Shown here piece by piece: positions 1 to 38,000 of a stretch of DNA of 38,000 nt. Numbering within the stretch: the first letter of the stretch is position 1; the number at the start of each line of letters is the position of its first letter. The translations under genes and the position numbers were made by a program. The notes below the pieces were generated by a model. It was not told the DNA's origin. It searched no databases and worked only from the letters and a program-made list of their open reading frames with translations. Source of the stretch: a virus; IMG/VR virus record IMGVR_UViG_3300045988_173701, positions 1 through 38,000 of that record, one strand, 5' to 3'.

Positions 1-23
1 TTTATACCATTGATTAAGTGAGA

Positions 24-37
24 GCATTCTATATCCC
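24..37 (-). repeat. Recombination site, core GCATTCTATATCCC (sfx-like); mirror of site S5
   Basis: Shared core GGGATATAGAATGC read on the minus strand. The 23-nt flank at 1-23 equals the flank at 1115-1137 in inverted orientation. Confidence 0.7.
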
Positions 38-578
38 AACCAATTAAAACTGAACAGATCGAAGAAGGCTGCACGCTTTACTACTATCCCGATAATACGG
101 TCGAGATCAGCGTTTACGACATGATCATGCGCAATGAAAATACATGGACACTGGGCACTCTCGATAAACCTCCACAACATAAAGCCTGTATGTCTCTCTG
201 TGCATCAGATGCAGACCATACAGGTGTTTTATGGGTTAACGATAGTGGTCAGGTAGTATGCAAGCACAACACTAGCGGCACATATCACTACAACGGCAAC
301 ATGCGTATTCCGCTTAGCTAGTTAATTGAGCTTCAAGCATAAAATAGATGCTTCGACTTCGGCGGTTATTTGAGCGCCACTTGTGTTTCTAACGTTAATT
401 TTTAATTGGCTATCAGCTAAACGGTATGAGCTGATAACGCATGCAGCATTTGCGCTTGCCACGCTTAAATACTGCAATGCGCATGCCGTATATCCTGGCG
501 GAATATCAAGATCAAAGGTAAATAAATTATTGCTTGTGCCATTCATCAAAACCGTTTGCTTTTCGGTCTGATAAAACT

Positions 579-592
579 GGGATATAGAATGC
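579..592 (+). repeat. Recombination site, core GGGATATAGAATGC; mirror of S4
   Basis: Exact core, sitting between cassette-bearing segments. Confidence 0.7.
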
Positions 593-839
593 TAAATTCG
601 CATATAAACAGCAGTTATTGTCCCTTCGACGGTGATTTGACCACTCATCAAATTAATTATTCGAGTGTATGTTAATCCAGAATTAGGACTGTGCATTGGA
701 GCACTGACACTAAAAGCAAGACTATCGGTAGACGTGCCGTCAAACATGCAAGATACGCAAGTATATCCTTCGATGTTTTCAAGAGTAACAAACACTTGTC
801 CATGTGATGCAATTGTTTCGTTTACGTTTACGATTTTAT

Positions 840-850
840 GGGATATAGAA
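840..850 (+). repeat. Degenerate recombination site GGGATATAGAAaac; mirror of S3
   Basis: 11 of 12 core positions match, and it lies exactly at a cassette boundary. Confidence 0.5.
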
Positions 851-1100
851 AACTAGATAAGCCCCAATCCATGAATGGATATTTTTTCGTTGTCAAAAGA
901 AGCATTAGCATTTGTTACATTTCTGATGCCTACATCGAACCCTGTGTTTGTAACGTTTCTTATTTCGACCTGAACGCGCGCATTAGTTACTTGTGCCCAA
1001 ACTCCCCAAAGATCTACAAATGGAACAGGCCACTCTCTGTTTGCTAGATTGTAAGCGCCATTTGCCTCGATAATTGTTTTATCGATAACGTATGTTTGAT

Positions 1101-1114
1101 GGGATATAGAATGC
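1101..1114 (+). repeat. Recombination site, core GGGATATAGAATGC with 23-nt extended flank (1115-1137); mirror of S2
   Basis: 1101-1137 is the perfect reverse complement of 1-37. Confidence 0.7.
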
Positions 1115-1383
1115 TCTCACTTAATCAATGGTATAAACCACAGTCAAATTAACCTTAATGGTCTGAGCTTGCGATGTAACAAGCTGCAAGTCGTTGTGTC
1201 CGTTATCGGTATTCCATAGAGCAGCAGCGTTTACGGAAGATACGGAACAGGCTGAAAGCGTAGGAATAAACGCAACAATAGAATCAGGATCAATGTCCTC
1301 AAAGCCACTAATACTAGTGACTGATTGCGATGCTGTGCTGGTTACATTAAAGCTGACGTTTCTCCTGGTGCGTACCTGAATAT

Positions 1384-1397
1384 GGGATATAGAATGC
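1384..1397 (+). repeat. Boundary recombination site next to the recombinase gene (core GGGATATAGAATGC)
   Basis: The terminal inverted identity ends after GGGATATAGAAT. The right flank GCCATCACTCAC is unique to the recombinase side. Confidence 0.7.
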
Positions 1398-1407
1398 CAT
1401 CACTCAC

Positions 1408-2337
1408 TCAATCACTCGTAATTGTCAGTGACGCTGTAAGTGATGCGTGAGTGATCTTTGGTGCGTGATCAAACAGGTAGTCTTGCCAGATGGATTGTGC
1501 GTGCTTGATTATCGATTTACGCGGTACGATATAGTGGTTGTAGGCGGTCATAATGTTGGAATGGCCAAGGAACATGGCAACCGTTTCTATCGCTATACCA
1601 GCTTCGACGGCGATCGTTGCCCATGAGTGTCTCATGTTGGTCATGGTAACAACGGGGAGTTTGTTCCGTTTGCAAAACGCCTTTATTCGACGCGAGATAT
1701 TTTGCGGGTTATCGGGGTTTAGATATCCCTTTGGTCTACCGATAGATACCCAGATAGCATGTAACCTGTCTTTCGCAAACTTTGGTAGGTAAAGCACGCG
1801 GTTTGATTTTCGCGTTTTGGTTGGCAATATCACGACTTCGCCGCGTACGTATTGACGGCTACGGCTTATAGATACTGCGCCATTTCGCCAGTTAATATCA
1901 TCCCAACGTATGCCGTAGCTCTCTCCTGGACGCAAAGCAAGAGTAGTGCTGACTATTACGGTCGGTTCGTCTTTATGTCCGAAAAAGCCACGAAGTCGCT
2001 TAGCGGTTTCATTTGCTGTTATGGTCTTGGGGCGGTAGATAGGTTTACTAGGTAACTCGATCCCTTGCGTTGGGTTCCAAATTCGCAGGCGATATTTTCT
2101 GATTGCCCAGTTAAACAATTGGCGCAGGCATTTAAACGCCTTTTCTGCTGCACCCGCTTTGGTAAAGCCGTCCACCCATGCCTGGATTGTTTCAGGTTCG
2201 ATTGCTTCTATTTCGCAATTCCCGAACGTAGGGAGTATGTACAAGTTAATCGATGATCTATAGCCGTCGACGGTGGAAGCGCGGCGGCGCTGTTTTTTTT
2301 CTTCGAGATAAGCGACTGATATTTCGTTGATGTTCAT
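1408..2337 (-). CDS. Small tyrosine site-specific recombinase, candidate shufflon invertase (Rci-like role)
   Basis: 309 aa. C-terminal catalytic region has MRHSWAT (HxxR) and LGHSNIMTAYNHYI (catalytic Tyr). It lies directly beside the multi-site cassette array. Confidence 0.8.
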   Translation of the reverse strand: MNINEISVAYLEEKKQRRRASTVDGYRSSINLYILPTFGNCEIEAIEPETIQAWVDGFTKAGAAEKAFKCLRQLFNWAIRKYRLRIWNPTQGIELPSKPIYRPKTITANETAKRLRGFFGHKDEPTVIVSTTLALRPGESYGIRWDDINWRNGAVSISRSRQYVRGEVVILPTKTRKSNRVLYLPKFAKDRLHAIWVSIGRPKGYLNPDNPQNISRRIKAFCKRNKLPVVTMTNMRHSWATIAVEAGIAIETVAMFLGHSNIMTAYNHYIVPRKSIIKHAQSIWQDYLFDHAPKITHASLTASLTITSD

Positions 2338-2350
2338 GATTTTCCTTTCT

Positions 2351-2405
2351 AAAATCCCAAGTCATTTGTACCTATTTTTTCGGATTTATAGCTTGGGATT
2401 TTTTA
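2351..2405 (+). promoter_or_regulatory. 11-bp perfect inverted repeat (AAAATCCCAAG ... CTTGGGATTTT) followed by a T-run, in the recombinase/holin intergenic region
   Basis: Stem halves at 2351-2361 and 2389-2399 with a 27-nt loop, then TTTTTTATTG. Could be a plus-strand terminator or a structure in the recombinase 5' UTR. Confidence 0.45.
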
Positions 2406-2427
2406 TTGCTTGAAAGGGGGTGATGCT

Positions 2428-2754
2428 ATGGCTGATTTTCCCATTACTACCTTAATTGGATGGTTTTTTGCTCCACTTTGTTCTGGGCTTGTTGGCTACA
2501 TGTTGGCGGTGCTTAATTCGATGCGAAAACGTAATGCTGTTCATGATGAAGCAATGGAGCAGGGTATGCGCGCACTTTTGCGACAGCAGTTAATCGATTA
2601 TCACGCAGAATATGTTGCTTCTGGCGGTCCTTGCCCTATTCGGATCAAAGAGCAAGCGACAAGTGTGTATAACGCCTATCACGCACTAGGTGGTAATGGA
2701 ACAGGTACGCAACTTTATCAAGAAATCCTAGAACAACATGTAAAGGAGGATTAA
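2428..2754 (+). CDS. Small membrane protein of the lysis cassette (holin-like?)
   Basis: ATG at 2428 with RBS AAAGGGGGTGAT. One hydrophobic helix followed by a hydrophilic tail. Immediately upstream of the holin and endolysin. Confidence 0.4.
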   Translation: MADFPITTLIGWFFAPLCSGLVGYMLAVLNSMRKRNAVHDEAMEQGMRALLRQQLIDYHAEYVASGGPCPIRIKEQATSVYNAYHALGGNGTGTQLYQEILEQHVKED

Positions 2755-3006
2755 ATGGAAGAAGATTATAAGCCGCCTAAATGGCTAATTCCTGACAAGG
2801 CATATGACGTATTGAAATGGGTCGGACTGATTGTATGTCCGGCTCTTTCTTTTTTCATGCTTTCGTTAGGACAGACGTGGGGTATTCCATATGCACCAGA
2901 GCTTGCAATGTCGATTAGTGCGGCTGGTACGGCAATTGGTGCTCTGATTGGTGTATCTGCTATTAAGGGAGGTGGAGCCGATGATCAAAACACTAAAACA
3001 GACTAA
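2755..3006 (+). CDS. Holin (two predicted transmembrane helices)
   Basis: 83 aa with two hydrophobic stretches. Overlaps the endolysin start. Confidence 0.5.
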   Translation: MEEDYKPPKWLIPDKAYDVLKWVGLIVCPALSFFMLSLGQTWGIPYAPELAMSISAAGTAIGALIGVSAIKGGGADDQNTKTD

Positions 3007-4138
3007 AGCGGTGACGAAGCTCGTTGCTGTTACCGCTGCTATCGGTATTGCCACGGCAGCTATGGCATACGCTCCAACTGATAGCATCGTTGGTCCCGAT
3101 GATGCGATGGCCTACACGCAATATGAGCAGATCATTAGCAATGGTCACGGGTCTATTAACCCGTCTTACTTAGTTATCCATGAGACCGCAGACCCAGGCG
3201 CTACGGCAGATAACCTTATGGCTTATTGGCGCAACAATCCTAATGCTTACGTTGTGCACTACACCATGGATCTCGATGGTGATACGGTCTATCATGCAAT
3301 GGCTGACAATCGCAAGGCTTGGCACGTAGGTAACGGCAACGCATATACCGTTGGCATTGAGCTTTGTCATGCGACCAACAAAGCAGATTTTAATGAGCAA
3401 TGGGACGAGGCTGTAAAGTGGGCAGGAGATTACCTCAACGCTAAGGGATGGGGTATTGACCGCTTGCTTTGTCACAATGACTGCCGACTAAAATGGGGCG
3501 GAACTGACCACACAGATCCACTCGGTTACTTTGAGAGCTATGGTAAATCTTGGAGCCAGTTTAAGGCTGCTGTACAGGCTTATATGCGTACAGGTGAGGT
3601 ATCTGGCAGTGCTGGTAGCACTGTAGGTGGTTCTACTTCTAGTGGATCATCTGCAGGTCATAGCGGTACTGGATTTGGCGGTACTTATACGGTAATGGCA
3701 TCTAGCCTCAATATCCGCACCGCACCTAGCACTTCTGCTGGTATTGTCGGTAGCTACTCTCGTGGTGGCAAGGTAGTTCTGGACGATTGGTATAAGATCG
3801 CTGACGGCTATGTTTGGGGCAAATACACTGCTTACAGTGGCAATGTGCGATATGTTGCCGTAGGTAAGCCGACTGGCGGATATGATCCTTCTGATTATCT
3901 GGTCAAGGGCGGTAATGCTACTAGCTCCACTAGCGGTGCAAAGTCTGGTGGCTGGTATACGGTAGATGTCAACACTGCGCTCAACGTGCGCACTGGCCCC
4001 AGTACCAACTACCGCATTACAGGGCAGTTGCACGACGGTTATAAGCTGTATGTGCAATCCGTATCTAACGGTTGGGCTAAGTATCAAGCTTACACTGGTG
4101 CTCGCTATGTAAGCGCACAGTATTTAGATGCGGCGTAA
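2981..4138 (+). CDS. Endolysin: N-acetylmuramoyl-L-alanine amidase (Amidase_2/PGRP-like) with two C-terminal SH3b-like repeats
   Basis: ATG at 2981 after GGAGGTGGAG. HETADPG and the H/C active-site pattern are present. A Gly/Ser linker is followed by two repeated YTV-NVRTxPSTxxxIxG modules. Confidence 0.8.
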   Translation: MIKTLKQTKAVTKLVAVTAAIGIATAAMAYAPTDSIVGPDDAMAYTQYEQIISNGHGSINPSYLVIHETADPGATADNLMAYWRNNPNAYVVHYTMDLDGDTVYHAMADNRKAWHVGNGNAYTVGIELCHATNKADFNEQWDEAVKWAGDYLNAKGWGIDRLLCHNDCRLKWGGTDHTDPLGYFESYGKSWSQFKAAVQAYMRTGEVSGSAGSTVGGSTSSGSSAGHSGTGFGGTYTVMASSLNIRTAPSTSAGIVGSYSRGGKVVLDDWYKIADGYVWGKYTAYSGNVRYVAVGKPTGGYDPSDYLVKGGNATSSTSGAKSGGWYTVDVNTALNVRTGPSTNYRITGQLHDGYKLYVQSVSNGWAKYQAYTGARYVSAQYLDAA

Positions 4139-4179
4139 AATAAAATCCATAGTTAATCAGATTCGTTTATTAACTTAAA

Positions 4180-4210
4180 GGGAGCCTAGTTTGGCTCCCT
4201 AGCTTTTTTG
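4180..4210 (+). terminator. Rho-independent terminator after the endolysin (GGGAGCC-loop-GGCTCCC then T6)
   Basis: 7-bp GC stem plus TAGCTTTTTTG. Confidence 0.6.
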
Positions 4211-4482
4211 TCTGGATGGTAATCTTGCGGATCTCTCGGTTTCCAACTCAAATCATCACGTAGAAATTGAATTTGTTTTATTAGGACATATACACCTAAT
4301 ATAAAAAACAAAGCAAAAACTACTATCCAAAGTAATTCATTTGATAAGATCGCAATTATTGTAGCTGTGAGTGAAAGTAAAAGCTCAGGGATCAGTAGTC
4401 CAATCGCTATTCTTCTATTGCGGATCTTTCTCTTTTGTATTTTTCTCATTGCTTTTAGCCTGTCTTCTGACCAATAGCCCAT
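4186..4482 (-). CDS. Small membrane protein
   Basis: 98 aa with two hydrophobic helices. Minus strand, between the lysis cassette and attP. Confidence 0.4.
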   Translation of the reverse strand: MGYWSEDRLKAMRKIQKRKIRNRRIAIGLLIPELLLSLTATIIAILSNELLWIVVFALFFILGVYVLIKQIQFLRDDLSWKPRDPQDYHPDKKAREPN

Positions 4483-4607
4483 TGTCTATCCTTTCGATCC
4501 TGTGACCATAGTGTCACGAATGGTCACAGTGAAATATCAATAGGTTTAAATCAAGTACAAACAAACGCTGGTATTTATATTCATTTATATATAATATACG
4601 TATGAAC

Positions 4608-4657
4608 GCCCCCTTCTAATCCAAAGGTCGTAGGTTCGAATCCTACTGGGCGCGCCA
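4608..4657 (+). other. Partial tRNA 3' end (T-arm GTAGG-TTCGAAT-CCTAC, acceptor 3' strand, encoded CCA); candidate attP core
   Basis: Canonical T-stem/loop and acceptor 3' strand, but no matching 5' acceptor strand upstream. Lies between the lysis module and the integrase. Confidence 0.65.
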
Positions 4658-4667
4658 GCTTTTTCTA

Positions 4668-4703
4668 CTCTCACCTTGTATTTCAAAGGTGAGAGTTTTT
4701 TAT
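4668..4703 (+). terminator. Rho-independent terminator (TCTCACCTT-loop-AAGGTGAGA then T6)
   Basis: 9-bp stem plus TTTTTTATTT. Confidence 0.6.
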
Positions 4704-4705
4704 TT

Positions 4706-5863
4706 CTAGCTACTCGTGACATTTTCGGTCTCATCTCGGTCACAATAAAACGCCTTATCAAGTATAGCCTTGAAATGCTTGACCTTTGGTTTTGTGTAAT
4801 AGGCATAGGTTGTAGATATATTTGAGTGTCCCAATAGCTTTGCAGCAGTTTCAATAGGAACTCCCAAATCTTCAAGCATGGTGCTATAGCTCGCTCTTAG
4901 GTTCTTCCATGGTATATATACGAATGGATGGTTGGTAAACCATCGTTTGTAGGCAGTTGCCGCCCTGTCGGGGTTTATTGGAGCGCCAAAGCCATCATCA
5001 AGCATCCAAATATCGTTTTCTCTTTCAGCTTCATCTAGGATGCTTTTAAGGCGTTTAGCGTAAGGATCTACCAAAACTGCGATTCGTTTGCTTTCGGGTG
5101 TTTTAGTATCGGGTGATTCTGCGCATTCGTCCGATATCACTAATTCTTTATTTATATATTGCACGGTTCTTCTGATCTTTAACGTTGCATATCCTTCAAA
5201 GAATTCGATATCTTCTCTTTTTAATCCAAATGCTTCTTCTCTTCTAAGACCACCAAACGCTGAAACAATAAAACCAGCGAGCCAATATTCATCTGTCATT
5301 TCTTCTAATAATTCATCTAATGTTTCCTTGTCGTATATTTCGCTATTCATGCGCCGTGAGGTGTTTTTGTTTGGCAGTTTATAACGGCGTGCCATCACAT
5401 TGCGATGTATGTATTCGCCATCTTCTGCGTAGTTAAACATCGCTCTCATCGTTTTTAATAAGCTTTTAGCGGATCCATAGGTAAGTTCTTCAAGATAGCT
5501 TTTAACCTCGGCTACTTGGATATTTTCCATTTCTTTTTTGCCGAATTGGGGACTGATGTGGCATCTATATACGCTTTCATAGCCTCTTACGGTTGCAGGT
5601 GCCTGATTCTTTTTTATATAGGGGTAGTAATAGCGGATCCAAAACTGATCAACGCTTATATTTCGTTTAATTTGATCTGACGGAGCGTTCAGAATCCTTA
5701 ATTCTGCAAGCCTTAGTTCAGCATCTTTTTTTGTGCCATGTATGGTTTCAGATGCTTGACGGCGCTTGCCCGTAATTGGATCGTCGGAGAGGGGATACCT
5801 AATGCGGTATACACCGTTTTTTGTTTTAGATATGGTTCCCCATGTTCGAGTTCTTTTAGCCAT
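4706..5863 (-). CDS. int: Phage integrase (tyrosine recombinase)
   Basis: 385 aa. C-terminal LLGHSNISTTYAYY motif. Adjacent to the tRNA-derived att core. Confidence 0.9.
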   Translation of the reverse strand: MAKRTRTWGTISKTKNGVYRIRYPLSDDPITGKRRQASETIHGTKKDAELRLAELRILNAPSDQIKRNISVDQFWIRYYYPYIKKNQAPATVRGYESVYRCHISPQFGKKEMENIQVAEVKSYLEELTYGSAKSLLKTMRAMFNYAEDGEYIHRNVMARRYKLPNKNTSRRMNSEIYDKETLDELLEEMTDEYWLAGFIVSAFGGLRREEAFGLKREDIEFFEGYATLKIRRTVQYINKELVISDECAESPDTKTPESKRIAVLVDPYAKRLKSILDEAERENDIWMLDDGFGAPINPDRAATAYKRWFTNHPFVYIPWKNLRASYSTMLEDLGVPIETAAKLLGHSNISTTYAYYTKPKVKHFKAILDKAFYCDRDETENVTSS

Positions 5864-5910
5864 GCTAAAATCAACCTACCTTCCGTTTGTTCGGGGGTAT
5901 TATCTGGAAC

Positions 5911-5952
5911 CTCGCTTCTCGGTCGCCAAACTTCGAGCGAGGTTCTTTTTTA
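5911..5952 (+). repeat. 42-bp direct repeat, copy 1 (hairpin plus T-run; overlaps the Abi_2 stop codon)
   Basis: CTCGCTTCTCGGTCGCCAAACTTCGAGCGAGGTTCTTTTTTA, identical to 7211-7252. Confidence 0.9.
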
Positions 5953-7074
5953 ATTGCTTATATTCGTTTTTCTTCCTCTACTATCAACTGCGGTTATACT
6001 AGTGTGCTTTATACCCAGTTTCTTAATTAGGTAATTTCTTAATCTGCCATTATGCACGACTCGATGTACTTTTATTCCTAGTACCGATTCTTGCAATAGC
6101 AAATCACTCCAATTAGGAGGTATATTTGCAATATTTAAAATGTCTGAAAATTCGCTTAATAGGTTAGTTGCGTCTCGCAACAACAGCGCACCATAAGACA
6201 AGCTGGTATCTTCCGCAAAAAGCCTATTGGTATTCAGTAGCTTCAGTAAGACGAGGATGATATAAAAAGGATTTCCGTTATCTCCTTCAGCTCCATGTAT
6301 TCTTTTTGGACGAGAAACGAGCTTTTTTCCGCAAATTTGCCCAAAGTGCGCACATGTATTTCTAATACCAGAAATAGATCTTGCCCAGCTTGTAAGTTCT
6401 TCTTGGGTAACTCCAAATGATTCAGCTACACCGTTTCTGACAGATTTGCTTCTTGTGTTGCTGTATAACATCGAAAGCGTTCCAAAAGACATAAGCTCTA
6501 CGGCTAACCAGGTCGGAGCGTCTCCGTATTTTTCGTAAGCTTCAATAACGTTAATGTTTCTATTTTTTATTTGGCGCTTGAATTCTCTTTGATAAGTTTG
6601 CAGGAAATTTTTGAAAAAGTCCTTTTTCTTAAAGTTTTTAGGATCTCTATGGGCGAAAGCTCCTCGTTGCATTGACAGGCGATATGAGTATTGGGCGCGG
6701 AACTGCAATTCGAATAATCCGATATATTCCATAAACAAGGCTTGCAGTTTGCGATCAAATAGGATAATTCGATGCAATGTTTTCATGGATGCACCTGACA
6801 TCATCTTTCCGTTTTCGTCTGAGAAAAGCCGAAAGTATCCACTTGCATGTTGATAGCTTATTCTGTTTAGTATGTATTCTGCCTGATCAGTAGATCCATC
6901 TATAAATCCTCTTTTTACTGCATGCTCTCTCAATTCGCTTAATTTGAGAGGTGAAGGTGGATCTGATAGGGGAGTGAATTCTGTCGTAAAATGAACGACC
7001 GAAGGATTTACGCCAACGTTTCCGCGACTACCTTCGGTTCTGTCAGCGCTAATTGTATCACAGTCGTTATACAT
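5950..7074 (-). CDS. Abortive-infection protein, Abi_2 (AbiD/AbiF-like) family
   Basis: 374 aa. ISYQHASGYFRLF and LFDRKLQALFMEYIGLFELQFRAQYSY match my memory of the Abi_2 YYRL/FDRKLR pattern. Confidence 0.65.
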   Translation of the reverse strand: MYNDCDTISADRTEGSRGNVGVNPSVVHFTTEFTPLSDPPSPLKLSELREHAVKRGFIDGSTDQAEYILNRISYQHASGYFRLFSDENGKMMSGASMKTLHRIILFDRKLQALFMEYIGLFELQFRAQYSYRLSMQRGAFAHRDPKNFKKKDFFKNFLQTYQREFKRQIKNRNINVIEAYEKYGDAPTWLAVELMSFGTLSMLYSNTRSKSVRNGVAESFGVTQEELTSWARSISGIRNTCAHFGQICGKKLVSRPKRIHGAEGDNGNPFYIILVLLKLLNTNRLFAEDTSLSYGALLLRDATNLLSEFSDILNIANIPPNWSDLLLQESVLGIKVHRVVHNGRLRNYLIKKLGIKHTSITAVDSRGRKTNISN

Positions 7075-7210
7075 TTTTTCTCCTAAAATCAGAAAGCCAC
7101 TAGCCGTAAACGACTAGCGACCTTCCTTTGTCAAAGGCTCTCGTAGATCACCAATGACTGATTCACTGTCGTTTAGTTTATATTTCACAATGAAATATTT
7201 CAATAATTCA

Positions 7211-7252
7211 CTCGCTTCTCGGTCGCCAAACTTCGAGCGAGGTTCTTTTTTA
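7211..7252 (+). repeat. 42-bp direct repeat, copy 2 (overlaps the GHKL gene stop codon)
   Basis: Identical to 5911-5952. Confidence 0.9.
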
Positions 7253-8545
7253 TTGACCAATATTAAAATGTCTTTTTAGTGCTTCATTAATCATCATTTC
7301 ATTTATCGGCGATACGTTTGTTATTGAAAAATAGGTCATGTATTTTACGAAACCGACTTCCTCTATCATTTTCCCTAACAGTTCGTCTGCATAAGAAGAA
7401 GTAACTATACTTGTGCTGTCGAAGTCGATTAGAATCTTTTTACCGCTCTGTTCGAATGCGTTTCTTATTACATTTCTTAGCCTGTTGGCAGCATATCTCG
7501 TTCCTGTCCCCTGAGATTCCTTTGCTATTTCGAACACAAGCGTATTTTCATTTAGTTCGTGGTCCTCTTCCCATAAGTCAGTTGGAATATATCCAAATAA
7601 AGCGTTTTCTACATTTATTTCTTTATCGACGGTGATTCTAAAATCAATAGTTGTTCCTCCGCTGATAGATGTTGCGATCTTTGAAATGACGGGTTCTGAA
7701 GATTCATTATCTTTAATATGGTCGAAAGTAACCCTTGTTTTGCCTGTAGAGATTTCCAATAATCCACAATTGTCTTTAATTAGCTGAGATAACATCCAAA
7801 GACCTCTGCCTGCTCCATTCCCAGAGGTAATATTTCTGGAAATTGCAAGTTGGATAGCTTCATCTTCATTTGCTGGAGAATATTTAGATCCTTCAAATGA
7901 TTTTAGGATTCCTTGGCCATTATCGTGAATAGTAAAAGCAACTGTTCTATTGTCTTGGTGGTATTGAGCCATTACGTATCCTACTGCATTTTCTACAGGC
8001 TCATTTGATGGTAGGGAATGGTTGATGACGTTATCCATTACTTCATTTAAGCAAAGCTCAATGCTAGGTAAAACACCTTTTACCAGCTTTGCATGCGTTC
8101 TTAAAGAATGAACTATTCCGCTTACAATTTTATCAATATCTTTCGAGGTGAATTTCCATACCCTGTCTAGGAATTCGCTTCTATAGATGTCTTCATTTCG
8201 GTATTCCTTTGGAGATATAAATGATGTATGTCCTAAATATGATCCTGCGAGATTCTGTGTCTTTAGAAAGACGCATCCTTTTTCTTTTGTGTAATAATCT
8301 AAGAGTGCGGAAACTGGTACACACATACTTGGATATGCTGAATCTGATTTTCCAATATTGCGAATCTTGAATATTTTTATACCGAGTTTAAGATTAGATT
8401 CTACGACTCTGGAAACGTGGTTAACCGATCCACGTTTTGCTATGTTGAGAGATATTATTTTATATCGGCTTGATTTGTCGTTTTCCGTCATAGTGTTCTT
8501 TTCTCTTGACTTGAAATAAAATCCTGTTATTATTCGTTGTGTCAC
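7250..8545 (-). CDS. GHKL-family ATPase (HATPase_c-like) with a possible STAS-like C-terminal region
   Basis: 431 aa. N-box LNEVMDNVINHS, G1 box HDNGQGI, G2 box SGNGAGRGLWM. Alternative start at Met-18 (8494). Confidence 0.6.
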   Translation of the reverse strand: MTQRIITGFYFKSREKNTMTENDKSSRYKIISLNIAKRGSVNHVSRVVESNLKLGIKIFKIRNIGKSDSAYPSMCVPVSALLDYYTKEKGCVFLKTQNLAGSYLGHTSFISPKEYRNEDIYRSEFLDRVWKFTSKDIDKIVSGIVHSLRTHAKLVKGVLPSIELCLNEVMDNVINHSLPSNEPVENAVGYVMAQYHQDNRTVAFTIHDNGQGILKSFEGSKYSPANEDEAIQLAISRNITSGNGAGRGLWMLSQLIKDNCGLLEISTGKTRVTFDHIKDNESSEPVISKIATSISGGTTIDFRITVDKEINVENALFGYIPTDLWEEDHELNENTLVFEIAKESQGTGTRYAANRLRNVIRNAFEQSGKKILIDFDSTSIVTSSYADELLGKMIEEVGFVKYMTYFSITNVSPINEMMINEALKRHFNIGQ

Positions 8546-8591
8546 CTCCGACGCCTCCTAACAGTGCGAAACACGGAGGTTTTCTTTTTTG
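8545..8591 (+). terminator. Hairpin (ACCTCCG ... CGGAGGT) followed by TTTTCTTTTTTG, plus-strand orientation
   Basis: 7-bp stem, 23-nt loop, T-run. Confidence 0.4.
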
Positions 8592-8606
8592 TGTTATGTA
8601 TCGCTC

Positions 8607-9098
8607 CTATTCCTCATCGTCTGAATAGTATTCGTTGTACTTCTGCTCGAGTTCTCTTCTTAATTTCCTGCTACGTTCGATTGTCTCTCTAGCTGTTTTT
8701 GTAATCTGATAACTCTTTGACCCGAACTCTTCATAGATAACGGTGATAAAGTGCATTCTCTTTAGAACTGTTATATGAACAATTATTTCATCTGTATTTC
8801 TGACAATTACGCCGTCGCGCGCGTTGTATATTTCCCACAGCAATGCTTTTCGTGTGTCTGAAAGCGAAAGAATAGATCTTTTCGTTTCGACAGAGGGAAG
8901 CGAAGCGTAAAACCTATGCGCTGCGACTCCTATTACAAACGATAGGCCGCAACAGGCAGCAAGTGGAAATGGATAGTTTAGCCACGCATCAACCACCTGA
9001 CCAAACAGCGCAACAATAGATGCACCAAATAGCAAGAAAAACAGCGAATTTATTGCGTTGGGAATTTGACCCGATAGTTTTTCCAATACCTTCTTCAT
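8607..9098 (-). CDS. Membrane protein (lysogeny-region moron; possible superinfection exclusion)
   Basis: 163 aa. N-terminal hydrophobic helices, acidic C-terminus. Confidence 0.45.
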   Translation of the reverse strand: MKKVLEKLSGQIPNAINSLFFLLFGASIVALFGQVVDAWLNYPFPLAACCGLSFVIGVAAHRFYASLPSVETKRSILSLSDTRKALLWEIYNARDGVIVRNTDEIIVHITVLKRMHFITVIYEEFGSKSYQITKTARETIERSRKLRRELEQKYNEYYSDDEE

Positions 9099-9100
9099 CT

Positions 9101-9150
9101 ATCCCACTTTCTGGTTACCAGTCGCAGGCCCCTCCGCTTTAGCTCGAATC
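9101..9150 (-). repeat. Non-coding copy of the cI 3' end (about 46 of 49 nt identical to 9645-9694)
   Basis: ATCCCACTTTCTGGTTACCAG..GCAG.CCCCTCCGCTTTAGCTCG is shared. The downstream copy encodes nothing here. Confidence 0.8.
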
Positions 9151-9639
9151 TTAAATATCATTTTTCGCATCCTCGATAATGTCCTGGTTTTTCTTGATAA
9201 TTCTCCTAATTTCAGGTTTAAGCTCGTATCTATATCCATCGCGAGTAGATACTTTTACGCAGAATTCGAGGTACTTGTCTGTACTGGGTTTCGCATATCC
9301 CATGGCACCGATAGCACTGTAAGCGATAGCACTGTAAGAGGATTCTTCAGGATCTTCTTCGATGAAATATCCGTTTATGTACGCTCGTGCGATATTTACT
9401 TTCACTTCATATGGCGCTTCTTTAAGCTCTGAAACTATTCCATCTCTATGCTCTAAACGATCGCAGTATTTTTCTTTTAAAATCCAGCCTAAAGCCAATC
9501 CAAAAATCGACACTAAAAATAAAAGAGTAGATGCAAATAATGGATTACTAAAACTAATAAACGAAGGCGATATAGTAATGCCAAAGATTGCGAAAATCGA
9601 AGCAATTATTGACAGAGTGCTATTTATGTTTCGTATCAA
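9151..9639 (-). CDS. Membrane protein (lysogeny-region moron)
   Basis: 162 aa. TTG start. N-terminal transmembrane helices. Confidence 0.45.
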   Translation of the reverse strand: MIRNINSTLSIIASIFAIFGITISPSFISFSNPLFASTLLFLVSIFGLALGWILKEKYCDRLEHRDGIVSELKEAPYEVKVNIARAYINGYFIEEDPEESSYSAIAYSAIGAMGYAKPSTDKYLEFCVKVSTRDGYRYELKPEIRRIIKKNQDIIEDAKNDI

Positions 9640-9642
9640 TGT

Positions 9643-10005
9643 TTATCCCACTTTCTGGTTACCAGCTGCAGACCCCTCCGCTTTAGCTCGCGCGCTTTCT
9701 GAAGCTCGGATTCCCCTCACCGAGCCAAGCGCCGCATCCTTCCCCTCATCGCTTAATGATTCGAAAGTATTGTTTAAGTCTCTTTGGCGCTCGTCGGAAT
9801 AAGTGCCTATATATTCATAGCGTCCTGCTAATTCATCGAGAGTGCAATCTAAGACATCAGCAATACGTGCAGCATCTTCGAGTGGTAGTGCGGTTTCTTG
9901 GCGTTCCCATGCACCTACGATTCTCGAAGTTGAATTTATTTTTTTGGCGAGGTCTTCTTGGCGCAAACCGATTCTTTTGCGAAGAGCTTTTAGTTGTAAG
10001 TTCAT
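9643..10005 (-). CDS. CI-like repressor (XRE-family HTH)
   Basis: 120 aa. HTH in LRQEDLAKKINSTSRIVGAWE. Divergent from the cro-like gene. Confidence 0.7.
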   Translation of the reverse strand: MNLQLKALRKRIGLRQEDLAKKINSTSRIVGAWERQETALPLEDAARIADVLDCTLDELAGRYEYIGTYSDERQRDLNNTFESLSDEGKDAALGSVRGIRASESARAKAEGSAAGNQKVG

Positions 10006-10019
10006 TTTCTGTACCTCCT

Positions 10020-10154
10020 GGCGTGATTATACACGCTTAACGTAGAAAAATATACGAAAACCGTAGAAAAGTATTGACAGGGTTCGAAACATGAATATGA
10101 TGATATAAAAAGTACGAAAACGGTAGATTCTGAATAGTTCGGAGGTGACAGAAA
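10020..10154. promoter_or_regulatory. Divergent cI/cro promoter-operator region with repeated TACGAAAAC(C/G)GTAGA and CGTAGAAAA motifs
   Basis: Repeats at about 10041, 10063-10082 and 10112-10130. TTGACA at about 10084 and TATGAT 16 nt downstream. Confidence 0.5.
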
Positions 10155-10376
10155 TTGACGAAATACAGTAAAGAATCTGTTGGTCGTCGCCTTAGGAGCG
10201 GTTTGGTAGATAAGGGTATTAGCACCGAGCAGTTCGCCGACATGATTGGCGTGAGCACTTATACCGTCAAAGAATGGTGCGGAGGTCGCTGTGGGATGAG
10301 CCTTGAAAACGCTGTTGCGGTATGCGATGCGCTTGATTGGCCCCTTGATCGCTTGGTTGTTCGTAGGGGTCAGTAA
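10155..10376 (+). CDS. Cro-like HTH regulator
   Basis: 73 aa. TTG start with GGAGGTGA RBS. HTH in ISTEQFADMIGVSTYTVKEW. Confidence 0.6.
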   Translation: MTKYSKESVGRRLRSGLVDKGISTEQFADMIGVSTYTVKEWCGGRCGMSLENAVAVCDALDWPLDRLVVRRGQ

Positions 10377-10546
10377 TGAATTGCGGATTTTGGATGTCCA
10401 CGATGGCACTATGGGCTCTTTTATTCATCATGGCACTTTTAGCTAAGGCTGCTGGACATGTCGATTTCGCTAACGTTGTGTTTGCGGTTTCGATTTTTCT
10501 TGCTGGAGCAGCGTTCGGTTGGTCTAGGGGAAATAGGTAGGCACTC

Positions 10547-10783
10547 ATGAATAAGTATCAATCAATTAGCGATGATGATGGCGTTTATATTGAAACGCTC
10601 GAAAGCATTGTTGATCGCATTCATGATTTTACGCACCTTCGCAAGAGCGAGATCACTCTGCTCAATGTTGGTTTTACTGTCAAAGAAGAAGATGGCTGCA
10701 AATACCTAGATTGTGACTTTGCATTCTTTCGCATTGGCATTGTGGAATTTCAAGTTGATTTTCATTCCTTGGAGATTGTTTAG
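10547..10783 (+). CDS. Hypothetical early protein
   Basis: ORF with upstream RBS-like GGGGAAATAGGTAGG. Confidence 0.35.
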   Translation: MNKYQSISDDDGVYIETLESIVDRIHDFTHLRKSEITLLNVGFTVKEEDGCKYLDCDFAFFRIGIVEFQVDFHSLEIV

Positions 10784-10785
10784 CG

Positions 10786-10986
10786 ATGGATAACAACAAC
10801 GGCTTTTCAGCAATAGAAATCGCGCTTTGTGTGCTCGTTTTCTTATCCAGCATTCTCCTTTGGCTGGTGTTCATGTTCAACCTTTTAGGTATGACGACTA
10901 TCGCCTTTTGGTTGGCGCTTGTTGAGGTTCTAGTTTGTATCGCATTTGGACTTTTGATTATTAGGGCGGTGATCAGATGGAAATGA
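10786..10986 (+). CDS. Small membrane protein
   Basis: 66 aa with two hydrophobic helices. Coupled to the upstream ORF. Confidence 0.3.
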   Translation: MDNNNGFSAIEIALCVLVFLSSILLWLVFMFNLLGMTTIAFWLALVEVLVCIAFGLLIIRAVIRWK

Positions 10987-11074
10987 TTCCAGCGTATTTG
11001 ATGATCATAGCAAGTCTGATTTCAGGATATGTATTCAGCTATTTGGAATGGCGAAAGCGTAATAAGTAGGGGAG

Positions 11075-11317
11075 GTGGTCGAATTGGCAAAGGTTACCAA
11101 GCCGCAGATTAAAACTCGGCTTTATACGATCAAAGAAGCTTCAGAGCTTTGGAACGTCCCATTAACTGTTTTATATGGCGAAATACGTCAAGGGCGACTG
11201 AGGGCAGTTATGAGACGTGGATGTGTTAAAGGCTACCTGGTTACCGAACAGATCATGGCTGATTGGATTGAAAACTCAATGGTCGATGTGTTCGATGTAA
11301 AAGGCGGCTTAGTTTAG
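11075..11317 (+). CDS. Excisionase-like or MerR-like HTH DNA-binding protein
   Basis: 80 aa. YTIKEASELWNVPLTVLYGEIRQGRL resembles excisionase-family HTH proteins. Confidence 0.45.
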   Translation: MVELAKVTKPQIKTRLYTIKEASELWNVPLTVLYGEIRQGRLRAVMRRGCVKGYLVTEQIMADWIENSMVDVFDVKGGLV

Positions 11318-11331
11318 AAGGGTTCCAGATA

Positions 11332-11673
11332 ATGATTACTGAAAAGCAGGTTTTAGATTCTCTCGAGCGCTATATCGATGCTGCTCAAGCTTATAGAAAA
11401 GAGCTTATGGATAAAGCAGAACAAGAGGGCAAGCATGGTAGTTCCGATCTTCTCTATCACGCACTTTGTCAATCTTTCAACGGTGTGATTTTGTTCGTTA
11501 CTGATCTGGTGAAAGGTATTCAGTTAGACGAGAAAAAATTCTCTGCTGCTACCTCTGTTGATCTGGCTATGTTTGCCGTTGACGCTGATATGAGCAAGAT
11601 TTTGGATACAAATATTAACGCCTTGCGATCTTTTATGCTTGAAATCGAGGTGGATAAGGTAAGCGCTCAATAG
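11332..11673 (+). CDS. Hypothetical protein
   Basis: 113-aa ORF with RBS. Confidence 0.4.
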   Translation: MITEKQVLDSLERYIDAAQAYRKELMDKAEQEGKHGSSDLLYHALCQSFNGVILFVTDLVKGIQLDEKKFSAATSVDLAMFAVDADMSKILDTNINALRSFMLEIEVDKVSAQ

Positions 11674-12017
11674 CGAGGGTTTTAGTAGGTAGGGCGTGGC
11701 ATGGAGATAGCGGATATTCCGCGATAAACCCCGATTAAACTTTTTTGCTTTTTTAGTCCCTTTTGGAGCAGTGACCAAAATCCAACTCCATGTCACATCC
11801 TGCCTACTAAGGGCAGGGCCTTACTGGATGGGTAGCGAGTGGTTTTTGTTTTCGCCTTTCGTTTCCAGCTCGCTACCTGTTCGGTTAAGGCTGAATACCT
11901 ACATATAAGCGCAAGCTGGACTTGATGGAATAGCGGCTCTGCATGGAATGGCTTGCGCTTGTATCTGGGTATTCCAGAAGCAGTTTGAAAAGCGAATACG
12001 TAGATAGGTGGTATGAA

Positions 12018-12239
12018 ATGAATTTATCTTTAATTGGTGTTTTGTTTCTGGTGTATGTGATAGGAGGCTTATTGCTTTTCCTTATAGCTCCAAGATTTGT
12101 AGACTTTATTGATCTTAAAACGAATATATATTCTGATGCACCAATCGTTGCTTATGTAGTAGTTATTTTTATATGGGTGTTTCTTGGGGGCGGCGTTATT
12201 TTCGGCATGTTCATTACAACGTTAGCTCTTAATTTTTAA
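12018..12239 (+). CDS. Small membrane protein
   Basis: ATG at 12018 after AGGTGGTATGAA. Two transmembrane helices. Confidence 0.35.
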   Translation: MNLSLIGVLFLVYVIGGLLLFLIAPRFVDFIDLKTNIYSDAPIVAYVVVIFIWVFLGGGVIFGMFITTLALNF

Positions 12240-12581
12240 TTATCCAAAAATAAGAGTAACTGAACTGCCTACAGCGGTTCCTAAAACGCCAAGAAACCAC
12301 GGGAAGGCTGAATATCCAAGCTTTTCAGCAATATATTTGATTCTTTCCCAGCGATAACAACGTCCTAGGCTTGTGAAATACCCCGCGGTTAAATTCTTGT
12401 CTGATGTATCTATTTCAAATATACCTAGATTTCCAAGCTCTATAAGGGTTTTATATTCTTCTAGCGGACTTTCGGTATCGATGAGATTTAATACATAGTC
12501 ATCGAATTCATTCTCCGATTCTTTTTGCATTTCGAGAAGTTTCTTACGAAGTTTATTTTGTTCTTTATTTAGCTTAATCAT
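12240..12581 (-). CDS. Hypothetical protein (convergent with the upstream ORF)
   Basis: 113-aa ORF. Confidence 0.4.
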   Translation of the reverse strand: MIKLNKEQNKLRKKLLEMQKESENEFDDYVLNLIDTESPLEEYKTLIELGNLGIFEIDTSDKNLTAGYFTSLGRCYRWERIKYIAEKLGYSAFPWFLGVLGTAVGSSVTLIFG

Positions 12582-12646
12582 TTATAACTCCTATCTGGGT
12601 ATTCGCTCAGTTGCCCAGTCTATCTGGGTTTGCTAACTCACCCAGA

Positions 12647-12692
12647 GAATAAAAAGGGGCTGCAGCCTGAATTCGAACGCTCGCTGCAGCCC
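12647..12692 (-). terminator. Hairpin (GGGCTGCAGC ... GCTGCAGCCC) with a T-run on the minus strand
   Basis: 10-bp GC-rich stem. The minus strand reads stem then TTTTTATTC. Confidence 0.4.
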
Positions 12693-12905
12693 ATCTGTCC
12701 AACCCCTCAGTAAAGGAGGACTAGAGATGCATTATATCTCACGGGGGCGCAGACCTCCCAAACAAAGCTTTTTCAGTGGTCTTTTTGACGAGAATCTGCG
12801 ATTTATCGGCTCAAAATTGCAGTTTGCAAAGATGATGGCACTTGCTGTTATAGCTGCGCTCGTATCTTATGCGTACATCCTTTTGCTTTTGGTGGCGTTT
12901 GGCTA

Positions 12906-13226
12906 ATGTCTATATGTCCATCGTGCGGCGGGTATTTGCCGCGAAACAGTGAAAGGTCAATTTGTCGCGAGTGCCACCTGAAGCGCGAGATTGAGTCGTT
13001 GCGTTGGGAAGTGGGAGAGCTTTATCGAATTCTTCCGATGCATATTCGTGCGAAATTGCGCAGCCAAGAGCAGGTTTATGTTCGTCAGGCCAATGTTAGC
13101 GTTTCTGGAAGATCCACCTCAAAAAGATTAAAGCGCTTATACCTTGAGCGTGATGCCCTTAAAAAGCAGGTTAGATCGTATCGTAAAGCTGCGATCGAGT
13201 GCGGTGTGCTTCGGAGTGGTAAGTAA
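12906..13226 (+). CDS. Zinc-finger protein (CxxC ... CxxC) in the integrase-2 cassette
   Basis: CPSCGG ... CRECH. Stop overlaps the integrase start (TAATG). Confidence 0.45.
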   Translation: MSICPSCGGYLPRNSERSICRECHLKREIESLRWEVGELYRILPMHIRAKLRSQEQVYVRQANVSVSGRSTSKRLKRLYLERDALKKQVRSYRKAAIECGVLRSGK

Positions 13227-14404
13227 TGGCATCGTCTCGTTTTAACTCAAATACGGGCATGATCGAGGTACGTGCTTATGCTGGCAAGGATCCGATTACG
13301 GGTAAGGTGCGGAATTTATTTCGCTCGCTTCCTGGAGACTCGGAGCCTGAAGCGGTAATAGGTGTTTGTGCAGAGTTACAAGAACAAGCAGATGCACTAA
13401 AGGGTCGATCTATTCCTTTTACTGTTAAGAGCGCAATTGAGTACTACTTTGATTGCATAGCGTCAGACCATTCAGCTACCACTATGGATGCGTATAGGTC
13501 AAATGCGCGTTGCTATGTGTATCCCTTTATTGGTGATAGGAGATTAGACGATCTTCAACCCTTTGAAATTACAAGGCTTTATCAGAGGCTCATTGATAAG
13601 GGCGGCAAGGATGAAAACCCTGTATCAAATTCTACGGTTGCCAAGTTGCATGCTTGGTTAAAACCCGCTTTTGATTATTTGGTTGGTTTAGGTATTGCAG
13701 GTTCTAATCCGTTTTCTTATGTAAAACGACCACGCGAAAACCAGGAAGAAGCGTTTGCGTTAAGCGAGATCGATCTAGCGGTTTTAATGGATTATCTCTA
13801 CGAAGCATCGAATCTTGATTCTGATGAATTCGACATGCTAAACGTTGCTTTGTTGTTGTGTTTGAATACAGGCATTAGACGTGGTGAGCTTGCAGGTTTT
13901 AGGGTGGGCGATTACAAGTCGCGCACTTCATCTATTTCGGTTAAGTCGAACTTGGTGCAAACCACAAAAGGATTAGTGCGCAAAGTTCCCAAGTCTAAGC
14001 ACTCAAGGCGCAATATATCGCTTCCTATTGATGTCTGTAATGTTCTTGATGGATATCTTTTCTGGCAGCGCGAAATGCTCGATGTTCACGGAATTCGCCA
14101 ACGTAGCGATACTCCTCTTTTTTGCGACAAGGAAGGCGCACCTATTCATCCTCGTATGTTTGCAAAGCATTTGCGCTACCTGGTAGGCAAATTAAAGCTG
14201 GATAGATCAATCCACTTGCATACCTTGCGTCACACCCATGCTACAGCGCTTTTAGATTTAGGTGTGAATATAAAAACTATTTCGGAGCGTTTGGGCCATT
14301 CAGATGTCGGGGTTACCTTGCGAATTTATTCCCATGTGTTGCCAGGTCGCGATGAGCAGGCAGCTAATACGTTTTCCAAAGCGGTGATGCGCCGTGACGT
14401 ATAA
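13226..14404 (+). CDS. Second phage-type integrase (tyrosine recombinase)
   Basis: 392 aa. C-terminal HTLRHTHATALLDLG ... RLGHSDVGVTLRIYSH. Confidence 0.85.
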   Translation: MASSRFNSNTGMIEVRAYAGKDPITGKVRNLFRSLPGDSEPEAVIGVCAELQEQADALKGRSIPFTVKSAIEYYFDCIASDHSATTMDAYRSNARCYVYPFIGDRRLDDLQPFEITRLYQRLIDKGGKDENPVSNSTVAKLHAWLKPAFDYLVGLGIAGSNPFSYVKRPRENQEEAFALSEIDLAVLMDYLYEASNLDSDEFDMLNVALLLCLNTGIRRGELAGFRVGDYKSRTSSISVKSNLVQTTKGLVRKVPKSKHSRRNISLPIDVCNVLDGYLFWQREMLDVHGIRQRSDTPLFCDKEGAPIHPRMFAKHLRYLVGKLKLDRSIHLHTLRHTHATALLDLGVNIKTISERLGHSDVGVTLRIYSHVLPGRDEQAANTFSKAVMRRDV

Positions 14405-14603
14405 GCGCTTAGAGCTGCAAAGAAAGCGCAAGGAAAAGGGTTTAAAGCAATCGGAAGTTGCGCGAGCAATACATGTCAGCCACAAGATGTATTCATGCAT
14501 AGAAGAAGGTACGCGAACTGGAAGCGTTGATGTATGGGATGCGCTTGAGGATCTGTTTGGTGTTGATCAGAGAATTCTAAGAAAAGTTACCAAGATTAAA
14601 TAA
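14394..14603 (+). CDS. Small XRE-like HTH protein
   Basis: 69 aa. LKQSEVARAIHVSHKMYSCIEEG. Confidence 0.45.
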   Translation: MTYKRLELQRKRKEKGLKQSEVARAIHVSHKMYSCIEEGTRTGSVDVWDALEDLFGVDQRILRKVTKIK

Positions 14604-14647
14604 GGAGGCCCCTGTGGACATTAATCATATTATGCGCCGTTATTGTT

Positions 14648-15373
14648 TTGGATATTCAGGCAGCAGTGGTGCAAATGGGTTTTTATATTAACAACGACTA
14701 CTGGGCAGCGATTGAAGATTATCCGTTAAAGGTACAAGACGAAATCATCGGATCGTTAACGCGATTGTATTTTACGGGTGAAGACCAGCTTGGAAATATT
14801 CGCTCCAAAACCTCGAAGCCTGTTTATTTAGCGTGTCGTGAGCGCGTATTGGTAGCTCGGAAAAAGTCAGCTTCAAGGGGTAGGACAAATAAAGATGTTT
14901 GTCCTAAAAGTACGCAGGACAAAAGTTTGCCCCGTGTCCAGGATCAAAACAGTGATTTTGCTAAAAAGAGTGAGAGTGAGAGGGAGAATATATCAACCTG
15001 TAAGTCTACCTATCCTGAAACTCAACCAAACCTGGACGAGAGCGCAAAGTCTGGCGATGAAGTTCCATGGATTGAATTTGCAAAAGCTGCAATTTCCAAG
15101 TTTACCGAGATCACAGGACGAAGGTATGACATTCCAAGCTCAGATGTGATGCTTTCTTTGCACAAGATATTCGCAGCTCACTACACCATTTCGGATATCG
15201 AAACCATGATTCGCTACAAGTACGACGAGTGGAAAAACGATACTCGCATGTCGAATTTCATTAGGCCAAAAACCCTGTTTGGACAGCAATTTGAAAGCTA
15301 CGTAGCTGCTGCGAAAGCAGCAAAGGAGGTGAAACGAGATGATCGATCAGCGCGAGTTGCTGGCAGATTTTAA
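14648..15373 (+). CDS. Phage replication protein / replisome organiser (conserved phage C-terminal domain)
   Basis: C-terminal YKYDEWKNDTRMSNFIRPKTLFGQQFESY matches the conserved phage replisome-organiser C-terminus. Confidence 0.6.
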   Translation: MDIQAAVVQMGFYINNDYWAAIEDYPLKVQDEIIGSLTRLYFTGEDQLGNIRSKTSKPVYLACRERVLVARKKSASRGRTNKDVCPKSTQDKSLPRVQDQNSDFAKKSESERENISTCKSTYPETQPNLDESAKSGDEVPWIEFAKAAISKFTEITGRRYDIPSSDVMLSLHKIFAAHYTISDIETMIRYKYDEWKNDTRMSNFIRPKTLFGQQFESYVAAAKAAKEVKRDDRSARVAGRF

Positions 15374-16049
15374 TGCTTTGCCTGAATCGGAAAAGCAAAA
15401 AATACGTGAAAACGATGCGATAAATCGAGCTAAAAGAGAGCGTGCAGCGATGCAAAATATTCGCGAAAAAACGATTAAAAATCGCATCAAATATAGCGGT
15501 ATTCCTGAAGAATATAAGTCCGCAAAACTTGAGTATTGCGCATTGTCTATCCAGCAATATTTCGCAGCACTTGAAGTAGATGTGCGCGAGGATTTGGTGT
15601 TGCGCGGCGATGCTGGTACAGGCAAGACTTACGCAGCGTGTGCGGTAGGTATGGAATACATTAAAGGTCATACCGTGCGCTTTGTTACCATGCCTTATTT
15701 TTTGCGTGCAGTGAATGGTACTTGGATAAGCCGTGCCGAAACACCTCAGGAAGCGTTCGACCGCTATGCTGGCGCTGATTTGCTTATCTTGGATGACCTA
15801 GGTAAAGAGGTACCAAAAGAAACCTCGATTGCCTATATTTGGGAGCTTATTGACGTACGTAAGTCAAACGGTAGACCAACCATCATTACCACAAATTACG
15901 ATAGCGATAAGCTATACGATAGGCTTTCACAGGGCGGAAACAACAATGATGTGGTAGCGATTATCGACCGTATTGCACAATCTAATGTTGTTGTTATTGG
16001 TGGCCCGTCGCGGCGCGAGGTTTGCACCACGGTAGGAGGTGCAGCTTAG
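15339..16049 (+). CDS. DnaC/IstB-like AAA+ helicase loader
   Basis: Walker A GDAGTGKTY, Walker B LLILDDLG. Confidence 0.75.
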   Translation: MIDQRELLADFNALPESEKQKIRENDAINRAKRERAAMQNIREKTIKNRIKYSGIPEEYKSAKLEYCALSIQQYFAALEVDVREDLVLRGDAGTGKTYAACAVGMEYIKGHTVRFVTMPYFLRAVNGTWISRAETPQEAFDRYAGADLLILDDLGKEVPKETSIAYIWELIDVRKSNGRPTIITTNYDSDKLYDRLSQGGNNNDVVAIIDRIAQSNVVVIGGPSRREVCTTVGGAA

Positions 16050-18531
16050 GATGCGCGATTACATGGAATTTATCGCCGATAAACGTACTCATGCACCTCA
16101 TTCTGGTTTCGATCCTGGCGATAGCGTAAGCGAGGTCTTGTTTCCTCATCAGCGCGATATTGTGCGATGGGCAGTGATTGGTGGTAGGCGCGCCATATTT
16201 GCTGCGTTTGGTTTGGGTAAATCTTTGATGCAGCTAGAAATCATGCGTCTTATAGGTGAACATGATGGAGGTAAGCAGCTTATAATTTGCCCGCTTGGAG
16301 TGCGTCAAGAATTCAAGCGCGATGCTGAGCTTTTAGGTTTGCACCCTGTTTTTGTTCGCCGAAACGATGAAGTAGATAGCGATGGCTTGTACCTTACCAA
16401 CTACGAGAGCGTGCGCGATGGTAGGTTAGATCCGTGCTTGTTTAATGCTGTGAGTTTAGATGAAGCGAGTGTTTTACGCTCGTTTGGCTCAAAGACCTAT
16501 CAAACGTTTCTAACGCTTTTCGACCAAGTTCCATATAGGTTTGTTGCTACGGCAACACCGTCTCCTAATCGCTATAAAGAGCTGATTCACTATGCTGGCT
16601 TTTTGGGGATTATGGATACAGGCCAGGCACTGACACGCTTTTTCCAGCGCGATTCCACCAAAGCAAATAACCTTACTATCTATCCTCATAAGGAGCGCGA
16701 GTTTTGGCTGTGGTTATCCTCGTGGGCGATATTTTTGCAGCGTCCAAGTGATTTAGGTTATTCGGATGAAGGATATGATCTGCCACCATTGGAAGTCGTT
16801 TGGCATGAGCTTCCCATACAAGATTCTGAGCCTGAAATTGACCGCGATGGACAATATAGGGCCTTCCATGATTCGACCATTTCGCTCTCCAATGCTGCAC
16901 GCGCTAAACGTCAAACCATGGTCGAGCGCATAGCGAGCGCCAAAGAAATAATTGATGCGTCACCTGAAGATCATTTTGTTTTATGGCATGACTTGGAAGA
17001 TGAGCGCCATGAAATCAAACGCCAGATCCCTGAAGCAGTTGAGGTATACGGTTCGCAAGATTTAGATGTACGTGAACGCCGTATTGTTGATTTTTCCGAC
17101 GGCAAACATCGGATCCTTGCAACTAAGCCTATTTTGTCTGGTTCGGGTTGTAACTTTCAGCGCCATTGTCATCGCGAGATCTTTGTCGGTGTTGGGTTTA
17201 AGTTCAATGATTTTATTCAATCAATCCATCGTGTATATCGCTTCTTGCAAAGCGAGCAGGTGCGTATTGACATCATTTATTCAGAGGCTGAGCGCGAGGT
17301 AGTTGAGCAGCTAAAAGCAAAGTGGTCGCGTTATGAGGAGTTAAATCAAAAGATGGAAGAGATTATTAAAGAATATGGTCTATCTGATGCATCAATCGCT
17401 GAAGCTATGAAGCGCTCTATTGGTGTTGATCGCATTGAAGCAAGTGGGCAAGGATGGCTTGTTGCTAACAACGATACGGTGTTAGAAGCTGATCTGTTGG
17501 CAGAAAATTCACTTGATTTGATTGTCACCTCGATTCCATTTAGTAACCACTACGAATATACGCCTAGCTATAACGATTTCGGGCATACCGATGACGATGA
17601 GCACTTTTTTGAACAGATGGATTATCTAACGCCTAAGTTGTTGCGTGCGTTGAAGCCTGGTCGCATTTATTGCTGCCATGTTAAAGATCGCATCAATTTC
17701 GGTAACGTAACAGGTGCGGGCATTCCTACGGTTCAGCCGTTTCATTCAGAAACCATCGCTCATTTTTTAAAACATGGGTTTGATTATATGGGCATGATTA
17801 CGGTTGTAACCGATGTTGTGCGCGAGAATAATCAGACTTATCGCCTTGGATGGACTGAACAGTGCAAAGATGGCACGAAAATGGGCGTAGGTTGCCCTGA
17901 GTACGTTTTGCTATTCCATAAGCCTCAATCCGACCGCTCGCGAGGGTATGCTGATGAACCTGTCACTAAGTCGAAAGATGAATATTCCCGTGCGCGTTGG
18001 CAGATAGATGCGCATGCGTTTTGGCGAAGCTCTGGTGAGGGGTCGTTAACGCCTGAAGATTTGGAATCGCTGCCAATGAACGATATCCAGTGCATATTCA
18101 AACAATACAGTTTGAATCATATCTATGACTACAAAAGCCATGTGAAGATTGGCGAAGTATTAGATGGGGAAGGTCATTTGCCCTCAACTTTTATGTCGTT
18201 AGCTCCTGGTAGCTGGGATATGAGCGTTTGGGATGATGTAAATCGAATGCTTACGCTTAACACTTCGCAGTCAAAAAAACGACAAGCAATGCATGTATGC
18301 CCGCTTCAGTTCGACATCGTAGATAGGCTTATTACTCGCTACTCAAATGAAGGTGAGCTTGTGTATGACCCATTTGGCGGTCTGTTCACGGTTCCTTTGC
18401 GAGCCATGATGCTTGGTCGGCGTGGTCGCGCGGTAGAGCTTAATACTCAGTATTTCTTAGACGGTGTTAAGTACTTAGAAGCTGAAGAGCGAAAGCAATC
18501 AATGCCATCTATTTTTGATTTAGGAGCTTAA
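16039..18531 (+). CDS. SNF2-like helicase N-terminal domain fused to an N6/N4 DNA methyltransferase (PF01555-like)
   Basis: FGLGKS and SLDEASVL (DEAx box) in the N-terminal half. DLIVTSIPF (motif IV) and YDPFGGLFT (motif I) in the C-terminal half. Confidence 0.7.
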   Translation: MQLRMRDYMEFIADKRTHAPHSGFDPGDSVSEVLFPHQRDIVRWAVIGGRRAIFAAFGLGKSLMQLEIMRLIGEHDGGKQLIICPLGVRQEFKRDAELLGLHPVFVRRNDEVDSDGLYLTNYESVRDGRLDPCLFNAVSLDEASVLRSFGSKTYQTFLTLFDQVPYRFVATATPSPNRYKELIHYAGFLGIMDTGQALTRFFQRDSTKANNLTIYPHKEREFWLWLSSWAIFLQRPSDLGYSDEGYDLPPLEVVWHELPIQDSEPEIDRDGQYRAFHDSTISLSNAARAKRQTMVERIASAKEIIDASPEDHFVLWHDLEDERHEIKRQIPEAVEVYGSQDLDVRERRIVDFSDGKHRILATKPILSGSGCNFQRHCHREIFVGVGFKFNDFIQSIHRVYRFLQSEQVRIDIIYSEAEREVVEQLKAKWSRYEELNQKMEEIIKEYGLSDASIAEAMKRSIGVDRIEASGQGWLVANNDTVLEADLLAENSLDLIVTSIPFSNHYEYTPSYNDFGHTDDDEHFFEQMDYLTPKLLRALKPGRIYCCHVKDRINFGNVTGAGIPTVQPFHSETIAHFLKHGFDYMGMITVVTDVVRENNQTYRLGWTEQCKDGTKMGVGCPEYVLLFHKPQSDRSRGYADEPVTKSKDEYSRARWQIDAHAFWRSSGEGSLTPEDLESLPMNDIQCIFKQYSLNHIYDYKSHVKIGEVLDGEGHLPSTFMSLAPGSWDMSVWDDVNRMLTLNTSQSKKRQAMHVCPLQFDIVDRLITRYSNEGELVYDPFGGLFTVPLRAMMLGRRGRAVELNTQYFLDGVKYLEAEERKQSMPSIFDLGA

Positions 18532-18532
18532 A

Positions 18533-19616
18533 ATGCTGTTTCATATAAATTCTGAAGATCTCGGTCATATTCTATCTAGCGTGGCACCTATAGCTGATAT
18601 GGGTGCAACGGTTGAGCAGATGTGTGTTTATATCGAAGCGCTCGATAGCGGATGCGTTCGTTTTAGTGCAACTGATATGAACAATAGCGTTAGGCACACT
18701 AAATCCGCTTTGATAACGGAGGTTGGTACCTGTTTGGTTTCTGCTCGAAAGTTGCAAGCGTTGGTTAAGACACTCCCATCGCAAGAGGTAGAAATTAAAA
18801 CGGATGGTCAAGAAGTAAAGATATCTTGCGGCAAGATTAAAGCTAATATTCCATCCCTCGATCCCTCTTTGTTCGATCCTTTGGTTTTTGTTGATACTTC
18901 TTGCGGTATTGAGATGCCTTTTGATGAATTTTCGGACATTGTTAAGTCTTGTGTGAAAAACGTTGCAACAAAAGACGATAGGCCAGCTATTACCTGTGTA
19001 CATATTCATGCAGTAGACAATAGGCTTATTTTTACCGCAACCGATTCGTTTAAGGTGTATGAGGGTTTCGCTAATTGCGCAAAACCCGTCGAATTCGACG
19101 CGTTAGTACCTGCAGTATTTCTATCCAAAGTTGCAGCGCTTAAAGCTGGCAAGACTATCAAATTTGCGATCGATCATAACCAAATCGCTTTTAGTGATGG
19201 TGAAATTGAGATCGGATCGTCTCTTAATATGGGTAAATAGCCAAATCTTAAGGTAGCGCTTAGCTATAACGCATATCTCAATGTTGTTGTTAGTACTGCA
19301 GCTTTAAGGCGAGCAGTTGAGCGTGCAAATTCCGTTAGGTCTCATACGGTACGACTTGAAGCGCAGCAAGGCGTATTAAAAATAACTGGTATTTCCAAGG
19401 ACGATGGAACAACGTATGAAGAAATAGAATGCGAATGCTCGAATCCCGAATACCAGAAAGCCTACTTGAATAGTTCTTATTTGCAGCAATACATAGGTTC
19501 TCTTCTGTTTAATAAGGTCACTCTTTCGTTCTGTGGCGAAAATCGACCTTTAGGTATCAGTAGCGACTATTCCAACGGGATTGTTATGCCAGTTCGTGCG
19601 CCTGAGGGGTGGTAGA
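18533..19616 (+). CDS. DnaN-like beta sliding clamp, interrupted by one in-frame TAG at 19238-19240
   Basis: The same frame stays open on both sides of a single amber codon. The C-terminus ...GIVMPVRAPEGW looks like DnaN. 361 codons in total. Confidence 0.5.
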
Positions 19617-19707
19617 CGTGGATATCTATACGGTTTTCGCGGCGTGCTTGATTATGTTTGTTTCTGCGCTGATTGTGTTCTTGATTGCTTGCTTTGGAGG
19701 TTTTTAG

Positions 19708-20142
19708 ATGAATAGTGTTTTATCAATGCCATGTTGTGTTGAAGGAGATTTGCCTGCCTATGCTCACGAAGGCGATGCGGGAATGGATATTCGCGCATCG
19801 GAGGGCGTTATTATCCATAAGGGCGAATATAAAGTCGTTCATACAGGATTGCATATCGAATGTCCTGAAGGTCATGTTGCCTATGTAATGCCGAGAAGCG
19901 GTTTGGCGGTAAAGAATGGCATCACCGTATTAAATGCACCAGGGGTAGTGGATAGCGGTTATCGTGGTGAGATTGTAGTGCCGCTTATTAACTTAGGTCG
20001 AGAGGTATTTGAGGTCGAGCCAGGCGATCGCATTGCGCAGCTTATTATCTCGCCTTATACCAAGGTGCAACCCGTATCCGTTGAGTCTTTGGGGGATTCA
20101 GCGCGGGGTAGCGATGGACTAGGATCTACGGGGGTGAAGTAG
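19708..20142 (+). CDS. dut: dUTPase
   Basis: GDAGMDIRA, PRSGLAVKNGI, VVDSGYRGEI. Confidence 0.9.
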   Translation: MNSVLSMPCCVEGDLPAYAHEGDAGMDIRASEGVIIHKGEYKVVHTGLHIECPEGHVAYVMPRSGLAVKNGITVLNAPGVVDSGYRGEIVVPLINLGREVFEVEPGDRIAQLIISPYTKVQPVSVESLGDSARGSDGLGSTGVK

Positions 20143-20472
20143 ATGCCAACGAACGAAGAGCGCAGAGAAGTAGCAGGGAAAATAAAAAGAAACGCCTTGA
20201 ATAATCCAAACATGCCCCTAATTCTTAACGTTGCCTTTGCTGCATTCGGGTTCACTGGGTGCTCGGAGAAAACAGTCACGGCATCTGAAGCAGGATTAAG
20301 GCTTGCAGAACTGATAGAGCCAGAACCAAAGCGGACTGGTCATGCTGTCGAGGATTTGTCGATCGGTGGATACGTTTCGTGGCGTTGCTCAGAATGCGGA
20401 CAGCCAATCAACAAGGCAGATAATTACTGCTCGAATTGTGGTGTTAGGCTCGGGGCAAAGGCGGTGGAATAG
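20143..20472 (+). CDS. Zinc-ribbon protein
   Basis: C-terminal CSECGQ ... CSNCG. Confidence 0.45.
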   Translation: MPTNEERREVAGKIKRNALNNPNMPLILNVAFAAFGFTGCSEKTVTASEAGLRLAELIEPEPKRTGHAVEDLSIGGYVSWRCSECGQPINKADNYCSNCGVRLGAKAVE

Positions 20473-20517
20473 TGGGCATCGGTGGAAAATAGCTAACAAC
20501 GAAATCGATTTTACGTA

Positions 20518-20547
20518 AAGGGGCTGATAAAGCCCCTTATTTTTTTG
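20518..20547 (+). terminator. Rho-independent terminator (AGGGGCT-GATA-AGCCCCT then T7)
   Basis: Stem-loop plus ATTTTTTTG. Confidence 0.65.
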
Positions 20548-20677
20548 CAAGCGAGACCTGCTAGAGCAGCTAGACTCCCAACCTAATAAAGCAGGGTATC
20601 TTAAAGCCTTAATCAAGGCGGATATGGAAGGTCGTGTTAATTGGTAGTATATCGCTACCAATAGAACGAACGTGAAA

Positions 20678-20712
20678 CGAGAGCGGTTCAGTTTCGAGCC
20701 GCTCTTTTTGTC
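20678..20712 (+). terminator. Terminator-like hairpin (GAGCGG ... CCGCTC) followed by TTTTTG
   Basis: Stem plus T-run. Confidence 0.45.
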
Positions 20713-20846
20713 TGTTATTCCTGACGGACAAGTGATTTTGTCCGTCAAAAAATGGGAAATATGTCATGCAAAAGAAATGCATGAACAATCAGCGAAATAT
20801 AGGTATCAAGTGCACTATGCGCTATAAATAAAGAGGGTGAGTTGAT

Positions 20847-21008
20847 ATGAATATGATGGATCTGCTAAGAATTCCCGGTCTTGATAACTTGGATAGAATT
20901 CGTGAGATGAGACAAAAATCGAAGGAGAGAATGAATAAAGCTATAGAACGTCAAAGGAGAATCTATAGACTTATGAGCAACACGAGAGAAAAGAACAACA
21001 TTAAATAG
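20847..21008 (+). CDS. Small basic protein (53 aa)
   Basis: ATG after AAAGAGGGTGAGTTGAT. Absent from the ORF track because it is under 60 aa. Confidence 0.3.
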   Translation: MNMMDLLRIPGLDNLDRIREMRQKSKERMNKAIERQRRIYRLMSNTREKNNIK

Positions 21009-21090
21009 ATTTATGTTTGTTATATGGTGCGTGTTCGTAATCCTGGAAGTGAGTTGTTTTTAAGTTGGTGACTTAGATAGGGAGGAATGT

Positions 21091-21561
21091 ATGACAGTCA
21101 CCAACGAAGACGTGAAACAGCTTTGCGCGGAAAAGTATCTTGATTACGTTTCAAGACTTAAAGGTAGAGTGTCATTTCGAATAAATGAAATAGAAGAGCA
21201 GAAAAGCAAGCTTGAGGTGCTTGGCATAGATTATGAATCTTCTATTGCTCAGGGATCCGTTACAAACGATAAAGTTCCTGATGGTGTTATAAAGCTTATT
21301 GAGTATATTGATTGGCTCGATGCTGATTTGCAGATATACAAGGATGATATGCAGATTGCCATTGGTATTATCGAATCGTTGCCATCCGATCTTGTTGAAC
21401 CTGCTAGATCTCACTATATAGAAGGAGTTCCGTGGGTAACAATTGAGAGATTAACGTATTATTCTCATTCTGCTGTCATGAAGAAAAGAAAGCGCATTTT
21501 GATAGAGATATACGATCTGATGCCTGAAGAATGGAGAAGGATTTTGCCCAAGGCGGTTTAG
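21091..21561 (+). CDS. ArpU-family late-gene transcriptional regulator (putative)
   Basis: 156 aa immediately upstream of the packaging genes. C-terminal HYIEGVPWVTIERLTYYSHSAVMKKRKRIL resembles ArpU/RinA-like activators. Confidence 0.45.
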   Translation: MTVTNEDVKQLCAEKYLDYVSRLKGRVSFRINEIEEQKSKLEVLGIDYESSIAQGSVTNDKVPDGVIKLIEYIDWLDADLQIYKDDMQIAIGIIESLPSDLVEPARSHYIEGVPWVTIERLTYYSHSAVMKKRKRILIEIYDLMPEEWRRILPKAV

Positions 21562-21616
21562 ATGGTGTACTAAAGTGTACTTCGAAGTGTGTTATCTTGT
21601 ATGTGGTTAAAGTTTG

Positions 21617-21690
21617 GGAAGTCGAAAGAATTCGGCTTCCTTTTTTGTTTATTTATTCAGCTCCCTTCATGGGAGCTTTTCTTTTATAGG
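21617..21690 (+). terminator. Tandem rho-independent terminators after the late regulator
   Basis: GGAAGTCGAA-AGAA-TTCGGCTTCC then T6, followed by AGCTCCC-TTCAT-GGGAGCT then TTTCTTTT. Confidence 0.55.
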
Positions 21691-21698
21691 GAGTTATA

Positions 21699-21895
21699 TG
21701 GCTTACTGCTTTGGATGTGGGAGGTTGCGCGATACCTATGACGGATGGTGCAAAGAGTGCATACGTGATGAGTATGTTCGTCGGCATCATAAAGTTCCGT
21801 ATGGTGATCCGCCACGTAGACCGCTGATCCAGAAGGATTTAAACGGAAAGATAATTCGAGTGAGAAGCGATGGTGAGATAGATGAGCTTATATGA
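21699..21895 (+). CDS. Small zinc-ribbon protein
   Basis: ATG at 21699 after TATAGGGAG. CFGCG ... CKEC. Confidence 0.4.
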
Positions 21896-21999
21896 GTTAG
21901 GTAAGCTTGCATCTCGCTATGACACTCAGGTAGCTCACGCAATGTTGCATGCGGTCGCTGTTGCAATCGACAGAGGAAAGAAAGAGCTGTATCTAGCTC

Positions 22000-22383
22000 A
22001 TGACGATAATGCATGTACCTAGGGCACCTCATGCTTTGGCTGCTTGCATTAGAGAGTTAATTAAGCAGCACAAGCTTTATTTGTTTTATAAGTCGCCTGA
22101 ATGGTTGGCACTTCGTGATGAGGTGTTGAGGGAAGCACACTACGAATGCGAAGAGTGCAAAGAGAAATCTCCTTCAATTTTTTCTCAAGCAGTGACGGTT
22201 CATCACGAGATGGAAGTAAAGGACCACCCAGAGCTTGCCTTGTCTAGGACCTATAGGGATGAGCAGGGTGAAACTAAGCGCAACCTTTTTGCTTTGTGCT
22301 CTCGTTGTCATAACGAAAAACATCATCGTTTCCGAGGAAATATTTATTCAAAGGCACCTTTAACCGAAGAGAGATTTGATTAG
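22000..22383 (+). CDS. HNH endonuclease
   Basis: CEEC ... HHEMEV ... CSRCHNEKHH. Confidence 0.8.
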   Translation: MTIMHVPRAPHALAACIRELIKQHKLYLFYKSPEWLALRDEVLREAHYECEECKEKSPSIFSQAVTVHHEMEVKDHPELALSRTYRDEQGETKRNLFALCSRCHNEKHHRFRGNIYSKAPLTEERFD

Positions 22384-22385
22384 AT

Positions 22386-22436
22386 ACCCCCACCACCCCA
22401 AACCCCAAAAGTAAGAGGGGGTGAACAACGGGGGGC
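22386..22436. other. C-run / G-run element between HNH and terS (candidate cos or packaging-site region)
   Basis: CCCCCCACCACCCCAAACCCCAAAAG ... GGGGGTGAACAACGGGGGG. HNH-terS intergenic regions commonly hold cos in HNH-associated cos phages. Confidence 0.25.
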
Positions 22437-22448
22437 AATCCAAGACTC

Positions 22449-22931
22449 TTGAAAAATATTTCCCTTTTTGCATATAAGGAGGTGAGCGACATTCCAAGAA
22501 AAAAAGAACCAGTCGATCTAATTCAGGCAAAAGGTAAAAAACACCTGACCAAAGATGAATTTGAAGAGAGAAAAGCAAAGGAACCTGAGGTTGTTTCTGG
22601 GGATGTTCACCCGCCTGATTATCTACCTAAAAAATTTCACGAAAAGTTTGAGTATTTGGCAGGTTTGCTAGAGCAATTAAAAATTACAAAGCTCGATGCA
22701 GATTGTTTAGCAAACTTTATTGCTGCTCAAGATTTATATTTCGAATGCACCAAGAAGATAAGCGCCAATTTGCATAAGCGACCACCTACGGTTGATAAAG
22801 ATTTACAGATGCAACAAGATCGCGCTTTCAAACAGGCTTACCAGTGGGCCAGAGAGCTTGGACTGACTATTTCCAGTCGAGGATCTATTGAAGTACCTAA
22901 GGCCTTAGAAGATGTCGACGACGGATTGTAA
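22449..22931 (+). CDS. Terminase small subunit (start uncertain)
   Basis: 160 aa directly upstream of and overlapping TerL. AAGGAGG lies inside the ORF, so the true start may be later. Confidence 0.55.
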   Translation: MKNISLFAYKEVSDIPRKKEPVDLIQAKGKKHLTKDEFEERKAKEPEVVSGDVHPPDYLPKKFHEKFEYLAGLLEQLKITKLDADCLANFIAAQDLYFECTKKISANLHKRPPTVDKDLQMQQDRAFKQAYQWARELGLTISSRGSIEVPKALEDVDDGL

Positions 22932-24585
22932 GGCTAAAACTCATAAGCGAATCGTGTGTCCTTGGATTACTGAGTGGATGCGAGTTGTTGAGCAAGAAAA
23001 ACAACTGGTGTGTCAAGAACAGGTGATGCTTGTTTCGTATGTTCGTAGAGTTTTCGCTGAAGAAAAACTATATATCGATACCTATCGGCTCGAAAAATAC
23101 GAAAGCTATCAAAAATACTTTCCATTTGATTTGTTTCACTGGGAAAAGTTTTTGTTTGCCATATCGATGACAGTTTTTAAGGAAGATGGTCGTCCTCGAT
23201 GGTCGCAAATCTTCGCACTATTAGGACGCGGTTCTGGAAAGAACGGATTGATTTCTTTTATAGCGTTTTGTTTGCTTACTGAAACAAATGGAATTGATCG
23301 ATACAACGTTGATATTTGCGCAACAAGTGAAGAGCAGGCAAAGACTTCGTTTTTTGAAGTGCATGATGATGTGCTTGAAAATCCAAAACAGGCACGAAAG
23401 ATGCGCAATAACTTCTATTGGACACGCGAGGTTATCAAAAACAAAAAGACACGATCTGAACTTAAGTATCGAACCGATAATCCTAAGTCTAAAGACGGAC
23501 TTAGAAGCGGTGCAGTAATTTTTGACGAGGTACATGCCTATGAAAACTGGAAAAACTTAAACGTATTTACTACTGGTCTTGGTAAAAAGCCTCATCCTCG
23601 AAGATTCTATTTCACCTCAGAAGGTAATGTTTGCGATGGCCCTTTGGATTCTTTAAAAGAGCGAGCAATGCGAATACTTAAAGGCGAGATTGCTGATAAC
23701 GGCTTTTTCCCTTTTATTTGCAGACTGGATTCTAAAGATGAGGTTCACGATAGAAGATGTTGGGTTAAGTCGGTTCCGTCTCTTCCATTTTTTCCTGACG
23801 TAGAAGAGGAAATGATCACCGAATACGGTGAATATCTTGAAGATCCTATTAACAATTCGGAGTTCATGACTAAACGTATGGGTTTGCGCGAAAGCCAAAC
23901 CGAAATTGCAGTTACATCTTGGGAAAACATAAAGGCTACAAGCAAAGAAATCCCTGATTTATCTGGATGGGAATGCGTTTTAGGTCTTGACCTTGCTCGC
24001 ACAACAGACTTTATAAGCGCCTCTTTGGTGTTTAGGCGAGACGAACAATACTACGCAATAAATCATTCTTGGTTTTGCTTTAATTCGCCGCACCGAAAAG
24101 CGATAAAAGCACCGCTTGACGAGTGGCATAATGCAGGCTTTATAACCCTGGTCGATGACGTGGAGGTTCCGCCCGAGATAGTTATTGACTGGGTAAGAGC
24201 GCAGATGTCGCTCTATTCCATCTTGGGTGTCGCTCTTGACTCATATAGGTTTTCGATCTTTAGCAGATTGCTTGATGATCTAGGTTTTTCAGTCAAAGAC
24301 AAAACAATCAAACTCTTGCGTCCTAGCGACATCATGCTTGTGCAGCCAAAGATAACAAGCGCTTTTGCAAAGCAAAGAATTTCATGGGGAAACGATCCTG
24401 CAATGCGTTGGTTTACCAACAATGCAAAGCTCGAACCAGCTAAAAACAACAATTACACCTACGGAAAAATCGAACCTAAGTCAAGAAAGACAGATGGCTT
24501 TATGGCCTTTGTTGCTGGCATGTGTATCGAGGATATGATTCCTGAATTTGTTCCATATGAGTTTTTCGCTCCAGTATTTTTCTAA
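22912..24585 (+). CDS. Terminase large subunit
   Basis: 557 aa. Walker-like GRGSGKN. Nuclease-domain acidic residues present. Confidence 0.85.
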   Translation: MSTTDCKAKTHKRIVCPWITEWMRVVEQEKQLVCQEQVMLVSYVRRVFAEEKLYIDTYRLEKYESYQKYFPFDLFHWEKFLFAISMTVFKEDGRPRWSQIFALLGRGSGKNGLISFIAFCLLTETNGIDRYNVDICATSEEQAKTSFFEVHDDVLENPKQARKMRNNFYWTREVIKNKKTRSELKYRTDNPKSKDGLRSGAVIFDEVHAYENWKNLNVFTTGLGKKPHPRRFYFTSEGNVCDGPLDSLKERAMRILKGEIADNGFFPFICRLDSKDEVHDRRCWVKSVPSLPFFPDVEEEMITEYGEYLEDPINNSEFMTKRMGLRESQTEIAVTSWENIKATSKEIPDLSGWECVLGLDLARTTDFISASLVFRRDEQYYAINHSWFCFNSPHRKAIKAPLDEWHNAGFITLVDDVEVPPEIVIDWVRAQMSLYSILGVALDSYRFSIFSRLLDDLGFSVKDKTIKLLRPSDIMLVQPKITSAFAKQRISWGNDPAMRWFTNNAKLEPAKNNNYTYGKIEPKSRKTDGFMAFVAGMCIEDMIPEFVPYEFFAPVFF

Positions 24586-24594
24586 GGAGGGTAT

Positions 24595-25755
24595 TTGGGT
24601 TCCATAAAAATGAAGTTACTTGACTGGCTGGGTAACTCCGTGGAGTCAAGTGAAGAAGTTTCATCTGAGCTTATTGCGCAAAATACAGCGTTTCAGGTGT
24701 TAGCAATCTATATTGCTGTTTCTTACGTATCCAATGCGATATCAAACTGCGAATTTAAGGTGTACCGAGCGGGAAAAGAGGTAAAGGATTATCTCTATTA
24801 TCTGCTGAATGTGTCGCCAAATCCTAACCAGAATGCAACACAGCTCAAGCGCGAGATGATTGAGAAATATTATCTCGATGGAAGGTCGTTGCTTCTTGCT
24901 AAGAATGATCAGCTTTATTTGGCTGATAGCTTTAATCGGCAAAAAATGGGTTTGTCTGATGATCTTTTTGACGGAATTGTAGTAAACGAGCGTTATCAAG
25001 AACTCGGATGCTTAAAAGCTAATGAGGTTTTTTGTTTAGAGCAGAGCAATATTAGGGTATCAGCACTAATCAATAAAGCACTAAGCGCCTATTCGCGCCT
25101 TGCGGGTGTATCGATTGAATCGTATGCCGCTGCGAATGTACCGAAATATCAATATGATATTTCGGCTCCACAGGCAGGAGATCAAACTCAAGCCGAAAAA
25201 TTTCAAGAAATGATATCGGACAATTTTAAAGCTTTTATCAAATCAGACAGATCAGCGGTGCTACCTCAGCATAAAGGTAGGGAACTTAAAAAGTTTGAAA
25301 CGGGCACAGGATCAAGCGTTGCTGATGTAAATCAGATTAAAGATGAAATGTTTACCACAGCTGCACAAGCTTTCCGCATACCTCAGTCGATGATGCTTGG
25401 AAACATTAACAACATGGCAGCTATCGTTAAAGCTTTTCTCACTTTTTGTGTCGATCCCATTGCGCAAGAAATAAGTGACGAAGCTACTCGAAAGCTTATC
25501 GACTATTACGGTTGGAAGAGTGGCGACTACATAACGGTAGATACATCGCTTATTGAGCATGTTGATCTATTCAGCATTGCATCTAGCGTGGAAAAGCTTA
25601 TCTATACAGGTTTATTTACCCCTGATGGCATCCGACAAAAAATCGGTGAAGCTCCAATCAATGATGAATTCTCGCAGGCATATTACCTGACTAAAAACAT
25701 TGCGCCTGCCAATGATCTATTGAATTCGGTAAACATTGAGGGAGGTGAACAATGA
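24595..25755 (+). CDS. Portal protein (HK97-type)
   Basis: 386 aa. Sits between TerL and the prohead protease. Confidence 0.8.
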   Translation: MGSIKMKLLDWLGNSVESSEEVSSELIAQNTAFQVLAIYIAVSYVSNAISNCEFKVYRAGKEVKDYLYYLLNVSPNPNQNATQLKREMIEKYYLDGRSLLLAKNDQLYLADSFNRQKMGLSDDLFDGIVVNERYQELGCLKANEVFCLEQSNIRVSALINKALSAYSRLAGVSIESYAAANVPKYQYDISAPQAGDQTQAEKFQEMISDNFKAFIKSDRSAVLPQHKGRELKKFETGTGSSVADVNQIKDEMFTTAAQAFRIPQSMMLGNINNMAAIVKAFLTFCVDPIAQEISDEATRKLIDYYGWKSGDYITVDTSLIEHVDLFSIASSVEKLIYTGLFTPDGIRQKIGEAPINDEFSQAYYLTKNIAPANDLLNSVNIEGGEQ

Positions 25756-26663
25756 AGCGATACTATGCTCTTGAAGTAGAAAACCGAGTTGCCGATATCG
25801 ACATTTACGGCGATATCACATCATGGCCATGGGTTGAATCTGATGTTTCAGCTTATAACCTCTCTGCTAAGTTGGCACAGCTTGATGTTGATGAAATTAA
25901 TGTAAACATTAATTCATATGGCGGGGAAGTCGCTGAAGGCCTTGCGATTTTTAATGCTCTAAAGCGCCATAAGGCAAAGGTAAATACACGTTGTGACGGT
26001 TTTGCTTGTTCTATTGCATCGGTCATTTTCATGGCGGGAGATAAGCGCGTAATGAACGATGCATCGCTTTTGATGATCCATAATGCTTGGACATATGCAT
26101 CAGGTGACGCAAATGCTTTGCGTAAGCAGGCTGATGATCTCGACCTTATTACCGACCAGTCAAAAAAGATTTATCTGTCCAAGGTAAGTATTTCTGAAGA
26201 TGAGCTTGCGCAATTGATGGACGAGGAGACGTTCATTGATTCCGATGCAGCAATTGAAATGGGTTTTGCAACCGATGTTGCAAAAAACGAATCAGACAAA
26301 CCTGCGCAATGTGCGCGAGCTTTGATTTATCAGGCTTTGACTGATGACGAAAAGCCAAGTAAGCCAACCGATGATCCAGGTATTGAAATCGAAGATCCAG
26401 AAGATGAAGATCCCGAAGAATCCGAAACTGATGATGAGGATAAGAAGGATGATTCTGCTTCTGATGATGATTTAGGCAACGATGAATCTGAAGAATCTGA
26501 AGAAGAAGATTCTCATGATACCGAGGACGACGAAGAAGATGAATCCGAGTCAGATTCCAAGGATCCTGACGGAAAACAATCTGATGACGATTCCGAAGAT
26601 TCGGACGACGAAGAAGATGAAGTTTCAAAACAGTACGCAAACTTTTTCAAAATGATCAACTAA
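25752..26663 (+). CDS. ClpP-like prohead protease with a poly-acidic C-terminal extension of about 110 aa
   Basis: INSYGGEVAEGLAIFNALKRH and MIHNAW resemble ClpP. The C-terminus is mostly D/E/S. Confidence 0.75.
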   Translation: MKRYYALEVENRVADIDIYGDITSWPWVESDVSAYNLSAKLAQLDVDEINVNINSYGGEVAEGLAIFNALKRHKAKVNTRCDGFACSIASVIFMAGDKRVMNDASLLMIHNAWTYASGDANALRKQADDLDLITDQSKKIYLSKVSISEDELAQLMDEETFIDSDAAIEMGFATDVAKNESDKPAQCARALIYQALTDDEKPSKPTDDPGIEIEDPEDEDPEESETDDEDKKDDSASDDDLGNDESEESEEEDSHDTEDDEEDESESDSKDPDGKQSDDDSEDSDDEEDEVSKQYANFFKMIN

Positions 26664-26677
26664 GAAAGGAATAGCGT

Positions 26678-27928
26678 ATGGCAATTAAATTAGGTATCAC
26701 TAAAGAAGCATCAGCCAACATGGCGGCTGCAATTCGAAGTGGTGATCAGGCAAAGATCGAGCAGGCGTGGGAAGCGTTTCGTGGTTCTATTGTTGAGCAG
26801 GTTAAGACCGACGCGCATGAGCTGCAGTTACAGCGCGATTCTCGCGTGTTGGAGCAGCGAGGATATCGCCAACTTACCCAGTCTGAAACGAAGTTTTACG
26901 CGCAGCTTGCTGACATCTTGCGCTCTGAAAGCCCAAAGCAGGCTTTTGTTGATTTGATTGGCGAAGATGGCAATCAGGACATCATGCCACAGACGATTAT
27001 TGAGGATATTTATCGTGACCTTACGGAAAACCATCCACTTTTACAAAAGATTTCCGTACAGTATGTTGGATATGTTACTAAGTGGATTATCAACAAGAAT
27101 CCTCGCAATGCTGCGGTCTGGGGCAAGGTAAATGCTTCTATTACCGAAGAAATTGAAAGCGCTCTTGAGGTAATTGACGTAATTCAGGCTAAGTTGTCCT
27201 GCTTTGCATTTATTGAGCTTGATATGTTGGAGCTTGGCCCAACGTTCCTCGATGCTTATATCCGCCGCGTGCTCACTGAGGCTATGGCGATTGGCTTTGA
27301 GCAGGGTATTATCGGCGGTACGGGATTAAACCAGCTTACTGGTATGGATCGCGATATTCATGATGGTGTATCCTTCTCCACCTCTACTGGCTATCCTCGC
27401 AAGACCGCTGTTGAAGTTGGTTCTTTCACGCCTGCGGAATACGGCTCTTTGGTTGCTAAGATGGCAAAGACTGAAACTGGCGTGGGTCGCGTTTTTGATA
27501 AGGTGCTTTTGATCTGCAACATGACTGATTACCTTACAAAGATCATGCCAGCTACTACAGCTCTCGCGACTTCTGGTGTTGGTTATGTTCATGATTTGTT
27601 CCCATTCCCAACCGAAACCGCTGTTTCGAATGAGCTTGAAGACGGTGAAGCGATTCTCTGCTTACCTGAAAACTATATGCTTTTGGCAGGCGGCGAAAAG
27701 AATAAGACTATTGAATTCTCTGATGAATACAAGTTCCTTGAAGATCAGCGTTATTTCAAGATTAAGCAGTTTGCAGCGGGTCGTTGCGTTGATAACACCT
27801 GTTCTGTATTGCTTGATATTAGCGAGCTTGACCCTGCTTATATTACTGTCAATGTTGCCAATACGGTAAATACTACCGTAACGGGCACGGTAACTACTAA
27901 GGCAGAAGAAACCGACCCAGTAGCTTAA
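26678..27928 (+). CDS. Major capsid protein (HK97-like)
   Basis: 416 aa, directly after the protease. Confidence 0.75.
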   Translation: MAIKLGITKEASANMAAAIRSGDQAKIEQAWEAFRGSIVEQVKTDAHELQLQRDSRVLEQRGYRQLTQSETKFYAQLADILRSESPKQAFVDLIGEDGNQDIMPQTIIEDIYRDLTENHPLLQKISVQYVGYVTKWIINKNPRNAAVWGKVNASITEEIESALEVIDVIQAKLSCFAFIELDMLELGPTFLDAYIRRVLTEAMAIGFEQGIIGGTGLNQLTGMDRDIHDGVSFSTSTGYPRKTAVEVGSFTPAEYGSLVAKMAKTETGVGRVFDKVLLICNMTDYLTKIMPATTALATSGVGYVHDLFPFPTETAVSNELEDGEAILCLPENYMLLAGGEKNKTIEFSDEYKFLEDQRYFKIKQFAAGRCVDNTCSVLLDISELDPAYITVNVANTVNTTVTGTVTTKAEETDPVA

Positions 27929-27931
27929 ATC

Positions 27932-28246
27932 ATGGATGGTAATGAATTAACGGAACTTGTTAAGCGCAAACTAAACATTACCTGGAGCGATACAGATACT
28001 GATGCTCGAATTACGCAGATAATCGAAGATGGAAAATCTGAGATTATAGATAAGGTTGGTATCACCGATCCAGAGTTTGATTTTTCGAAGCCAAGCCAGG
28101 AGCGTAAATTGCTCCTGGCTTATTGCTTTTATGAATGGAATCATGCGCTTGATGAATTTCAGGTCAATTATGCAGAGGATATATTGCAGGCTCGCGAGCG
28201 TTGGGAGGTAGTCTCTCATGCTAAAGAGCAAACAGACAACGTATAA
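27932..28246 (+). CDS. Head-tail connector protein
   Basis: Position and size (104 aa). Confidence 0.5.
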   Translation: MDGNELTELVKRKLNITWSDTDTDARITQIIEDGKSEIIDKVGITDPEFDFSKPSQERKLLLAYCFYEWNHALDEFQVNYAEDILQARERWEVVSHAKEQTDNV

Positions 28247-28574
28247 CGATGGTGTGTGCGATGTATTTAGACCAAAGGATATCAGGACTGATTTTTCAGC
28301 GCGCTTAAATCCTAAAGCGCTAGATGATCTCGACTATATTGTGCGCCTTAGCTTCTCGGAAAAGAGCTGTCGCATTGAGGATATCGAGATGGCAGAGCGC
28401 TTGAATTTTTCTCTTTCTAGGAAAATTCAGGTGCGTAATAGCAAAATGGGCATCGATCAGCGTTGCATGGTAGTAATTGGCGAGTATATGTACTCAATCT
28501 CTTACTTGGATGTTACTCCTACGGATTTGTATCTTTATTTGCAGGAGGTGAGAAAACTTGAGCCTCTTAAATGA
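28218..28574 (+). CDS. Head closure / head-tail adaptor protein
   Basis: Overlapping small ORF in the connector block. Confidence 0.4.
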   Translation: MLKSKQTTYNDGVCDVFRPKDIRTDFSARLNPKALDDLDYIVRLSFSEKSCRIEDIEMAERLNFSLSRKIQVRNSKMGIDQRCMVVIGEYMYSISYLDVTPTDLYLYLQEVRKLEPLK

Positions 28575-28917
28575 AGTGCAAGATGTTCTGATTTCGATTT
28601 TTCCCGATGAGCCTGTCGATTATGGCATGGCGACAACGGTGAAACCTGAAGATCCGTGGAACTATGTGGTGTTCGGTCGTCAAACTATACGATCCAACAA
28701 TAGCAATGCTTTTGTGGATCGCGTGAATGTCGCAATTATCCGTGAAGGGTATGTCCCTGACGATGATATCGATTTATGTATTGAGAAAATAAGCTCAATT
28801 CCTGGAATGAAGTTTGATTCGAAATCGGAAATATCCTTTGAATATACGGTAAAGGCAAATACAAATGCCCTTATCGAGATGGCTGTTATTCCGTTTACTC
28901 ACACAAGAAAGAAGTGA
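28558..28917 (+). CDS. Head-tail joining protein
   Basis: Position in the block. Confidence 0.4.
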   Translation: MSLLNEVQDVLISIFPDEPVDYGMATTVKPEDPWNYVVFGRQTIRSNNSNAFVDRVNVAIIREGYVPDDDIDLCIEKISSIPGMKFDSKSEISFEYTVKANTNALIEMAVIPFTHTRKK

Positions 28918-29333
28918 GTCAAATGGCAGAACTCAATATCGCAGATGATGCGAACAGCTGGCCTGCTATTGAAGCGTCTATTACTAACCTAGCGAGCGGA
29001 TACGGCAAGATCATTGATGAAGTTTTGCATGATCGTGGTGCCGAAGAGATTCGAAAGCGAATCGATCAGTTACTTCCAACTTCAGGTAGAAGATGGAAAG
29101 GAAAACCGCCTCAGGCGAAAGGCTCAAAGTGGCAGCACTACACTAACGAATCTCTCGCAGTAACGGTAGGTACCACTGCTCGCTATCACTATCTGTATTT
29201 TCCTGATGATGGATCTAATACCAGAGCACATGTTGGCAATAAGCAAATGTTTTTACGTGGCGCTGAAGCAGCATCTCCTGATGTGGTCGAAATGCTTGAA
29301 ACGGCGCTTGTGGAAGCATTTGAGAAAGGATGA
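28914..29333 (+). CDS. Tail completion protein
   Basis: Position in the block. Confidence 0.4.
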   Translation: MSQMAELNIADDANSWPAIEASITNLASGYGKIIDEVLHDRGAEEIRKRIDQLLPTSGRRWKGKPPQAKGSKWQHYTNESLAVTVGTTARYHYLYFPDDGSNTRAHVGNKQMFLRGAEAASPDVVEMLETALVEAFEKG

Positions 29334-29918
29334 TTGATGAGCGGTACAACTAGTACGGTTTTTTCAGAGTATGAAGTTCGTCAAATCTCTTTGAAGATTG
29401 GTGAAGGTCAAGCTCTTTTAATTCCTTGTGTTGGAAATTTCGAAGAGGAAATGGAAGTTAAAACAGTAACTAAGAGCTGTCGCGGCAAGGTCGCAAAGAC
29501 GCGCTCTCGTGGAACTGGCAATGGCACGATTACCATTTCCGCACATATTCCAAAGGATGCGTATTATGCATTGCACGCAATGGCGCGTGATGATCTTAAG
29601 ACAGGTATTTATGCGTTCGGCGAGAAATCGCTTTTGCCTGAAGCTATTTTGTGCGCAGATGTGTTTGATGAAGATGACAACGAGAAGCTGAAAGCATACC
29701 CGAGGGCAACAGTTACTACAGGCCCTGCACGATCGGTTGAAAACGGTGCCGATGAGGTTGCAGAAGTTGAGATCGAAGTCGCAGTAAGCCCCGATGATTC
29801 TGGTGAAGGTCTTTATGAGTGCATCGTCGATGAACTTGAAGAAGACGAAGCCGAAACAGTTAAGTCTCAATGGATGGAAAGTTTTAGTCGAGATTTGGTA
29901 GAGGTGGCGACCGCGTAA
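29334..29918 (+). CDS. Major tail protein
   Basis: 194 aa preceding the chaperone pair and the tape measure. Confidence 0.55.
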   Translation: MMSGTTSTVFSEYEVRQISLKIGEGQALLIPCVGNFEEEMEVKTVTKSCRGKVAKTRSRGTGNGTITISAHIPKDAYYALHAMARDDLKTGIYAFGEKSLLPEAILCADVFDEDDNEKLKAYPRATVTTGPARSVENGADEVAEVEIEVAVSPDDSGEGLYECIVDELEEDEAETVKSQWMESFSRDLVEVATA

Positions 29919-30139
29919 TGAAGGTTAAAACAATTAAACGTTTTAAGGATAAGCACACTGGTAAAGTGCATAAAGTTGGCGATGTGTTCACGGTAAACAA
30001 GGATCGTTTTTCCGAGATTATTAAATCGGGTAAGTTTGTTGAAGAATTTACCGAAAAAGAAGCTGAAACCAAGAAAGTCCAGGAAAACGAAGTAGAAAAC
30101 CCCGATGTTTCTGGCGATACTGAAGCGAAGGGTGATTAG
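29918..30139 (+). CDS. Small acidic protein
   Basis: 73-aa ORF. Confidence 0.3.
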   Translation: MKVKTIKRFKDKHTGKVHKVGDVFTVNKDRFSEIIKSGKFVEEFTEKEAETKKVQENEVENPDVSGDTEAKGD

Positions 30140-30142
30140 TCT

Positions 30143-30493
30143 ATGCAACTGAATACTTTCGTTGATGTTGAAATGGCAGACGGTTCTACTGTTAAGTGTA
30201 CTTTGACTTTTGGTCATCTTATGGCTCTTAAGTCAAAAAATAGGCTCGATTACGAAGCTTATAATAAGGTTGCAACCAAGGGCGCTAAAGAAGAATTCGA
30301 TAATCTACGCATCCTTTATACGGGGTATCTTTGCGGATTGATTGCTGATGATAAACCATTGAAGGATGCTATGTCATTTAATGAGTTTATTGATGCTATC
30401 TTGCCAGATCATGTAATTCTTGTTGAAGCTACGAATAAGCTCTATGCTCCAAAAAAAGCGATGGCTTCCGTCGCGCCTTCAGTAAGCGAGTAA
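30143..30493 (+). CDS. Tail assembly chaperone (G-like); the -1 frameshift product would extend to about 30710
   Basis: Slippery A_AAA_AAA at 30451-30457. The -1 frame stays open from there to about 30710, just before the tape measure. Confidence 0.6.
   Translation: MQLNTFVDVEMADGSTVKCTLTFGHLMALKSKNRLDYEAYNKVATKGAKEEFDNLRILYTGYLCGLIADDKPLKDAMSFNEFIDAILPDHVILVEATNKLYAPKKAMASVAPSVSE
30451..30457 (+). other. Programmed -1 frameshift slippery heptamer A_AAA_AAA (G/GT-type)
   Basis: Zero-frame codons CCA AAA AAA GCG. The -1 frame has no stop for about 250 nt. Confidence 0.55.
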
Positions 30494-30714
30494 GAAGGTC
30501 TAGCGGCGGAAGAAGTATCAGAGTCCCAGATTTCCCGCTTGAGGATATTGAGGACAATTTTGCGTTTTACGTTTTGATTATCGGTATTTCAGAAGATGTT
30601 TTCTGGAATGCCGATATTTCTTTTATCAAGTCTGTTGTTGAAGATAAAAGAGCGTATGAATCGTGGATTACGAGTGAACAAAATATACTTTTAAAAAATA
30701 ATAGGAGGTGATCG

Positions 30715-32991
30715 ATGCCTAAAAATGAAGCGAAGGTAAAATTCACCGCCGAAACAGGAGAGTTCAATAAAAACCTCGAAGCCGCGAAGGCTAGGATGGC
30801 AAATCTTAGCTCAGAGATGAAGTTAGCTTCTGCTCAGTTCAAAAATACTGGTGATAGCGTTGAATTCTTGCAGACGAAGCAGCGTATTTTGTCTGATCAG
30901 CTGGAAACCGCTCAGGCCAAAACAGCGAATTTAAGCGCAAAGTTAGAAGTTGCTAATCGTGTATATGGCGAGGGGTCAATTGAAGCACAAAAGCTTTCTA
31001 CTCAGGTTAATAACGCCAGGGCGGCAGAAGCCCGTATTGCTAACCAGATTACCCAGACCGAGAAAGCTCTGAATAGTCAAAGTTCAGCAAGCTCAGAAAC
31101 TAAAGTTTCCTTCGATGAGCTTACCGAGGTAATTTCGCAGCAAAACAGTCAGGTTAAAAGACTTGAAGCTGAATATAAAAGTCTTGTAATAGAGTTCGGG
31201 CAGACTTCCAGTGAAGCTCAATCCGTTGGGGCTGAACTTAAGCAGGTTAGTTCCGAGCTGAGTAAATCCAGAGCAAGGCTTACCCAAGTAAGCGATGCTG
31301 CAAATGGTCTTGAGAGCGAACTTAAAGATGTGGATGCTGCAGCCGACGATGCAGGTGCTAGTGTTGGTGATATTGCTGCTGGTAATGTTATATCCGACTT
31401 TGCGACGAGCGGAATACAAGCGCTTGCTGGATTAGAGGAATCTACCAGGCAATACAGAAATGAGCAGGCAAAGCTTGCAACTGCTGCGCAAGCAACCGGT
31501 CAACCATTAGATCAGTTAAAGGGCAGCTACAATGAACTTTACGCAATAACAACAGATGAAACTATGTCATCTACTGCTGTTGCAAATATGTCGGCTATGG
31601 GAATGAGCGCCGAGAACCAGCAAAAGGCAATTAACGCAGCAACAGGAGCTTGGGCGCAATTTGGTGATTCAATTCCGCTCGATGGATTAATGGAGTCAAT
31701 TAATGAGTCGAGTAAGCTTGGGGCTACGTTAACAGGTCCCGTTGTCGATGCCATCAATTGGGCAAATGTTTCACAGGAACAGTGGAGCGCATCTCTGTCT
31801 GGCAATGCAGCAGCTCAGTCGGCGTTCAACTCTGCTGTTGCTCAGGGAGCGACAACAGAAGACGCGATGAATGCTGCGCTTGCTGCTTGTTCAACTGAGC
31901 AAGAACGTCAAAGTCTCTTAGTTAATGCTCTTGATACTGGTTATGGTGGGTTAGCAGCTTCGTATAGGGAGAATAATGCAGCGGTTATTGAAGCAAACAA
32001 TGCTCAAGCTGCGCTTACTGATGCTCAAGCTCAACTTGCAACCCAAATTACTCCCTTGCAGGCTCAAATAACCAATCTTGCGGCAAATGGTATTGGTTTT
32101 CTTGCGCAAAACTTCTCTTGGTTGGCTCCTATCATGGTTGGGGCGGCGGTTGCGTTCGGCGCTTTATGGCTTGCGATGAATGGTGCAACTATTATTCAGA
32201 CGGTAACGACCGCCTTTACTGCTCTTAATGCGGTTATGCGAGCAAACCCGATAATATTGGTAGTTAGTTTAATTGCTGGTTTGGTTGCAGCATTTATTAC
32301 CGCCTATAATACTTCTGAAACCTTCAGAAACATGGTAAATAGCGCTTTTCAATCAATCGCATCTGTTGTTTCTGGTGCGATTTCTACTGCTCAATCGGCT
32401 GTAGGTAGTGGAATTAGTGCAATTCAAGGGTTTTTTAACAATCTGTCTTCTATTCCTGGTGTTGTTAGTGGATTGTTTAATCAGATAAAAACTTTCATGA
32501 GCGATCCTGTTAACAATGCTAAAAGCGTGATTCAAGGTGCGATCAATTCTATTAAAGGGTTTTTCAATTTCAGTATCTCTTGGCCCCATATTCCGATGCC
32601 GCACTTTACTATATCTCCTGCTGGATGGCAGGTTGGCGATTTGCTCAAAGGATCGATACCCTCCATTGGAGTTAGTTTTTATGCAAAAGGCGGCATTCTT
32701 AATGGTCCAACAGTATTCGGATTTTCTGGCACCAATGCTCTTGTTGGAGGGGAAGCGGGCCCTGAAGCTGTTGCTCCAATTGATGTTTTACAGGGCTATA
32801 TCGATCAATCGATAGATGGTTATTTTGGCGGATCTCCTAATGCCCTATTAGCAAAAATTTTATGTGCTATTACTAAGCTTGATTCTGGTCTTGGAGCCAA
32901 GATTGAAAAGCACGCACCTCGATCTTTAGATATAGGCAACGAGAGGGGAGTGTTTAAGCTGATGAATAAGATTAGTAAGAAGTGGTCATAA
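30715..32991 (+). CDS. Tape measure protein
   Basis: 758 aa. Coiled-coil N-terminal half, central hydrophobic segments, Gly-rich. Confidence 0.85.
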   Translation: MPKNEAKVKFTAETGEFNKNLEAAKARMANLSSEMKLASAQFKNTGDSVEFLQTKQRILSDQLETAQAKTANLSAKLEVANRVYGEGSIEAQKLSTQVNNARAAEARIANQITQTEKALNSQSSASSETKVSFDELTEVISQQNSQVKRLEAEYKSLVIEFGQTSSEAQSVGAELKQVSSELSKSRARLTQVSDAANGLESELKDVDAAADDAGASVGDIAAGNVISDFATSGIQALAGLEESTRQYRNEQAKLATAAQATGQPLDQLKGSYNELYAITTDETMSSTAVANMSAMGMSAENQQKAINAATGAWAQFGDSIPLDGLMESINESSKLGATLTGPVVDAINWANVSQEQWSASLSGNAAAQSAFNSAVAQGATTEDAMNAALAACSTEQERQSLLVNALDTGYGGLAASYRENNAAVIEANNAQAALTDAQAQLATQITPLQAQITNLAANGIGFLAQNFSWLAPIMVGAAVAFGALWLAMNGATIIQTVTTAFTALNAVMRANPIILVVSLIAGLVAAFITAYNTSETFRNMVNSAFQSIASVVSGAISTAQSAVGSGISAIQGFFNNLSSIPGVVSGLFNQIKTFMSDPVNNAKSVIQGAINSIKGFFNFSISWPHIPMPHFTISPAGWQVGDLLKGSIPSIGVSFYAKGGILNGPTVFGFSGTNALVGGEAGPEAVAPIDVLQGYIDQSIDGYFGGSPNALLAKILCAITKLDSGLGAKIEKHAPRSLDIGNERGVFKLMNKISKKWS

Positions 32992-33863
32992 TGGGCTTAG
33001 GCTACGAGTTTACCTATACAAATTCCAAAGGAGTGTCCATCGAATTCGGTGGACACTCTCCTTTTTGGGTTGATGGAGATACCTTCCGCTCATATGAATA
33101 TTCGTACAACGAATCTAATGGAAAGATATCAAACTTTTACATGGGGTTGAAGACGTACGGTTTTGATGTATCTATTGAGTCTAATGGAGTATCTGAAGCC
33201 GTTGAGCTGACAGAACAGCTTAGAAAACTATCTAATTACGATATTAAAGCTGAAACTCCAGGAACTATAAAAATAGGAGAGTATCAGACTGAAGGCTACA
33301 TTATAGGCCTTGATTATTCTTCTGAAGGTGATGATGATTTCTATGGATTTGAGACTGGATTAAGCGTCCAGGTAGCAATCGAAAACCCTATTTGGTATAC
33401 AGAGGAGCTTGTTAGTTTTAAGCCTCAAGTTATTAGTCCTGATTCTTCAGAAGGTCTTAACTATCCTTTTAACTATCCGTATAACTACGGTGCTCGTCGC
33501 AACGTCTATCGTAGGTTTTATAACGATGAGGTATTAAGCTGTCCTTTTAGGATACTCATTTACGGTAGAGCAGTAGATCCTTATGTGCGAATTGGAGCAA
33601 ATCTATATCAAGTAAATGCCACTATTGCGCAAGGTGGTTATTTGGTAATTGATTCTCGTAAGAAAAAGATTTATGAAATTCAACGACTTGGAAATAGGGT
33701 AGAGCACATAAGAAACAGGCTTCGTGGAGCTAAGGGATCAGGTCAATACATATTCGAGGAAATACTTAGCGGATATAACGATGTTATGTGGGATAACACA
33801 TTCGGATTCGATTTATATCTTATTCACGAATCTCCTCTTCCTCCTTTCTTTAAGGATAAGTAA
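32982..33863 (+). CDS. Distal tail protein (Dit-like)
   Basis: 293 aa, directly after the tape measure. Confidence 0.55.
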   Translation: MVIMGLGYEFTYTNSKGVSIEFGGHSPFWVDGDTFRSYEYSYNESNGKISNFYMGLKTYGFDVSIESNGVSEAVELTEQLRKLSNYDIKAETPGTIKIGEYQTEGYIIGLDYSSEGDDDFYGFETGLSVQVAIENPIWYTEELVSFKPQVISPDSSEGLNYPFNYPYNYGARRNVYRRFYNDEVLSCPFRILIYGRAVDPYVRIGANLYQVNATIAQGGYLVIDSRKKKIYEIQRLGNRVEHIRNRLRGAKGSGQYIFEEILSGYNDVMWDNTFGFDLYLIHESPLPPFFKDK

Positions 33864-33866
33864 CTT

Positions 33867-35816
33867 ATGGTAAATGATATTTATTACGAAGCTCCTGATA
33901 GTCAAAATGACGAAATTATTACCAATGCTAATTTTGAGACTTCATTTGGTGAAGATGAAAACATTGTTACCTTAAAACGTTCCATCAGTGATCCAATTTT
34001 GCAAGGTGGTTTTATCTACTCTGAGACCGACGAAAACGGCGGCATTATCGACTCCATGGAAGAAGTTACCGGAGAAGATGGAGAAGTTACCTATAGCGGA
34101 AGAAGCTACACAGGTATTTTAGATAGTCATATTATAAGGCCTGAAATTGGAACACTTTCAGGAGATGCAAATGATGTTATTGCCAAGGTTATTGATCATC
34201 TAGATCTTGGTGATGTATTTAAAGCTTCTCCTGAAAAGAGCGGTATAGCTATTAGCTATGAGGTCGATGATTACCTAACTGGTTATAGCGGTTTGTGTGC
34301 CATACTGAAATCTTCTAATGCGAAACTAAGTATAAGTCATACAGAGAGTTTGGTTGAACTAAGTGCTTTGCCTGTTGCTTCTGCAGGAGGGGTTGAATTT
34401 GGTAGTGATAATTTTAAGTTAACTATCAAAAAGGTTTTTCGCACTACTAACCACATGATTTGTCTAGGACCAAGCGAGGTTATAGATTTATATGTTGACG
34501 AATCGGGCAATGTTTCCAAGACTCAACATTTCTTCGGTGTTGATCAAATAACATCAATCTTTGACCAGCGTGAAACTTCATCTGATGATTTAGAAGAGAA
34601 AGCGACTGAGGAGCTTTTAGGCTTACAGGATGCCGATTCTTGCGAAATAGACCTTTTAAGCGATGACGAATCACTCGATGTTGGCGATATCGTAAGTGGT
34701 GTCGATGACATTACAGGAATTGAAGTTGTTGCGGTTGTTAAGCAAAAGAGTTTCAGTATTTCTGAAAATGAGCAACACCATAGCTATGAAGCAGGAAATC
34801 CTTCAATGACGCAATCTAAGGGTGGATATTCTGGTAGTTCTAACAATAGTGACGGATCGGTTGCGCTTGGTTTTAAAGTTGGCGATACGTTGGTTCTTAT
34901 TGATGGTGTGCTTGATGCAAAGGTATCACCAGAGCAGCTTGAAAGCTTAAGCCAACTTGTTGCTACAGCAAGGCAAGAAGCGTCTAATGCTGAAGCTACA
35001 GCTAATCAGGTAGCGAATGATCTTGATACCAAGGCGGAATTTGAGCATTATCACGATGCGAGTGATATAACTACTGGAGTATTAGATCAGAGTCGCGGTG
35101 GCACTGGTTCTGGCAACACAAAAGGATCGCGATATAACCTCTTAGGCGATATTGGGAGCGAAACTTCAATTCCCGGAGATGAAAGCGCAGTTGTCTTTGC
35201 GTACAGCTCTCCTTCGATATCAAACGGGGCCATATTTAAGCGCTCGTTAAGTTCTGTTTGGGATTGGATCTATCAAAAGATAAAGAGTGTAGTAAAGCCT
35301 ACAGATATAGGTGCTGCTACGTCTGCTCATGTTCATGACGTGGCTACTGATTCATCAAATGGTTTTATGAGTGCCGATGACCGCGAAAAGCTTGATGGTA
35401 TTGCAGATGGTGCCAACAAGACGGTAGTGGATTCGTCGCTTAGCGATACGAGTGCAAATCCTGTACAAAACAAGGTTGTTAAGTCGGCTCTCGATGATAA
35501 AGCCGATTCTGATCACGAACATAACTATGCCGCGTCGCTTAGTCCCGGGGGATCGGCATCTAGTGCTGAAAAATTAAAAACTGCACGAACTATCACTTTT
35601 CAAGGAGCCGTTAGTGGCTCCTTTTCTTTTGATGGATCTGAAAACGTAACAGTAAACCTCGAAGGAGATAGTCAAGCTGCTGGTTTTCTCGCTGCTCATC
35701 CTATTGGAAGTATCTTTTTTACAACAAACTCAACCGATCCTGGTGACACATATGGTGGTGTTTGGAAGAAATTACCGAGCGACAACGGTGGTTATCTCTT
35801 TCTACGTGAAAGTTAG
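33867..35816 (+). CDS. Tail-associated or tail-fibre protein (Tal position) with C-terminal His-box fibre-repeat motifs
   Basis: 649 aa. SAHVHDVATD ... SDHEHNYAASL ... AEKLKTARTITFQGAVSGSFSFDGSENVTV. Confidence 0.6.
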   Translation: MVNDIYYEAPDSQNDEIITNANFETSFGEDENIVTLKRSISDPILQGGFIYSETDENGGIIDSMEEVTGEDGEVTYSGRSYTGILDSHIIRPEIGTLSGDANDVIAKVIDHLDLGDVFKASPEKSGIAISYEVDDYLTGYSGLCAILKSSNAKLSISHTESLVELSALPVASAGGVEFGSDNFKLTIKKVFRTTNHMICLGPSEVIDLYVDESGNVSKTQHFFGVDQITSIFDQRETSSDDLEEKATEELLGLQDADSCEIDLLSDDESLDVGDIVSGVDDITGIEVVAVVKQKSFSISENEQHHSYEAGNPSMTQSKGGYSGSSNNSDGSVALGFKVGDTLVLIDGVLDAKVSPEQLESLSQLVATARQEASNAEATANQVANDLDTKAEFEHYHDASDITTGVLDQSRGGTGSGNTKGSRYNLLGDIGSETSIPGDESAVVFAYSSPSISNGAIFKRSLSSVWDWIYQKIKSVVKPTDIGAATSAHVHDVATDSSNGFMSADDREKLDGIADGANKTVVDSSLSDTSANPVQNKVVKSALDDKADSDHEHNYAASLSPGGSASSAEKLKTARTITFQGAVSGSFSFDGSENVTVNLEGDSQAAGFLAAHPIGSIFFTTNSTDPGDTYGGVWKKLPSDNGGYLFLRES

Positions 35817-35825
35817 GGGGTAGGT

Positions 35826-36065
35826 ATGCCTATTACTGAAGGTTATTCACTATGCGAATGTGCAGGATGCGGAAAGTGTCAGTATTTAAAACCGACTGAT
35901 GATGAATATTCGAACTATGTAAACCGTGAGCGTATTACTGCAAACGGAAACTCGAGTAAAACTACTTTCTGCAAGGACTGTAACAACAAATATCAATCTT
36001 TTGTTAATCAACAAGATATCGATTTTCAGAACTTCTTAACTGGACTTAAAACTAAGGAGAAATAA
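35826..36065 (+). CDS. Small zinc-ribbon protein
   Basis: CECAGCGKC ... CKDCNNKY. Confidence 0.4.
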   Translation: MPITEGYSLCECAGCGKCQYLKPTDDEYSNYVNRERITANGNSSKTTFCKDCNNKYQSFVNQQDIDFQNFLTGLKTKEK

Positions 36066-36880
36066 TGGGAAACAGTGGAGCTTTTGAGCTTGTTACAGGA
36101 CATGGCGCTGAGCCTCATGTTGATGCCGACGATCATGCTTTGCTTTATGCGTCCTTTATAGGTTCAGGTGTATATCGTTTAACCGGGGTCAAGACAGCAG
36201 AAATCGAAGTTACCTCAGAAAATGAGGTAACTATAAGTCCTGGTATGTTTCTTATTCACGGTCGATTTGCACGTGTTAAAGATCCTATTTCGTTATCAAT
36301 TGAGACTGGCTCACAAGGACAAAACAGAAACGATCTTGTAGTTTGTGAATATTCTTATTCTGGAAATGAAACCGAAATCGACGATATGGAACTGGTAGTA
36401 GTTACGGGAACTCCTGCTAATCCTGGATCAGAAACAGATCCGTCAATTGAGGACGATTTAACCTTGTTCGATATTGAGTACGGCGGAAGTATTACCGATG
36501 AAACAATCATTCAAGTTCCACTTTGGAGGGTGCCAAAAGAAGGATTAACGACACAAGATCCAGTTGCATTATTTAAGGATTATGTTGATGCAACTACCGC
36601 CAGGGATTCTATATCCCATATTCAGGTACGCACCAGGAGAAACGTCAGCTTTAATGTAACCAGCACAGCATCGCAATCAGTCACTAGTATTAGTGGCTTT
36701 GAGGACATTGATCCTGATTCTATTGTTGCGTTTATTCCTACGCTTTCAGCCTGTTCCGTATCTTCCGTAAACGCTGCTGCTCTATGGAATACCGATAACG
36801 GACACAACGACTTGCAGCTTGTTACATCGCAAGCTCAGACCATTAAGGTTAATTTGACTGTGGTTTATACCATTGATTAA
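36065..36880 (+). CDS. Receptor-binding protein: 180-aa constant N-terminus (36065-36605) fused to variable cassette A (36606-36880)
   Basis: The ORF reads through site S1 (encoding DSISH) into segment 1. Its stop TAA lies in the extended flank of site S2. Start is coupled to the upstream stop (TAATG). Confidence 0.7.
   Translation: MGNSGAFELVTGHGAEPHVDADDHALLYASFIGSGVYRLTGVKTAEIEVTSENEVTISPGMFLIHGRFARVKDPISLSIETGSQGQNRNDLVVCEYSYSGNETEIDDMELVVVTGTPANPGSETDPSIEDDLTLFDIEYGGSITDETIIQVPLWRVPKEGLTTQDPVALFKDYVDATTARDSISHIQVRTRRNVSFNVTSTASQSVTSISGFEDIDPDSIVAFIPTLSACSVSSVNAAALWNTDNGHNDLQLVTSQAQTIKVNLTVVYTID
36606..36617 (-). repeat. Recombination site S1 (ATTCTATATCCC on the + strand) at the constant/variable junction
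   Basis: The terminal inverted identity starts here. The core is translated as S-I-S. Confidence 0.75.
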
Positions 36881-36886
36881 GTGAGA

Positions 36887-36900
36887 GCATTCTATATCCC
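36887..36900 (-). repeat. Recombination site S2 (GCATTCTATATCCC) with 23-nt extended flank at 36864-36886
   Basis: 36864-36900 is the reverse complement of 37964-38000. Confidence 0.75.
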
Positions 36901-37148
36901 ATCAAACATACGTTATCGATAAAACAATTATCGAGGCAAATGGCGCTTACAATCTAGCAAACAGAGAGTGGCCTGTTCCATTTGTAGATCTTTGGGGAGT
37001 TTGGGCACAAGTAACTAATGCGCGCGTTCAGGTCGAAATAAGAAACGTTACAAACACAGGGTTCGATGTAGGCATCAGAAATGTAACAAATGCTAATGCT
37101 TCTTTTGACAACGAAAAAATATCCATTCATGGATTGGGGCTTATCTAG
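36888..37148 (+). other. Silent cassette B (86 codons, no start codon) read in the site frame: HSISHQTYVIDKTIIEANGAYNLANREWPVPFVDLWGVWAQVTNARVQVEIRNVTNTGFDVGIRNVTNANASFDNEKISIHGLGLI
   Basis: Translated by hand from S2. Open until TAG at 37146-37148, immediately before S3. Not in the ORF track because it has no ATG, GTG or TTG start. Confidence 0.65.
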
Positions 37149-37409
37149 TTTTCTATATCCCATAAAATCGTAAACGTAAACGAAACAATTGCATCACATG
37201 GACAAGTGTTTGTTACTCTTGAAAACATCGAAGGATATACTTGCGTATCTTGCATGTTTGACGGCACGTCTACCGATAGTCTTGCTTTTAGTGTCAGTGC
37301 TCCAATGCACAGTCCTAATTCTGGATTAACATACACTCGAATAATTAATTTGATGAGTGGTCAAATCACCGTCGAAGGGACAATAACTGCTGTTTATATG
37401 CGAATTTAG
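37149..37409 (+). other. Silent cassette C, read through S3 as FSISHKIVNVNETIASHGQVF... and ending ...ITAVYMRI (covers ORF 37206-37409)
   Basis: Same relative frame to the site as cassettes A and B. Stop TAG at 37407-37409 lies in the S4 flank. Confidence 0.65.
37151..37161 (-). repeat. Recombination site S3 (degenerate: TTCTATATCCC preceded by TT rather than GCA)
   Basis: Core match at a cassette boundary. Confidence 0.5.
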
Positions 37410-37422
37410 CATTCTATATCCC
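37409..37422 (-). repeat. Recombination site S4 (GCATTCTATATCCC)
   Basis: Exact core. Confidence 0.75.
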
Positions 37423-37679
37423 AGTTTTATCAGACCGAAAAGCAAACGGTTTTGATGAATGGCACAAGCAATAATTTATTTACCTTTGATCTTGATATTC
37501 CGCCAGGATATACGGCATGCGCATTGCAGTATTTAAGCGTGGCAAGCGCAAATGCTGCATGCGTTATCAGCTCATACCGTTTAGCTGATAGCCAATTAAA
37601 AATTAACGTTAGAAACACAAGTGGCGCTCAAATAACCGCCGAAGTCGAAGCATCTATTTTATGCTTGAAGCTCAATTAA
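37410..37679 (+). other. Silent cassette D: HSISQFYQTEKQTVLMNGTSNNLF ... LCLKLN (covers ORF 37452-37679)
   Basis: In frame with the site. Lies tail-to-tail with cassette E with no site between them. Confidence 0.65.
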
Positions 37680-37976
37680 CTAGCTAAGCGGAATACGCAT
37701 GTTGCCGTTGTAGTGATATGTGCCGCTAGTGTTGTGCTTGCATACTACCTGACCACTATCGTTAACCCATAAAACACCTGTATGGTCTGCATCTGATGCA
37801 CAGAGAGACATACAGGCTTTATGTTGTGGAGGTTTATCGAGAGTGCCCAGTGTCCATGTATTTTCATTGCGCATGATCATGTCGTAAACGCTGATCTCGA
37901 CCGTATTATCGGGATAGTAGTAAAGCGTGCAGCCTTCTTCGATCTGTTCAGTTTTAATTGGTTGGGATATAGAATG
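37680..37976 (-). other. Silent cassette E on the minus strand, read from S5 as HSISQPIKTEQIEEGCTLYYYPDNTVEISVYDMIMRNENTW ... RIPLS (covers ORF 37680-37880)
   Basis: Translated by hand from the mirror copy (25-321). Same site frame. Confidence 0.65.
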
Positions 37977-37977
37977 C
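37964..37977 (+). repeat. Recombination site S5 (GGGATATAGAATGC), the only site in opposite orientation to S1-S4; extended flank runs to the window end
   Basis: Exact core, followed by TCTCACTTAATCAATGGTATAAA, which is the inverse of the S2 flank. Confidence 0.75.
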
Positions 37978-38000
37978 TCTCACTTAATCAATGGTATAAA

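What the first reader, a model, noticed from the sequence alone, without database searches (positions are those of the whole stretch)
1..1395. Window begins and ends with the same 1.4-kb cassette set in opposite orientation; both identity boundaries sit inside recombination sites
Positions 1-1395 are the reverse complement of 36606-38000, since every mirrored ORF translates identically. Identity stops at GGGATATAGAAT|GCCATCAC at 1395/1396 on the recombinase side. On the constant-region side it stops at CCGCCAGGG|ATTCTATATCCC at 36605/36606. This is the footprint expected from site-specific inversion with crossover next to the conserved arm, not from ordinary duplication. The left copy places cassette E (25-321, + strand) where the right copy places A. 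So the sequence shows two shufflon states of one locus. This is either population heterogeneity folded into one contig of a circular genome, or a genuine mirror duplication of the cassette set between the receptor-binding gene and the recombinase. The repeat reaches both window edges, so its true extent is unknown. The 23-nt outermost flank resembles, but does not equal, the recombinase-side flank GCCATCACTCACTCAAT, so more segments may lie outside the window.
Basis: seen in the sequence. Interest (0 to 1): 0.85.

Follow-up and report, generated by a model that had tools for sequence, protein, structure and literature searches.

The report
Phage tail-fibre shufflon, assembled twice
The mirrored 1.4-kb ends of this 38-kb phage contig are most likely one invertible set of receptor-binding-protein cassettes (a Rin-type shufflon, already known from gut Actinobacteria phages) that the assembler entered from both sides because at least two orientations are represented, so the terminal inverted repeat is an assembly product and the biology is a new member of a known system.

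Summary
Observation confirmed. Bases 1-1395 are the exact reverse complement of 36606-38000, and identity stops at the edge of a 13-bp repeat, ATTCTATATCCCA. The window is the whole 38,000-bp JGI contig, so nothing lies outside it.

The repeat is a tyrosine-recombinase shufflon acting on a siphophage receptor-binding protein. It has:
- a 180-aa constant part (36065-36604);
- five alternative 86-98-aa C-terminal cassettes (A, B, C, and the back-to-back pair D/E), each in frame through the site;
- an armless tyrosine recombinase (1408-2337, minus strand).

This matches the Rin shufflon of Bifidobacterium and Eggerthella prophages. The recombinase is 36% identical to the one in the same position in Bifidobacterium phage PMBT6. 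The site matches the published rix site at 8 of 11 bases. The host of a related prophage is an Eggerthellaceae bacterium.

No single isomer with one cassette set can contain all six junctions in the contig. At least two isomers were merged. The outermost 25 nt are the 3' end of cassette A, so the path loops back into itself. Every relative whose contig spans the locus carries one cassette set, in varied permutations.

Verdict: a new member of a known kind, and the inverted terminal repeat is an assembly chimera. No reads were available, so heterogeneity within the sample is inferred.

The parts
1..1395 (.). Left terminal copy of the shufflon path, read from the recombinase side. Order: 3' end of A, site, E forward, then D, C, B and A reversed, each followed by a site.
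   Evidence: Exact reverse complement of 36606-38000; sites and cassettes mapped.
36606..38000 (.). Right terminal copy of the same path, read from the fibre side. Order: site, A, site, B, site, C, site, D forward, E reversed, site, 3' end of A reversed.
36065..36604 (+). Constant N-terminal part (Rc, 180 aa) of the receptor-binding / tail-fibre protein. As assembled, the full ORF 36065-36880 is Rc plus cassette A (271 aa).
   Evidence: ORF. It follows the tape measure protein (30715-32991), a 293-aa ORF (32982-33863, no family match), a minor tail protein (33867-35816) and a 79-aa gene. Homologues keep this 180-aa part at up to 99% identity and carry more than 15 unrelated C-termini.
36606..36618 (+). 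Crossover site inside the fibre gene (ATTCTATATCCCA, encoding S-I-S-H). Sites in the same orientation lie at 36889-36901, 37150-37162 (TTTCTATATCCCA) and 37411-37423. The oppositely oriented site is at 37963-37975.
   Evidence: The const-side site contains the inverted pentamers GGGAT / ATCCC around TCTAT (read from the sequence).
1383..1395 (-). Recombinase-proximal crossover site, 12 nt from the recombinase stop codon. Mirror images of the other sites lie at 1100-1112, 839-851 and 578-590 (minus strand) and 26-38 (plus strand).
36605..36880 (+). Cassette A (91 aa plus stop). Mirror copy at 1121-1396 (minus strand).
   Evidence: In frame with Rc. 81-92% identical C-termini are found on fibres with a different constant part (P0038-P0042).
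36888..37148 (+). Cassette B (86 aa plus stop). Mirror copy at 853-1113 (minus strand).
   Evidence: Open and in the Rc frame through the site. Sub-threshold H-type lectin match, E 3.7e-4. 99% identical copies in L023, L029 and L031.
37149..37409 (+). Cassette C (86 aa plus stop). Mirror copy at 592-852 (minus strand).
   Evidence: About 30% identical to expressed C-termini P0012, P0027 and P0033.
37410..37679 (+). Cassette D (89 aa plus stop). It is one half of the double-ended segment D/E. Mirror copy at 322-591 (minus strand).
   Evidence: Found expressed as Rc+D in P0003 and P0014, 90-91% identical.
25..321 (+). Cassette E (98 aa plus stop), convergent with D with no site between them. Mirror copy at 37680-37976 (minus strand).
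   Evidence: Found expressed as Rc+E-like in P0008 and P0026 and fused to the constant part in L015-L017. Its 66-aa ORF is present on 13 contigs in both orientations.
1..25 (+). 3' end of cassette A repeated at the contig tip (mirror 37976-38000). This is the point where the assembly path loops back into A.
   Evidence: Bases 1-38 are the exact inverted repeat of 1100-1137. The same junction (A 3' end, site, E) is preceded by the rest of cassette A in relatives L022 and L028.
1408..2337 (-). Shufflon recombinase: a 309-aa tyrosine recombinase with no N-terminal arm-binding domain.
   Evidence: Pfam Phage_int_SAM_3 plus Phage_integrase. R136, K174, R236, H259 and Y269 are invariant in the alignment, and it lacks the roughly 60 N-terminal residues of the phage integrase. 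36% identical to the recombinase in the same position in Bifidobacterium phage PMBT6.
4483..5863 (-). attP region (about 4483-4705) and the phage integrase (4706-5863). This shows that the contig is the excised, circular form.
   Evidence: Homology to prophage L004 runs over window 2414-4700 and stops 6 nt before the integrase stop codon. In L004 bacterial genes follow at that point.

Best explanation
The window is a complete 38-kb contig of a temperate siphophage of a gut Eggerthellaceae bacterium, assembled in its excised circular form and broken at a Rin-type shufflon.

The real genome (about 36.6 kb) carries one set of four invertible segments: A, B, C and the double-ended D/E. The set lies between the constant 5' part of the receptor-binding-protein gene and an armless tyrosine recombinase gene.

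The recombinase pairs two oppositely oriented copies of the 13-bp core ATTCTATATCCCA and inverts everything between them. The core lies inside the reading frame (S-I-S-H/Q). Each inversion that involves the site in the gene therefore fuses the 180-aa constant part to a different 86-98-aa C-terminal domain. That gives five possible proteins and 48 possible DNA isomers. The C-terminal domains are presumably the receptor-binding heads, so switching would change host or receptor specificity.

The assembled DNA held at least two isomers. The start of cassette A is therefore linked both to the fibre gene and to the recombinase side. The assembler walked into the same cassette chain from both ends of the unique sequence and stopped when the path re-entered cassette A. 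That produced a perfect 1395-bp terminal inverted repeat that is probably not present in any molecule.

Shown here: the anatomy, the in-frame fusions, the incompatibility of the junctions with one isomer, the homology of the recombinase and sites to Rin-type loci, and permuted single sets in relatives.

Inferred: catalysis by this recombinase, strand exchange inside the core, the receptor-binding role of the cassettes, and heterogeneity within the sample rather than a mixture of fixed lineages.
For: - Exact 1395-nt inverted repeat ending at the site cores.
- Ten site copies, all inside the repeat, against 0.6 expected by chance.
- All five cassettes are open and in frame with the constant part through the site.
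- The recombinase is a tyrosine recombinase with catalytic residues conserved and no arm-binding domain.
- The window is the whole contig.
- Of 48 reachable isomers, none contains all six observed junctions, while 10 pairs do.
- The contig tips equal the 3' end of A.
- A second assembly of the same phage (100% identical, ENA scaffold_627) ends at both ends in the first 55 nt of site plus cassette A. Two further assemblies of the same phage stop exactly at the recombinase-side site and at the const/core boundary.
- The contig crosses attP.
- Relatives that span the locus in one contig always carry a single cassette set. They show A, B, D and E at 79-100% nucleotide identity in different orders and orientations. 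Cassettes always point away from the fibre gene on its side of D/E and towards it on the recombinase side. None has a long internal inverted duplication.
- D-like, E-like, C-like and A cassettes are found expressed as C-termini elsewhere.
- Rin-type identity: 36% identity to the recombinases of Bifidobacterium phage PMBT6 and Siphoviridae ctl617 in the same gene order, each locus with repeated TTCCGTAACCC sites. The published rix site is TTCCCTAACCC and the published architecture is Rc 168 aa plus Rv 95-100 aa (PMC6109161). A Rin shufflon has been reported in Eggerthella lenta prophages (PMC8778435).
- The host of related prophage L004 is Eggerthellaceae / Cryptobacterium sp. CAG:338.
Against: - No reads, coverage or assembly graph were available, so the coexistence of isomers in one sample is deduced from contig junctions only.
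- The assembler is unknown. The 38-nt exact overlap at the contig tips does not match the k-mer sizes I know of for common assemblers.
- Collapsed true duplicates would give the same assembly graph at the two A-start junctions.
- The original Rin protein of Bb423phi1 was not available for direct comparison.
- The receptor-binding role of the cassettes rests on gene position, one sub-threshold H-type lectin match and weak fold matches to a low-confidence model (pLDDT 62.6).
Confidence: 0.87

Rival explanations
1. Genuine mirror duplication. The phage genome physically carries two inverted copies of the cassette set between the fibre gene and the recombinase.
For: Two identical inverted copies would collapse in an assembly graph and give the same const|A and rec|A links. 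Without reads this cannot be formally excluded.
Against: - The contig tips re-enter cassette A, so a literal reading would need a third and fourth copy of A.
- All relatives that span the locus have one set and no long internal inverted repeats.
- The two copies show zero divergence over 1395 nt.
- The A-end|E junction exists as an ordinary single-set arrangement in L022 and L028.
Confidence: 0.04
2. Fixed isomers in co-occurring lineages. The isomers arose by past inversions but are now frozen in separate sub-populations, with no ongoing switching.
For: Contig data only show that two or more isomers contributed, not when they arose. Relatives are found in different fixed-looking arrangements.
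Against: - The recombinase is intact with conserved catalytic residues.
- Four assemblies of the same phage (99.98-100% identical) all break at the shufflon.
- Read-level switching was shown for the homologous Rin system in Bifidobacterium lysogens and induced virions (PMC6109161).
Confidence: 0.07
3. Physical linear genome with terminal inverted repeats, as in protein-primed or telomere phages.
For: The contig is linear and has a perfect inverted terminal repeat.
Against: - None of the ORFs I scanned matched a protein-primed polymerase, terminal protein or protelomerase, though I did not scan every ORF.
- The phage has a large terminase, a portal, an integrase and an attP crossing.
- Related elements are ordinary integrated prophages in which the fibre gene and the recombinase are neighbours.
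- The 'termini' lie inside a coding cassette.
Confidence: 0.01
4. Pure technical chimera with no biological heterogeneity, for example inverted chimeric molecules from amplification or an assembler mis-join at short repeats.
For: Amplification can create inverted chimeras, and assemblers can mis-handle short inverted repeats.
Against: - The breakpoints fall exactly at the 13-bp recombination cores.
- They recur in other assemblies of the same phage.
- The A-end|E junction is a natural arrangement in relatives.
- The 13-16-nt exact repeats are, as far as I know, shorter than the k-mers assemblers normally use.
Confidence: 0.01

Closest known systems
Rin shufflon of Bifidobacterium breve/longum prophages (Bb423phi1, Bl157phi1, Bl30698phi1; Mavrich et al. 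2018, PMC6109161) and of Eggerthella lenta clade-1 prophages (PMC8778435)
   Same: - A constant N-terminal RBP part (168 aa there, 180 aa here) is fused through a short asymmetric site to one of several 86-100-aa C-terminal cassettes.
- An armless tyrosine recombinase flanks the array, between the tail and lysis genes.
- A second site sits directly after the expressed gene.
- Cassettes are 16-29% identical to each other (6-30% there).
- The host is a gut actinobacterium.
- The site is similar (TTCTATATCCC against TTCCCTAACCC, 8 of 11).
- The recombinase is homologous to those of Bifidobacterium phage loci with rix-like sites (36% identity).
   Different: - Different site sequence and a low-GC (42%) phage of an uncultured Eggerthellaceae / Cryptobacterium-like host.
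- One segment (D/E) is double-ended, like the R64 A/A' segments.
- Inversion was not shown at read level here.
- The original Rin sequence was not compared directly.
R64 / IncI1 plasmid shufflon (Rci recombinase, sfx sites, PilV adhesin)
   Same: - Multiple-inversion system driven by a tyrosine recombinase.
- Asymmetric sites lie inside the coding sequence.
- Double-ended segments carry two convergent C-terminal cassettes.
- Only inverted sites appear to recombine. For R64 this is from my own knowledge of the literature.
   Different: - The target is a phage receptor-binding protein, not a conjugative pilus adhesin.
- The site sequence is unrelated.
- The recombinase gives only generic Xer/integrase family matches.
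- The system sits on a phage, not a plasmid.
Gin (Mu), Cin (P1), Pin (e14) and the Min multiple-inversion system of p15B
   Same: Phage tail-fibre C-termini are switched by site-specific inversion. Min has several crossover sites and many isomers.
   Different: Those systems use serine invertases (with an enhancer and Fis, from my own knowledge). Here the enzyme is a tyrosine recombinase.

Membership tests
Rin-type phage RBP shufflon | A constant N-terminal RBP coding part followed by several promoterless C-terminal cassettes, each fusable in frame at a crossover site. | tested here: met
   cassettes A-E (86-98 aa) all read in the frame of the 180-aa constant part through ATTCTATATCCCA.
Rin-type phage RBP shufflon | [quoted passage not shown] | tested here: met
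   a 309-aa protein with SAM-like core-binding and catalytic domains. It lacks the roughly 60 N-terminal residues of the 385-aa integrase at 4706-5863. It is only 28% identical to that integrase.
Rin-type phage RBP shufflon | A short asymmetric repeat (rix, TTCCCTAACCC) upstream of each cassette and rare elsewhere. | tested here: met
   TTCTATATCCC lies at every cassette start and only there (10 matches, 0.6 expected). It shares 8 of 11 bases with rix, so it is a variant sequence, not the same site.
Rin-type phage RBP shufflon | Recombinase homologous to Rin. | tested here: inconclusive
   35-36% identity over 86-88% of its length to the recombinases of Bifidobacterium phage PMBT6 and Siphoviridae ctl617. 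Both sit in the same gene order next to repeated TTCCGTAACCC sites. The Bb423phi1 Rin sequence itself was not available to compare.
Rin-type phage RBP shufflon | Inversion variants observed, with breakpoints in the sites. | tested here: met
   The evidence is indirect, from contigs only. The contig's six junctions need at least two isomers. A second assembly shows const|A and rec|A. Relatives carry the same cassettes in other permutations. No read-level test was possible.
R64-type shufflon (Rci / sfx / PilV) | The target gene is the pilV adhesin of a type IV conjugative pilus. | tested here: not met
   The target follows the tape measure and minor tail genes of a phage. No PilV domain was found.
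R64-type shufflon (Rci / sfx / PilV) | An Rci-type recombinase and sfx sites. | tested here: inconclusive
   Only generic Xer/integrase matches far below the cut-offs. The site sequence is unrelated to sfx as I recall it. No direct alignment to Rci was made.
Gin/Cin/Pin/Min invertase systems | A serine recombinase (resolvase/invertase family). | tested here: not met
   Phage_integrase (tyrosine) domains. No resolvase domain was found.
Phages with physical terminal inverted repeats | Protein-primed replication or a protelomerase, with termini outside genes. | tested here: not met
   large terminase, portal, a DnaC-like loader and a sliding-clamp-like protein, with no such enzymes among the ORFs scanned. 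The repeat ends inside coding cassettes. Relatives are integrated prophages.

The most novel reading that the evidence does not exclude
The 1.4-kb inverted repeat is physically real. The phage would then carry two mirrored cassette sets, or package a molecule with cassette-bearing inverted ends. It could then express or store twice as many receptor-binding variants, or use the shufflon sites in genome end formation.
Probability: 0.03. Interest if true: 0.6.

Novelty: new member of a known kind. Interest (0 to 1): 0.3.

Why it matters
Biologically, this extends the Rin-type shufflon to a widespread lineage of prophages of uncultured gut Eggerthellaceae. The 79-aa tail gene next to the fibre gene is indexed in 163 blocks of the sequence collection. 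A large pool of C-terminal cassettes is shared among these phages, even across different constant parts. This fits rapid retargeting of receptors by gut phages, but it does not change how such systems are understood.

Practically, it is a clear example of a perfect inverted terminal repeat that arises from an invertible segment. To my knowledge, completeness tools such as CheckV accept inverted terminal repeats as a sign of a complete genome. If so, they would over-size this genome by about 1.4 kb, duplicate five cassettes and hide the polymorphism.

Tried and rejected
- An exact 52-mer from the recombinase side was not found in IMG/VR.
- Megablast of both contig ends against INPHARED phages found nothing. 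Only a protein-level search found relatives.
- The exact Rc+A protein was not in the gene-position index, so I fetched the fibre end of the sister assembly through neighbouring genes.
- The scan of GTDB genomes with the constant part found no relative. I obtained the host from the names of bacterial genes flanking prophage L004 instead.
- The one metagenome scan, with the const|site junction, returned a single relative with other cassettes and did not return the source contig. It therefore gave no alternative fusions of this same strain.
- A profile search of the fibre family against PDB sequences gave no hit.
- The AlphaFold model of Rc+A was of low confidence (pLDDT 62.6). Its Foldseek matches (H-type lectins, pyocin and phage fibres, E 0.0075 or weaker) are only a hint.
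- No tRNA lies at attP.
- I considered a serine-invertase (Gin/Min) system and rejected it on the Pfam result.
- I considered real terminal repeats and rejected them on gene content and the prophage relatives.
- I could not identify the assembler from the 38-nt overlap at the tips.

Full report
**1. Observation**

Window 1-1395 is the exact reverse complement of 36606-38000, and the first mismatch is at 1396. The 11-mer TTCTATATCCC occurs ten times in the window, five per copy and nowhere else. Shuffles give 0.6 expected matches, and none of 100 shuffles reached ten. The fibre protein and the recombinase are each recorded on a single JGI contig of length 38000. The window is therefore the entire contig. 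The repeat is a terminal inverted repeat, and there is no sequence beyond the edges.

**2. Anatomy**

The right-hand copy reads as follows.
- Constant part of the fibre gene (36065-36604, 180 aa).
- Site, then cassette A (to 36880).
- Site, then cassette B (to 37148).
- Site, then cassette C (to 37409).
- Site, then cassette D (to 37679).
- Cassette E on the opposite strand (37680-37976), convergent with D.
- A site in the opposite orientation (37963-37975).
- 25 nt to the end of the contig.

All five cassettes are open. Each is in the frame of the constant part when joined at the site, which encodes (D/H/F)-S-I-S-(H/Q). The possible proteins are 266-278 aa long. The cassettes are 16-29% identical to each other.

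On the other side of the unique sequence, 12 nt from the last site, lies the stop codon of a 309-aa tyrosine recombinase (1408-2337, minus strand). It has Pfam Phage_int_SAM_3 and Phage_integrase domains. R136, K174, R236, H259 and Y269 are invariant in an alignment with relatives. It lacks the roughly 60 N-terminal residues of the phage's 385-aa integrase.

The fibre gene follows the tape measure protein, a 293-aa ORF with no family match, a 649-aa minor tail protein and a 79-aa protein. Holin and endolysin genes follow the recombinase.

The site in the fibre gene contains the inverted pentamers GGGAT and ATCCC around TCTAT. In the other sites only the cassette-side 13 bp are conserved, so the sites are asymmetric.

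**3. What the contig ends mean**

The outermost 25 nt are identical to the 3' end of cassette A. Positions 1-38 are an exact inverted repeat of 1100-1137. In relatives L022 and L028 the same 60-nt junction (2 mismatches) is preceded by the rest of cassette A. The contig therefore contains six junctions:
- const|A-start
- A-end|B-start
- B-end|C-start
- C-end|D-start
- E-start|A-end
- A-start|rec

I modelled inversion between oppositely oriented sites. Forty-eight isomers are reachable. None contains all six junctions, and ten pairs of isomers do, for example const-A-B-C-[D E']-rec together with const-B-C-[D E']-A'-rec. At least two isomers were therefore merged. The junction A-end|E-start also requires recombination at an internal site, not only a flip of the whole block.

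**4. Other assemblies of the same phage**

- ENA scaffold_627 (35,373 bp) is 100% identical over the 17.8 kb I fetched, apart from one short stretch that did not align. It ends at both ends in the same 55 nt, which are the site plus the first 42 nt of cassette A. It therefore also holds const|A and rec|A. I cannot tell whether it was built from the same reads as the JGI contig.
- A Logan contig from run SRR31145755 (100% identical) stops at ...TATCCCAT of the recombinase-side site. That is the last base shared by cassettes A, B and C.
- An ENA contig (ERZ501828, 99.98% identical) stops exactly at the const/core boundary.

None of these four assemblies of this phage spans the shufflon.

**5. 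The genome is circular here and carries one cassette set**

Related elements are integrated prophages. In them the order is fibre gene, cassettes, recombinase, holin, lysin, a 98-aa gene, then bacterial genes (L004, L005). Homology between the window and L004 runs over 2414-4700 and stops 6 nt before the stop codon of the integrase at 4706-5863. The window therefore runs across attP and represents the excised form. In that form the fibre gene and the recombinase are neighbours across the contig ends.

Every relative that spans the locus in one contig has a single cassette set of about 1.1-1.9 kb and no internal inverted repeat longer than 29 nt (L003, L015-L018, L022-L031). These loci carry cassettes A, B, D and E at 79-100% nucleotide identity in many orders and orientations. 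Cassettes on the fibre side of D/E always point away from the fibre gene, and those on the recombinase side always point towards it. The inversion model predicts exactly this.

Full-length fibres with D-like (90-91%), E-like (75-79%) and C-like (about 30%) C-termini exist. Cassette A (81-92%) also occurs on fibres whose constant part is only 49-53% identical. The family shows more than 15 unrelated C-termini on a nearly invariant constant part.

**6. Comparison with known systems**

The architecture is that of the Rin shufflon described in Bifidobacterium prophages (PMC6109161). That system has a 168-aa constant Rc part and 95-100-aa Rv cassettes. It has an armless tyrosine invertase and an 11-bp site, TTCCCTAACCC, before each cassette and directly after the expressed gene. 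Read-level inversion was shown there. A Rin shufflon has also been reported in Eggerthella lenta prophages, some of whose cassettes have H-type lectin domains (PMC8778435).

- The window's recombinase is 35-36% identical to the 'integrase' in the same position in Bifidobacterium phage PMBT6 and in Siphoviridae ctl617. Both loci carry repeated TTCCGTAACCC sites.
- The window's site shares 8 of 11 bases with rix.
- The bacterial genes flanking related prophage L004 are named Eggerthellaceae bacterium and Cryptobacterium sp. CAG:338, in Coriobacteriia.
- Cassette B gives a sub-threshold H-type lectin match, E 3.7e-4.
- A low-confidence model of Rc+A (pLDDT 62.6) finds H-type lectins and pyocin or phage fibres as weak best matches.
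- It is not a serine-invertase system of the Gin/Cin/Min type. It is not the PilV/Rci plasmid shufflon either, although it works like one.

**7. Verdict**

Two statements are wrong. E is not placed 'where A is', because E is never joined to the constant part in this contig. No further segments lie outside the window, because the tips are cassette A again.

The terminal inverted repeat is best explained as an assembly chimera of at least two shufflon isomers (confidence about 0.87). The rivals are weak:
- A genuine mirror duplication (about 0.04) would need extra copies of A and has no precedent among relatives.
- Fixed isomers in co-occurring lineages (about 0.07) is a variant of the same biology.
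- Physical terminal repeats or a purely technical chimera are each about 0.01.

The system is a new member of the known Rin-type shufflons, so interest is modest. Its main value is as a documented case in which an invertible segment produces a false inverted terminal repeat, and as evidence that this shufflon family and its cassette pool are widespread in gut Eggerthellaceae phages.

Reads or long reads across the locus would settle the remaining uncertainty.

Noticed in passing
window 13226-14404 (+): A third tyrosine recombinase (392 aa, Phage_integrase plus SAM-like domain) sits in the early/replication region. It is additional to the shufflon recombinase and the attP-proximal integrase. 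Its role is unknown.
   Followed up: no
window 5950-7074 (-) and 7250-8545 (-): Between the integrase and the repressor lie an Abi_2 abortive-infection-like gene and a 431-aa protein with histidine-kinase-like ATPase and STAS-like DUF4325 domains. They look like prophage-carried defence or accessory genes. Relative L003 has a shorter Abi_2 gene in the same place.
   Followed up: no
window 16039-18531 (+) and 18533-19240 (+): An 830-aa protein whose C-terminal part is an N6/N4 DNA methylase. It is followed by a 235-aa protein matching the first two domains of the DNA polymerase III beta sliding clamp.
   Followed up: no
window 1396-1420 and 1113-1137 (also L003, L015, L018 recombinase-side flanks): The flank next to the recombinase gene (GCCATCACTCACTCAATCACTCG) and the 3' end of cassette A (GCTCTCACTTAATCAATGG) share a TCACT-rich pattern beyond the 13-bp core. 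Similar TCACT repeats lie next to the recombinase in relatives. This could be a second binding arm or an accessory site, or a relic of past hybrid sites.
   Followed up: partly
P0038-P0042 versus window 36605-36880: Cassette A (81-92% aa identity) is attached to constant parts that are only 49-53% identical to this phage's. Cassettes are therefore exchanged between phages with different fibre shafts.
   Followed up: partly
L001 407-464 versus window 11874-11921: The otherwise 100% identical ENA assembly differs from the window by one short stretch that does not align, near window 11.9 kb. I did not examine it.
   Followed up: no
L003 12641-13729: In relative L003 no gene was called where the recombinase should be, although the DNA aligns to the window's recombinase at 81%. 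The gene may be disrupted there, or the gene call was simply missed.
   Followed up: no

What the first reader, a model, noticed from the sequence alone, without database searches (positions are those of the whole stretch)
5911..7252. 42-bp perfect direct repeat terminates both the Abi_2 gene and the GHKL ATPase gene (cassette signature)
The same 42 nt (hairpin plus T6, overlapping the stop codon) follow both the Abi_2 ORF and the GHKL ORF. Copies are at 5911-5952 and 7211-7252, and their flanks diverge at once. The shared 3' module suggests these defence-type genes are exchanged as cassettes by recombination at the repeat. The repeat could also let one cassette loop out.
Basis: seen in the sequence. 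Interest (0 to 1): 0.55.

Follow-up and report, generated by a model that had tools for sequence, protein, structure and literature searches.

The report
Repeated hairpin bounding swappable prophage defence genes
A 42-base hairpin next to the integrase gene of a human-gut (Eggerthellaceae) temperate phage is duplicated because two defence-type genes were stacked there. Related phages show the same hairpin bordering at least eight different cargo genes, so this is a clear but ordinary example of a phage defence-gene hotspot shuffled by recombination at a short conserved boundary sequence.

Summary
An exact 42-mer lies at 5911-5952 and 7211-7252 (0 expected by chance), and each copy contains the TAA stop of a minus-strand gene: AbiD/Abi_2 and a GHKL-ATPase+DUF4325 protein.

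The description needs two corrections. The hairpin+T6 is a canonical terminator only on the plus strand, antisense to both genes. Copy 2 is truncated inside the stem (7 versus 12 bp).

The cassette reading is largely borne out by relatives from about 20 independent gut metagenomes. The identical hairpin sits beside int and abuts at least 8 different cargoes: four Abi_2 variants, three GHKL-DUF4325 variants and a toxin-antitoxin-chaperone-like triple.

Single-cargo states exist (GHKL-hairpin-int; Abi307-hairpin-int). Prophage L099 carries the same truncated copy, promoter and Abi374 unit behind a different upstream gene. L099 differs from its near-isogenic relative L002 by exactly this 1300-bp unit.

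The most likely history is one out-of-register join that stacked two morons, followed by homologous recombination between the 42-bp copies. Nothing supports an integron-like site-specific mechanism.

A second linker, D4 (47 nt, 1-3 copies), behaves the same way downstream of the repressor gene.

Verdict: a new member of a known kind (moron / defence hotspot with boundary sequences), of moderate interest.

The parts
5907..5952 (+). T1: the full boundary hairpin. It has a 12-bp stem (GGAACCTCGCTT...AGCGAGGTTC[T]) and a T6 run at 5946-5951. The 42-mer copy 1 is 5911-5952. It lies 48 nt upstream of the int start codon and contains the TAA stop (5950-5952, minus strand) of Abi_2.
   Evidence: dG -17.6, gap 0 to the T-run, + strand; -19.7 on + versus -17.8 on -. 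It is 40/40 to 42/42 identical in all relatives.
7211..7252 (+). T1': the truncated second copy of the 42-mer. It lacks the outer 5 bp of the left stem arm and contains the TAA stop (7250-7252, minus strand) of the GHKL-DUF4325 gene. In gene sense it is joined directly to the Abi_2 promoter region (GCGAG|TGAATTATTGAAA).
   Evidence: 7-bp stem, -10.4 kcal/mol, 5-nt gap to the T-run; it fails the terminator criteria. The identical junction is in L099.
5950..7074 (-). Abi374: an Abi_2 / AbiD-family gene of 374 aa and the cargo of the 1300-bp unit.
   Evidence: Pfam PF07751 E=3.6e-38; PADLOC AbiD E=5.2e-50. A 99%-identical protein occurs in prophage L099 behind a different upstream gene.
7075..7210 (-). 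Promoter-like site (TTGAAA-17-TAAACT, 7203-7175) and structured 5' leader of Abi374. Together with the gene and one hairpin copy it makes the 1300-bp unit.
   Evidence: consensus match only. It is homologous to the upstream regions of other Abi_2 cargo genes. L108 is a promoter/leader mosaic with a junction at the conserved AAAyGACAGTGA.
7250..8491 (-). GHKL (HATPase_c_2/HATPase_c) + DUF4325 (STAS-like) gene. The probable start is ATG 8491 (413 aa); the ORF list and gene callers extend it to GTG 8545 (431 aa).
   Evidence: the homologue P0002 is 413 aa. Found alone next to T1-int in L095, L096 and L097. A 41%-identical variant is in L103.
8515..8590 (.). M77: a conserved module at the repressor-side border of the defence slot (hairpin CCTCCG...CGGAGG next to an A/T run).
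   Evidence: 97-100% identical in L002, L084, L086 and L102-L106 while the cargo between it and T1 differs. The strand of function is unclear.
4706..5863 (-). Tyrosine integrase (385 aa). Its first 100-150 nt, together with T1, form a roughly 250-nt island of 96-100% identity between phages that are otherwise 79-83% identical.
4613..4657 (+). attP core: the 3' 45 nt of a tRNA-Arg(UCU) gene, followed by a strong + strand terminator (stem 4667-4696, then a T-run).
   Evidence: homology to prophage L099 ends at 4613; complete tRNA-Arg tct at the L099 junction.
9644..9690 (-). D4 copy A: a 47-nt linker that forms the last 47 nt of the cI-like HTH repressor gene (9643-10005).
9100..9146 (-). D4 copy B: the non-coding copy between the 162-aa (9151-9639) and 163-aa (8607-9098) membrane-protein genes. 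It ends at the start codon of the 163-aa gene.
   Evidence: L099 lacks the 162-aa gene and has cI/D4 directly followed by the 163-aa gene. Relatives carry 1-3 copies.

Best explanation
The window is a complete temperate siphovirus-like phage contig. Its host is an uncultured human-gut Eggerthellaceae bacterium, and it integrates into tRNA-Arg(UCU).

The space between int and the cI-like repressor is an accessory or defence-gene hotspot. The int-side border of this hotspot is a highly conserved hairpin, T1.

T1 is a canonical intrinsic terminator only for plus-strand transcription, which runs antisense to int and to the cargo. It therefore most likely insulates the lysogenically expressed cargo genes from read-through coming from the tRNA/attL side or from the late operon. 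In gene sense it is merely a 3' stem-loop.

The second copy, T1', is a remnant and not an independent terminator. It arose when a phage of the form 'cargo-T1-int' and a phage of the form 'promoter-Abi374-T1-int' were joined out of register. That was one illegitimate join, between the T1 stem and a point 7 nt upstream of the Abi374 -35 box, and it stacked two morons.

Since then the two 42-bp copies, the roughly 250-nt T1/int-5' island, M77 and the D4 linkers have served as short homologies for ordinary homologous recombination between co-resident or co-infecting relatives. This swaps the upstream cargo and adds or removes the 1300-bp unit.

Shown: the repeat, the cargo diversity, the single and double states, the shared junction and the exact 1300-bp difference. 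Inferred: the order of events, the recombination pathway and the strand on which T1 acts.
For: Repeat and anatomy.

Host and integration: the L099 prophage sits in a 115-kb contig with a complete tRNA-Arg at the junction, and a flanking MetQ is identical to an Eggerthellaceae MAG protein.

Variable cargo abutting an identical T1:
- Abi374, Abi307 (gene X), Abi312 (gene Y) and Abi307b, which are 22-41% identical to each other at the protein level;
- GHKL-DUF4325 of 413 aa, its 89%-identical variant, and a 415-aa variant at 41%;
- an HTH + SecB-like triple.

Single-cargo states: GHKL-T1-int in L095, L096 and L097 and in L103; gene X-T1-int in L001/L002, L084, L102 and others.

The same T1'|promoter junction lies behind GHKL (window) and behind gene X (L099).

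L099 versus L002: the flanks are 97-99% identical on both sides and the loci differ by one 1300-bp unit.

Informative sites to the right of T1: L099 matches the window for about 180 nt and then is mostly L002-like. The right crossover is therefore inside the int 5' end, and the left crossover can only be in the 42-mer.

T1 is 40/40 identical where the flanks are 79-83% identical, inside a roughly 250-nt island of high identity.

Strand: only the + strand meets the terminator criteria, and no canonical minus-strand terminator lies in 4000-12000.

Parallel case: the D4 linker occurs in 1-3 copies, bracketing small genes that are present or absent among relatives. A promoter/leader mosaic occurs in L108.

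From the literature: 42 bp exceeds the roughly 30 bp quoted as the minimum for Red-beta recombination, and homologous recombination at short or diverged homologies generates phage mosaics (PMC3945230). Morons are defined as promoter-gene-terminator add-ons (PMC3594210).
Against: - No recombination event was observed directly. All evidence is comparative, so insertion and deletion cannot be told apart.
- An 'Abi374 alone next to M77' donor state was not found.
- No phage-encoded single-strand-annealing recombinase was recognised among the ORFs scanned (the scan was not exhaustive).
- Perfect conservation of all 40 nt, loop included, is more than a simple terminator needs. It hints at an extra sequence-specific role (int promoter or regulator site, or antisense RNA) that this model does not explain.
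- In five of the cargo types the TAA stop fuses directly with the A-run. That is tidier than random joins would predict. L108, with a 95-nt spacer, is the exception.
- Terminator function was predicted only, on either strand.
Confidence: 0.7

Rival explanations
1. Functional duplicate only. Each defence gene simply carries its own copy of a common terminator or 3' stabiliser. All exchange happens through the longer homologies (int, cI, early genes), and the 42-bp copies play no part in recombination.
For: The conserved island around T1 extends about 250 nt into int. The right-hand breakpoint of the L099 mosaic lies in int, not in T1. Single-cargo swaps need only int-side and M77/D4-side homology.
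Against: Copy 2 is truncated within the stem and is a poor hairpin or terminator on either strand, so it looks like a by-product and not a selected duplicate. The window and L099 share the identical T1'|promoter junction but have non-homologous genes immediately upstream. The only homology available for that crossover with a 'cargo-T1-int' partner is the 42-mer.
Confidence: 0.17
2. Site-specific cassette system. T1 is an attC-like folded recombination site. The promoter-Abi374-T1 unit is excised as a circle and re-inserted at T1 by a phage tyrosine recombinase, in an integron-like mechanism.
For: Each cargo ends in the same imperfect palindrome, which has GAAC...GTTC outer arms. The site lies next to a tyrosine recombinase gene, and the phage encodes three such enzymes. 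The identical insertion point occurs in two backbones. The stop codons abut the site in most cargoes.
Against: All three recombinases score 29-54 bits against the integron-integrase model TIGR02249, whose cut-off is 265. The junction GCGAG|G falls before the G of GTTC, not at G|TT, and GTTCCAG does not fit GTTRRRY (direct reading). The cassette has its own promoter and points towards int. There are never more than two T1 copies in about 20 loci. T1 has no similarity to the attP core. The right border of the transferred segment in L099 is about 180 nt beyond T1.
Confidence: 0.05
3. T1 is primarily the terminator of a short plus-strand antisense RNA of about 75-90 nt. This RNA would start at an extended -10 (TGCTAAAAT, about 5862-5870) and cover the int ribosome-binding region. 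The duplicate is an irrelevant remnant.
For: The 5870-5953 plus-strand RNA folds into two hairpins plus a U-run (-28.5 kcal/mol, z=-3.4). G-U pairs make the plus-strand fold more stable than the minus-strand fold. The island, loop included, is perfectly conserved.
Against: The promoter is only a consensus look-alike, read by eye, that overlaps the int start codon, where conservation is expected anyway. The promoter scan did not call it. There is no Rfam match and no covariation is available because the element is invariant. This reading is compatible with the best explanation and not exclusive of it.
Confidence: 0.08

Closest known systems
Morons (independent promoter-gene-terminator additions in temperate phages; Juhala/Hendrix, reviewed in PMC3594210)
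   Same: A single accessory gene with its own promoter-like site and leader, present in some close relatives and absent in others. It sits in the lysogeny module and has lower GC (0.36-0.39) than the genome (0.42).
   Different: The downstream 'terminator' is canonical only on the opposite strand. It is shared word for word by all morons occupying the slot, so it belongs to the slot border and not to the individual moron.
Prophage and satellite defence hotspots (P2/P4 hotspots, Rousset et al. 2022, PMC9122126)
   Same: A fixed position between conserved phage genes, many alternative anti-phage-type cargoes among near-identical backbones, and exchange proposed to involve homologous recombination.
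   Different: The phage group and host are different (gut Eggerthellaceae). The slot is int-proximal and not next to cos. Here the border elements are short, discrete non-coding sequences (42-mer, M77, D4), and a duplicated border records a stacking event.
Linker or 'boundary sequence' model of modular phage evolution (Susskind & Botstein 1978; Clark et al. 2001, cited from my own knowledge; experimental support for recombination at short or diverged homology in PMC3945230)
   Same: Short sequences at module junctions are conserved far better than their surroundings (40/40 versus 79-83%). They coincide with the mosaic breakpoints.
   Different: Those examples are lambdoid coliphages with Red/Rad52-type recombinases. 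No such recombinase was recognised here, and the linkers occur as direct repeats within one genome.
Integron gene cassettes (attC sites, IntI)
   Same: Each cargo gene ends in the same imperfect palindrome, a tyrosine recombinase gene is adjacent, and cassettes can be stacked.
   Different: There is no IntI-type integrase, no GTTRRRY core and no fixed G|TT junction. The cassettes have promoters and point towards int, and there are at most two copies. This is a resemblance only, not membership.

Membership tests
Rho-independent (intrinsic) terminator | GC-rich stem-loop immediately followed by a U-run on the transcribed strand of the gene it terminates | tested here: not met
   On the gene-sense (minus) strand the run is A6 and precedes the stem. 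After the stem come CAGAUAAU (copy 1) and UGAAUUAU (copy 2). My scan found no canonical minus-strand terminator in 4000-12000.
Rho-independent (intrinsic) terminator | The same signature on the opposite (plus) strand | tested here: met
   Copy 1 has a 12-bp stem at -17.6 to -19.7 kcal/mol, with T6 directly after the stem. Copy 2 fails: 7-bp stem, 5-nt gap. This is a prediction only, and activity was not measured.
Moron | Own promoter | tested here: inconclusive
   TTGAAA-17-TAAACT at 7203-7175 (9/12 consensus match). It is homologous to the promoter regions of other Abi_2 cargo genes. There are no expression data.
Moron | Presence or absence as a discrete unit among closely related phages | tested here: met
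   L099 versus L002 differ by one 1300-bp unit with 97-99% identical flanks. The window versus L095/L096 shows the same in more diverged backbones.
Moron | Base composition differing from the neighbouring phage genes | tested here: met
   Abi374 0.39, its promoter and leader 0.36 and GHKL 0.36, against 0.42 for the genome and 0.47 for cI. The difference is modest.
Prophage defence hotspot | Fixed locus between conserved genes with many alternative cargoes in near-identical backbones | tested here: met
   With one and the same integrase protein (P0233), the slot holds gene X, gene Y, Abi307b or GHKL415. Overall there are at least 8 cargo types.
Prophage defence hotspot | Cargo consists of anti-phage systems | tested here: inconclusive
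   The Abi_2 genes hit PADLOC AbiD (E 1e-40 to 1e-50). GHKL-DUF4325 has only a weak partial DrmA hit. The triple has a weak PD-T4-9_C hit. A GHKL-DUF4325 homologue neighbours a SIR2_2 protein. No phenotype was tested.
Integron cassette / attC | IntI-type integron integrase | tested here: not met
   TIGR02249 scores are 30, 54 and 29 bits for the three recombinases, against a cut-off of 265.
Integron cassette / attC | attC core sites RYYYAAC/GTTRRRY with the crossover at G|TT; promoterless cassettes read from Pc, away from intI | tested here: not met
   The right arm is GTTCCAG and the duplication boundary is GCGAG|G. The cassette has its own promoter-like site and is co-oriented with int.
Recombination linker / boundary sequence | A short sequence at a module junction conserved far above its flanks, coinciding with mosaic breakpoints | tested here: met
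   T1 is 40/40 identical against 79-83% in the flanks, within a 250-nt island. Homology between backbones ends at T1/T1'. The left breakpoint of the L099 mosaic is confined to the 42-mer.
Recombination linker / boundary sequence | Recombination actually initiates or resolves in the linker | not testable with these tools
   This needs crosses or deep long-read population data.

The most novel reading that the evidence does not exclude
The whole int-to-repressor region of this phage family may be a linker-delimited cassette array. D4 linkers (up to three copies, each ending at the next gene's start codon) and T1 (up to two copies, each starting at the previous gene's stop codon) would be maintained as dedicated docking sequences. 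They would let accessory or defence genes be stacked, swapped and dropped without a dedicated recombinase. T1 would be kept invariant because it also controls int, as an antisense terminator/sRNA or an overlapping promoter. This would be a recombinase-free, integron-like organisation in a phage.
Probability: 0.12. Interest if true: 0.65.

Novelty: new member of a known kind. Interest (0 to 1): 0.4.

Why it matters
This gives a clean natural series: single, double and swapped states, with one shared junction. It shows how short non-coding boundary sequences let temperate phages of an uncultured gut actinobacterium reshuffle defence genes. The series makes the old linker model of phage mosaicism directly testable in this family.

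It also provides a practical handle. Searching for the invariant 40-mer next to int retrieves a catalogue of candidate defence genes. One of these, the GHKL+STAS-like (DUF4325) protein, has no assigned defence role.

The case also warns against reading 'hairpin + T-run after a stop codon' as that gene's terminator without first checking the strand.

Tried and rejected
- Megablast of 4500-9200 against the INPHARED phages gave no match.
- An exact 35-mer search in the GTDB representative genomes gave none.
- The integrase search in GTDB genomes gave only hits of 28% identity or less, which were useless for context. IMG/VR held only one true relative.
- An Rfam scan of 4000-10500 at E<=1 found nothing on T1, M77 or D4, only a sub-threshold chance hit on the tRNA fragment.
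- I first read L088 as lacking the 162-aa gene. That was a gene-calling difference. L088 is colinear with the window, and the locus that really lacks the gene is L099.
- I first took M77 for a second plus-strand terminator. Folding is ambiguous (the minus-strand hairpin is the more stable), so I make no claim.
- Logan contigs that end exactly at the repeats (L090, L092, L094, L100) reflect k=31 assembly breaks, not excision products.
- The integron/attC reading was rejected (and the junction sequence).
- Int acting on T1 as a secondary att site was rejected, because T1 has no similarity to the 45-nt attP core.
- An assembly artefact was rejected, because there are at least 4 independent assemblies.
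- A fuzzy-regex motif scan timed out and was replaced by blastn-short.
Full report
**Observation.** The 42-mer CTCGCTTCTCGGTCGCCAAACTTCGAGCGAGGTTCTTTTTTA occurs exactly twice, at 5911-5952 and 7211-7252. No further match appears at up to 3 mismatches, and none was found in 100 shuffles. All genes in this region lie on the minus strand:
- int, 4706-5863;
- an Abi_2/AbiD gene, 5950-7074;
- a GHKL-ATPase + DUF4325 (STAS-like) gene, 7250-8491 (listed to 8545);
- two small membrane-protein genes;
- a cI-like HTH repressor, 9643-10005.

The last three bases of each repeat copy are the reverse complement of the TAA stop of the Abi_2 gene and of the GHKL gene. The flanks diverge at once. The arrangement is reproduced identically in three other assemblies and at about 97% identity in a fourth, so it is not an artefact.

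**Two corrections to the description.**
- The T6 is on the plus strand. In the mRNAs it is an A6 that precedes the hairpin, and what follows the hairpin (CAGAUAAU, UGAAUUAU) is not a U-tract. On the plus strand, copy 1 is a textbook terminator with a 12-bp stem at about -18 to -20 kcal/mol and T6 directly after it. No canonical minus-strand terminator lies anywhere in 4000-12000.
- The left repeat boundary falls inside the stem. Copy 1 reads GGAAC|CTCGCT..., while copy 2 reads ATTCA|CTCGCT... and so loses the outer 5 bp. That leaves a 7-bp stem at -10.4 kcal/mol, 5 nt away from the T-run. Copy 2 is a remnant.

**What the element belongs to.** The window is a whole 38-kb contig of a temperate phage. 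Position 4613-4657 carries the 3' 45 nt of a tRNA-Arg(UCU) gene, which is the attP core. In the 115-kb contig behind L099, a 96-97% identical prophage sits at a complete tRNA-Arg. It is flanked by host genes, one of which (MetQ) is identical to a protein of an Eggerthellaceae MAG. All relatives come from human-gut metagenomes. Nothing similar is in the INPHARED phages or in the GTDB representative genomes.

**Comparative series.** I recovered about 20 related loci using the 31-mer core, exact-protein look-ups and homologues of the three proteins. In every one the hairpin core is 40/40 to 42/42 identical and lies 48 nt upstream of int. The gene that abuts the hairpin differs:
- Abi374 in the window;
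- Abi307, 'gene X', in L001/L002, L084, L102 and others;
- Abi312, 'gene Y', in L085 and L109;
- Abi307b in L108;
- GHKL-DUF4325 of 413 aa at 89% identity in L095-L097;
- GHKL-DUF4325 of 415 aa at 41% identity in L103;
- an HTH + SecB-like three-gene set in L086.

The four Abi_2 proteins are only 22-41% identical to each other. Several of these cargoes sit behind one and the same integrase protein. On the repressor side the slot is usually closed by a second conserved module, M77 (window 8515-8590), which is 97-100% identical.

**The four key states.**
1. GHKL-T1-int, without Abi374 (L095, L096, L097).
2. Gene X-T1-int (L002 and others).
3. GHKL-T1'-promoter-Abi374-T1-int (the window, L087-L089).
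4. Gene X-T1'-promoter-Abi374-T1-int (L099).

States 3 and 4 share the identical junction GCGAG|TGAATTATTGAAA, which lies 7 nt upstream of the -35 box of the Abi374 promoter-like site. The 1342-nt T1'-to-T1 segment differs at only 38 positions between them. L099 and L002 are 97-99% identical on both sides and differ by one 1300-bp unit, apart from one A in the A-run.

To the right of T1, L099 follows the window for about 180 nt and then mostly follows L002. The right crossover is therefore in the int 5' region. On the left, the only homology available between a 'cargo-T1-int' genome and a 'cargo-T1'-Abi374' genome is the 42-mer. At least one T1 x T1' exchange is therefore required, unless the same illegitimate junction arose twice.

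**Conservation.** Between the window (with the unit removed in silico) and L095, the GHKL and int bodies are 78-83% identical. A roughly 250-nt island comprising the end of GHKL, T1, the spacer and the first 100-150 nt of int is 96-100% identical. This fits a recombination hotspot, a conserved int control region, or both. Because T1 never varies, no covariation test of its structure is possible, and Rfam has no match.

**Mechanism proposed.**
- T1 is the int-side border element of a defence or moron hotspot. On the plus strand it is a terminator and probably shields the lysogen-expressed cargo from antisense read-through. That read-through would enter from the tRNA-Arg gene, which reads into the prophage on that strand, or from the late/lysis operon on the circular genome. 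Both of these have their own plus-strand terminators at 4179-4209 and 4667-4701. This part is inferred.
- T1' was created by one out-of-register, illegitimate join that stacked a promoter-bearing Abi_2 moron between an existing cargo and int.
- After that, the direct repeats and the other conserved borders are substrates for homologous recombination that swaps, adds or deletes cassettes. A length of 42 bp is above the roughly 30 bp quoted as sufficient for Red-beta-type recombination, and recombination at short or diverged homologies is an experimentally supported source of phage mosaics (PMC3945230).
- I found no SSAP-type recombinase among the ORFs scanned. The enzyme is unknown and could be host RecA.

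**Supporting parallels in the same module.**
- The 47-nt D4 sequence is the 3' end of the repressor gene (9644-9690) and recurs at 9100-9146. Relatives carry one to three copies. Each copy ends at the start codon of the next small gene, and the bracketed genes (162, 163, 186, 83/102 aa) are present or absent in different combinations. For example, L099 lacks the 162-aa gene.
- L108 combines a gene X-type promoter with an Abi374-type leader, joined at a conserved AAAyGACAGTGA motif.

Short conserved sequences are thus repeatedly the seams of this region.

**Rivals.**
- An integron-like site-specific system was considered because of the palindromic 3' module and the adjacent recombinase. It fails every defining feature tested (junction sequence; promoter-bearing cassettes co-oriented with int; at most two copies).
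- A purely functional duplicate with no recombination role is contradicted by the truncation of copy 2 and by the shared junction behind different genes.
- A short antisense RNA ending at T1 is possible but unsupported beyond folding. It is compatible with the main model.

**Comparison and verdict.** This is a moron or defence hotspot of the kind described for other prophages (PMC3594210, PMC9122126). Its borders behave as in the classical linker/boundary-sequence model. What is new is the phage family and host, the very clean natural series, and the recorded stacking scar. It is not a new kind of system. The claim that the element 'terminates both genes' does not hold as stated.

Interest is 0.4. 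The novelty class is a new member of a known kind.

Noticed in passing
window 1-1398 and 36603-38000 (with 1408-2337 and 33867-36880): The contig ends in a perfect 1398-bp inverted terminal repeat. This repeat contains 43-nt inverted sites (1-43 versus 1095-1137) and TGGGATATAGAATGC sites every 261-283 bp (578, 839, 1100, 1383). A 309-aa tyrosine recombinase gene (1408-2337, minus) adjoins it, and tail-fibre-like ORFs run into the other copy. An independent assembly (L087) breaks at about 1341 and about 36713. It looks like a shufflon-type multi-inversion region for tail-fibre 3' ends that confuses assemblers.
   Followed up: partly
window 9100-9146 and 9644-9690; L099, L103, L108, L109: A second repeated linker, D4 (47 nt, 94% identical between the two copies). 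One copy is the 3' end of the repressor gene and the others are non-coding. Relatives carry 1-3 copies, each ending right at the start codon of the next small membrane-protein gene, and the bracketed genes vary in presence.
   Followed up: partly
window 7250-8491 (minus); L098: The GHKL ATPase (SpoIIAB-like HATPase_c_2) fused to the STAS-like DUF4325 is a recurrent single-gene cargo of this defence slot, in three diverged variants. A 54% homologue sits next to a 1167-aa SIR2_2 protein in L098. It has no NCBIfam name and only a weak partial PADLOC DrmA hit, so it is a candidate uncharacterised defence or partner-switching protein.
   Followed up: partly
window 13226-14404 (plus): A third tyrosine recombinase (392 aa, XerC/D-like at sub-threshold scores) is encoded in the early region, separate from the integrase and the putative invertase. 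Its role is unknown.
   Followed up: no
L086 330-1551: One relative carries a three-gene cargo in the slot: a 139-aa protein of unknown function, a 129-aa HTH protein and a 140-aa SecB-like protein. It has weak PD-T4-9_C and SecB hits and resembles a toxin-antitoxin-chaperone system.
   Followed up: partly
L108 3640-3910 versus window 7075-7210 and L099 8640-8915: The upstream region of the L108 Abi_2 gene is a mosaic. The promoter matches that of gene X and the leader is 94% identical to that of Abi374. The switch occurs at a conserved AAAyGACAGTGA motif near the predicted transcription start.
   Followed up: no
window 5862-5951 (plus): A possible extended -10 (TGCTAAAAT) overlaps the int start codon. 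It could drive an antisense RNA of about 80 nt with two hairpins that ends at T1 (-28.5 kcal/mol, z=-3.4). This is speculative.
   Followed up: no

Follow-up and report, generated by a model that had tools for sequence, protein, structure and literature searches.

A diverged Rin-type shufflon on the distal tail protein gene of a probable temperate siphovirus

Introduction

Shufflons driven by tyrosine invertases have been described on the receptor proteins of Bifidobacterium and Eggerthella prophages (PMC6109161, PMC8778435). The Rin shufflon was reported in the Bifidobacterium breve and B. longum prophages Bb423phi1, Bl157phi1 and Bl30698phi1 (Mavrich et al. 2018, PMC6109161) and is present in Eggerthella lenta clade 1 prophages as well (PMC8778435). 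Its published site, rix, is 11 bp long (TTCCCTAACCC; Mavrich 2018, PMC6109161), and by HHpred the Rin target was found to resemble the 1358 N-terminus and the TP901-1 head (PMC6109161). In the R64 shufflon, the recombinase Rci carries an extra C-terminal domain, thought to enforce inversion only, and small-site invertases are wanted for DNA-shuffling tools (PMC11852207). More recently, BV01-like phages of Phocaeicola vulgatus were described with a multi-cassette invertible array at the distal end of a tail-fibre gene (2026 preprint, PMC13596623); this array is flanked by a recombinase, and every configuration was found in reads (PMC13596623).

Here, we analyzed an array of this kind in a 38,000-nt JGI contig, the whole of which we call the window. 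The system belongs to the published Rin shufflon family as a diverged member and is hence a new example of a mechanism already known. We assign a probability of roughly 0.85 to the reading that the phage is a temperate siphovirus, with a genome of ~36.6 kb, carrying a Rin-type shufflon on its distal tail protein.

Results

A five-site array follows codon 180 of a tail-module gene

The recombination sites, (A/T)TTCTATATCCC, are five in number and follow codon 180 of a gene encoding a 271-aa tail-module protein. GGGATATAGAAT or its complement occurs at 36606, 36889, 37150 (1 mismatch), 37411 and 37964, with four matches on the + strand and one on the − strand. A sequence-only reading of the window had placed five sites and four segments here, S1–S4 in one orientation and S5 in the other, and this layout was recovered. 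The features of the array are as follows.

36065..36604, + strand: Rc-like constant part, codons 1-180 of the 271-aa protein (ORF 36065-36880)
36606..36617, + strand: site S1 (ATTCTATATCCC), in-gene, translated D-S-I-S; fusion point
36618..36880, + strand: cassette A, 91 codons counted from the site; the head now joined to the constant part
36889..36900, + strand: site S2, motif match
36901..37148, + strand: cassette B, silent, 86 codons; first start codon not before codon 83
37150..37161, + strand: site S3 (TTTCTATATCCC), 11-bp core intact
37162..37409, + strand: cassette C, silent, 86 codons
37411..37422, + strand: site S4, motif match
37423..37679, + strand: cassette D, silent, 89 codons
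37680..37963, − strand: cassette E, silent, 98 codons, convergent with D
37964..37975, − strand: site S5, orientation opposite to S1–S4
Site sequence forms, candidate recombinase substrates: CAGGGATTCTATATCCCAT and TTTAGCATTCTATATCCCAG

When up to two mismatches were allowed, the window held 11 site matches against 3.5 expected, a count reached in 0 of 100 shuffles. All ten copies with 0–1 mismatch lie within two copies of the array (the second is described below), and the sole match outside them, at 23604, has 2 mismatches. The 11-bp core TTCTATATCCC was unchanged across 27 distinct sites from 5 loci. Conservation extends over 11–12 bp plus one cassette-side base, with just a weak TAG(C/T)(A/T) on the other side. 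S3 had been called degenerate, which is incorrect: its variant base falls outside the invariant core, at a position where both A and T are found in relatives.

Each site is followed in one fixed frame by an open cassette, as had been proposed. The frame that reads through the site as xSIS(H/Q) stays open for 91, 86, 86, 89 and 98 codons in A to E, respectively, and the other two frames for just 5–22. Cassettes A to C stop at 36880, 37148 and 37409, shortly upstream of the following site, and none of the five cassettes has a start codon within its first 14 codons. The stop of D ends at 37679 and that of E at 37680; these cassettes meet head-on, abut and make up a single invertible segment. Pairwise amino acid identity among cassettes A–E is 17–28%.

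Heads are exchanged at the sites in relatives

An initial search retrieved 42 relatives of the tail protein (P0001–P0042), and a profile search retrieved 917. In ~35 homologues, the constant part is 89–100% identical at the amino acid level and the C-terminus is wholly different after R180. More than ten unrelated heads sit on homologues whose constant parts are 98–100% identical, with the switch always at the site codons, bearing out the proposal that the C-terminal ~90 aa are swapped. Two homologues (P0003 and P0014) combine the constant part with a head 91% identical to D, and another (P0008) joins a 100% identical constant part to a head 78% identical to E. The cassette A head, at 83–93% amino acid identity, is also found on P0038–P0042, joined at DSIS to constant parts that are only ~32% identical. 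A copy of cassette B, 95.6% identical, lies in locus L001 in reverse orientation and among other neighbours, and the start and the C-end flank of cassette C are each found at reverse-oriented sites in L027. Identity to L003, L004 and L032 stops exactly at 36617, and the nucleotide similarity to L002 (96.6%) ends at sites. None of the four alternative fusions, in which B, C, D or E follows the constant part, occurs with its exact sequence in a collection of 15 billion proteins.

Three pairs of relatives, each pair 99–100% identical, are told apart by inversions or reorderings whose breakpoints coincide with the sites. Between L033 and L034, the 3277 nt that end at the recombinase-proximal site show 100.000% identity, and the 769 nt beyond it are inverted. 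In L032 and L003, the constant part is 100% identical over 1274 nt; two cassettes are then swapped, and the next 637 nt are inverted. Between L007 and L011 (99.3–99.8% identical), a 602-bp stretch bounded by sites is inverted, and whole site-bounded cassettes differ as well.

The adjacent tyrosine recombinase covaries with the site sequence

Beside the array lies the 309-aa tyrosine recombinase that the sequence-only reading had recognized, its stop 12 nt from the nearest site.

1408..2337, − strand: Rin-like tyrosine recombinase, 309 aa, transcribed towards the array

The protein matches Pfam Phage_integrase (E = 1.2e-13) together with SAM-like (core-binding) domains; NCBIfam gave just sub-threshold Xer and integron-integrase matches. 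It aligns with the recombinases of PMBT6, ctl617 and L007, with the catalytic Arg, Lys, Arg, His and Tyr269 in place, and it ends 40 residues past Tyr269 with no extra C-terminal domain. The window encodes three tyrosine recombinases in all, the other two being a 385-aa integrase (4706-5863) and a 392-aa protein (13226-14404). Both carry an arm-type N-terminal extension of ~70 aa that the 309-aa protein lacks.

Three site variants correspond to three recombinase clades, which are 30–38% identical to one another, at 12 of 12 loci and with no exception. Class I sites accompany recombinases 90–92% identical to that of the window (L001, L027). Class II sites (TTCCATAG[ACG]CC) accompany a clade 30–34% identical to it (L007, L008, L011, L028, L029). 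This pairing is kept even though the tail proteins of those phages are 79–100% identical, and in L028 both the sites and the recombinase are of class II, although its constant part and that of the window are 100% identical. This covariation ties the adjacent recombinase to the sites of the array, in agreement with the link drawn earlier, and suggests that the 309-aa recombinase acts on them.

The locus is a diverged member of the Rin shufflon

Among 50,697 phage records, Bifidobacterium phage PMBT6 was the best match for both the constant part (tblastn, 34% identity, 91% covered, 2e-18) and the recombinase (36%, 9e-47); ctl617 was 30% identical to the constant part. In the profile search, the next source-named matches ranked after P0001–P0042 were Bifidobacterium proteins, with B. 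catenulatum, B. pseudocatenulatum and PMBT6 proteins at about E 1e-70. In PMBT6, ~1 kb separates the Rc-position gene from the recombinase, and gene order and orientation are as in the window. The arrays of PMBT6, ctl617 and B. thermacidophilum carry the site TTCCGTAACCC at the same codon position, and the window core TTCTATATCCC matches TTCCGTAACCC and rix TTCCCTAACCC at 8 of 11 bases each.

The window system and Rin share an asymmetric in-gene site with a further site before each cassette, a constant part of similar length (168 aa in Rin, 180 aa here) and variable C-terminal cassettes (95–100 aa in Rin, 86–98 aa here). The invertase of each is an armless, XerD-like tyrosine recombinase that faces the array from its far side, and in both the module lies between tail genes and lysis genes. 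They differ in site sequence and recombinase clade, and the homology is traced through PMBT6 rather than through Bb423phi1 itself. The links to lactococcal receptor-binding proteins obtained in the published work by HHpred were not reproduced here: the hhalign probabilities for 1358 ORF20 and for TP901-1 BppL were below 1%. The published Rin shufflon went unmentioned in the sequence-only reading.

That reading had instead likened the locus to the R64 Rci/sfx system, a comparison that holds for how the system works but not for a specific relationship. As in R64, where alternative PilV C-termini are selected, a tyrosine recombinase, multiple inversions and alternative C-termini of a surface adhesin are involved, and the sites are asymmetric with conservation limited to the core and one side. 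In contrast, sfx has a 7-bp core with a 12-bp right arm and a variable left arm, compared with ~12–13 conserved bp here. Three segments here hold single tandem cassettes, giving four direct-repeat sites; the target is a phage tail protein rather than a pilin; and the window recombinase lacks the extra C-terminal domain of Rci. A tblastn search with the recombinase against 72,556 plasmids yielded 386 weak, generic integrase matches with no specific likeness to Rci; the 30 of these 386 that were listed were 22–33% identical, and Escherichia was outside the top ten of the organism tally.

Gin (Mu), Cin (P1), Pin (e14) and Min (p15B) likewise use phage-encoded inversion to swap the tail-fibre C-terminus for host range, and Min is also a multi-segment system; however, these are serine recombinases. 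A serine-invertase system was rejected, as the sequence-only reading had done, because the adjacent enzyme is a tyrosine recombinase, and no resolvase-type protein was present among the 20 larger ORFs screened. We also concur that the locus is not a diversity-generating retroelement (DGR): at 17–28% identity the heads are wholly different sequences rather than point-mutated copies, and none of the same 20 ORFs encodes a reverse transcriptase. Compared by description, the BV01-like array differs in its unrelated motif TGGGAGAACT, its three cassettes and six variants, and its Bacteroidota host.

Phage context and the target protein

The gene order runs from terminase, portal, protease, capsid, tail tube and tape measure through a 293-aa protein and a 649-aa minor tail protein to a 79-aa protein, the shufflon gene, the array, the recombinase, holin, amidase and integrase. 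A tRNA scan of the window returned zero genes. GC content is 42% in the window versus 60–62% in the Bifidobacterium loci, indicating a host other than Bifidobacterium; it may be Gram-positive, as the sequence-only reading supposed. Megablast of 33800-38000 against the 50,697 phage records gave zero matches. In GTDB representative genomes, a single-protein scan with the constant part found no relative, and a profile scan found only relatives of 30–36% identity, in Bifidobacterium, Atopobium/Lancefieldella, Lachnospiraceae, Oscillospiraceae and Clostridium sp. The contig's own terminase falls in a 113-member terminase cluster (90% identity), members of which lie on contigs as long as 428 kb, and public metagenomes commonly contain this 42% GC lineage of gut phages.

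The constant part matches phrog_13141 and phrog_9994, both of unknown function. Cassettes A–E gave nothing above threshold in Pfam and PHROG; B had a sub-threshold match to the Pfam H-type lectin family (E = 3.7e-4), scoring 21 bits where the cut-off is 24. AlphaFold models built from 22 and from 52 sequences reached pLDDT values of 54 and 57.5, respectively, and we drew no fold assignment from them. Foldseek of these low-pLDDT models against the PDB found nothing significant (best E 0.2), and profile and sequence searches of the PDB were empty. On the basis of its gene position and its homology to Rc of the published system, the tail protein is probably receptor-binding, and head swapping probably changes which bacteria the phage attaches to.

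The array is present twice in the contig

Positions 1–1400 had been mentioned earlier just as a region for read mapping; they turned out to hold an inverted duplicate of the array. Specifically, 1-1395 is the exact reverse complement of 36606-38000, a perfect inverted terminal repeat of 1395 nt whose boundary is the outer base of the 12-mer site S1 (36606). The contig therefore contains the array twice, with one copy attached to the tail gene and the other to the recombinase.

1..1395, − strand: inverted array copy, with sites at 26, 579, 840, 1101 and 1384; abuts the recombinase flank
1384..1395, − strand: recombinase-proximal (sixth) site, 12 nt from the recombinase gene stop
37976..38000, − strand: A-end repeat, 25 nt, the reverse complement of 36864-36888 (end of cassette A), forming the A-end/E junction

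The recombinase-proximal site and its 24-nt flank are the same in L033 and L034. Both the A-end/B and the A-end/E junctions occur in the contig, the latter being the native arrangement of the relative L002. Altogether, six junction types are found in the window: const/A, recombinase-flank/A, A/B, B/C, C/D and A/E. A five-site genome with a single copy of each cassette cannot hold all six. Among them, const/A and recombinase-flank/A are mutually exclusive and nevertheless co-occur; a duplicated cassette A could explain both. In L027, L029, L034 and PMBT6, just one array separates the tail gene from the recombinase. The inverted copy at 1..1395 probably arose when a region that is invertible or partly duplicated was assembled.

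Discussion

In the mechanism we propose, the sites recombined by the armless 309-aa tyrosine recombinase are short and asymmetric and share the core TTCTATATCCC. One of them is in the tail gene at codons 181–184 (DSIS), and each of the others precedes a cassette of 86–98 codons that has no start codon and presumably no promoter. When the in-gene site recombines with any site in the opposite orientation, the resulting inversion would place a new cassette in frame behind the 180-aa constant part, yielding five protein isoforms of 266–278 aa. Strand exchange would be confined to core positions 1–8 (TTCNATAN), with the overlap region predicted inside TTCTATAT. We calculated that three single-cassette segments and one double (D/E) segment can reach 48 isomers through inversion alone, and that every head is at most two inversions away from the arrangement shown. 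The shufflon thus described is real and this copy is probably active; we infer its present switching, the binding of the host receptor and differences in specificity between heads. The four direct-repeat sites count against this reading, as nothing seen accounts for the avoidance of deletions and relatives do vary by entire cassettes, and so do the lack of all four alternative fusions on record and the fit of a fixed genome with a duplicated cassette A to the 1395-nt repeat.

Such a fixed array is the main competing explanation, in which the cassettes and sites are relics or change places only on an evolutionary timescale. The genome would read const-A-B-C-D-E'-A'-recombinase (~36.86 kb), and the terminal repeat would have arisen when the assembler traversed a dumbbell graph from both sides. 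This single genome would account for all six junction types with no heterogeneity in the population, and the absence of the exact phage's alternative fusions from the protein collection agrees with it. The contig is also unbroken across the sites; those of L001, L002, L003, L004, L009, L010 and L028 end in or beside the array. Against a fixed array, the recombinase gene encodes a full-length enzyme that retains its catalytic residues, the 11-bp core is identical at all sites, and the five cassettes are open and in frame. Moreover, inversions are found in relatives of the same site class, whose recombinases range from 80% nucleotide to 92% amino acid identity, and the duplicated-A genome itself would arise most simply from recombination of two inversion isomers. 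We therefore consider a fixed array, together with this origin of the repeat, unlikely.

Since three tyrosine recombinases are encoded in the window, inversion by the 385-aa integrase, the 392-aa recombinase or a host invertase could be imagined, with the 309-aa gene doing a different job. We regard this as very improbable: the site changes with the adjacent recombinase clade at all 12 loci, including those with 79–100% identical tail proteins, the position and orientation of the adjacent gene are kept from the window phage to the Bifidobacterium phages, and both encoded alternatives have the arm-type N-terminal extensions typical of integrases. Farther-fetched still, and rejected here, is the idea that the 1395-nt repeats are the true ends of a linear genome with two real arrays. 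The repeat is indeed perfect and exactly at the contig ends, but its boundary falls precisely on a recombination site, and in relatives and in PMBT6 the array is present once, flanked by the tail gene and the recombinase. The large terminase, portal and protease are typical of terminase-packaged siphoviruses, and the 20 larger ORFs screened included no protein-primed polymerase. For virome catalogues, the Rin-type reading implies that such an array breaks or distorts assemblies, here as a 1.4-kb false inverted terminal repeat that could pass for real genome ends.

If the heads of this Rin-type shufflon set receptor specificity, one phage genome would encode five host ranges, which bears on host-range engineering. 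The three site/recombinase classes are candidate orthogonal invertases with small sites. More tentatively, and with considerable doubt, the heads may form an integron-like pool of cassettes that moves between gut phages by recombination at rix-like sites, with at least three mutually orthogonal recombinase/site pairs swapped as entire modules among phages that are otherwise nearly identical. The leads for such a pool are the cassette A head on ~32% identical constant parts, the similarity to L002 that ends at sites, the whole-cassette differences between L007 and L011, and the class II module of L028 beside a 100% identical constant part.

Five sites and five alternative heads

Copies of the 12-mer GGGATATAGAAT, in either orientation, mark five sites, S1–S5, at 36606, 36889, 37150 (with one mismatch), 37411 and 37964. 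Across the whole window, 11 matches with at most two mismatches were found against 3.5 expected, a count reached in 0 of 100 shuffles. Outside the two copies of the array the only such match is at 23604, with two mismatches. The xSIS(H/Q) frame runs uninterrupted from every site: cassettes A, B, C and D, on the plus strand, have 91, 86, 86 and 89 codons, and cassette E, on the minus strand, has 98; the remaining two frames are open for just 5–22 codons. Cassettes stop 1–9 nt ahead of the next site, and D and E are convergent, their stops abutting at 37679 and 37680. No start codon occurs in the first 14 codons of any cassette, and cassette B has none before codon 83; the cassettes are therefore expressed only when joined to the constant part of the 271-aa tail protein, the 180 codons that precede S1. 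The sequence-only reading had described the sites and the open cassettes A–E correctly.

A protein search identified 42 relatives of the tail protein. About 35 of these keep the first 180 residues at 89–100% identity to the window and have a completely different C-terminus, with the switch always falling between AR and (D/S/T)S(I/M). More than 10 unrelated heads sit on an essentially identical constant part, and some are near the window's silent cassettes (D at 91% in P0003 and P0014; E at 78% in P0008). At the nucleotide level, identity of the window to the related loci L003, L004 and L032 runs as far as the final base of S1 (36617) and no further. Heads also appear to be common to different phage lineages: proteins P0038–P0042 have constant parts only ~32% identical yet carry cassette A at 83–93% amino acid identity, joined at the same DSIS codons, and cassette A recurs in L002 (1374–1669) at 96.6% nucleotide identity, with the similarity stopping at the sites.

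Site classes follow recombinase clades

The 309-aa protein beside the array (1408–2337) contains a Pfam Phage_integrase catalytic domain and SAM-like core-binding domains. It keeps the Arg, Lys, Arg and His residues and the nucleophile Tyr269, ends 40 residues past Tyr269, and is without the ~70-aa N-terminal extension seen in the window's two other tyrosine recombinases. In every locus examined, three site classes match three recombinase clades.

Site classes and their recombinases
Class I: core TTCTATATCCC; window, L001, L027; recombinases 92% and 90% identical (amino acids) to the window's
Class II: core TTCCATAG[ACG]CC; L007, L008, L011, L028, L029; recombinases 30–34% identical to the window's and 91–100% to one another
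Class III: core TTCCGTAACCC; Bifidobacterium phage PMBT6, Siphoviridae sp. ctl617, B. thermacidophilum; recombinases 35–38% identical to the window's

Class I and class II phages are close to each other, with tail tube proteins 98–100% identical, tape measures 88–89% and endolysins 84%. The constant part of L028 (class II) is 100% identical to the window's, and the tail proteins of L007, L011, L028 and L029 are 79–100% identical to those of the window despite class II sites and recombinases, the module boundary in these loci lying ~10 nt upstream of the core. That such close phages differ in site class and recombinase argues that array and recombinase move as one module and that the site follows the enzyme. 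This pairing identifies the adjacent 309-aa recombinase as the predicted enzyme for these sites.

The class I 11-bp core is invariant across 27 distinct sites. One base next to it on the cassette side is mostly A; the opposite side has just a weak TAG(C/T)(A/T), into which the preceding cassette's stop codon falls; further out, the flanks are unrelated to one another. In class I the variable base directly 5′ of the core goes with the upstream flank, and in class II the variable ninth core base goes with the downstream flank, which would confine both strand exchanges to the core's first 8 bp (TTCNATAN). Tyrosine recombinases typically have an overlap region of 6–8 bp, and an exchange region in TTCNATAN would be consistent with this.

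In three Logan-assembled relatives the recombinase was called as two ORFs (L027, 8401–9351; L029, 8979–9882; L008, 11773–12675). tblastn aligns across each split, and these cases represent frameshifts, stop codons or assembly errors.

Inversions between close relatives

Comparison of related contigs indicates inversion at these sites. Up to the recombinase-proximal site, L033 (a metagenome contig) and L034 (an IMG/VR contig) share 3277 nt at 100.000% identity; immediately beyond it, 769 nt of L033 correspond in reverse complement (99.87%) to the segment of L034 that abuts the tail-gene site. L032 and L003 are 100% identical in the constant part over 1274 nt, then carry two cassettes in swapped order with the next 637 nt inverted, all breakpoints falling at sites. 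Both pairs carry the class I site, as does the window. Between L007 and L011 (99.3–99.8% identical), a 602-bp segment bounded by sites is inverted and two whole cassettes are different; the latter differences suggest that cassettes are also lost or gained over time. The shufflon interpretation proposed from the sequence is thus supported by the pairing of site and recombinase classes, by head swaps and by site-bounded inversions in relatives.

We modelled the array as three single-cassette segments (A, B and C) and one double segment (D/E), with four of the sites as direct repeats. By inversion alone, 48 arrangements are reachable; from const-A-B-C-D/E′, head E is one inversion away and D, C and B two each. 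Each such switch would put an alternative cassette in frame behind the constant part.

The inverted terminal repeat as a probable assembly signature

Positions 1–1395 are the exact reverse complement of 36606–38000, a perfect 1395-nt inverted terminal repeat comprising the whole shufflon, so the array is present twice in the contig, a JGI contig of 38000 nt that the window covers in full. The identity ends at the outermost base of the 12-mer. Copy 1 joins the tail gene, and copy 2 joins, via a sixth site at 1384–1395, the flank of the gene for the recombinase (1408–2337). Because the last 25 nt of the contig repeat the end of cassette A, six junction types co-occur: const-A, recombinase flank-A, A-B, B-C, C-D and A-E.

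In a genome with five sites and one copy per cassette, the start of A is usable once and its end once. Either at least two inversion isomers were co-assembled, or cassette A is duplicated in inverted orientation (const-A-B-C-D-E′-A′-recombinase) and the assembler walked the graph from both sides. We rejected true genome ends, and with them two real arrays: the phage has a terminase, portal and protease, and L027, L029, L034 and PMBT6, whose array is contained within a single contig, carry only one between tail gene and recombinase. We read the repeat as the trace that an invertible (or partly duplicated) region leaves in an assembly; it could be mistaken for real genome ends. The contigs of many relatives (L001, L002, L003, L004, L009, L010 and L028) end in or beside the array.

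A diverged member of the Rin shufflon family

The Rin shufflon, described in prophages of B. breve and B. longum (Mavrich et al. 2018, PMC6109161), combines a 168-aa constant N-terminal part of a receptor-binding protein (Rc), variable C-terminal cassettes of 95–100 aa, an 11-bp asymmetric site (rix, TTCCCTAACCC) upstream of each cassette and, at the far end, an armless tyrosine invertase; a later report noted the system in Eggerthella lenta prophages too (PMC8778435). In a set of 50,697 phage records, PMBT6 was the top match of both the recombinase (36%, E 9e-47) and the constant part (34%, E 2e-18), with ctl617 second-best for both. These phages have the same gene order as the window: tape measure in PMBT6 and tail proteins in ctl617, then in both a protein of ~78 aa, one of ~265 aa, small ORFs and an 'integrase' on the reverse strand, after which ctl617 carries its lysis genes. 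Their arrays have the site TTCCGTAACCC with an in-gene copy GGGATTCCGTAACCC; the window's in-gene copy is GGGATTCTATATCCC. A profile search returned 917 relatives, and the next-ranked source-named matches after the window's own group (P0001–P0042) are Bifidobacterium proteins. GC content is 42% in the window versus 60–62% in the Bifidobacterium loci. Homology, gene order and site likeness to PMBT6 and ctl617 thus assign the window, at the sequence level, to the Rin family as a diverged, low-GC member. It is not a new kind of system, having already been published as the Rin shufflon; the added interest lies in site and recombinase classes that are candidates for orthogonal pairs and in head cassettes common to different phages.

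The sequence-only reading had likened the system to R64 Rci/sfx. The two work alike, each using a tyrosine recombinase on asymmetric sites to exchange the C-terminus of an adhesin, but the window's system does not belong to the Rci/sfx family: searched by tblastn, 72,556 plasmids gave only generic weak integrase matches and no specific kinship to Rci, and the 309-aa enzyme is without the extra C-terminal domain that defines Rci-type invertases. The reading's dismissal of a serine invertase and of a DGR was borne out; neither a resolvase-type protein nor a reverse transcriptase turned up in the 20 larger ORFs scanned.

Tail position, host and neighbouring genes

The genes of the contig, a temperate siphovirus, run from the large terminase through portal, protease, major capsid, tail tube and tape measure to a 293-aa protein, a minor tail protein of 649 aa (phrog_538), a Cys-rich protein of 79 aa and the 271-aa shufflon protein. 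Across the circular junction come the 309-aa recombinase, holin, amidase endolysin and an integrase of 385 aa, which makes the shufflon protein the last one of the tail module. This position and homology to the published Rc protein point to a receptor-binding role. Two AlphaFold models were poor (pLDDT 54 and 57.5), Foldseek returned nothing below E 0.2 (H-type lectins are among the non-significant matches of the const+A model), and comparisons with lactococcal receptor-binding proteins and PDB searches gave no match. The sole functional hint for a head is a sub-threshold Pfam match of cassette B (36901–37148) to H-type lectin (PF09458; E 3.7e-4, 21 bits where the cut-off is 24). A 15-billion-protein collection contains no exact copy of the predicted alternative fusions (const + B, C, D or E).

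Close relatives encode an Amidase_2/SH3 endolysin and a Dp-1-type holin, and terminase relatives include a Clostridium scindens phage (45%) and human faecal contigs, which point to a Gram-positive gut bacterium as host; no close relative was found in representative genomes (GTDB).

Neighbouring genes
4706–5863, minus strand: 385-aa tyrosine recombinase with arm-type N-terminal extension, next to the lysis genes, where a phage integrase normally sits
5950–7074, minus strand: Abi-like gene (phrog_2158, abortive infection resistance protein, E 8e-40), adjoining the integrase
7250–8545, minus strand: 431-aa protein, adjoining the Abi-like gene/integrase region
13226–14404, plus strand: 392-aa tyrosine recombinase with arm-type N-terminal extension, in the early region
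16039–18531, plus strand: 830-aa protein, full-length match to phage DNA helicase family phrog_16
35826–36065, plus strand: 79-aa Cys-rich protein (CxCxxCxxC ... CxxC, zinc-ribbon-like), adjoining the shufflon gene upstream and overlapping its start

A protein of ~78–80 aa occupies the same position as the Cys-rich protein in PMBT6, ctl617 and all close relatives (the L007 copy is 96% identical); a role as partner or assembly factor for the tail-tip protein is possible. The Abi-like gene and the 431-aa protein probably form a prophage-encoded defence or moron region. The C-terminal part of the 830-aa protein gave weaker matches to DNA methyltransferase families.

Follow-up and report, generated by a model that had tools for sequence, protein, structure and literature searches.

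A probable Rin-type shufflon in a temperate siphovirus, carried twice as mirror images on one contig

Shufflons of the Rin type have been described in the Bifidobacterium prophages Bb423phi1, Bl157phi1 and Bl30698phi1, where they comprise a constant Rc region, Rv cassettes, 11-bp rix sites (TTCCCTAACCC) and a rin gene (Mavrich et al., 2018, PMC6109161), and they also occur in Eggerthella lenta clade 1 prophages (PMC8778435). Here we describe a locus on a viral contig of 38,000 bp, analyzed in its entirety (hereafter the window) and belonging to a genome that is circular in the assembly. The locus is very probably a Rin-type shufflon of a temperate siphovirus, most likely of an uncultured Eggerthellaceae host, and the contig carries it twice as mirror images.

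Like the published Rin shufflons, the locus lies between tail and lysis genes and has an Rc of ~170-185 aa, several Rv cassettes of 80-100 aa with <30% mutual identity, an in-frame, asymmetric 11-bp site before each cassette, and an armless tyrosine invertase at its distal end. The core of the sites, TTCTATATCCC, matches the published rix TTCCCTAACCC at 8/11 positions and is a new variant of a TTC-N5-CCC rix pattern that also fits TTCCGTAACCC of Bifidobacterium phage PMBT6 and TTCCATAGCCC of sister phages. Apart from this core, the locus differs from the published systems in its low G+C genome (42%) and probable uncultured Eggerthellaceae host lineage, in a recombinase that shares only ~36% identity with its closest Bifidobacterium phage counterpart in the collection (that of PMBT6), in the possible duplication of one cassette (A), and in cassettes that are 98-100% identical at the nucleotide level to those of phages with unrelated Rc genes.

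Two other groups of inversion systems invite comparison. The R64/IncI1 shufflon (Rci, sfx, pilV) likewise combines a tyrosine recombinase, encoded at the distal end, with multiple short asymmetric sites, one segment holding two convergent cassettes, and inversion that swaps the C-terminus of an adhesin; it differs in the sequence and conserved length of its sites, shows no specific similarity between Rci and the recombinase studied here, and acts on a target other than a phage receptor-binding protein. Min (p15B), Cin (P1) and Gin (Mu) are phage-borne, switch tail-fiber C-termini by site-specific inversion and, in the case of Min, use multiple sites, but they are serine invertases with Fis, an enhancer and different sites, whereas the enzyme here is a tyrosine recombinase.

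Tail gene, cassettes and recombinase

The features of the locus, in window coordinates, are as follows.

36065..36606, + strand: Rc, constant N-terminal part of the putative receptor-binding protein gene (from the ORF list and tail gene neighborhood)
36065-36880, + strand: current open reading frame, Rc plus cassette A, 271 aa (ORF list)
36607..36617, + strand: S1, rix-like site inside the gene, GGGA-TTCTATATCCC-A, encoding part of the DSIS motif
36618..36889, + strand: cassette A with a 9-nt spacer (GTGAGAGCA), TAA stop codon at 36878-36880
36890..36900, + strand: S2, AGCA-TTCTATATCCC-A
36901..37150, + strand: cassette B, TAG stop codon at 37146-37148, 266-aa in-frame fusion to Rc via the core
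37151..37161, + strand: S3, AGTT-TTCTATATCCC-A, left flank of the TAGTT type, core intact
37162..37411, + strand: cassette C, TAG stop codon at 37407-37409, 266-aa fusion
37412..37422, + strand: S4, AGCA-TTCTATATCCC-A
37423..37679, + strand: cassette D, TAA stop codon at 37677-37679, 269-aa fusion
37680..37963, - strand: cassette E (E'), 278-aa fusion, convergent with D at zero spacing
37964..37974, - strand: S5, inverted site, inner flank the start of E, outer flank the end of A
37975..38000, - strand: 26 nt repeating, as reverse complement, the sequence immediately before S2 (end of A, stop codon and spacer), ended by the contig end
1..1395, no strand assigned: shufflon assembled a second time at the other contig end, exact reverse-complement duplicate of 36606-38000
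1384..1394, - strand: S0, site nearest the recombinase gene, GGCA-TTCTATATCCC-A, end of rin on its outer side and start of A on its inner side
1408-2337, - strand: rin-like tyrosine invertase of 309 aa, armless, consisting of a core-binding and a catalytic domain

The gene order runs from tape measure, Dit and Tal through a 79-aa protein to Rc, the shufflon, rin, holin, lysin and integrase. Each of cassettes A-E is preceded by a site, and all five are in frame with Rc through the core (fusions of 266-278 aa), with variable parts of 81-93 aa that share 16-28% identity. The earlier note's view that several sites form a shufflon which changes the C-terminal end of a tail protein is supported, and so is its reading of D and E' as a convergent two-cassette segment without spacing: the D stop codon (TAA, 37677-37679) immediately abuts that of E' (CTA, 37680-37682), the two meeting at 37679/37680.

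Database comparisons of the Rc-A protein fit this organization, as many database proteins are 96-99% identical over ~68-70% of the query, after which their C-termini diverge. The protein had no match in Pfam or in a profile search against PDB sequences, its AlphaFold2 model was poor (pLDDT 62, pTM 0.48), and Foldseek of that poor model against the PDB returned nothing at E<=0.001; an exact look-up in the contig index likewise found none, while the protein's cluster is present in JGI. Its gene position and the published Rin systems suggest that the Rc-cassette product is a putative receptor-binding protein.

The recombinase contains a SAM-like domain from residue 9 and a catalytic domain at 134-271, and nothing else. 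Its best structural relatives are XerC, XerD and XerA, and its catalytic R, K, R, H and Y residues show no variation among 19 homologues. By comparison, two integrases in the window have ~65 extra N-terminal residues, with the SAM-like domain beginning at residues 66-76. Within the phage collection, the PMBT6 'integrase' matches best (36% identity, 88% coverage, E 9e-47); its gene adjoins a TTCCGTAACCC site, and three further sites, oriented the opposite way, include one inside the adjacent gene. An alignment-based scan recovered homologues at 42-54% identity in Collinsella, Eggerthella, Adlercreutzia and Olsenella genomes, many on contigs that break just after the gene; a single-protein scan gave nothing.

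The earlier note had reasoned from the assumption that this enzyme behaves like Rci. A shufflon of the Rci/sfx family (R64 type) or a serine-invertase system (Gin/Cin/Min type) would be its functional analogue, exchanging an adhesin C-terminus by multiple inversions, and the short asymmetric site recalls sfx (Gyohda 2002, 2006, as cited in PMC11850598). We nevertheless consider such an assignment highly improbable. The enzyme is a tyrosine rather than a serine recombinase, and no resolvase domain was detected in the ORFs scanned; no NCBIfam model for Rci was matched, the hits being weak Xer and integron-integrase models, all below cut-offs; and a tblastn search of 72,556 plasmids returned 177 records, with no Escherichia among the most frequent organisms listed. 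In sequence the site bears no relation to sfx, and what is switched is a phage tail protein rather than PilV. With PMBT6 as its best phage match, the recombinase is probably Rin-like instead.

Crossover sites and inversion

The 11-nt core occurs at 36607, 36890, 37151 and 37412 on the + strand and at 37964 on the - strand, with mirror-copy matches at 27 (+) and at 579, 840, 1101 and 1384 (-), which gives 10 matches in the window versus 0.6 expected by chance. Across 58 unique sites, the consensus is an asymmetric 15-nt sequence, RGNW-TTCTATATCCC, with a right side that is variable beyond +1, and the same left flanks are paired with up to six different right flanks. A-end and rin-end have a GTGAG-rich left flank in common. 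S3, which the earlier note had described as weakened in its core and possibly less active, is not a decayed site. The 11-bp core of S3 is intact, and its difference from S2 and S4 is limited to the two bases left of the core (TT for CA). TAGTT left flanks are common in relatives and swap partners there; in two of them (L103 and L109) the B-end TAGTT flank found at S3 joins D rather than C.

The five positions and orientations given previously, with S1-S4 pointing one way and S5 alone the other, are correct as listed, but they omit S0 (1384-1394), whose orientation on the circular map is opposite to that of S1, and so describe a truncated copy of the locus. Among complete relatives, site orientations include three direct plus three inverted and one direct plus five inverted. 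A model in which all primary inversions are anchored on S5 is not supported as it stands, since it leaves out both the recombinase-proximal site and the mirrored contig ends. The prediction that B, C and D can reach Rc only through two successive inversions fared better: enumeration under an inversion-only rule, in five-site and six-site models alike, places E one inversion from Rc and B, C and D two. This two-step logic would stand on condition that Rin shares with Rci the restriction to inverted sites, a rule shown for Rci and borrowed for Rin by analogy.

In the mechanism we propose, promoterless C-terminal cassettes, each with a site before it and a stop codon after it, lie behind Rc, and an armless Xer-like tyrosine recombinase, encoded at the far end with its own site 13 nt after its stop codon, would act on them. 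Recombination between a pair of sites in opposite orientation would invert the DNA between them and swap the sequences to the right of each core, and inversion would thereby bring a different cassette in frame behind Rc, as the anatomy of the locus and its relatives suggest. A phage that is otherwise 100% identical (L100, from another sample, SRR31145755) has an Rc/E junction, versus Rc/A in the window, so that one switch between two samples of the same phage is visible from assemblies alone. For the present sample, we infer inversion from assembly junctions. The arrays of two relatives (L109 and L110) are distinguished by exactly one cassette, which lies between two sites of the same orientation; this is compatible with deletion or insertion. 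We rejected this pair as proof of deletion between direct sites, given that the L110 contig starts 95 nt upstream and the missing cassette may lie elsewhere.

Contig ends and the arrangement of cassette A

Positions 1-1395 of the window are the exact reverse complement of 36606-38000, with no mismatch until 1396, and the mirror image ends at the sixth junction (1384-1394), 13 nt from the recombinase stop codon. The assembler came into the shufflon from both unique flanks, so that the 38,000-bp contig contains it at either end, as an inverted duplication of 1,395 bp. On its outer side, S5 is bordered by the end of A and not by the recombinase flank, and the true distal end of the shufflon is absent from the window. 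The contig contains six junctions, namely Rc/A, rin/A, A-end/B, A-end/E, B-end/C and C-end/D; rin/A also occurs in one relative (L001). An independent, 100% identical assembly (scaffold_627) holds only the unique part and stops exactly 55 nt into core plus A at both ends. Unitigs in SRR31145755 break at cores, and one related contig (L108) has the unique rin-end flank at both of its ends.

These observations also bear on a 37-bp inverted identity between S2 and S5, which had been reported previously and tentatively interpreted as a preferred pairing or the scar of a recent exchange. The identity is present (36864-36900 and 37964-38000), extending to 38 exact nt (36864-36901 and 37963-38000) and to 43 nt at 95%. 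It reaches the last base of the window, however, and 37 bp is therefore a minimum length rather than something intrinsic to the sites. What is repeated is the 3' flank of cassette A, which lies left of two cores, before B at S2 and before E at S5, and four relatives (L006, L104, L106 and L107) have A-end/E as one of their ordinary internal junctions. A special relationship between S2 and S5 is thus not borne out, while the scar view is reasonable, in that recombination of the site following A with the one preceding E would yield A-end/E. The junction may reflect a duplication of A in inverted orientation or, alternatively, the coexistence of several inversion states.

The same choice would account for the joining of A to both Rc (at S1) and rin (at S0) in this sample, as a second inverted A or as the majority path through mixed states. 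If A were present at both shufflon ends in inverted orientation, the locus would have six sites (S1-S4 direct, S5 and S0 inverted) in the order Rc-S1-A-S2-B-S3-C-S4-D.E'-S5'-A'-S0'-rin', the S2/S5 identity would span all of A (~295 bp), and the second copy could stem from an unequal intermolecular exchange in which the site that follows A in one genome copy recombined with the site that precedes E in another, differently inverted one. All six junctions fit one molecule only with A twice, as no single-copy state has both Rc/A and rin/A; the ends of scaffold_627, one k-mer (55 nt) into core plus A on both sides, are as expected if A is an inverted-repeat node with no branch before it; and joining 37964-38000 to 1101-1137 would close a circle of ~36.9 kb. 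Yet a duplicated cassette is found in none of ~25 related shufflons, the predicted A-end/A-start junction was not found in IMG/VR, and the passage from A to B at both contig ends would still call for a middle block present both ways round or for an arbitrary assembler choice. We regard this arrangement as plausible but somewhat doubtful. Closer to an even chance, in our judgment, is a mixed population with five sites, a single-copy A and S5 as the recombinase-proximal site, which comes nearest to the view of the earlier note. States arising mainly from S1xS5 and S2xS5 inversions would leave a contig of majority neighbors, with A-end/E as the S2xS5 product, and junction enumeration over four equal states makes A the majority neighbor of Rc and of rin (2:1:1) and A-end the majority left partner of B and of E. 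Shufflon populations are usually mixed, with three variants in Bb423phi1 virion DNA (PMC6109161); the SRR31145755 unitigs that break at cores agree with this, L108 shows that such assemblies can traverse mixed states, and PMBT6 has the corresponding pattern of n direct sites plus one inverted, recombinase-proximal site. Such a population, on the other hand, requires rin/E, rin/B, Rc/E or Rc/B junctions, and none occurs in the 38-kb contig or in scaffold_627, both of which are unbranched into A.

A perfect 1,395-bp inverted terminal repeat on a contig might also be taken at face value, as the genuine terminal inverted repeats of a linear phage genome, but this we consider least probable of all and scarcely credible. 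The repeat is exactly the cassette array and begins at a recombination core inside a tail gene, it interrupts a tail-rin-lysis order that is continuous in relatives (L005, L009 and L101-L104), the terminase and portal are typical of cos/pac packaging, and the independent assembly scaffold_627 has the unique part only. As for the choice between two copies of A and a mixed population, the k-mer signature of the contig ends was rejected as a decider, given that assemblies of the L108 type walk through branch points. Look-ups of the E' and D ORFs returned relatives only and not the small shufflon contigs of the source samples, and the core plus A-start sequence was absent from JGI metagenome contigs. 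More generally, shufflons break short-read assemblies or yield contigs whose two ends are long inverted duplicates of each other. Tools that assess completeness could take these for genuine terminal repeats, and features at such contig ends are not to be taken as biology.

Cassettes shared among phages

Several cassettes of this locus recur in other phages. When the shufflon was searched at the DNA level, nothing in the phage collection matched it. A-like cassettes are found on other Rc types (P0157-P0161) and in seven further relatives (L006, L008, L101, L103, L104, L106 and L107), cassette B is 99% identical at the nucleotide level in L103 and L109, cassette E is 98-100% identical in at least eight other phages, and many relatives contain the D.E' unit, in which 552 nt separate the cores. 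The 98-100% nucleotide identity of B and E extends to phages without DNA similarity in Rc and tail genes, in which rin is ~80-86% identical. Conversely, phages with a 99% identical Rc have a different rin, rix core and cassettes, with the breakpoint at the site inside Rc. We tentatively suggest, as a possibility that we hold to be rather less than probable, that rix-bounded cassettes form a shared, horizontally exchanged pool, somewhat integron-like, and that Rin/rix also acts between genomes. If true, intermolecular exchange between same-orientation sites would explain both a second inverted A and the one-cassette difference between L109 and L110.

Taken together, these data would add a low-G+C phage of a probable uncultured Eggerthellaceae host to the known carriers of Rin shufflons, so far prophages of Bifidobacterium and Eggerthella lenta, and they contribute a variant of the rix core together with a 15-nt consensus from 58 sites. 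A cassette pool shared among phages would be the more interesting result if intermolecular rix exchange were confirmed.

Layout and relatives of the locus

The locus is a Rin shufflon, a known kind of system to which it adds a further member. In the Rin shufflon of Bifidobacterium prophages, the constant part (Rc) measures 168 aa and the Rv cassettes 95-100 aa, with identities of 6-30%; an 11-bp asymmetric rix site, TTCCCTAACCC, lies upstream of each Rv, the gene of an armless tyrosine invertase, rin, stands at the far end, and reads revealed inversion variants (PMC6109161); the system was later found in Eggerthella lenta prophages (PMC8778435). The present locus shares this layout, with the following features:

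36065-36606: Rc, the constant part
36618-36889, 36901-37150, 37162-37411 and 37423-37679: cassettes A, B, C and D
37680-37963, minus strand: cassette E (E' in array orientation)
36607, 36890, 37151 and 37412, plus strand: 11-nt core TTCTATATCCC, sites S1-S4
37964, minus strand: the same core, site S5
27, plus strand, and 579, 840, 1101 and 1384, minus strand: mirror copies of the core, S5 to S1 reflected (1384-1394 is S0, next to the recombinase)
1408-2337, minus strand: rin-like tyrosine recombinase, 309 aa, with a SAM-like core-binding domain from residue 9 and a catalytic domain at 134-271
4706-5863, minus strand: canonical tyrosine integrase adjoining the lysis module, with about 65 extra N-terminal residues
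5950-7074, minus strand: Abi_2 abortive-infection gene, beside the integrase
7250-8545, minus strand: protein with HATPase_c and DUF4325 domains, beside the integrase
13226-14404, plus strand: canonical tyrosine integrase of the early region, with the replication genes directly downstream and an N-terminal extension of about 65 residues
30715-32991: tape measure
32982-33863: Dit-like protein
33867-35816: Tal-like minor tail protein

The gene at 36065 follows terminase, portal, protease, capsid, tape measure, Dit-like, Tal-like and 79-aa protein genes, and beyond the shufflon on its other side lie the recombinase, holin, amidase, integrase and Abi genes; the same order is found in one piece on longer contigs of six related loci (L005, L009, L101-L104). 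The Abi_2 gene and the HATPase_c/DUF4325 protein are likely prophage-encoded defence cargo. Fused to Rc through the core, each cassette gives an open frame (A 271, B 266, C 266, D 269 and E 278 aa); all five fusions read ...ARDSIS- across the core, and their variable parts comprise 81-93 aa with mutual identities of 16-28%. As the earlier note had it, D and E' converge with zero spacing, the TAA of D (37677-37679) abutting the stop of E' (CTA on the plus strand, 37680-37682).

The catalytic arginines, lysine, histidine and tyrosine of the 309-aa recombinase are invariant across 19 homologues, and its nearest solved relatives are XerC-like, XerD and XerA proteins, while the two integrases in the window are only 22-29% identical to it. 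Its best match in the phage collection is the recombinase of Bifidobacterium phage PMBT6 (36% identity, 88% coverage), which adjoins one TTC-N5-CCC site, with three others in the opposite orientation, one of them within a neighbouring gene. Across Collinsella, Eggerthella, Adlercreutzia and Olsenella genomes, homologues with 42-54% identity are widespread; many of the contigs bearing them stop right after the recombinase gene, a typical assembly break at shufflons. The nearest prophages lie in genomes in which glutamate racemase shares 87% identity with that of an Eggerthellaceae MAG. Membership of the R64/Rci family was rejected, since no Rci model matched the recombinase and a plasmid search with it listed no Escherichia among the most frequent organisms; the likeness to the R64 shufflon is one of function, not of family.

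The core matches the window ten times, against 0.6 matches expected by chance, and stands at all five S1-S5 positions in the orientations first assigned to them. It is identical to the published rix site at 8 of 11 positions; TTCTATATCCC, TTCCCTAACCC, TTCCATAGCCC (from phages with a 99%-identical Rc and a different recombinase of 296-299 aa) and TTCCGTAACCC (the PMBT6 core) all fit TTC-N5-CCC. Our junction survey covered the window plus 25 related loci, and its 58 unique sites yield the consensus R-G-N-W, TTCTATATCCC, A>C. Rc sites read GGGA-TTCTATA-TCCC, in which inverted arms of 4 bp flank an asymmetric centre of 7 bp.

The earlier proposal that S3 has a weakened core does not hold: the core is intact, and S3 differs from S2 and S4 only in two bases to its left (AGTT vs AGCA). 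Left flanks of the TAGTT type occur at 10 of the 58 sites, several with different right partners in different genomes, and TGGGGCTTATCTAGTT, the B-end flank belonging to S3, adjoins C in the window and D in two related loci (L103 and L109). TT at -2/-1 is no mark of decay; the activity of S3 in the present population is a separate matter.

Variant cores also occur among the relatives, TTCTATATGCC at two of three sites in L102 (4907, 5527) and TTCTATATACC at one site each in L008 (about 3548) and L108 (4084); they may help in placing the crossover region, or may be dead sites. The left flank of S2, at the A end (TGATTAAGTGAGAGCA, 36860-36889), resembles that of the recombinase-proximal site (TGATTGAGTGAGTGATGGCA, 1395-1424, minus strand), aligning to it with a score of 9, where the other left flanks score -3.5 to -6.5. 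In most relatives the recombinase-proximal site is preceded by GTGAG-rich repeats. The likeness of the two flanks could stem from common origin or mark an accessory element.

Mirror-image contig ends and the S2/S5 junction

Reverse-complemented, positions 36606-38000 reproduce positions 1-1395 of the window exactly, and the first difference appears at 1396. A 100%-identical database protein is encoded on a JGI contig whose length is 38,000 bp exactly; the window is therefore an entire contig, whose ends form an inverted duplication of 1,395 bp. The mirror stops at the S1 core; outside S0 the sequence diverges, 13 nt from the stop codon of the 309-aa ORF. Given the unbroken tail-to-lysis gene order of the relatives, the contig represents a circular map closed through the shufflon, and the true map is circular, of about 36.6-36.9 kb. 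With completeness tools for which inverted terminal repeats count, such a contig could pass for a complete linear genome. On one metagenomic contig, L108, the unique rin-end flank occurs at both shufflon ends, inverted (3170, 4735), a clear example of a hairpin-like chimera from two inversion states.

The 37-bp inverted identity that had been noted between S2 and S5 (36864-36900 and 37964-38000) is real and includes the cassette A stop, the TAA of the current ORF (36878-36880), but its length is set by the contig, since the identity ends at base 38000 where the sequence itself ends; it is exact over 38 nt (36864-36901 and 37963-38000) and 95% over 43 nt. It is the A-end present twice. Nor is it special to that pair, as the A-end joined to E is an ordinary internal junction in four relatives (L006, L104, L106, L107). 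The end of the contig and the doubled assembly thus account for most of the feature.

The junctions in the contig are Rc to A, A-end to B, B-end to C, C-end to D, A-end to E and rin to A, and the first and last together are impossible in any single-copy arrangement. Cassette A may therefore be present twice, inverted, in the order Rc-S1-A-S2-B-S3-C-S4-D.E'-S5'-A'-S0'-rin', which would account for all six junctions by one molecule; the classic graph of unique region, inverted repeat and middle block yields such contigs, and an independent metaSPAdes-style assembly of the same phage, scaffold_627, fits in ending exactly 55 nt into core plus A at both ends. However, a duplicated cassette is seen in none of about 25 related shufflons, and the predicted junction of A-end to A-start was searched for and not found, so that we regard the duplication as plausible though somewhat doubtful. 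Alternatively, A is single-copy and the sample mixes states arising from exchanges among the Rc, A-end and rin sites, a reading that we hold to be about evenly balanced between true and false. Four states of equal frequency would make A the majority neighbour of Rc and rin, and the A-end the majority partner of B and E, so that a majority-following assembler would produce the observed path, and the rin-end flank at both ends of the L108 contig proves that such assemblies can traverse mixed states; yet the junctions that the mixture requires (rin to E, rin to B, Rc to E or Rc to B) are absent from both assemblies of the present sample. Under either reading the A-end came to be joined to E when the site that follows A recombined with the one that precedes E, and the description of this junction as the scar of an exchange is acceptable.

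Inversion logic and evidence of switching

Enumeration of all arrangements reachable by inversion between oppositely oriented sites yielded 48 states with five sites and 240 with six; under both models a single inversion separates E from Rc, and two separate B, C and D from it. The nested-inversion scheme of the earlier note is thus combinatorially correct if only inverted sites recombine, but S5 is its sole anchor only in the five-site model (four primary inversions, all via S5); the six-site model has eight, via S5 or S0. Restriction to inverted sites is known for Rci (Gyohda 2006, as cited in PMC11850598), whereas Mavrich et al. explicitly leave it open for Rin (PMC6109161). Among complete relatives, L005 has three direct and three inverted sites, and L009 and L112 each have one direct and five inverted; having only one inverted anchor is thus a state that the system takes and not a design feature.

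In a Logan assembly of a different sample (SRR31145755), stretches of 14.1 kb and 3.3 kb match the window at 100% identity, and the contig leads out of Rc, through the core, to E (GGGA, TTCTATATCCC, AACCAATTAAAACTGAAC); the recombinase-side contig breaks two bases past the core. Across the 58-site survey one left flank pairs with up to six right flanks: the Rc of the present phage is joined to A, E and two further cassettes, the A-end to B, E, D and one further cassette, and the rin-end flank to A, D and E.

Possible exchange of cassettes between genomes

In three relatives (L010, L011 and L012, around 10780-12300) Rc is 99% and Tal 94-96% identical to the window, and both the recombinase (296-299 aa) and the core (TTCCATAGCCC) are different; as the similarity breaks off at the site within Rc, the module has been exchanged as a whole. 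Two other loci, L101 and L103, have tail genes 99% identical up to the Rc site, beyond which they carry different cassette sets and recombinases only 84% identical. L109 (868-1139) and L110 (648-658) differ by exactly one cassette, B, and one site, between same-orientation sites with flanks 100% and 99.2% identical; the difference has the look of a deletion or insertion at direct rix sites, but L110 begins too near the site to exclude cassette relocation. Cassettes B and E are 98-100% identical in nucleotide sequence in other phages (L103, L104, L106, L109 and others), which have no detectable DNA similarity to the window in Rc or the Tal/tail genes and a rin only 80-86% identical. Collectively, the shared cassettes and the two pairs of loci suggest, short of proof, exchange at rix sites between genomes, and the sequence comparisons suggest that the phages draw on a common mobile pool of cassettes delimited by rix sites.
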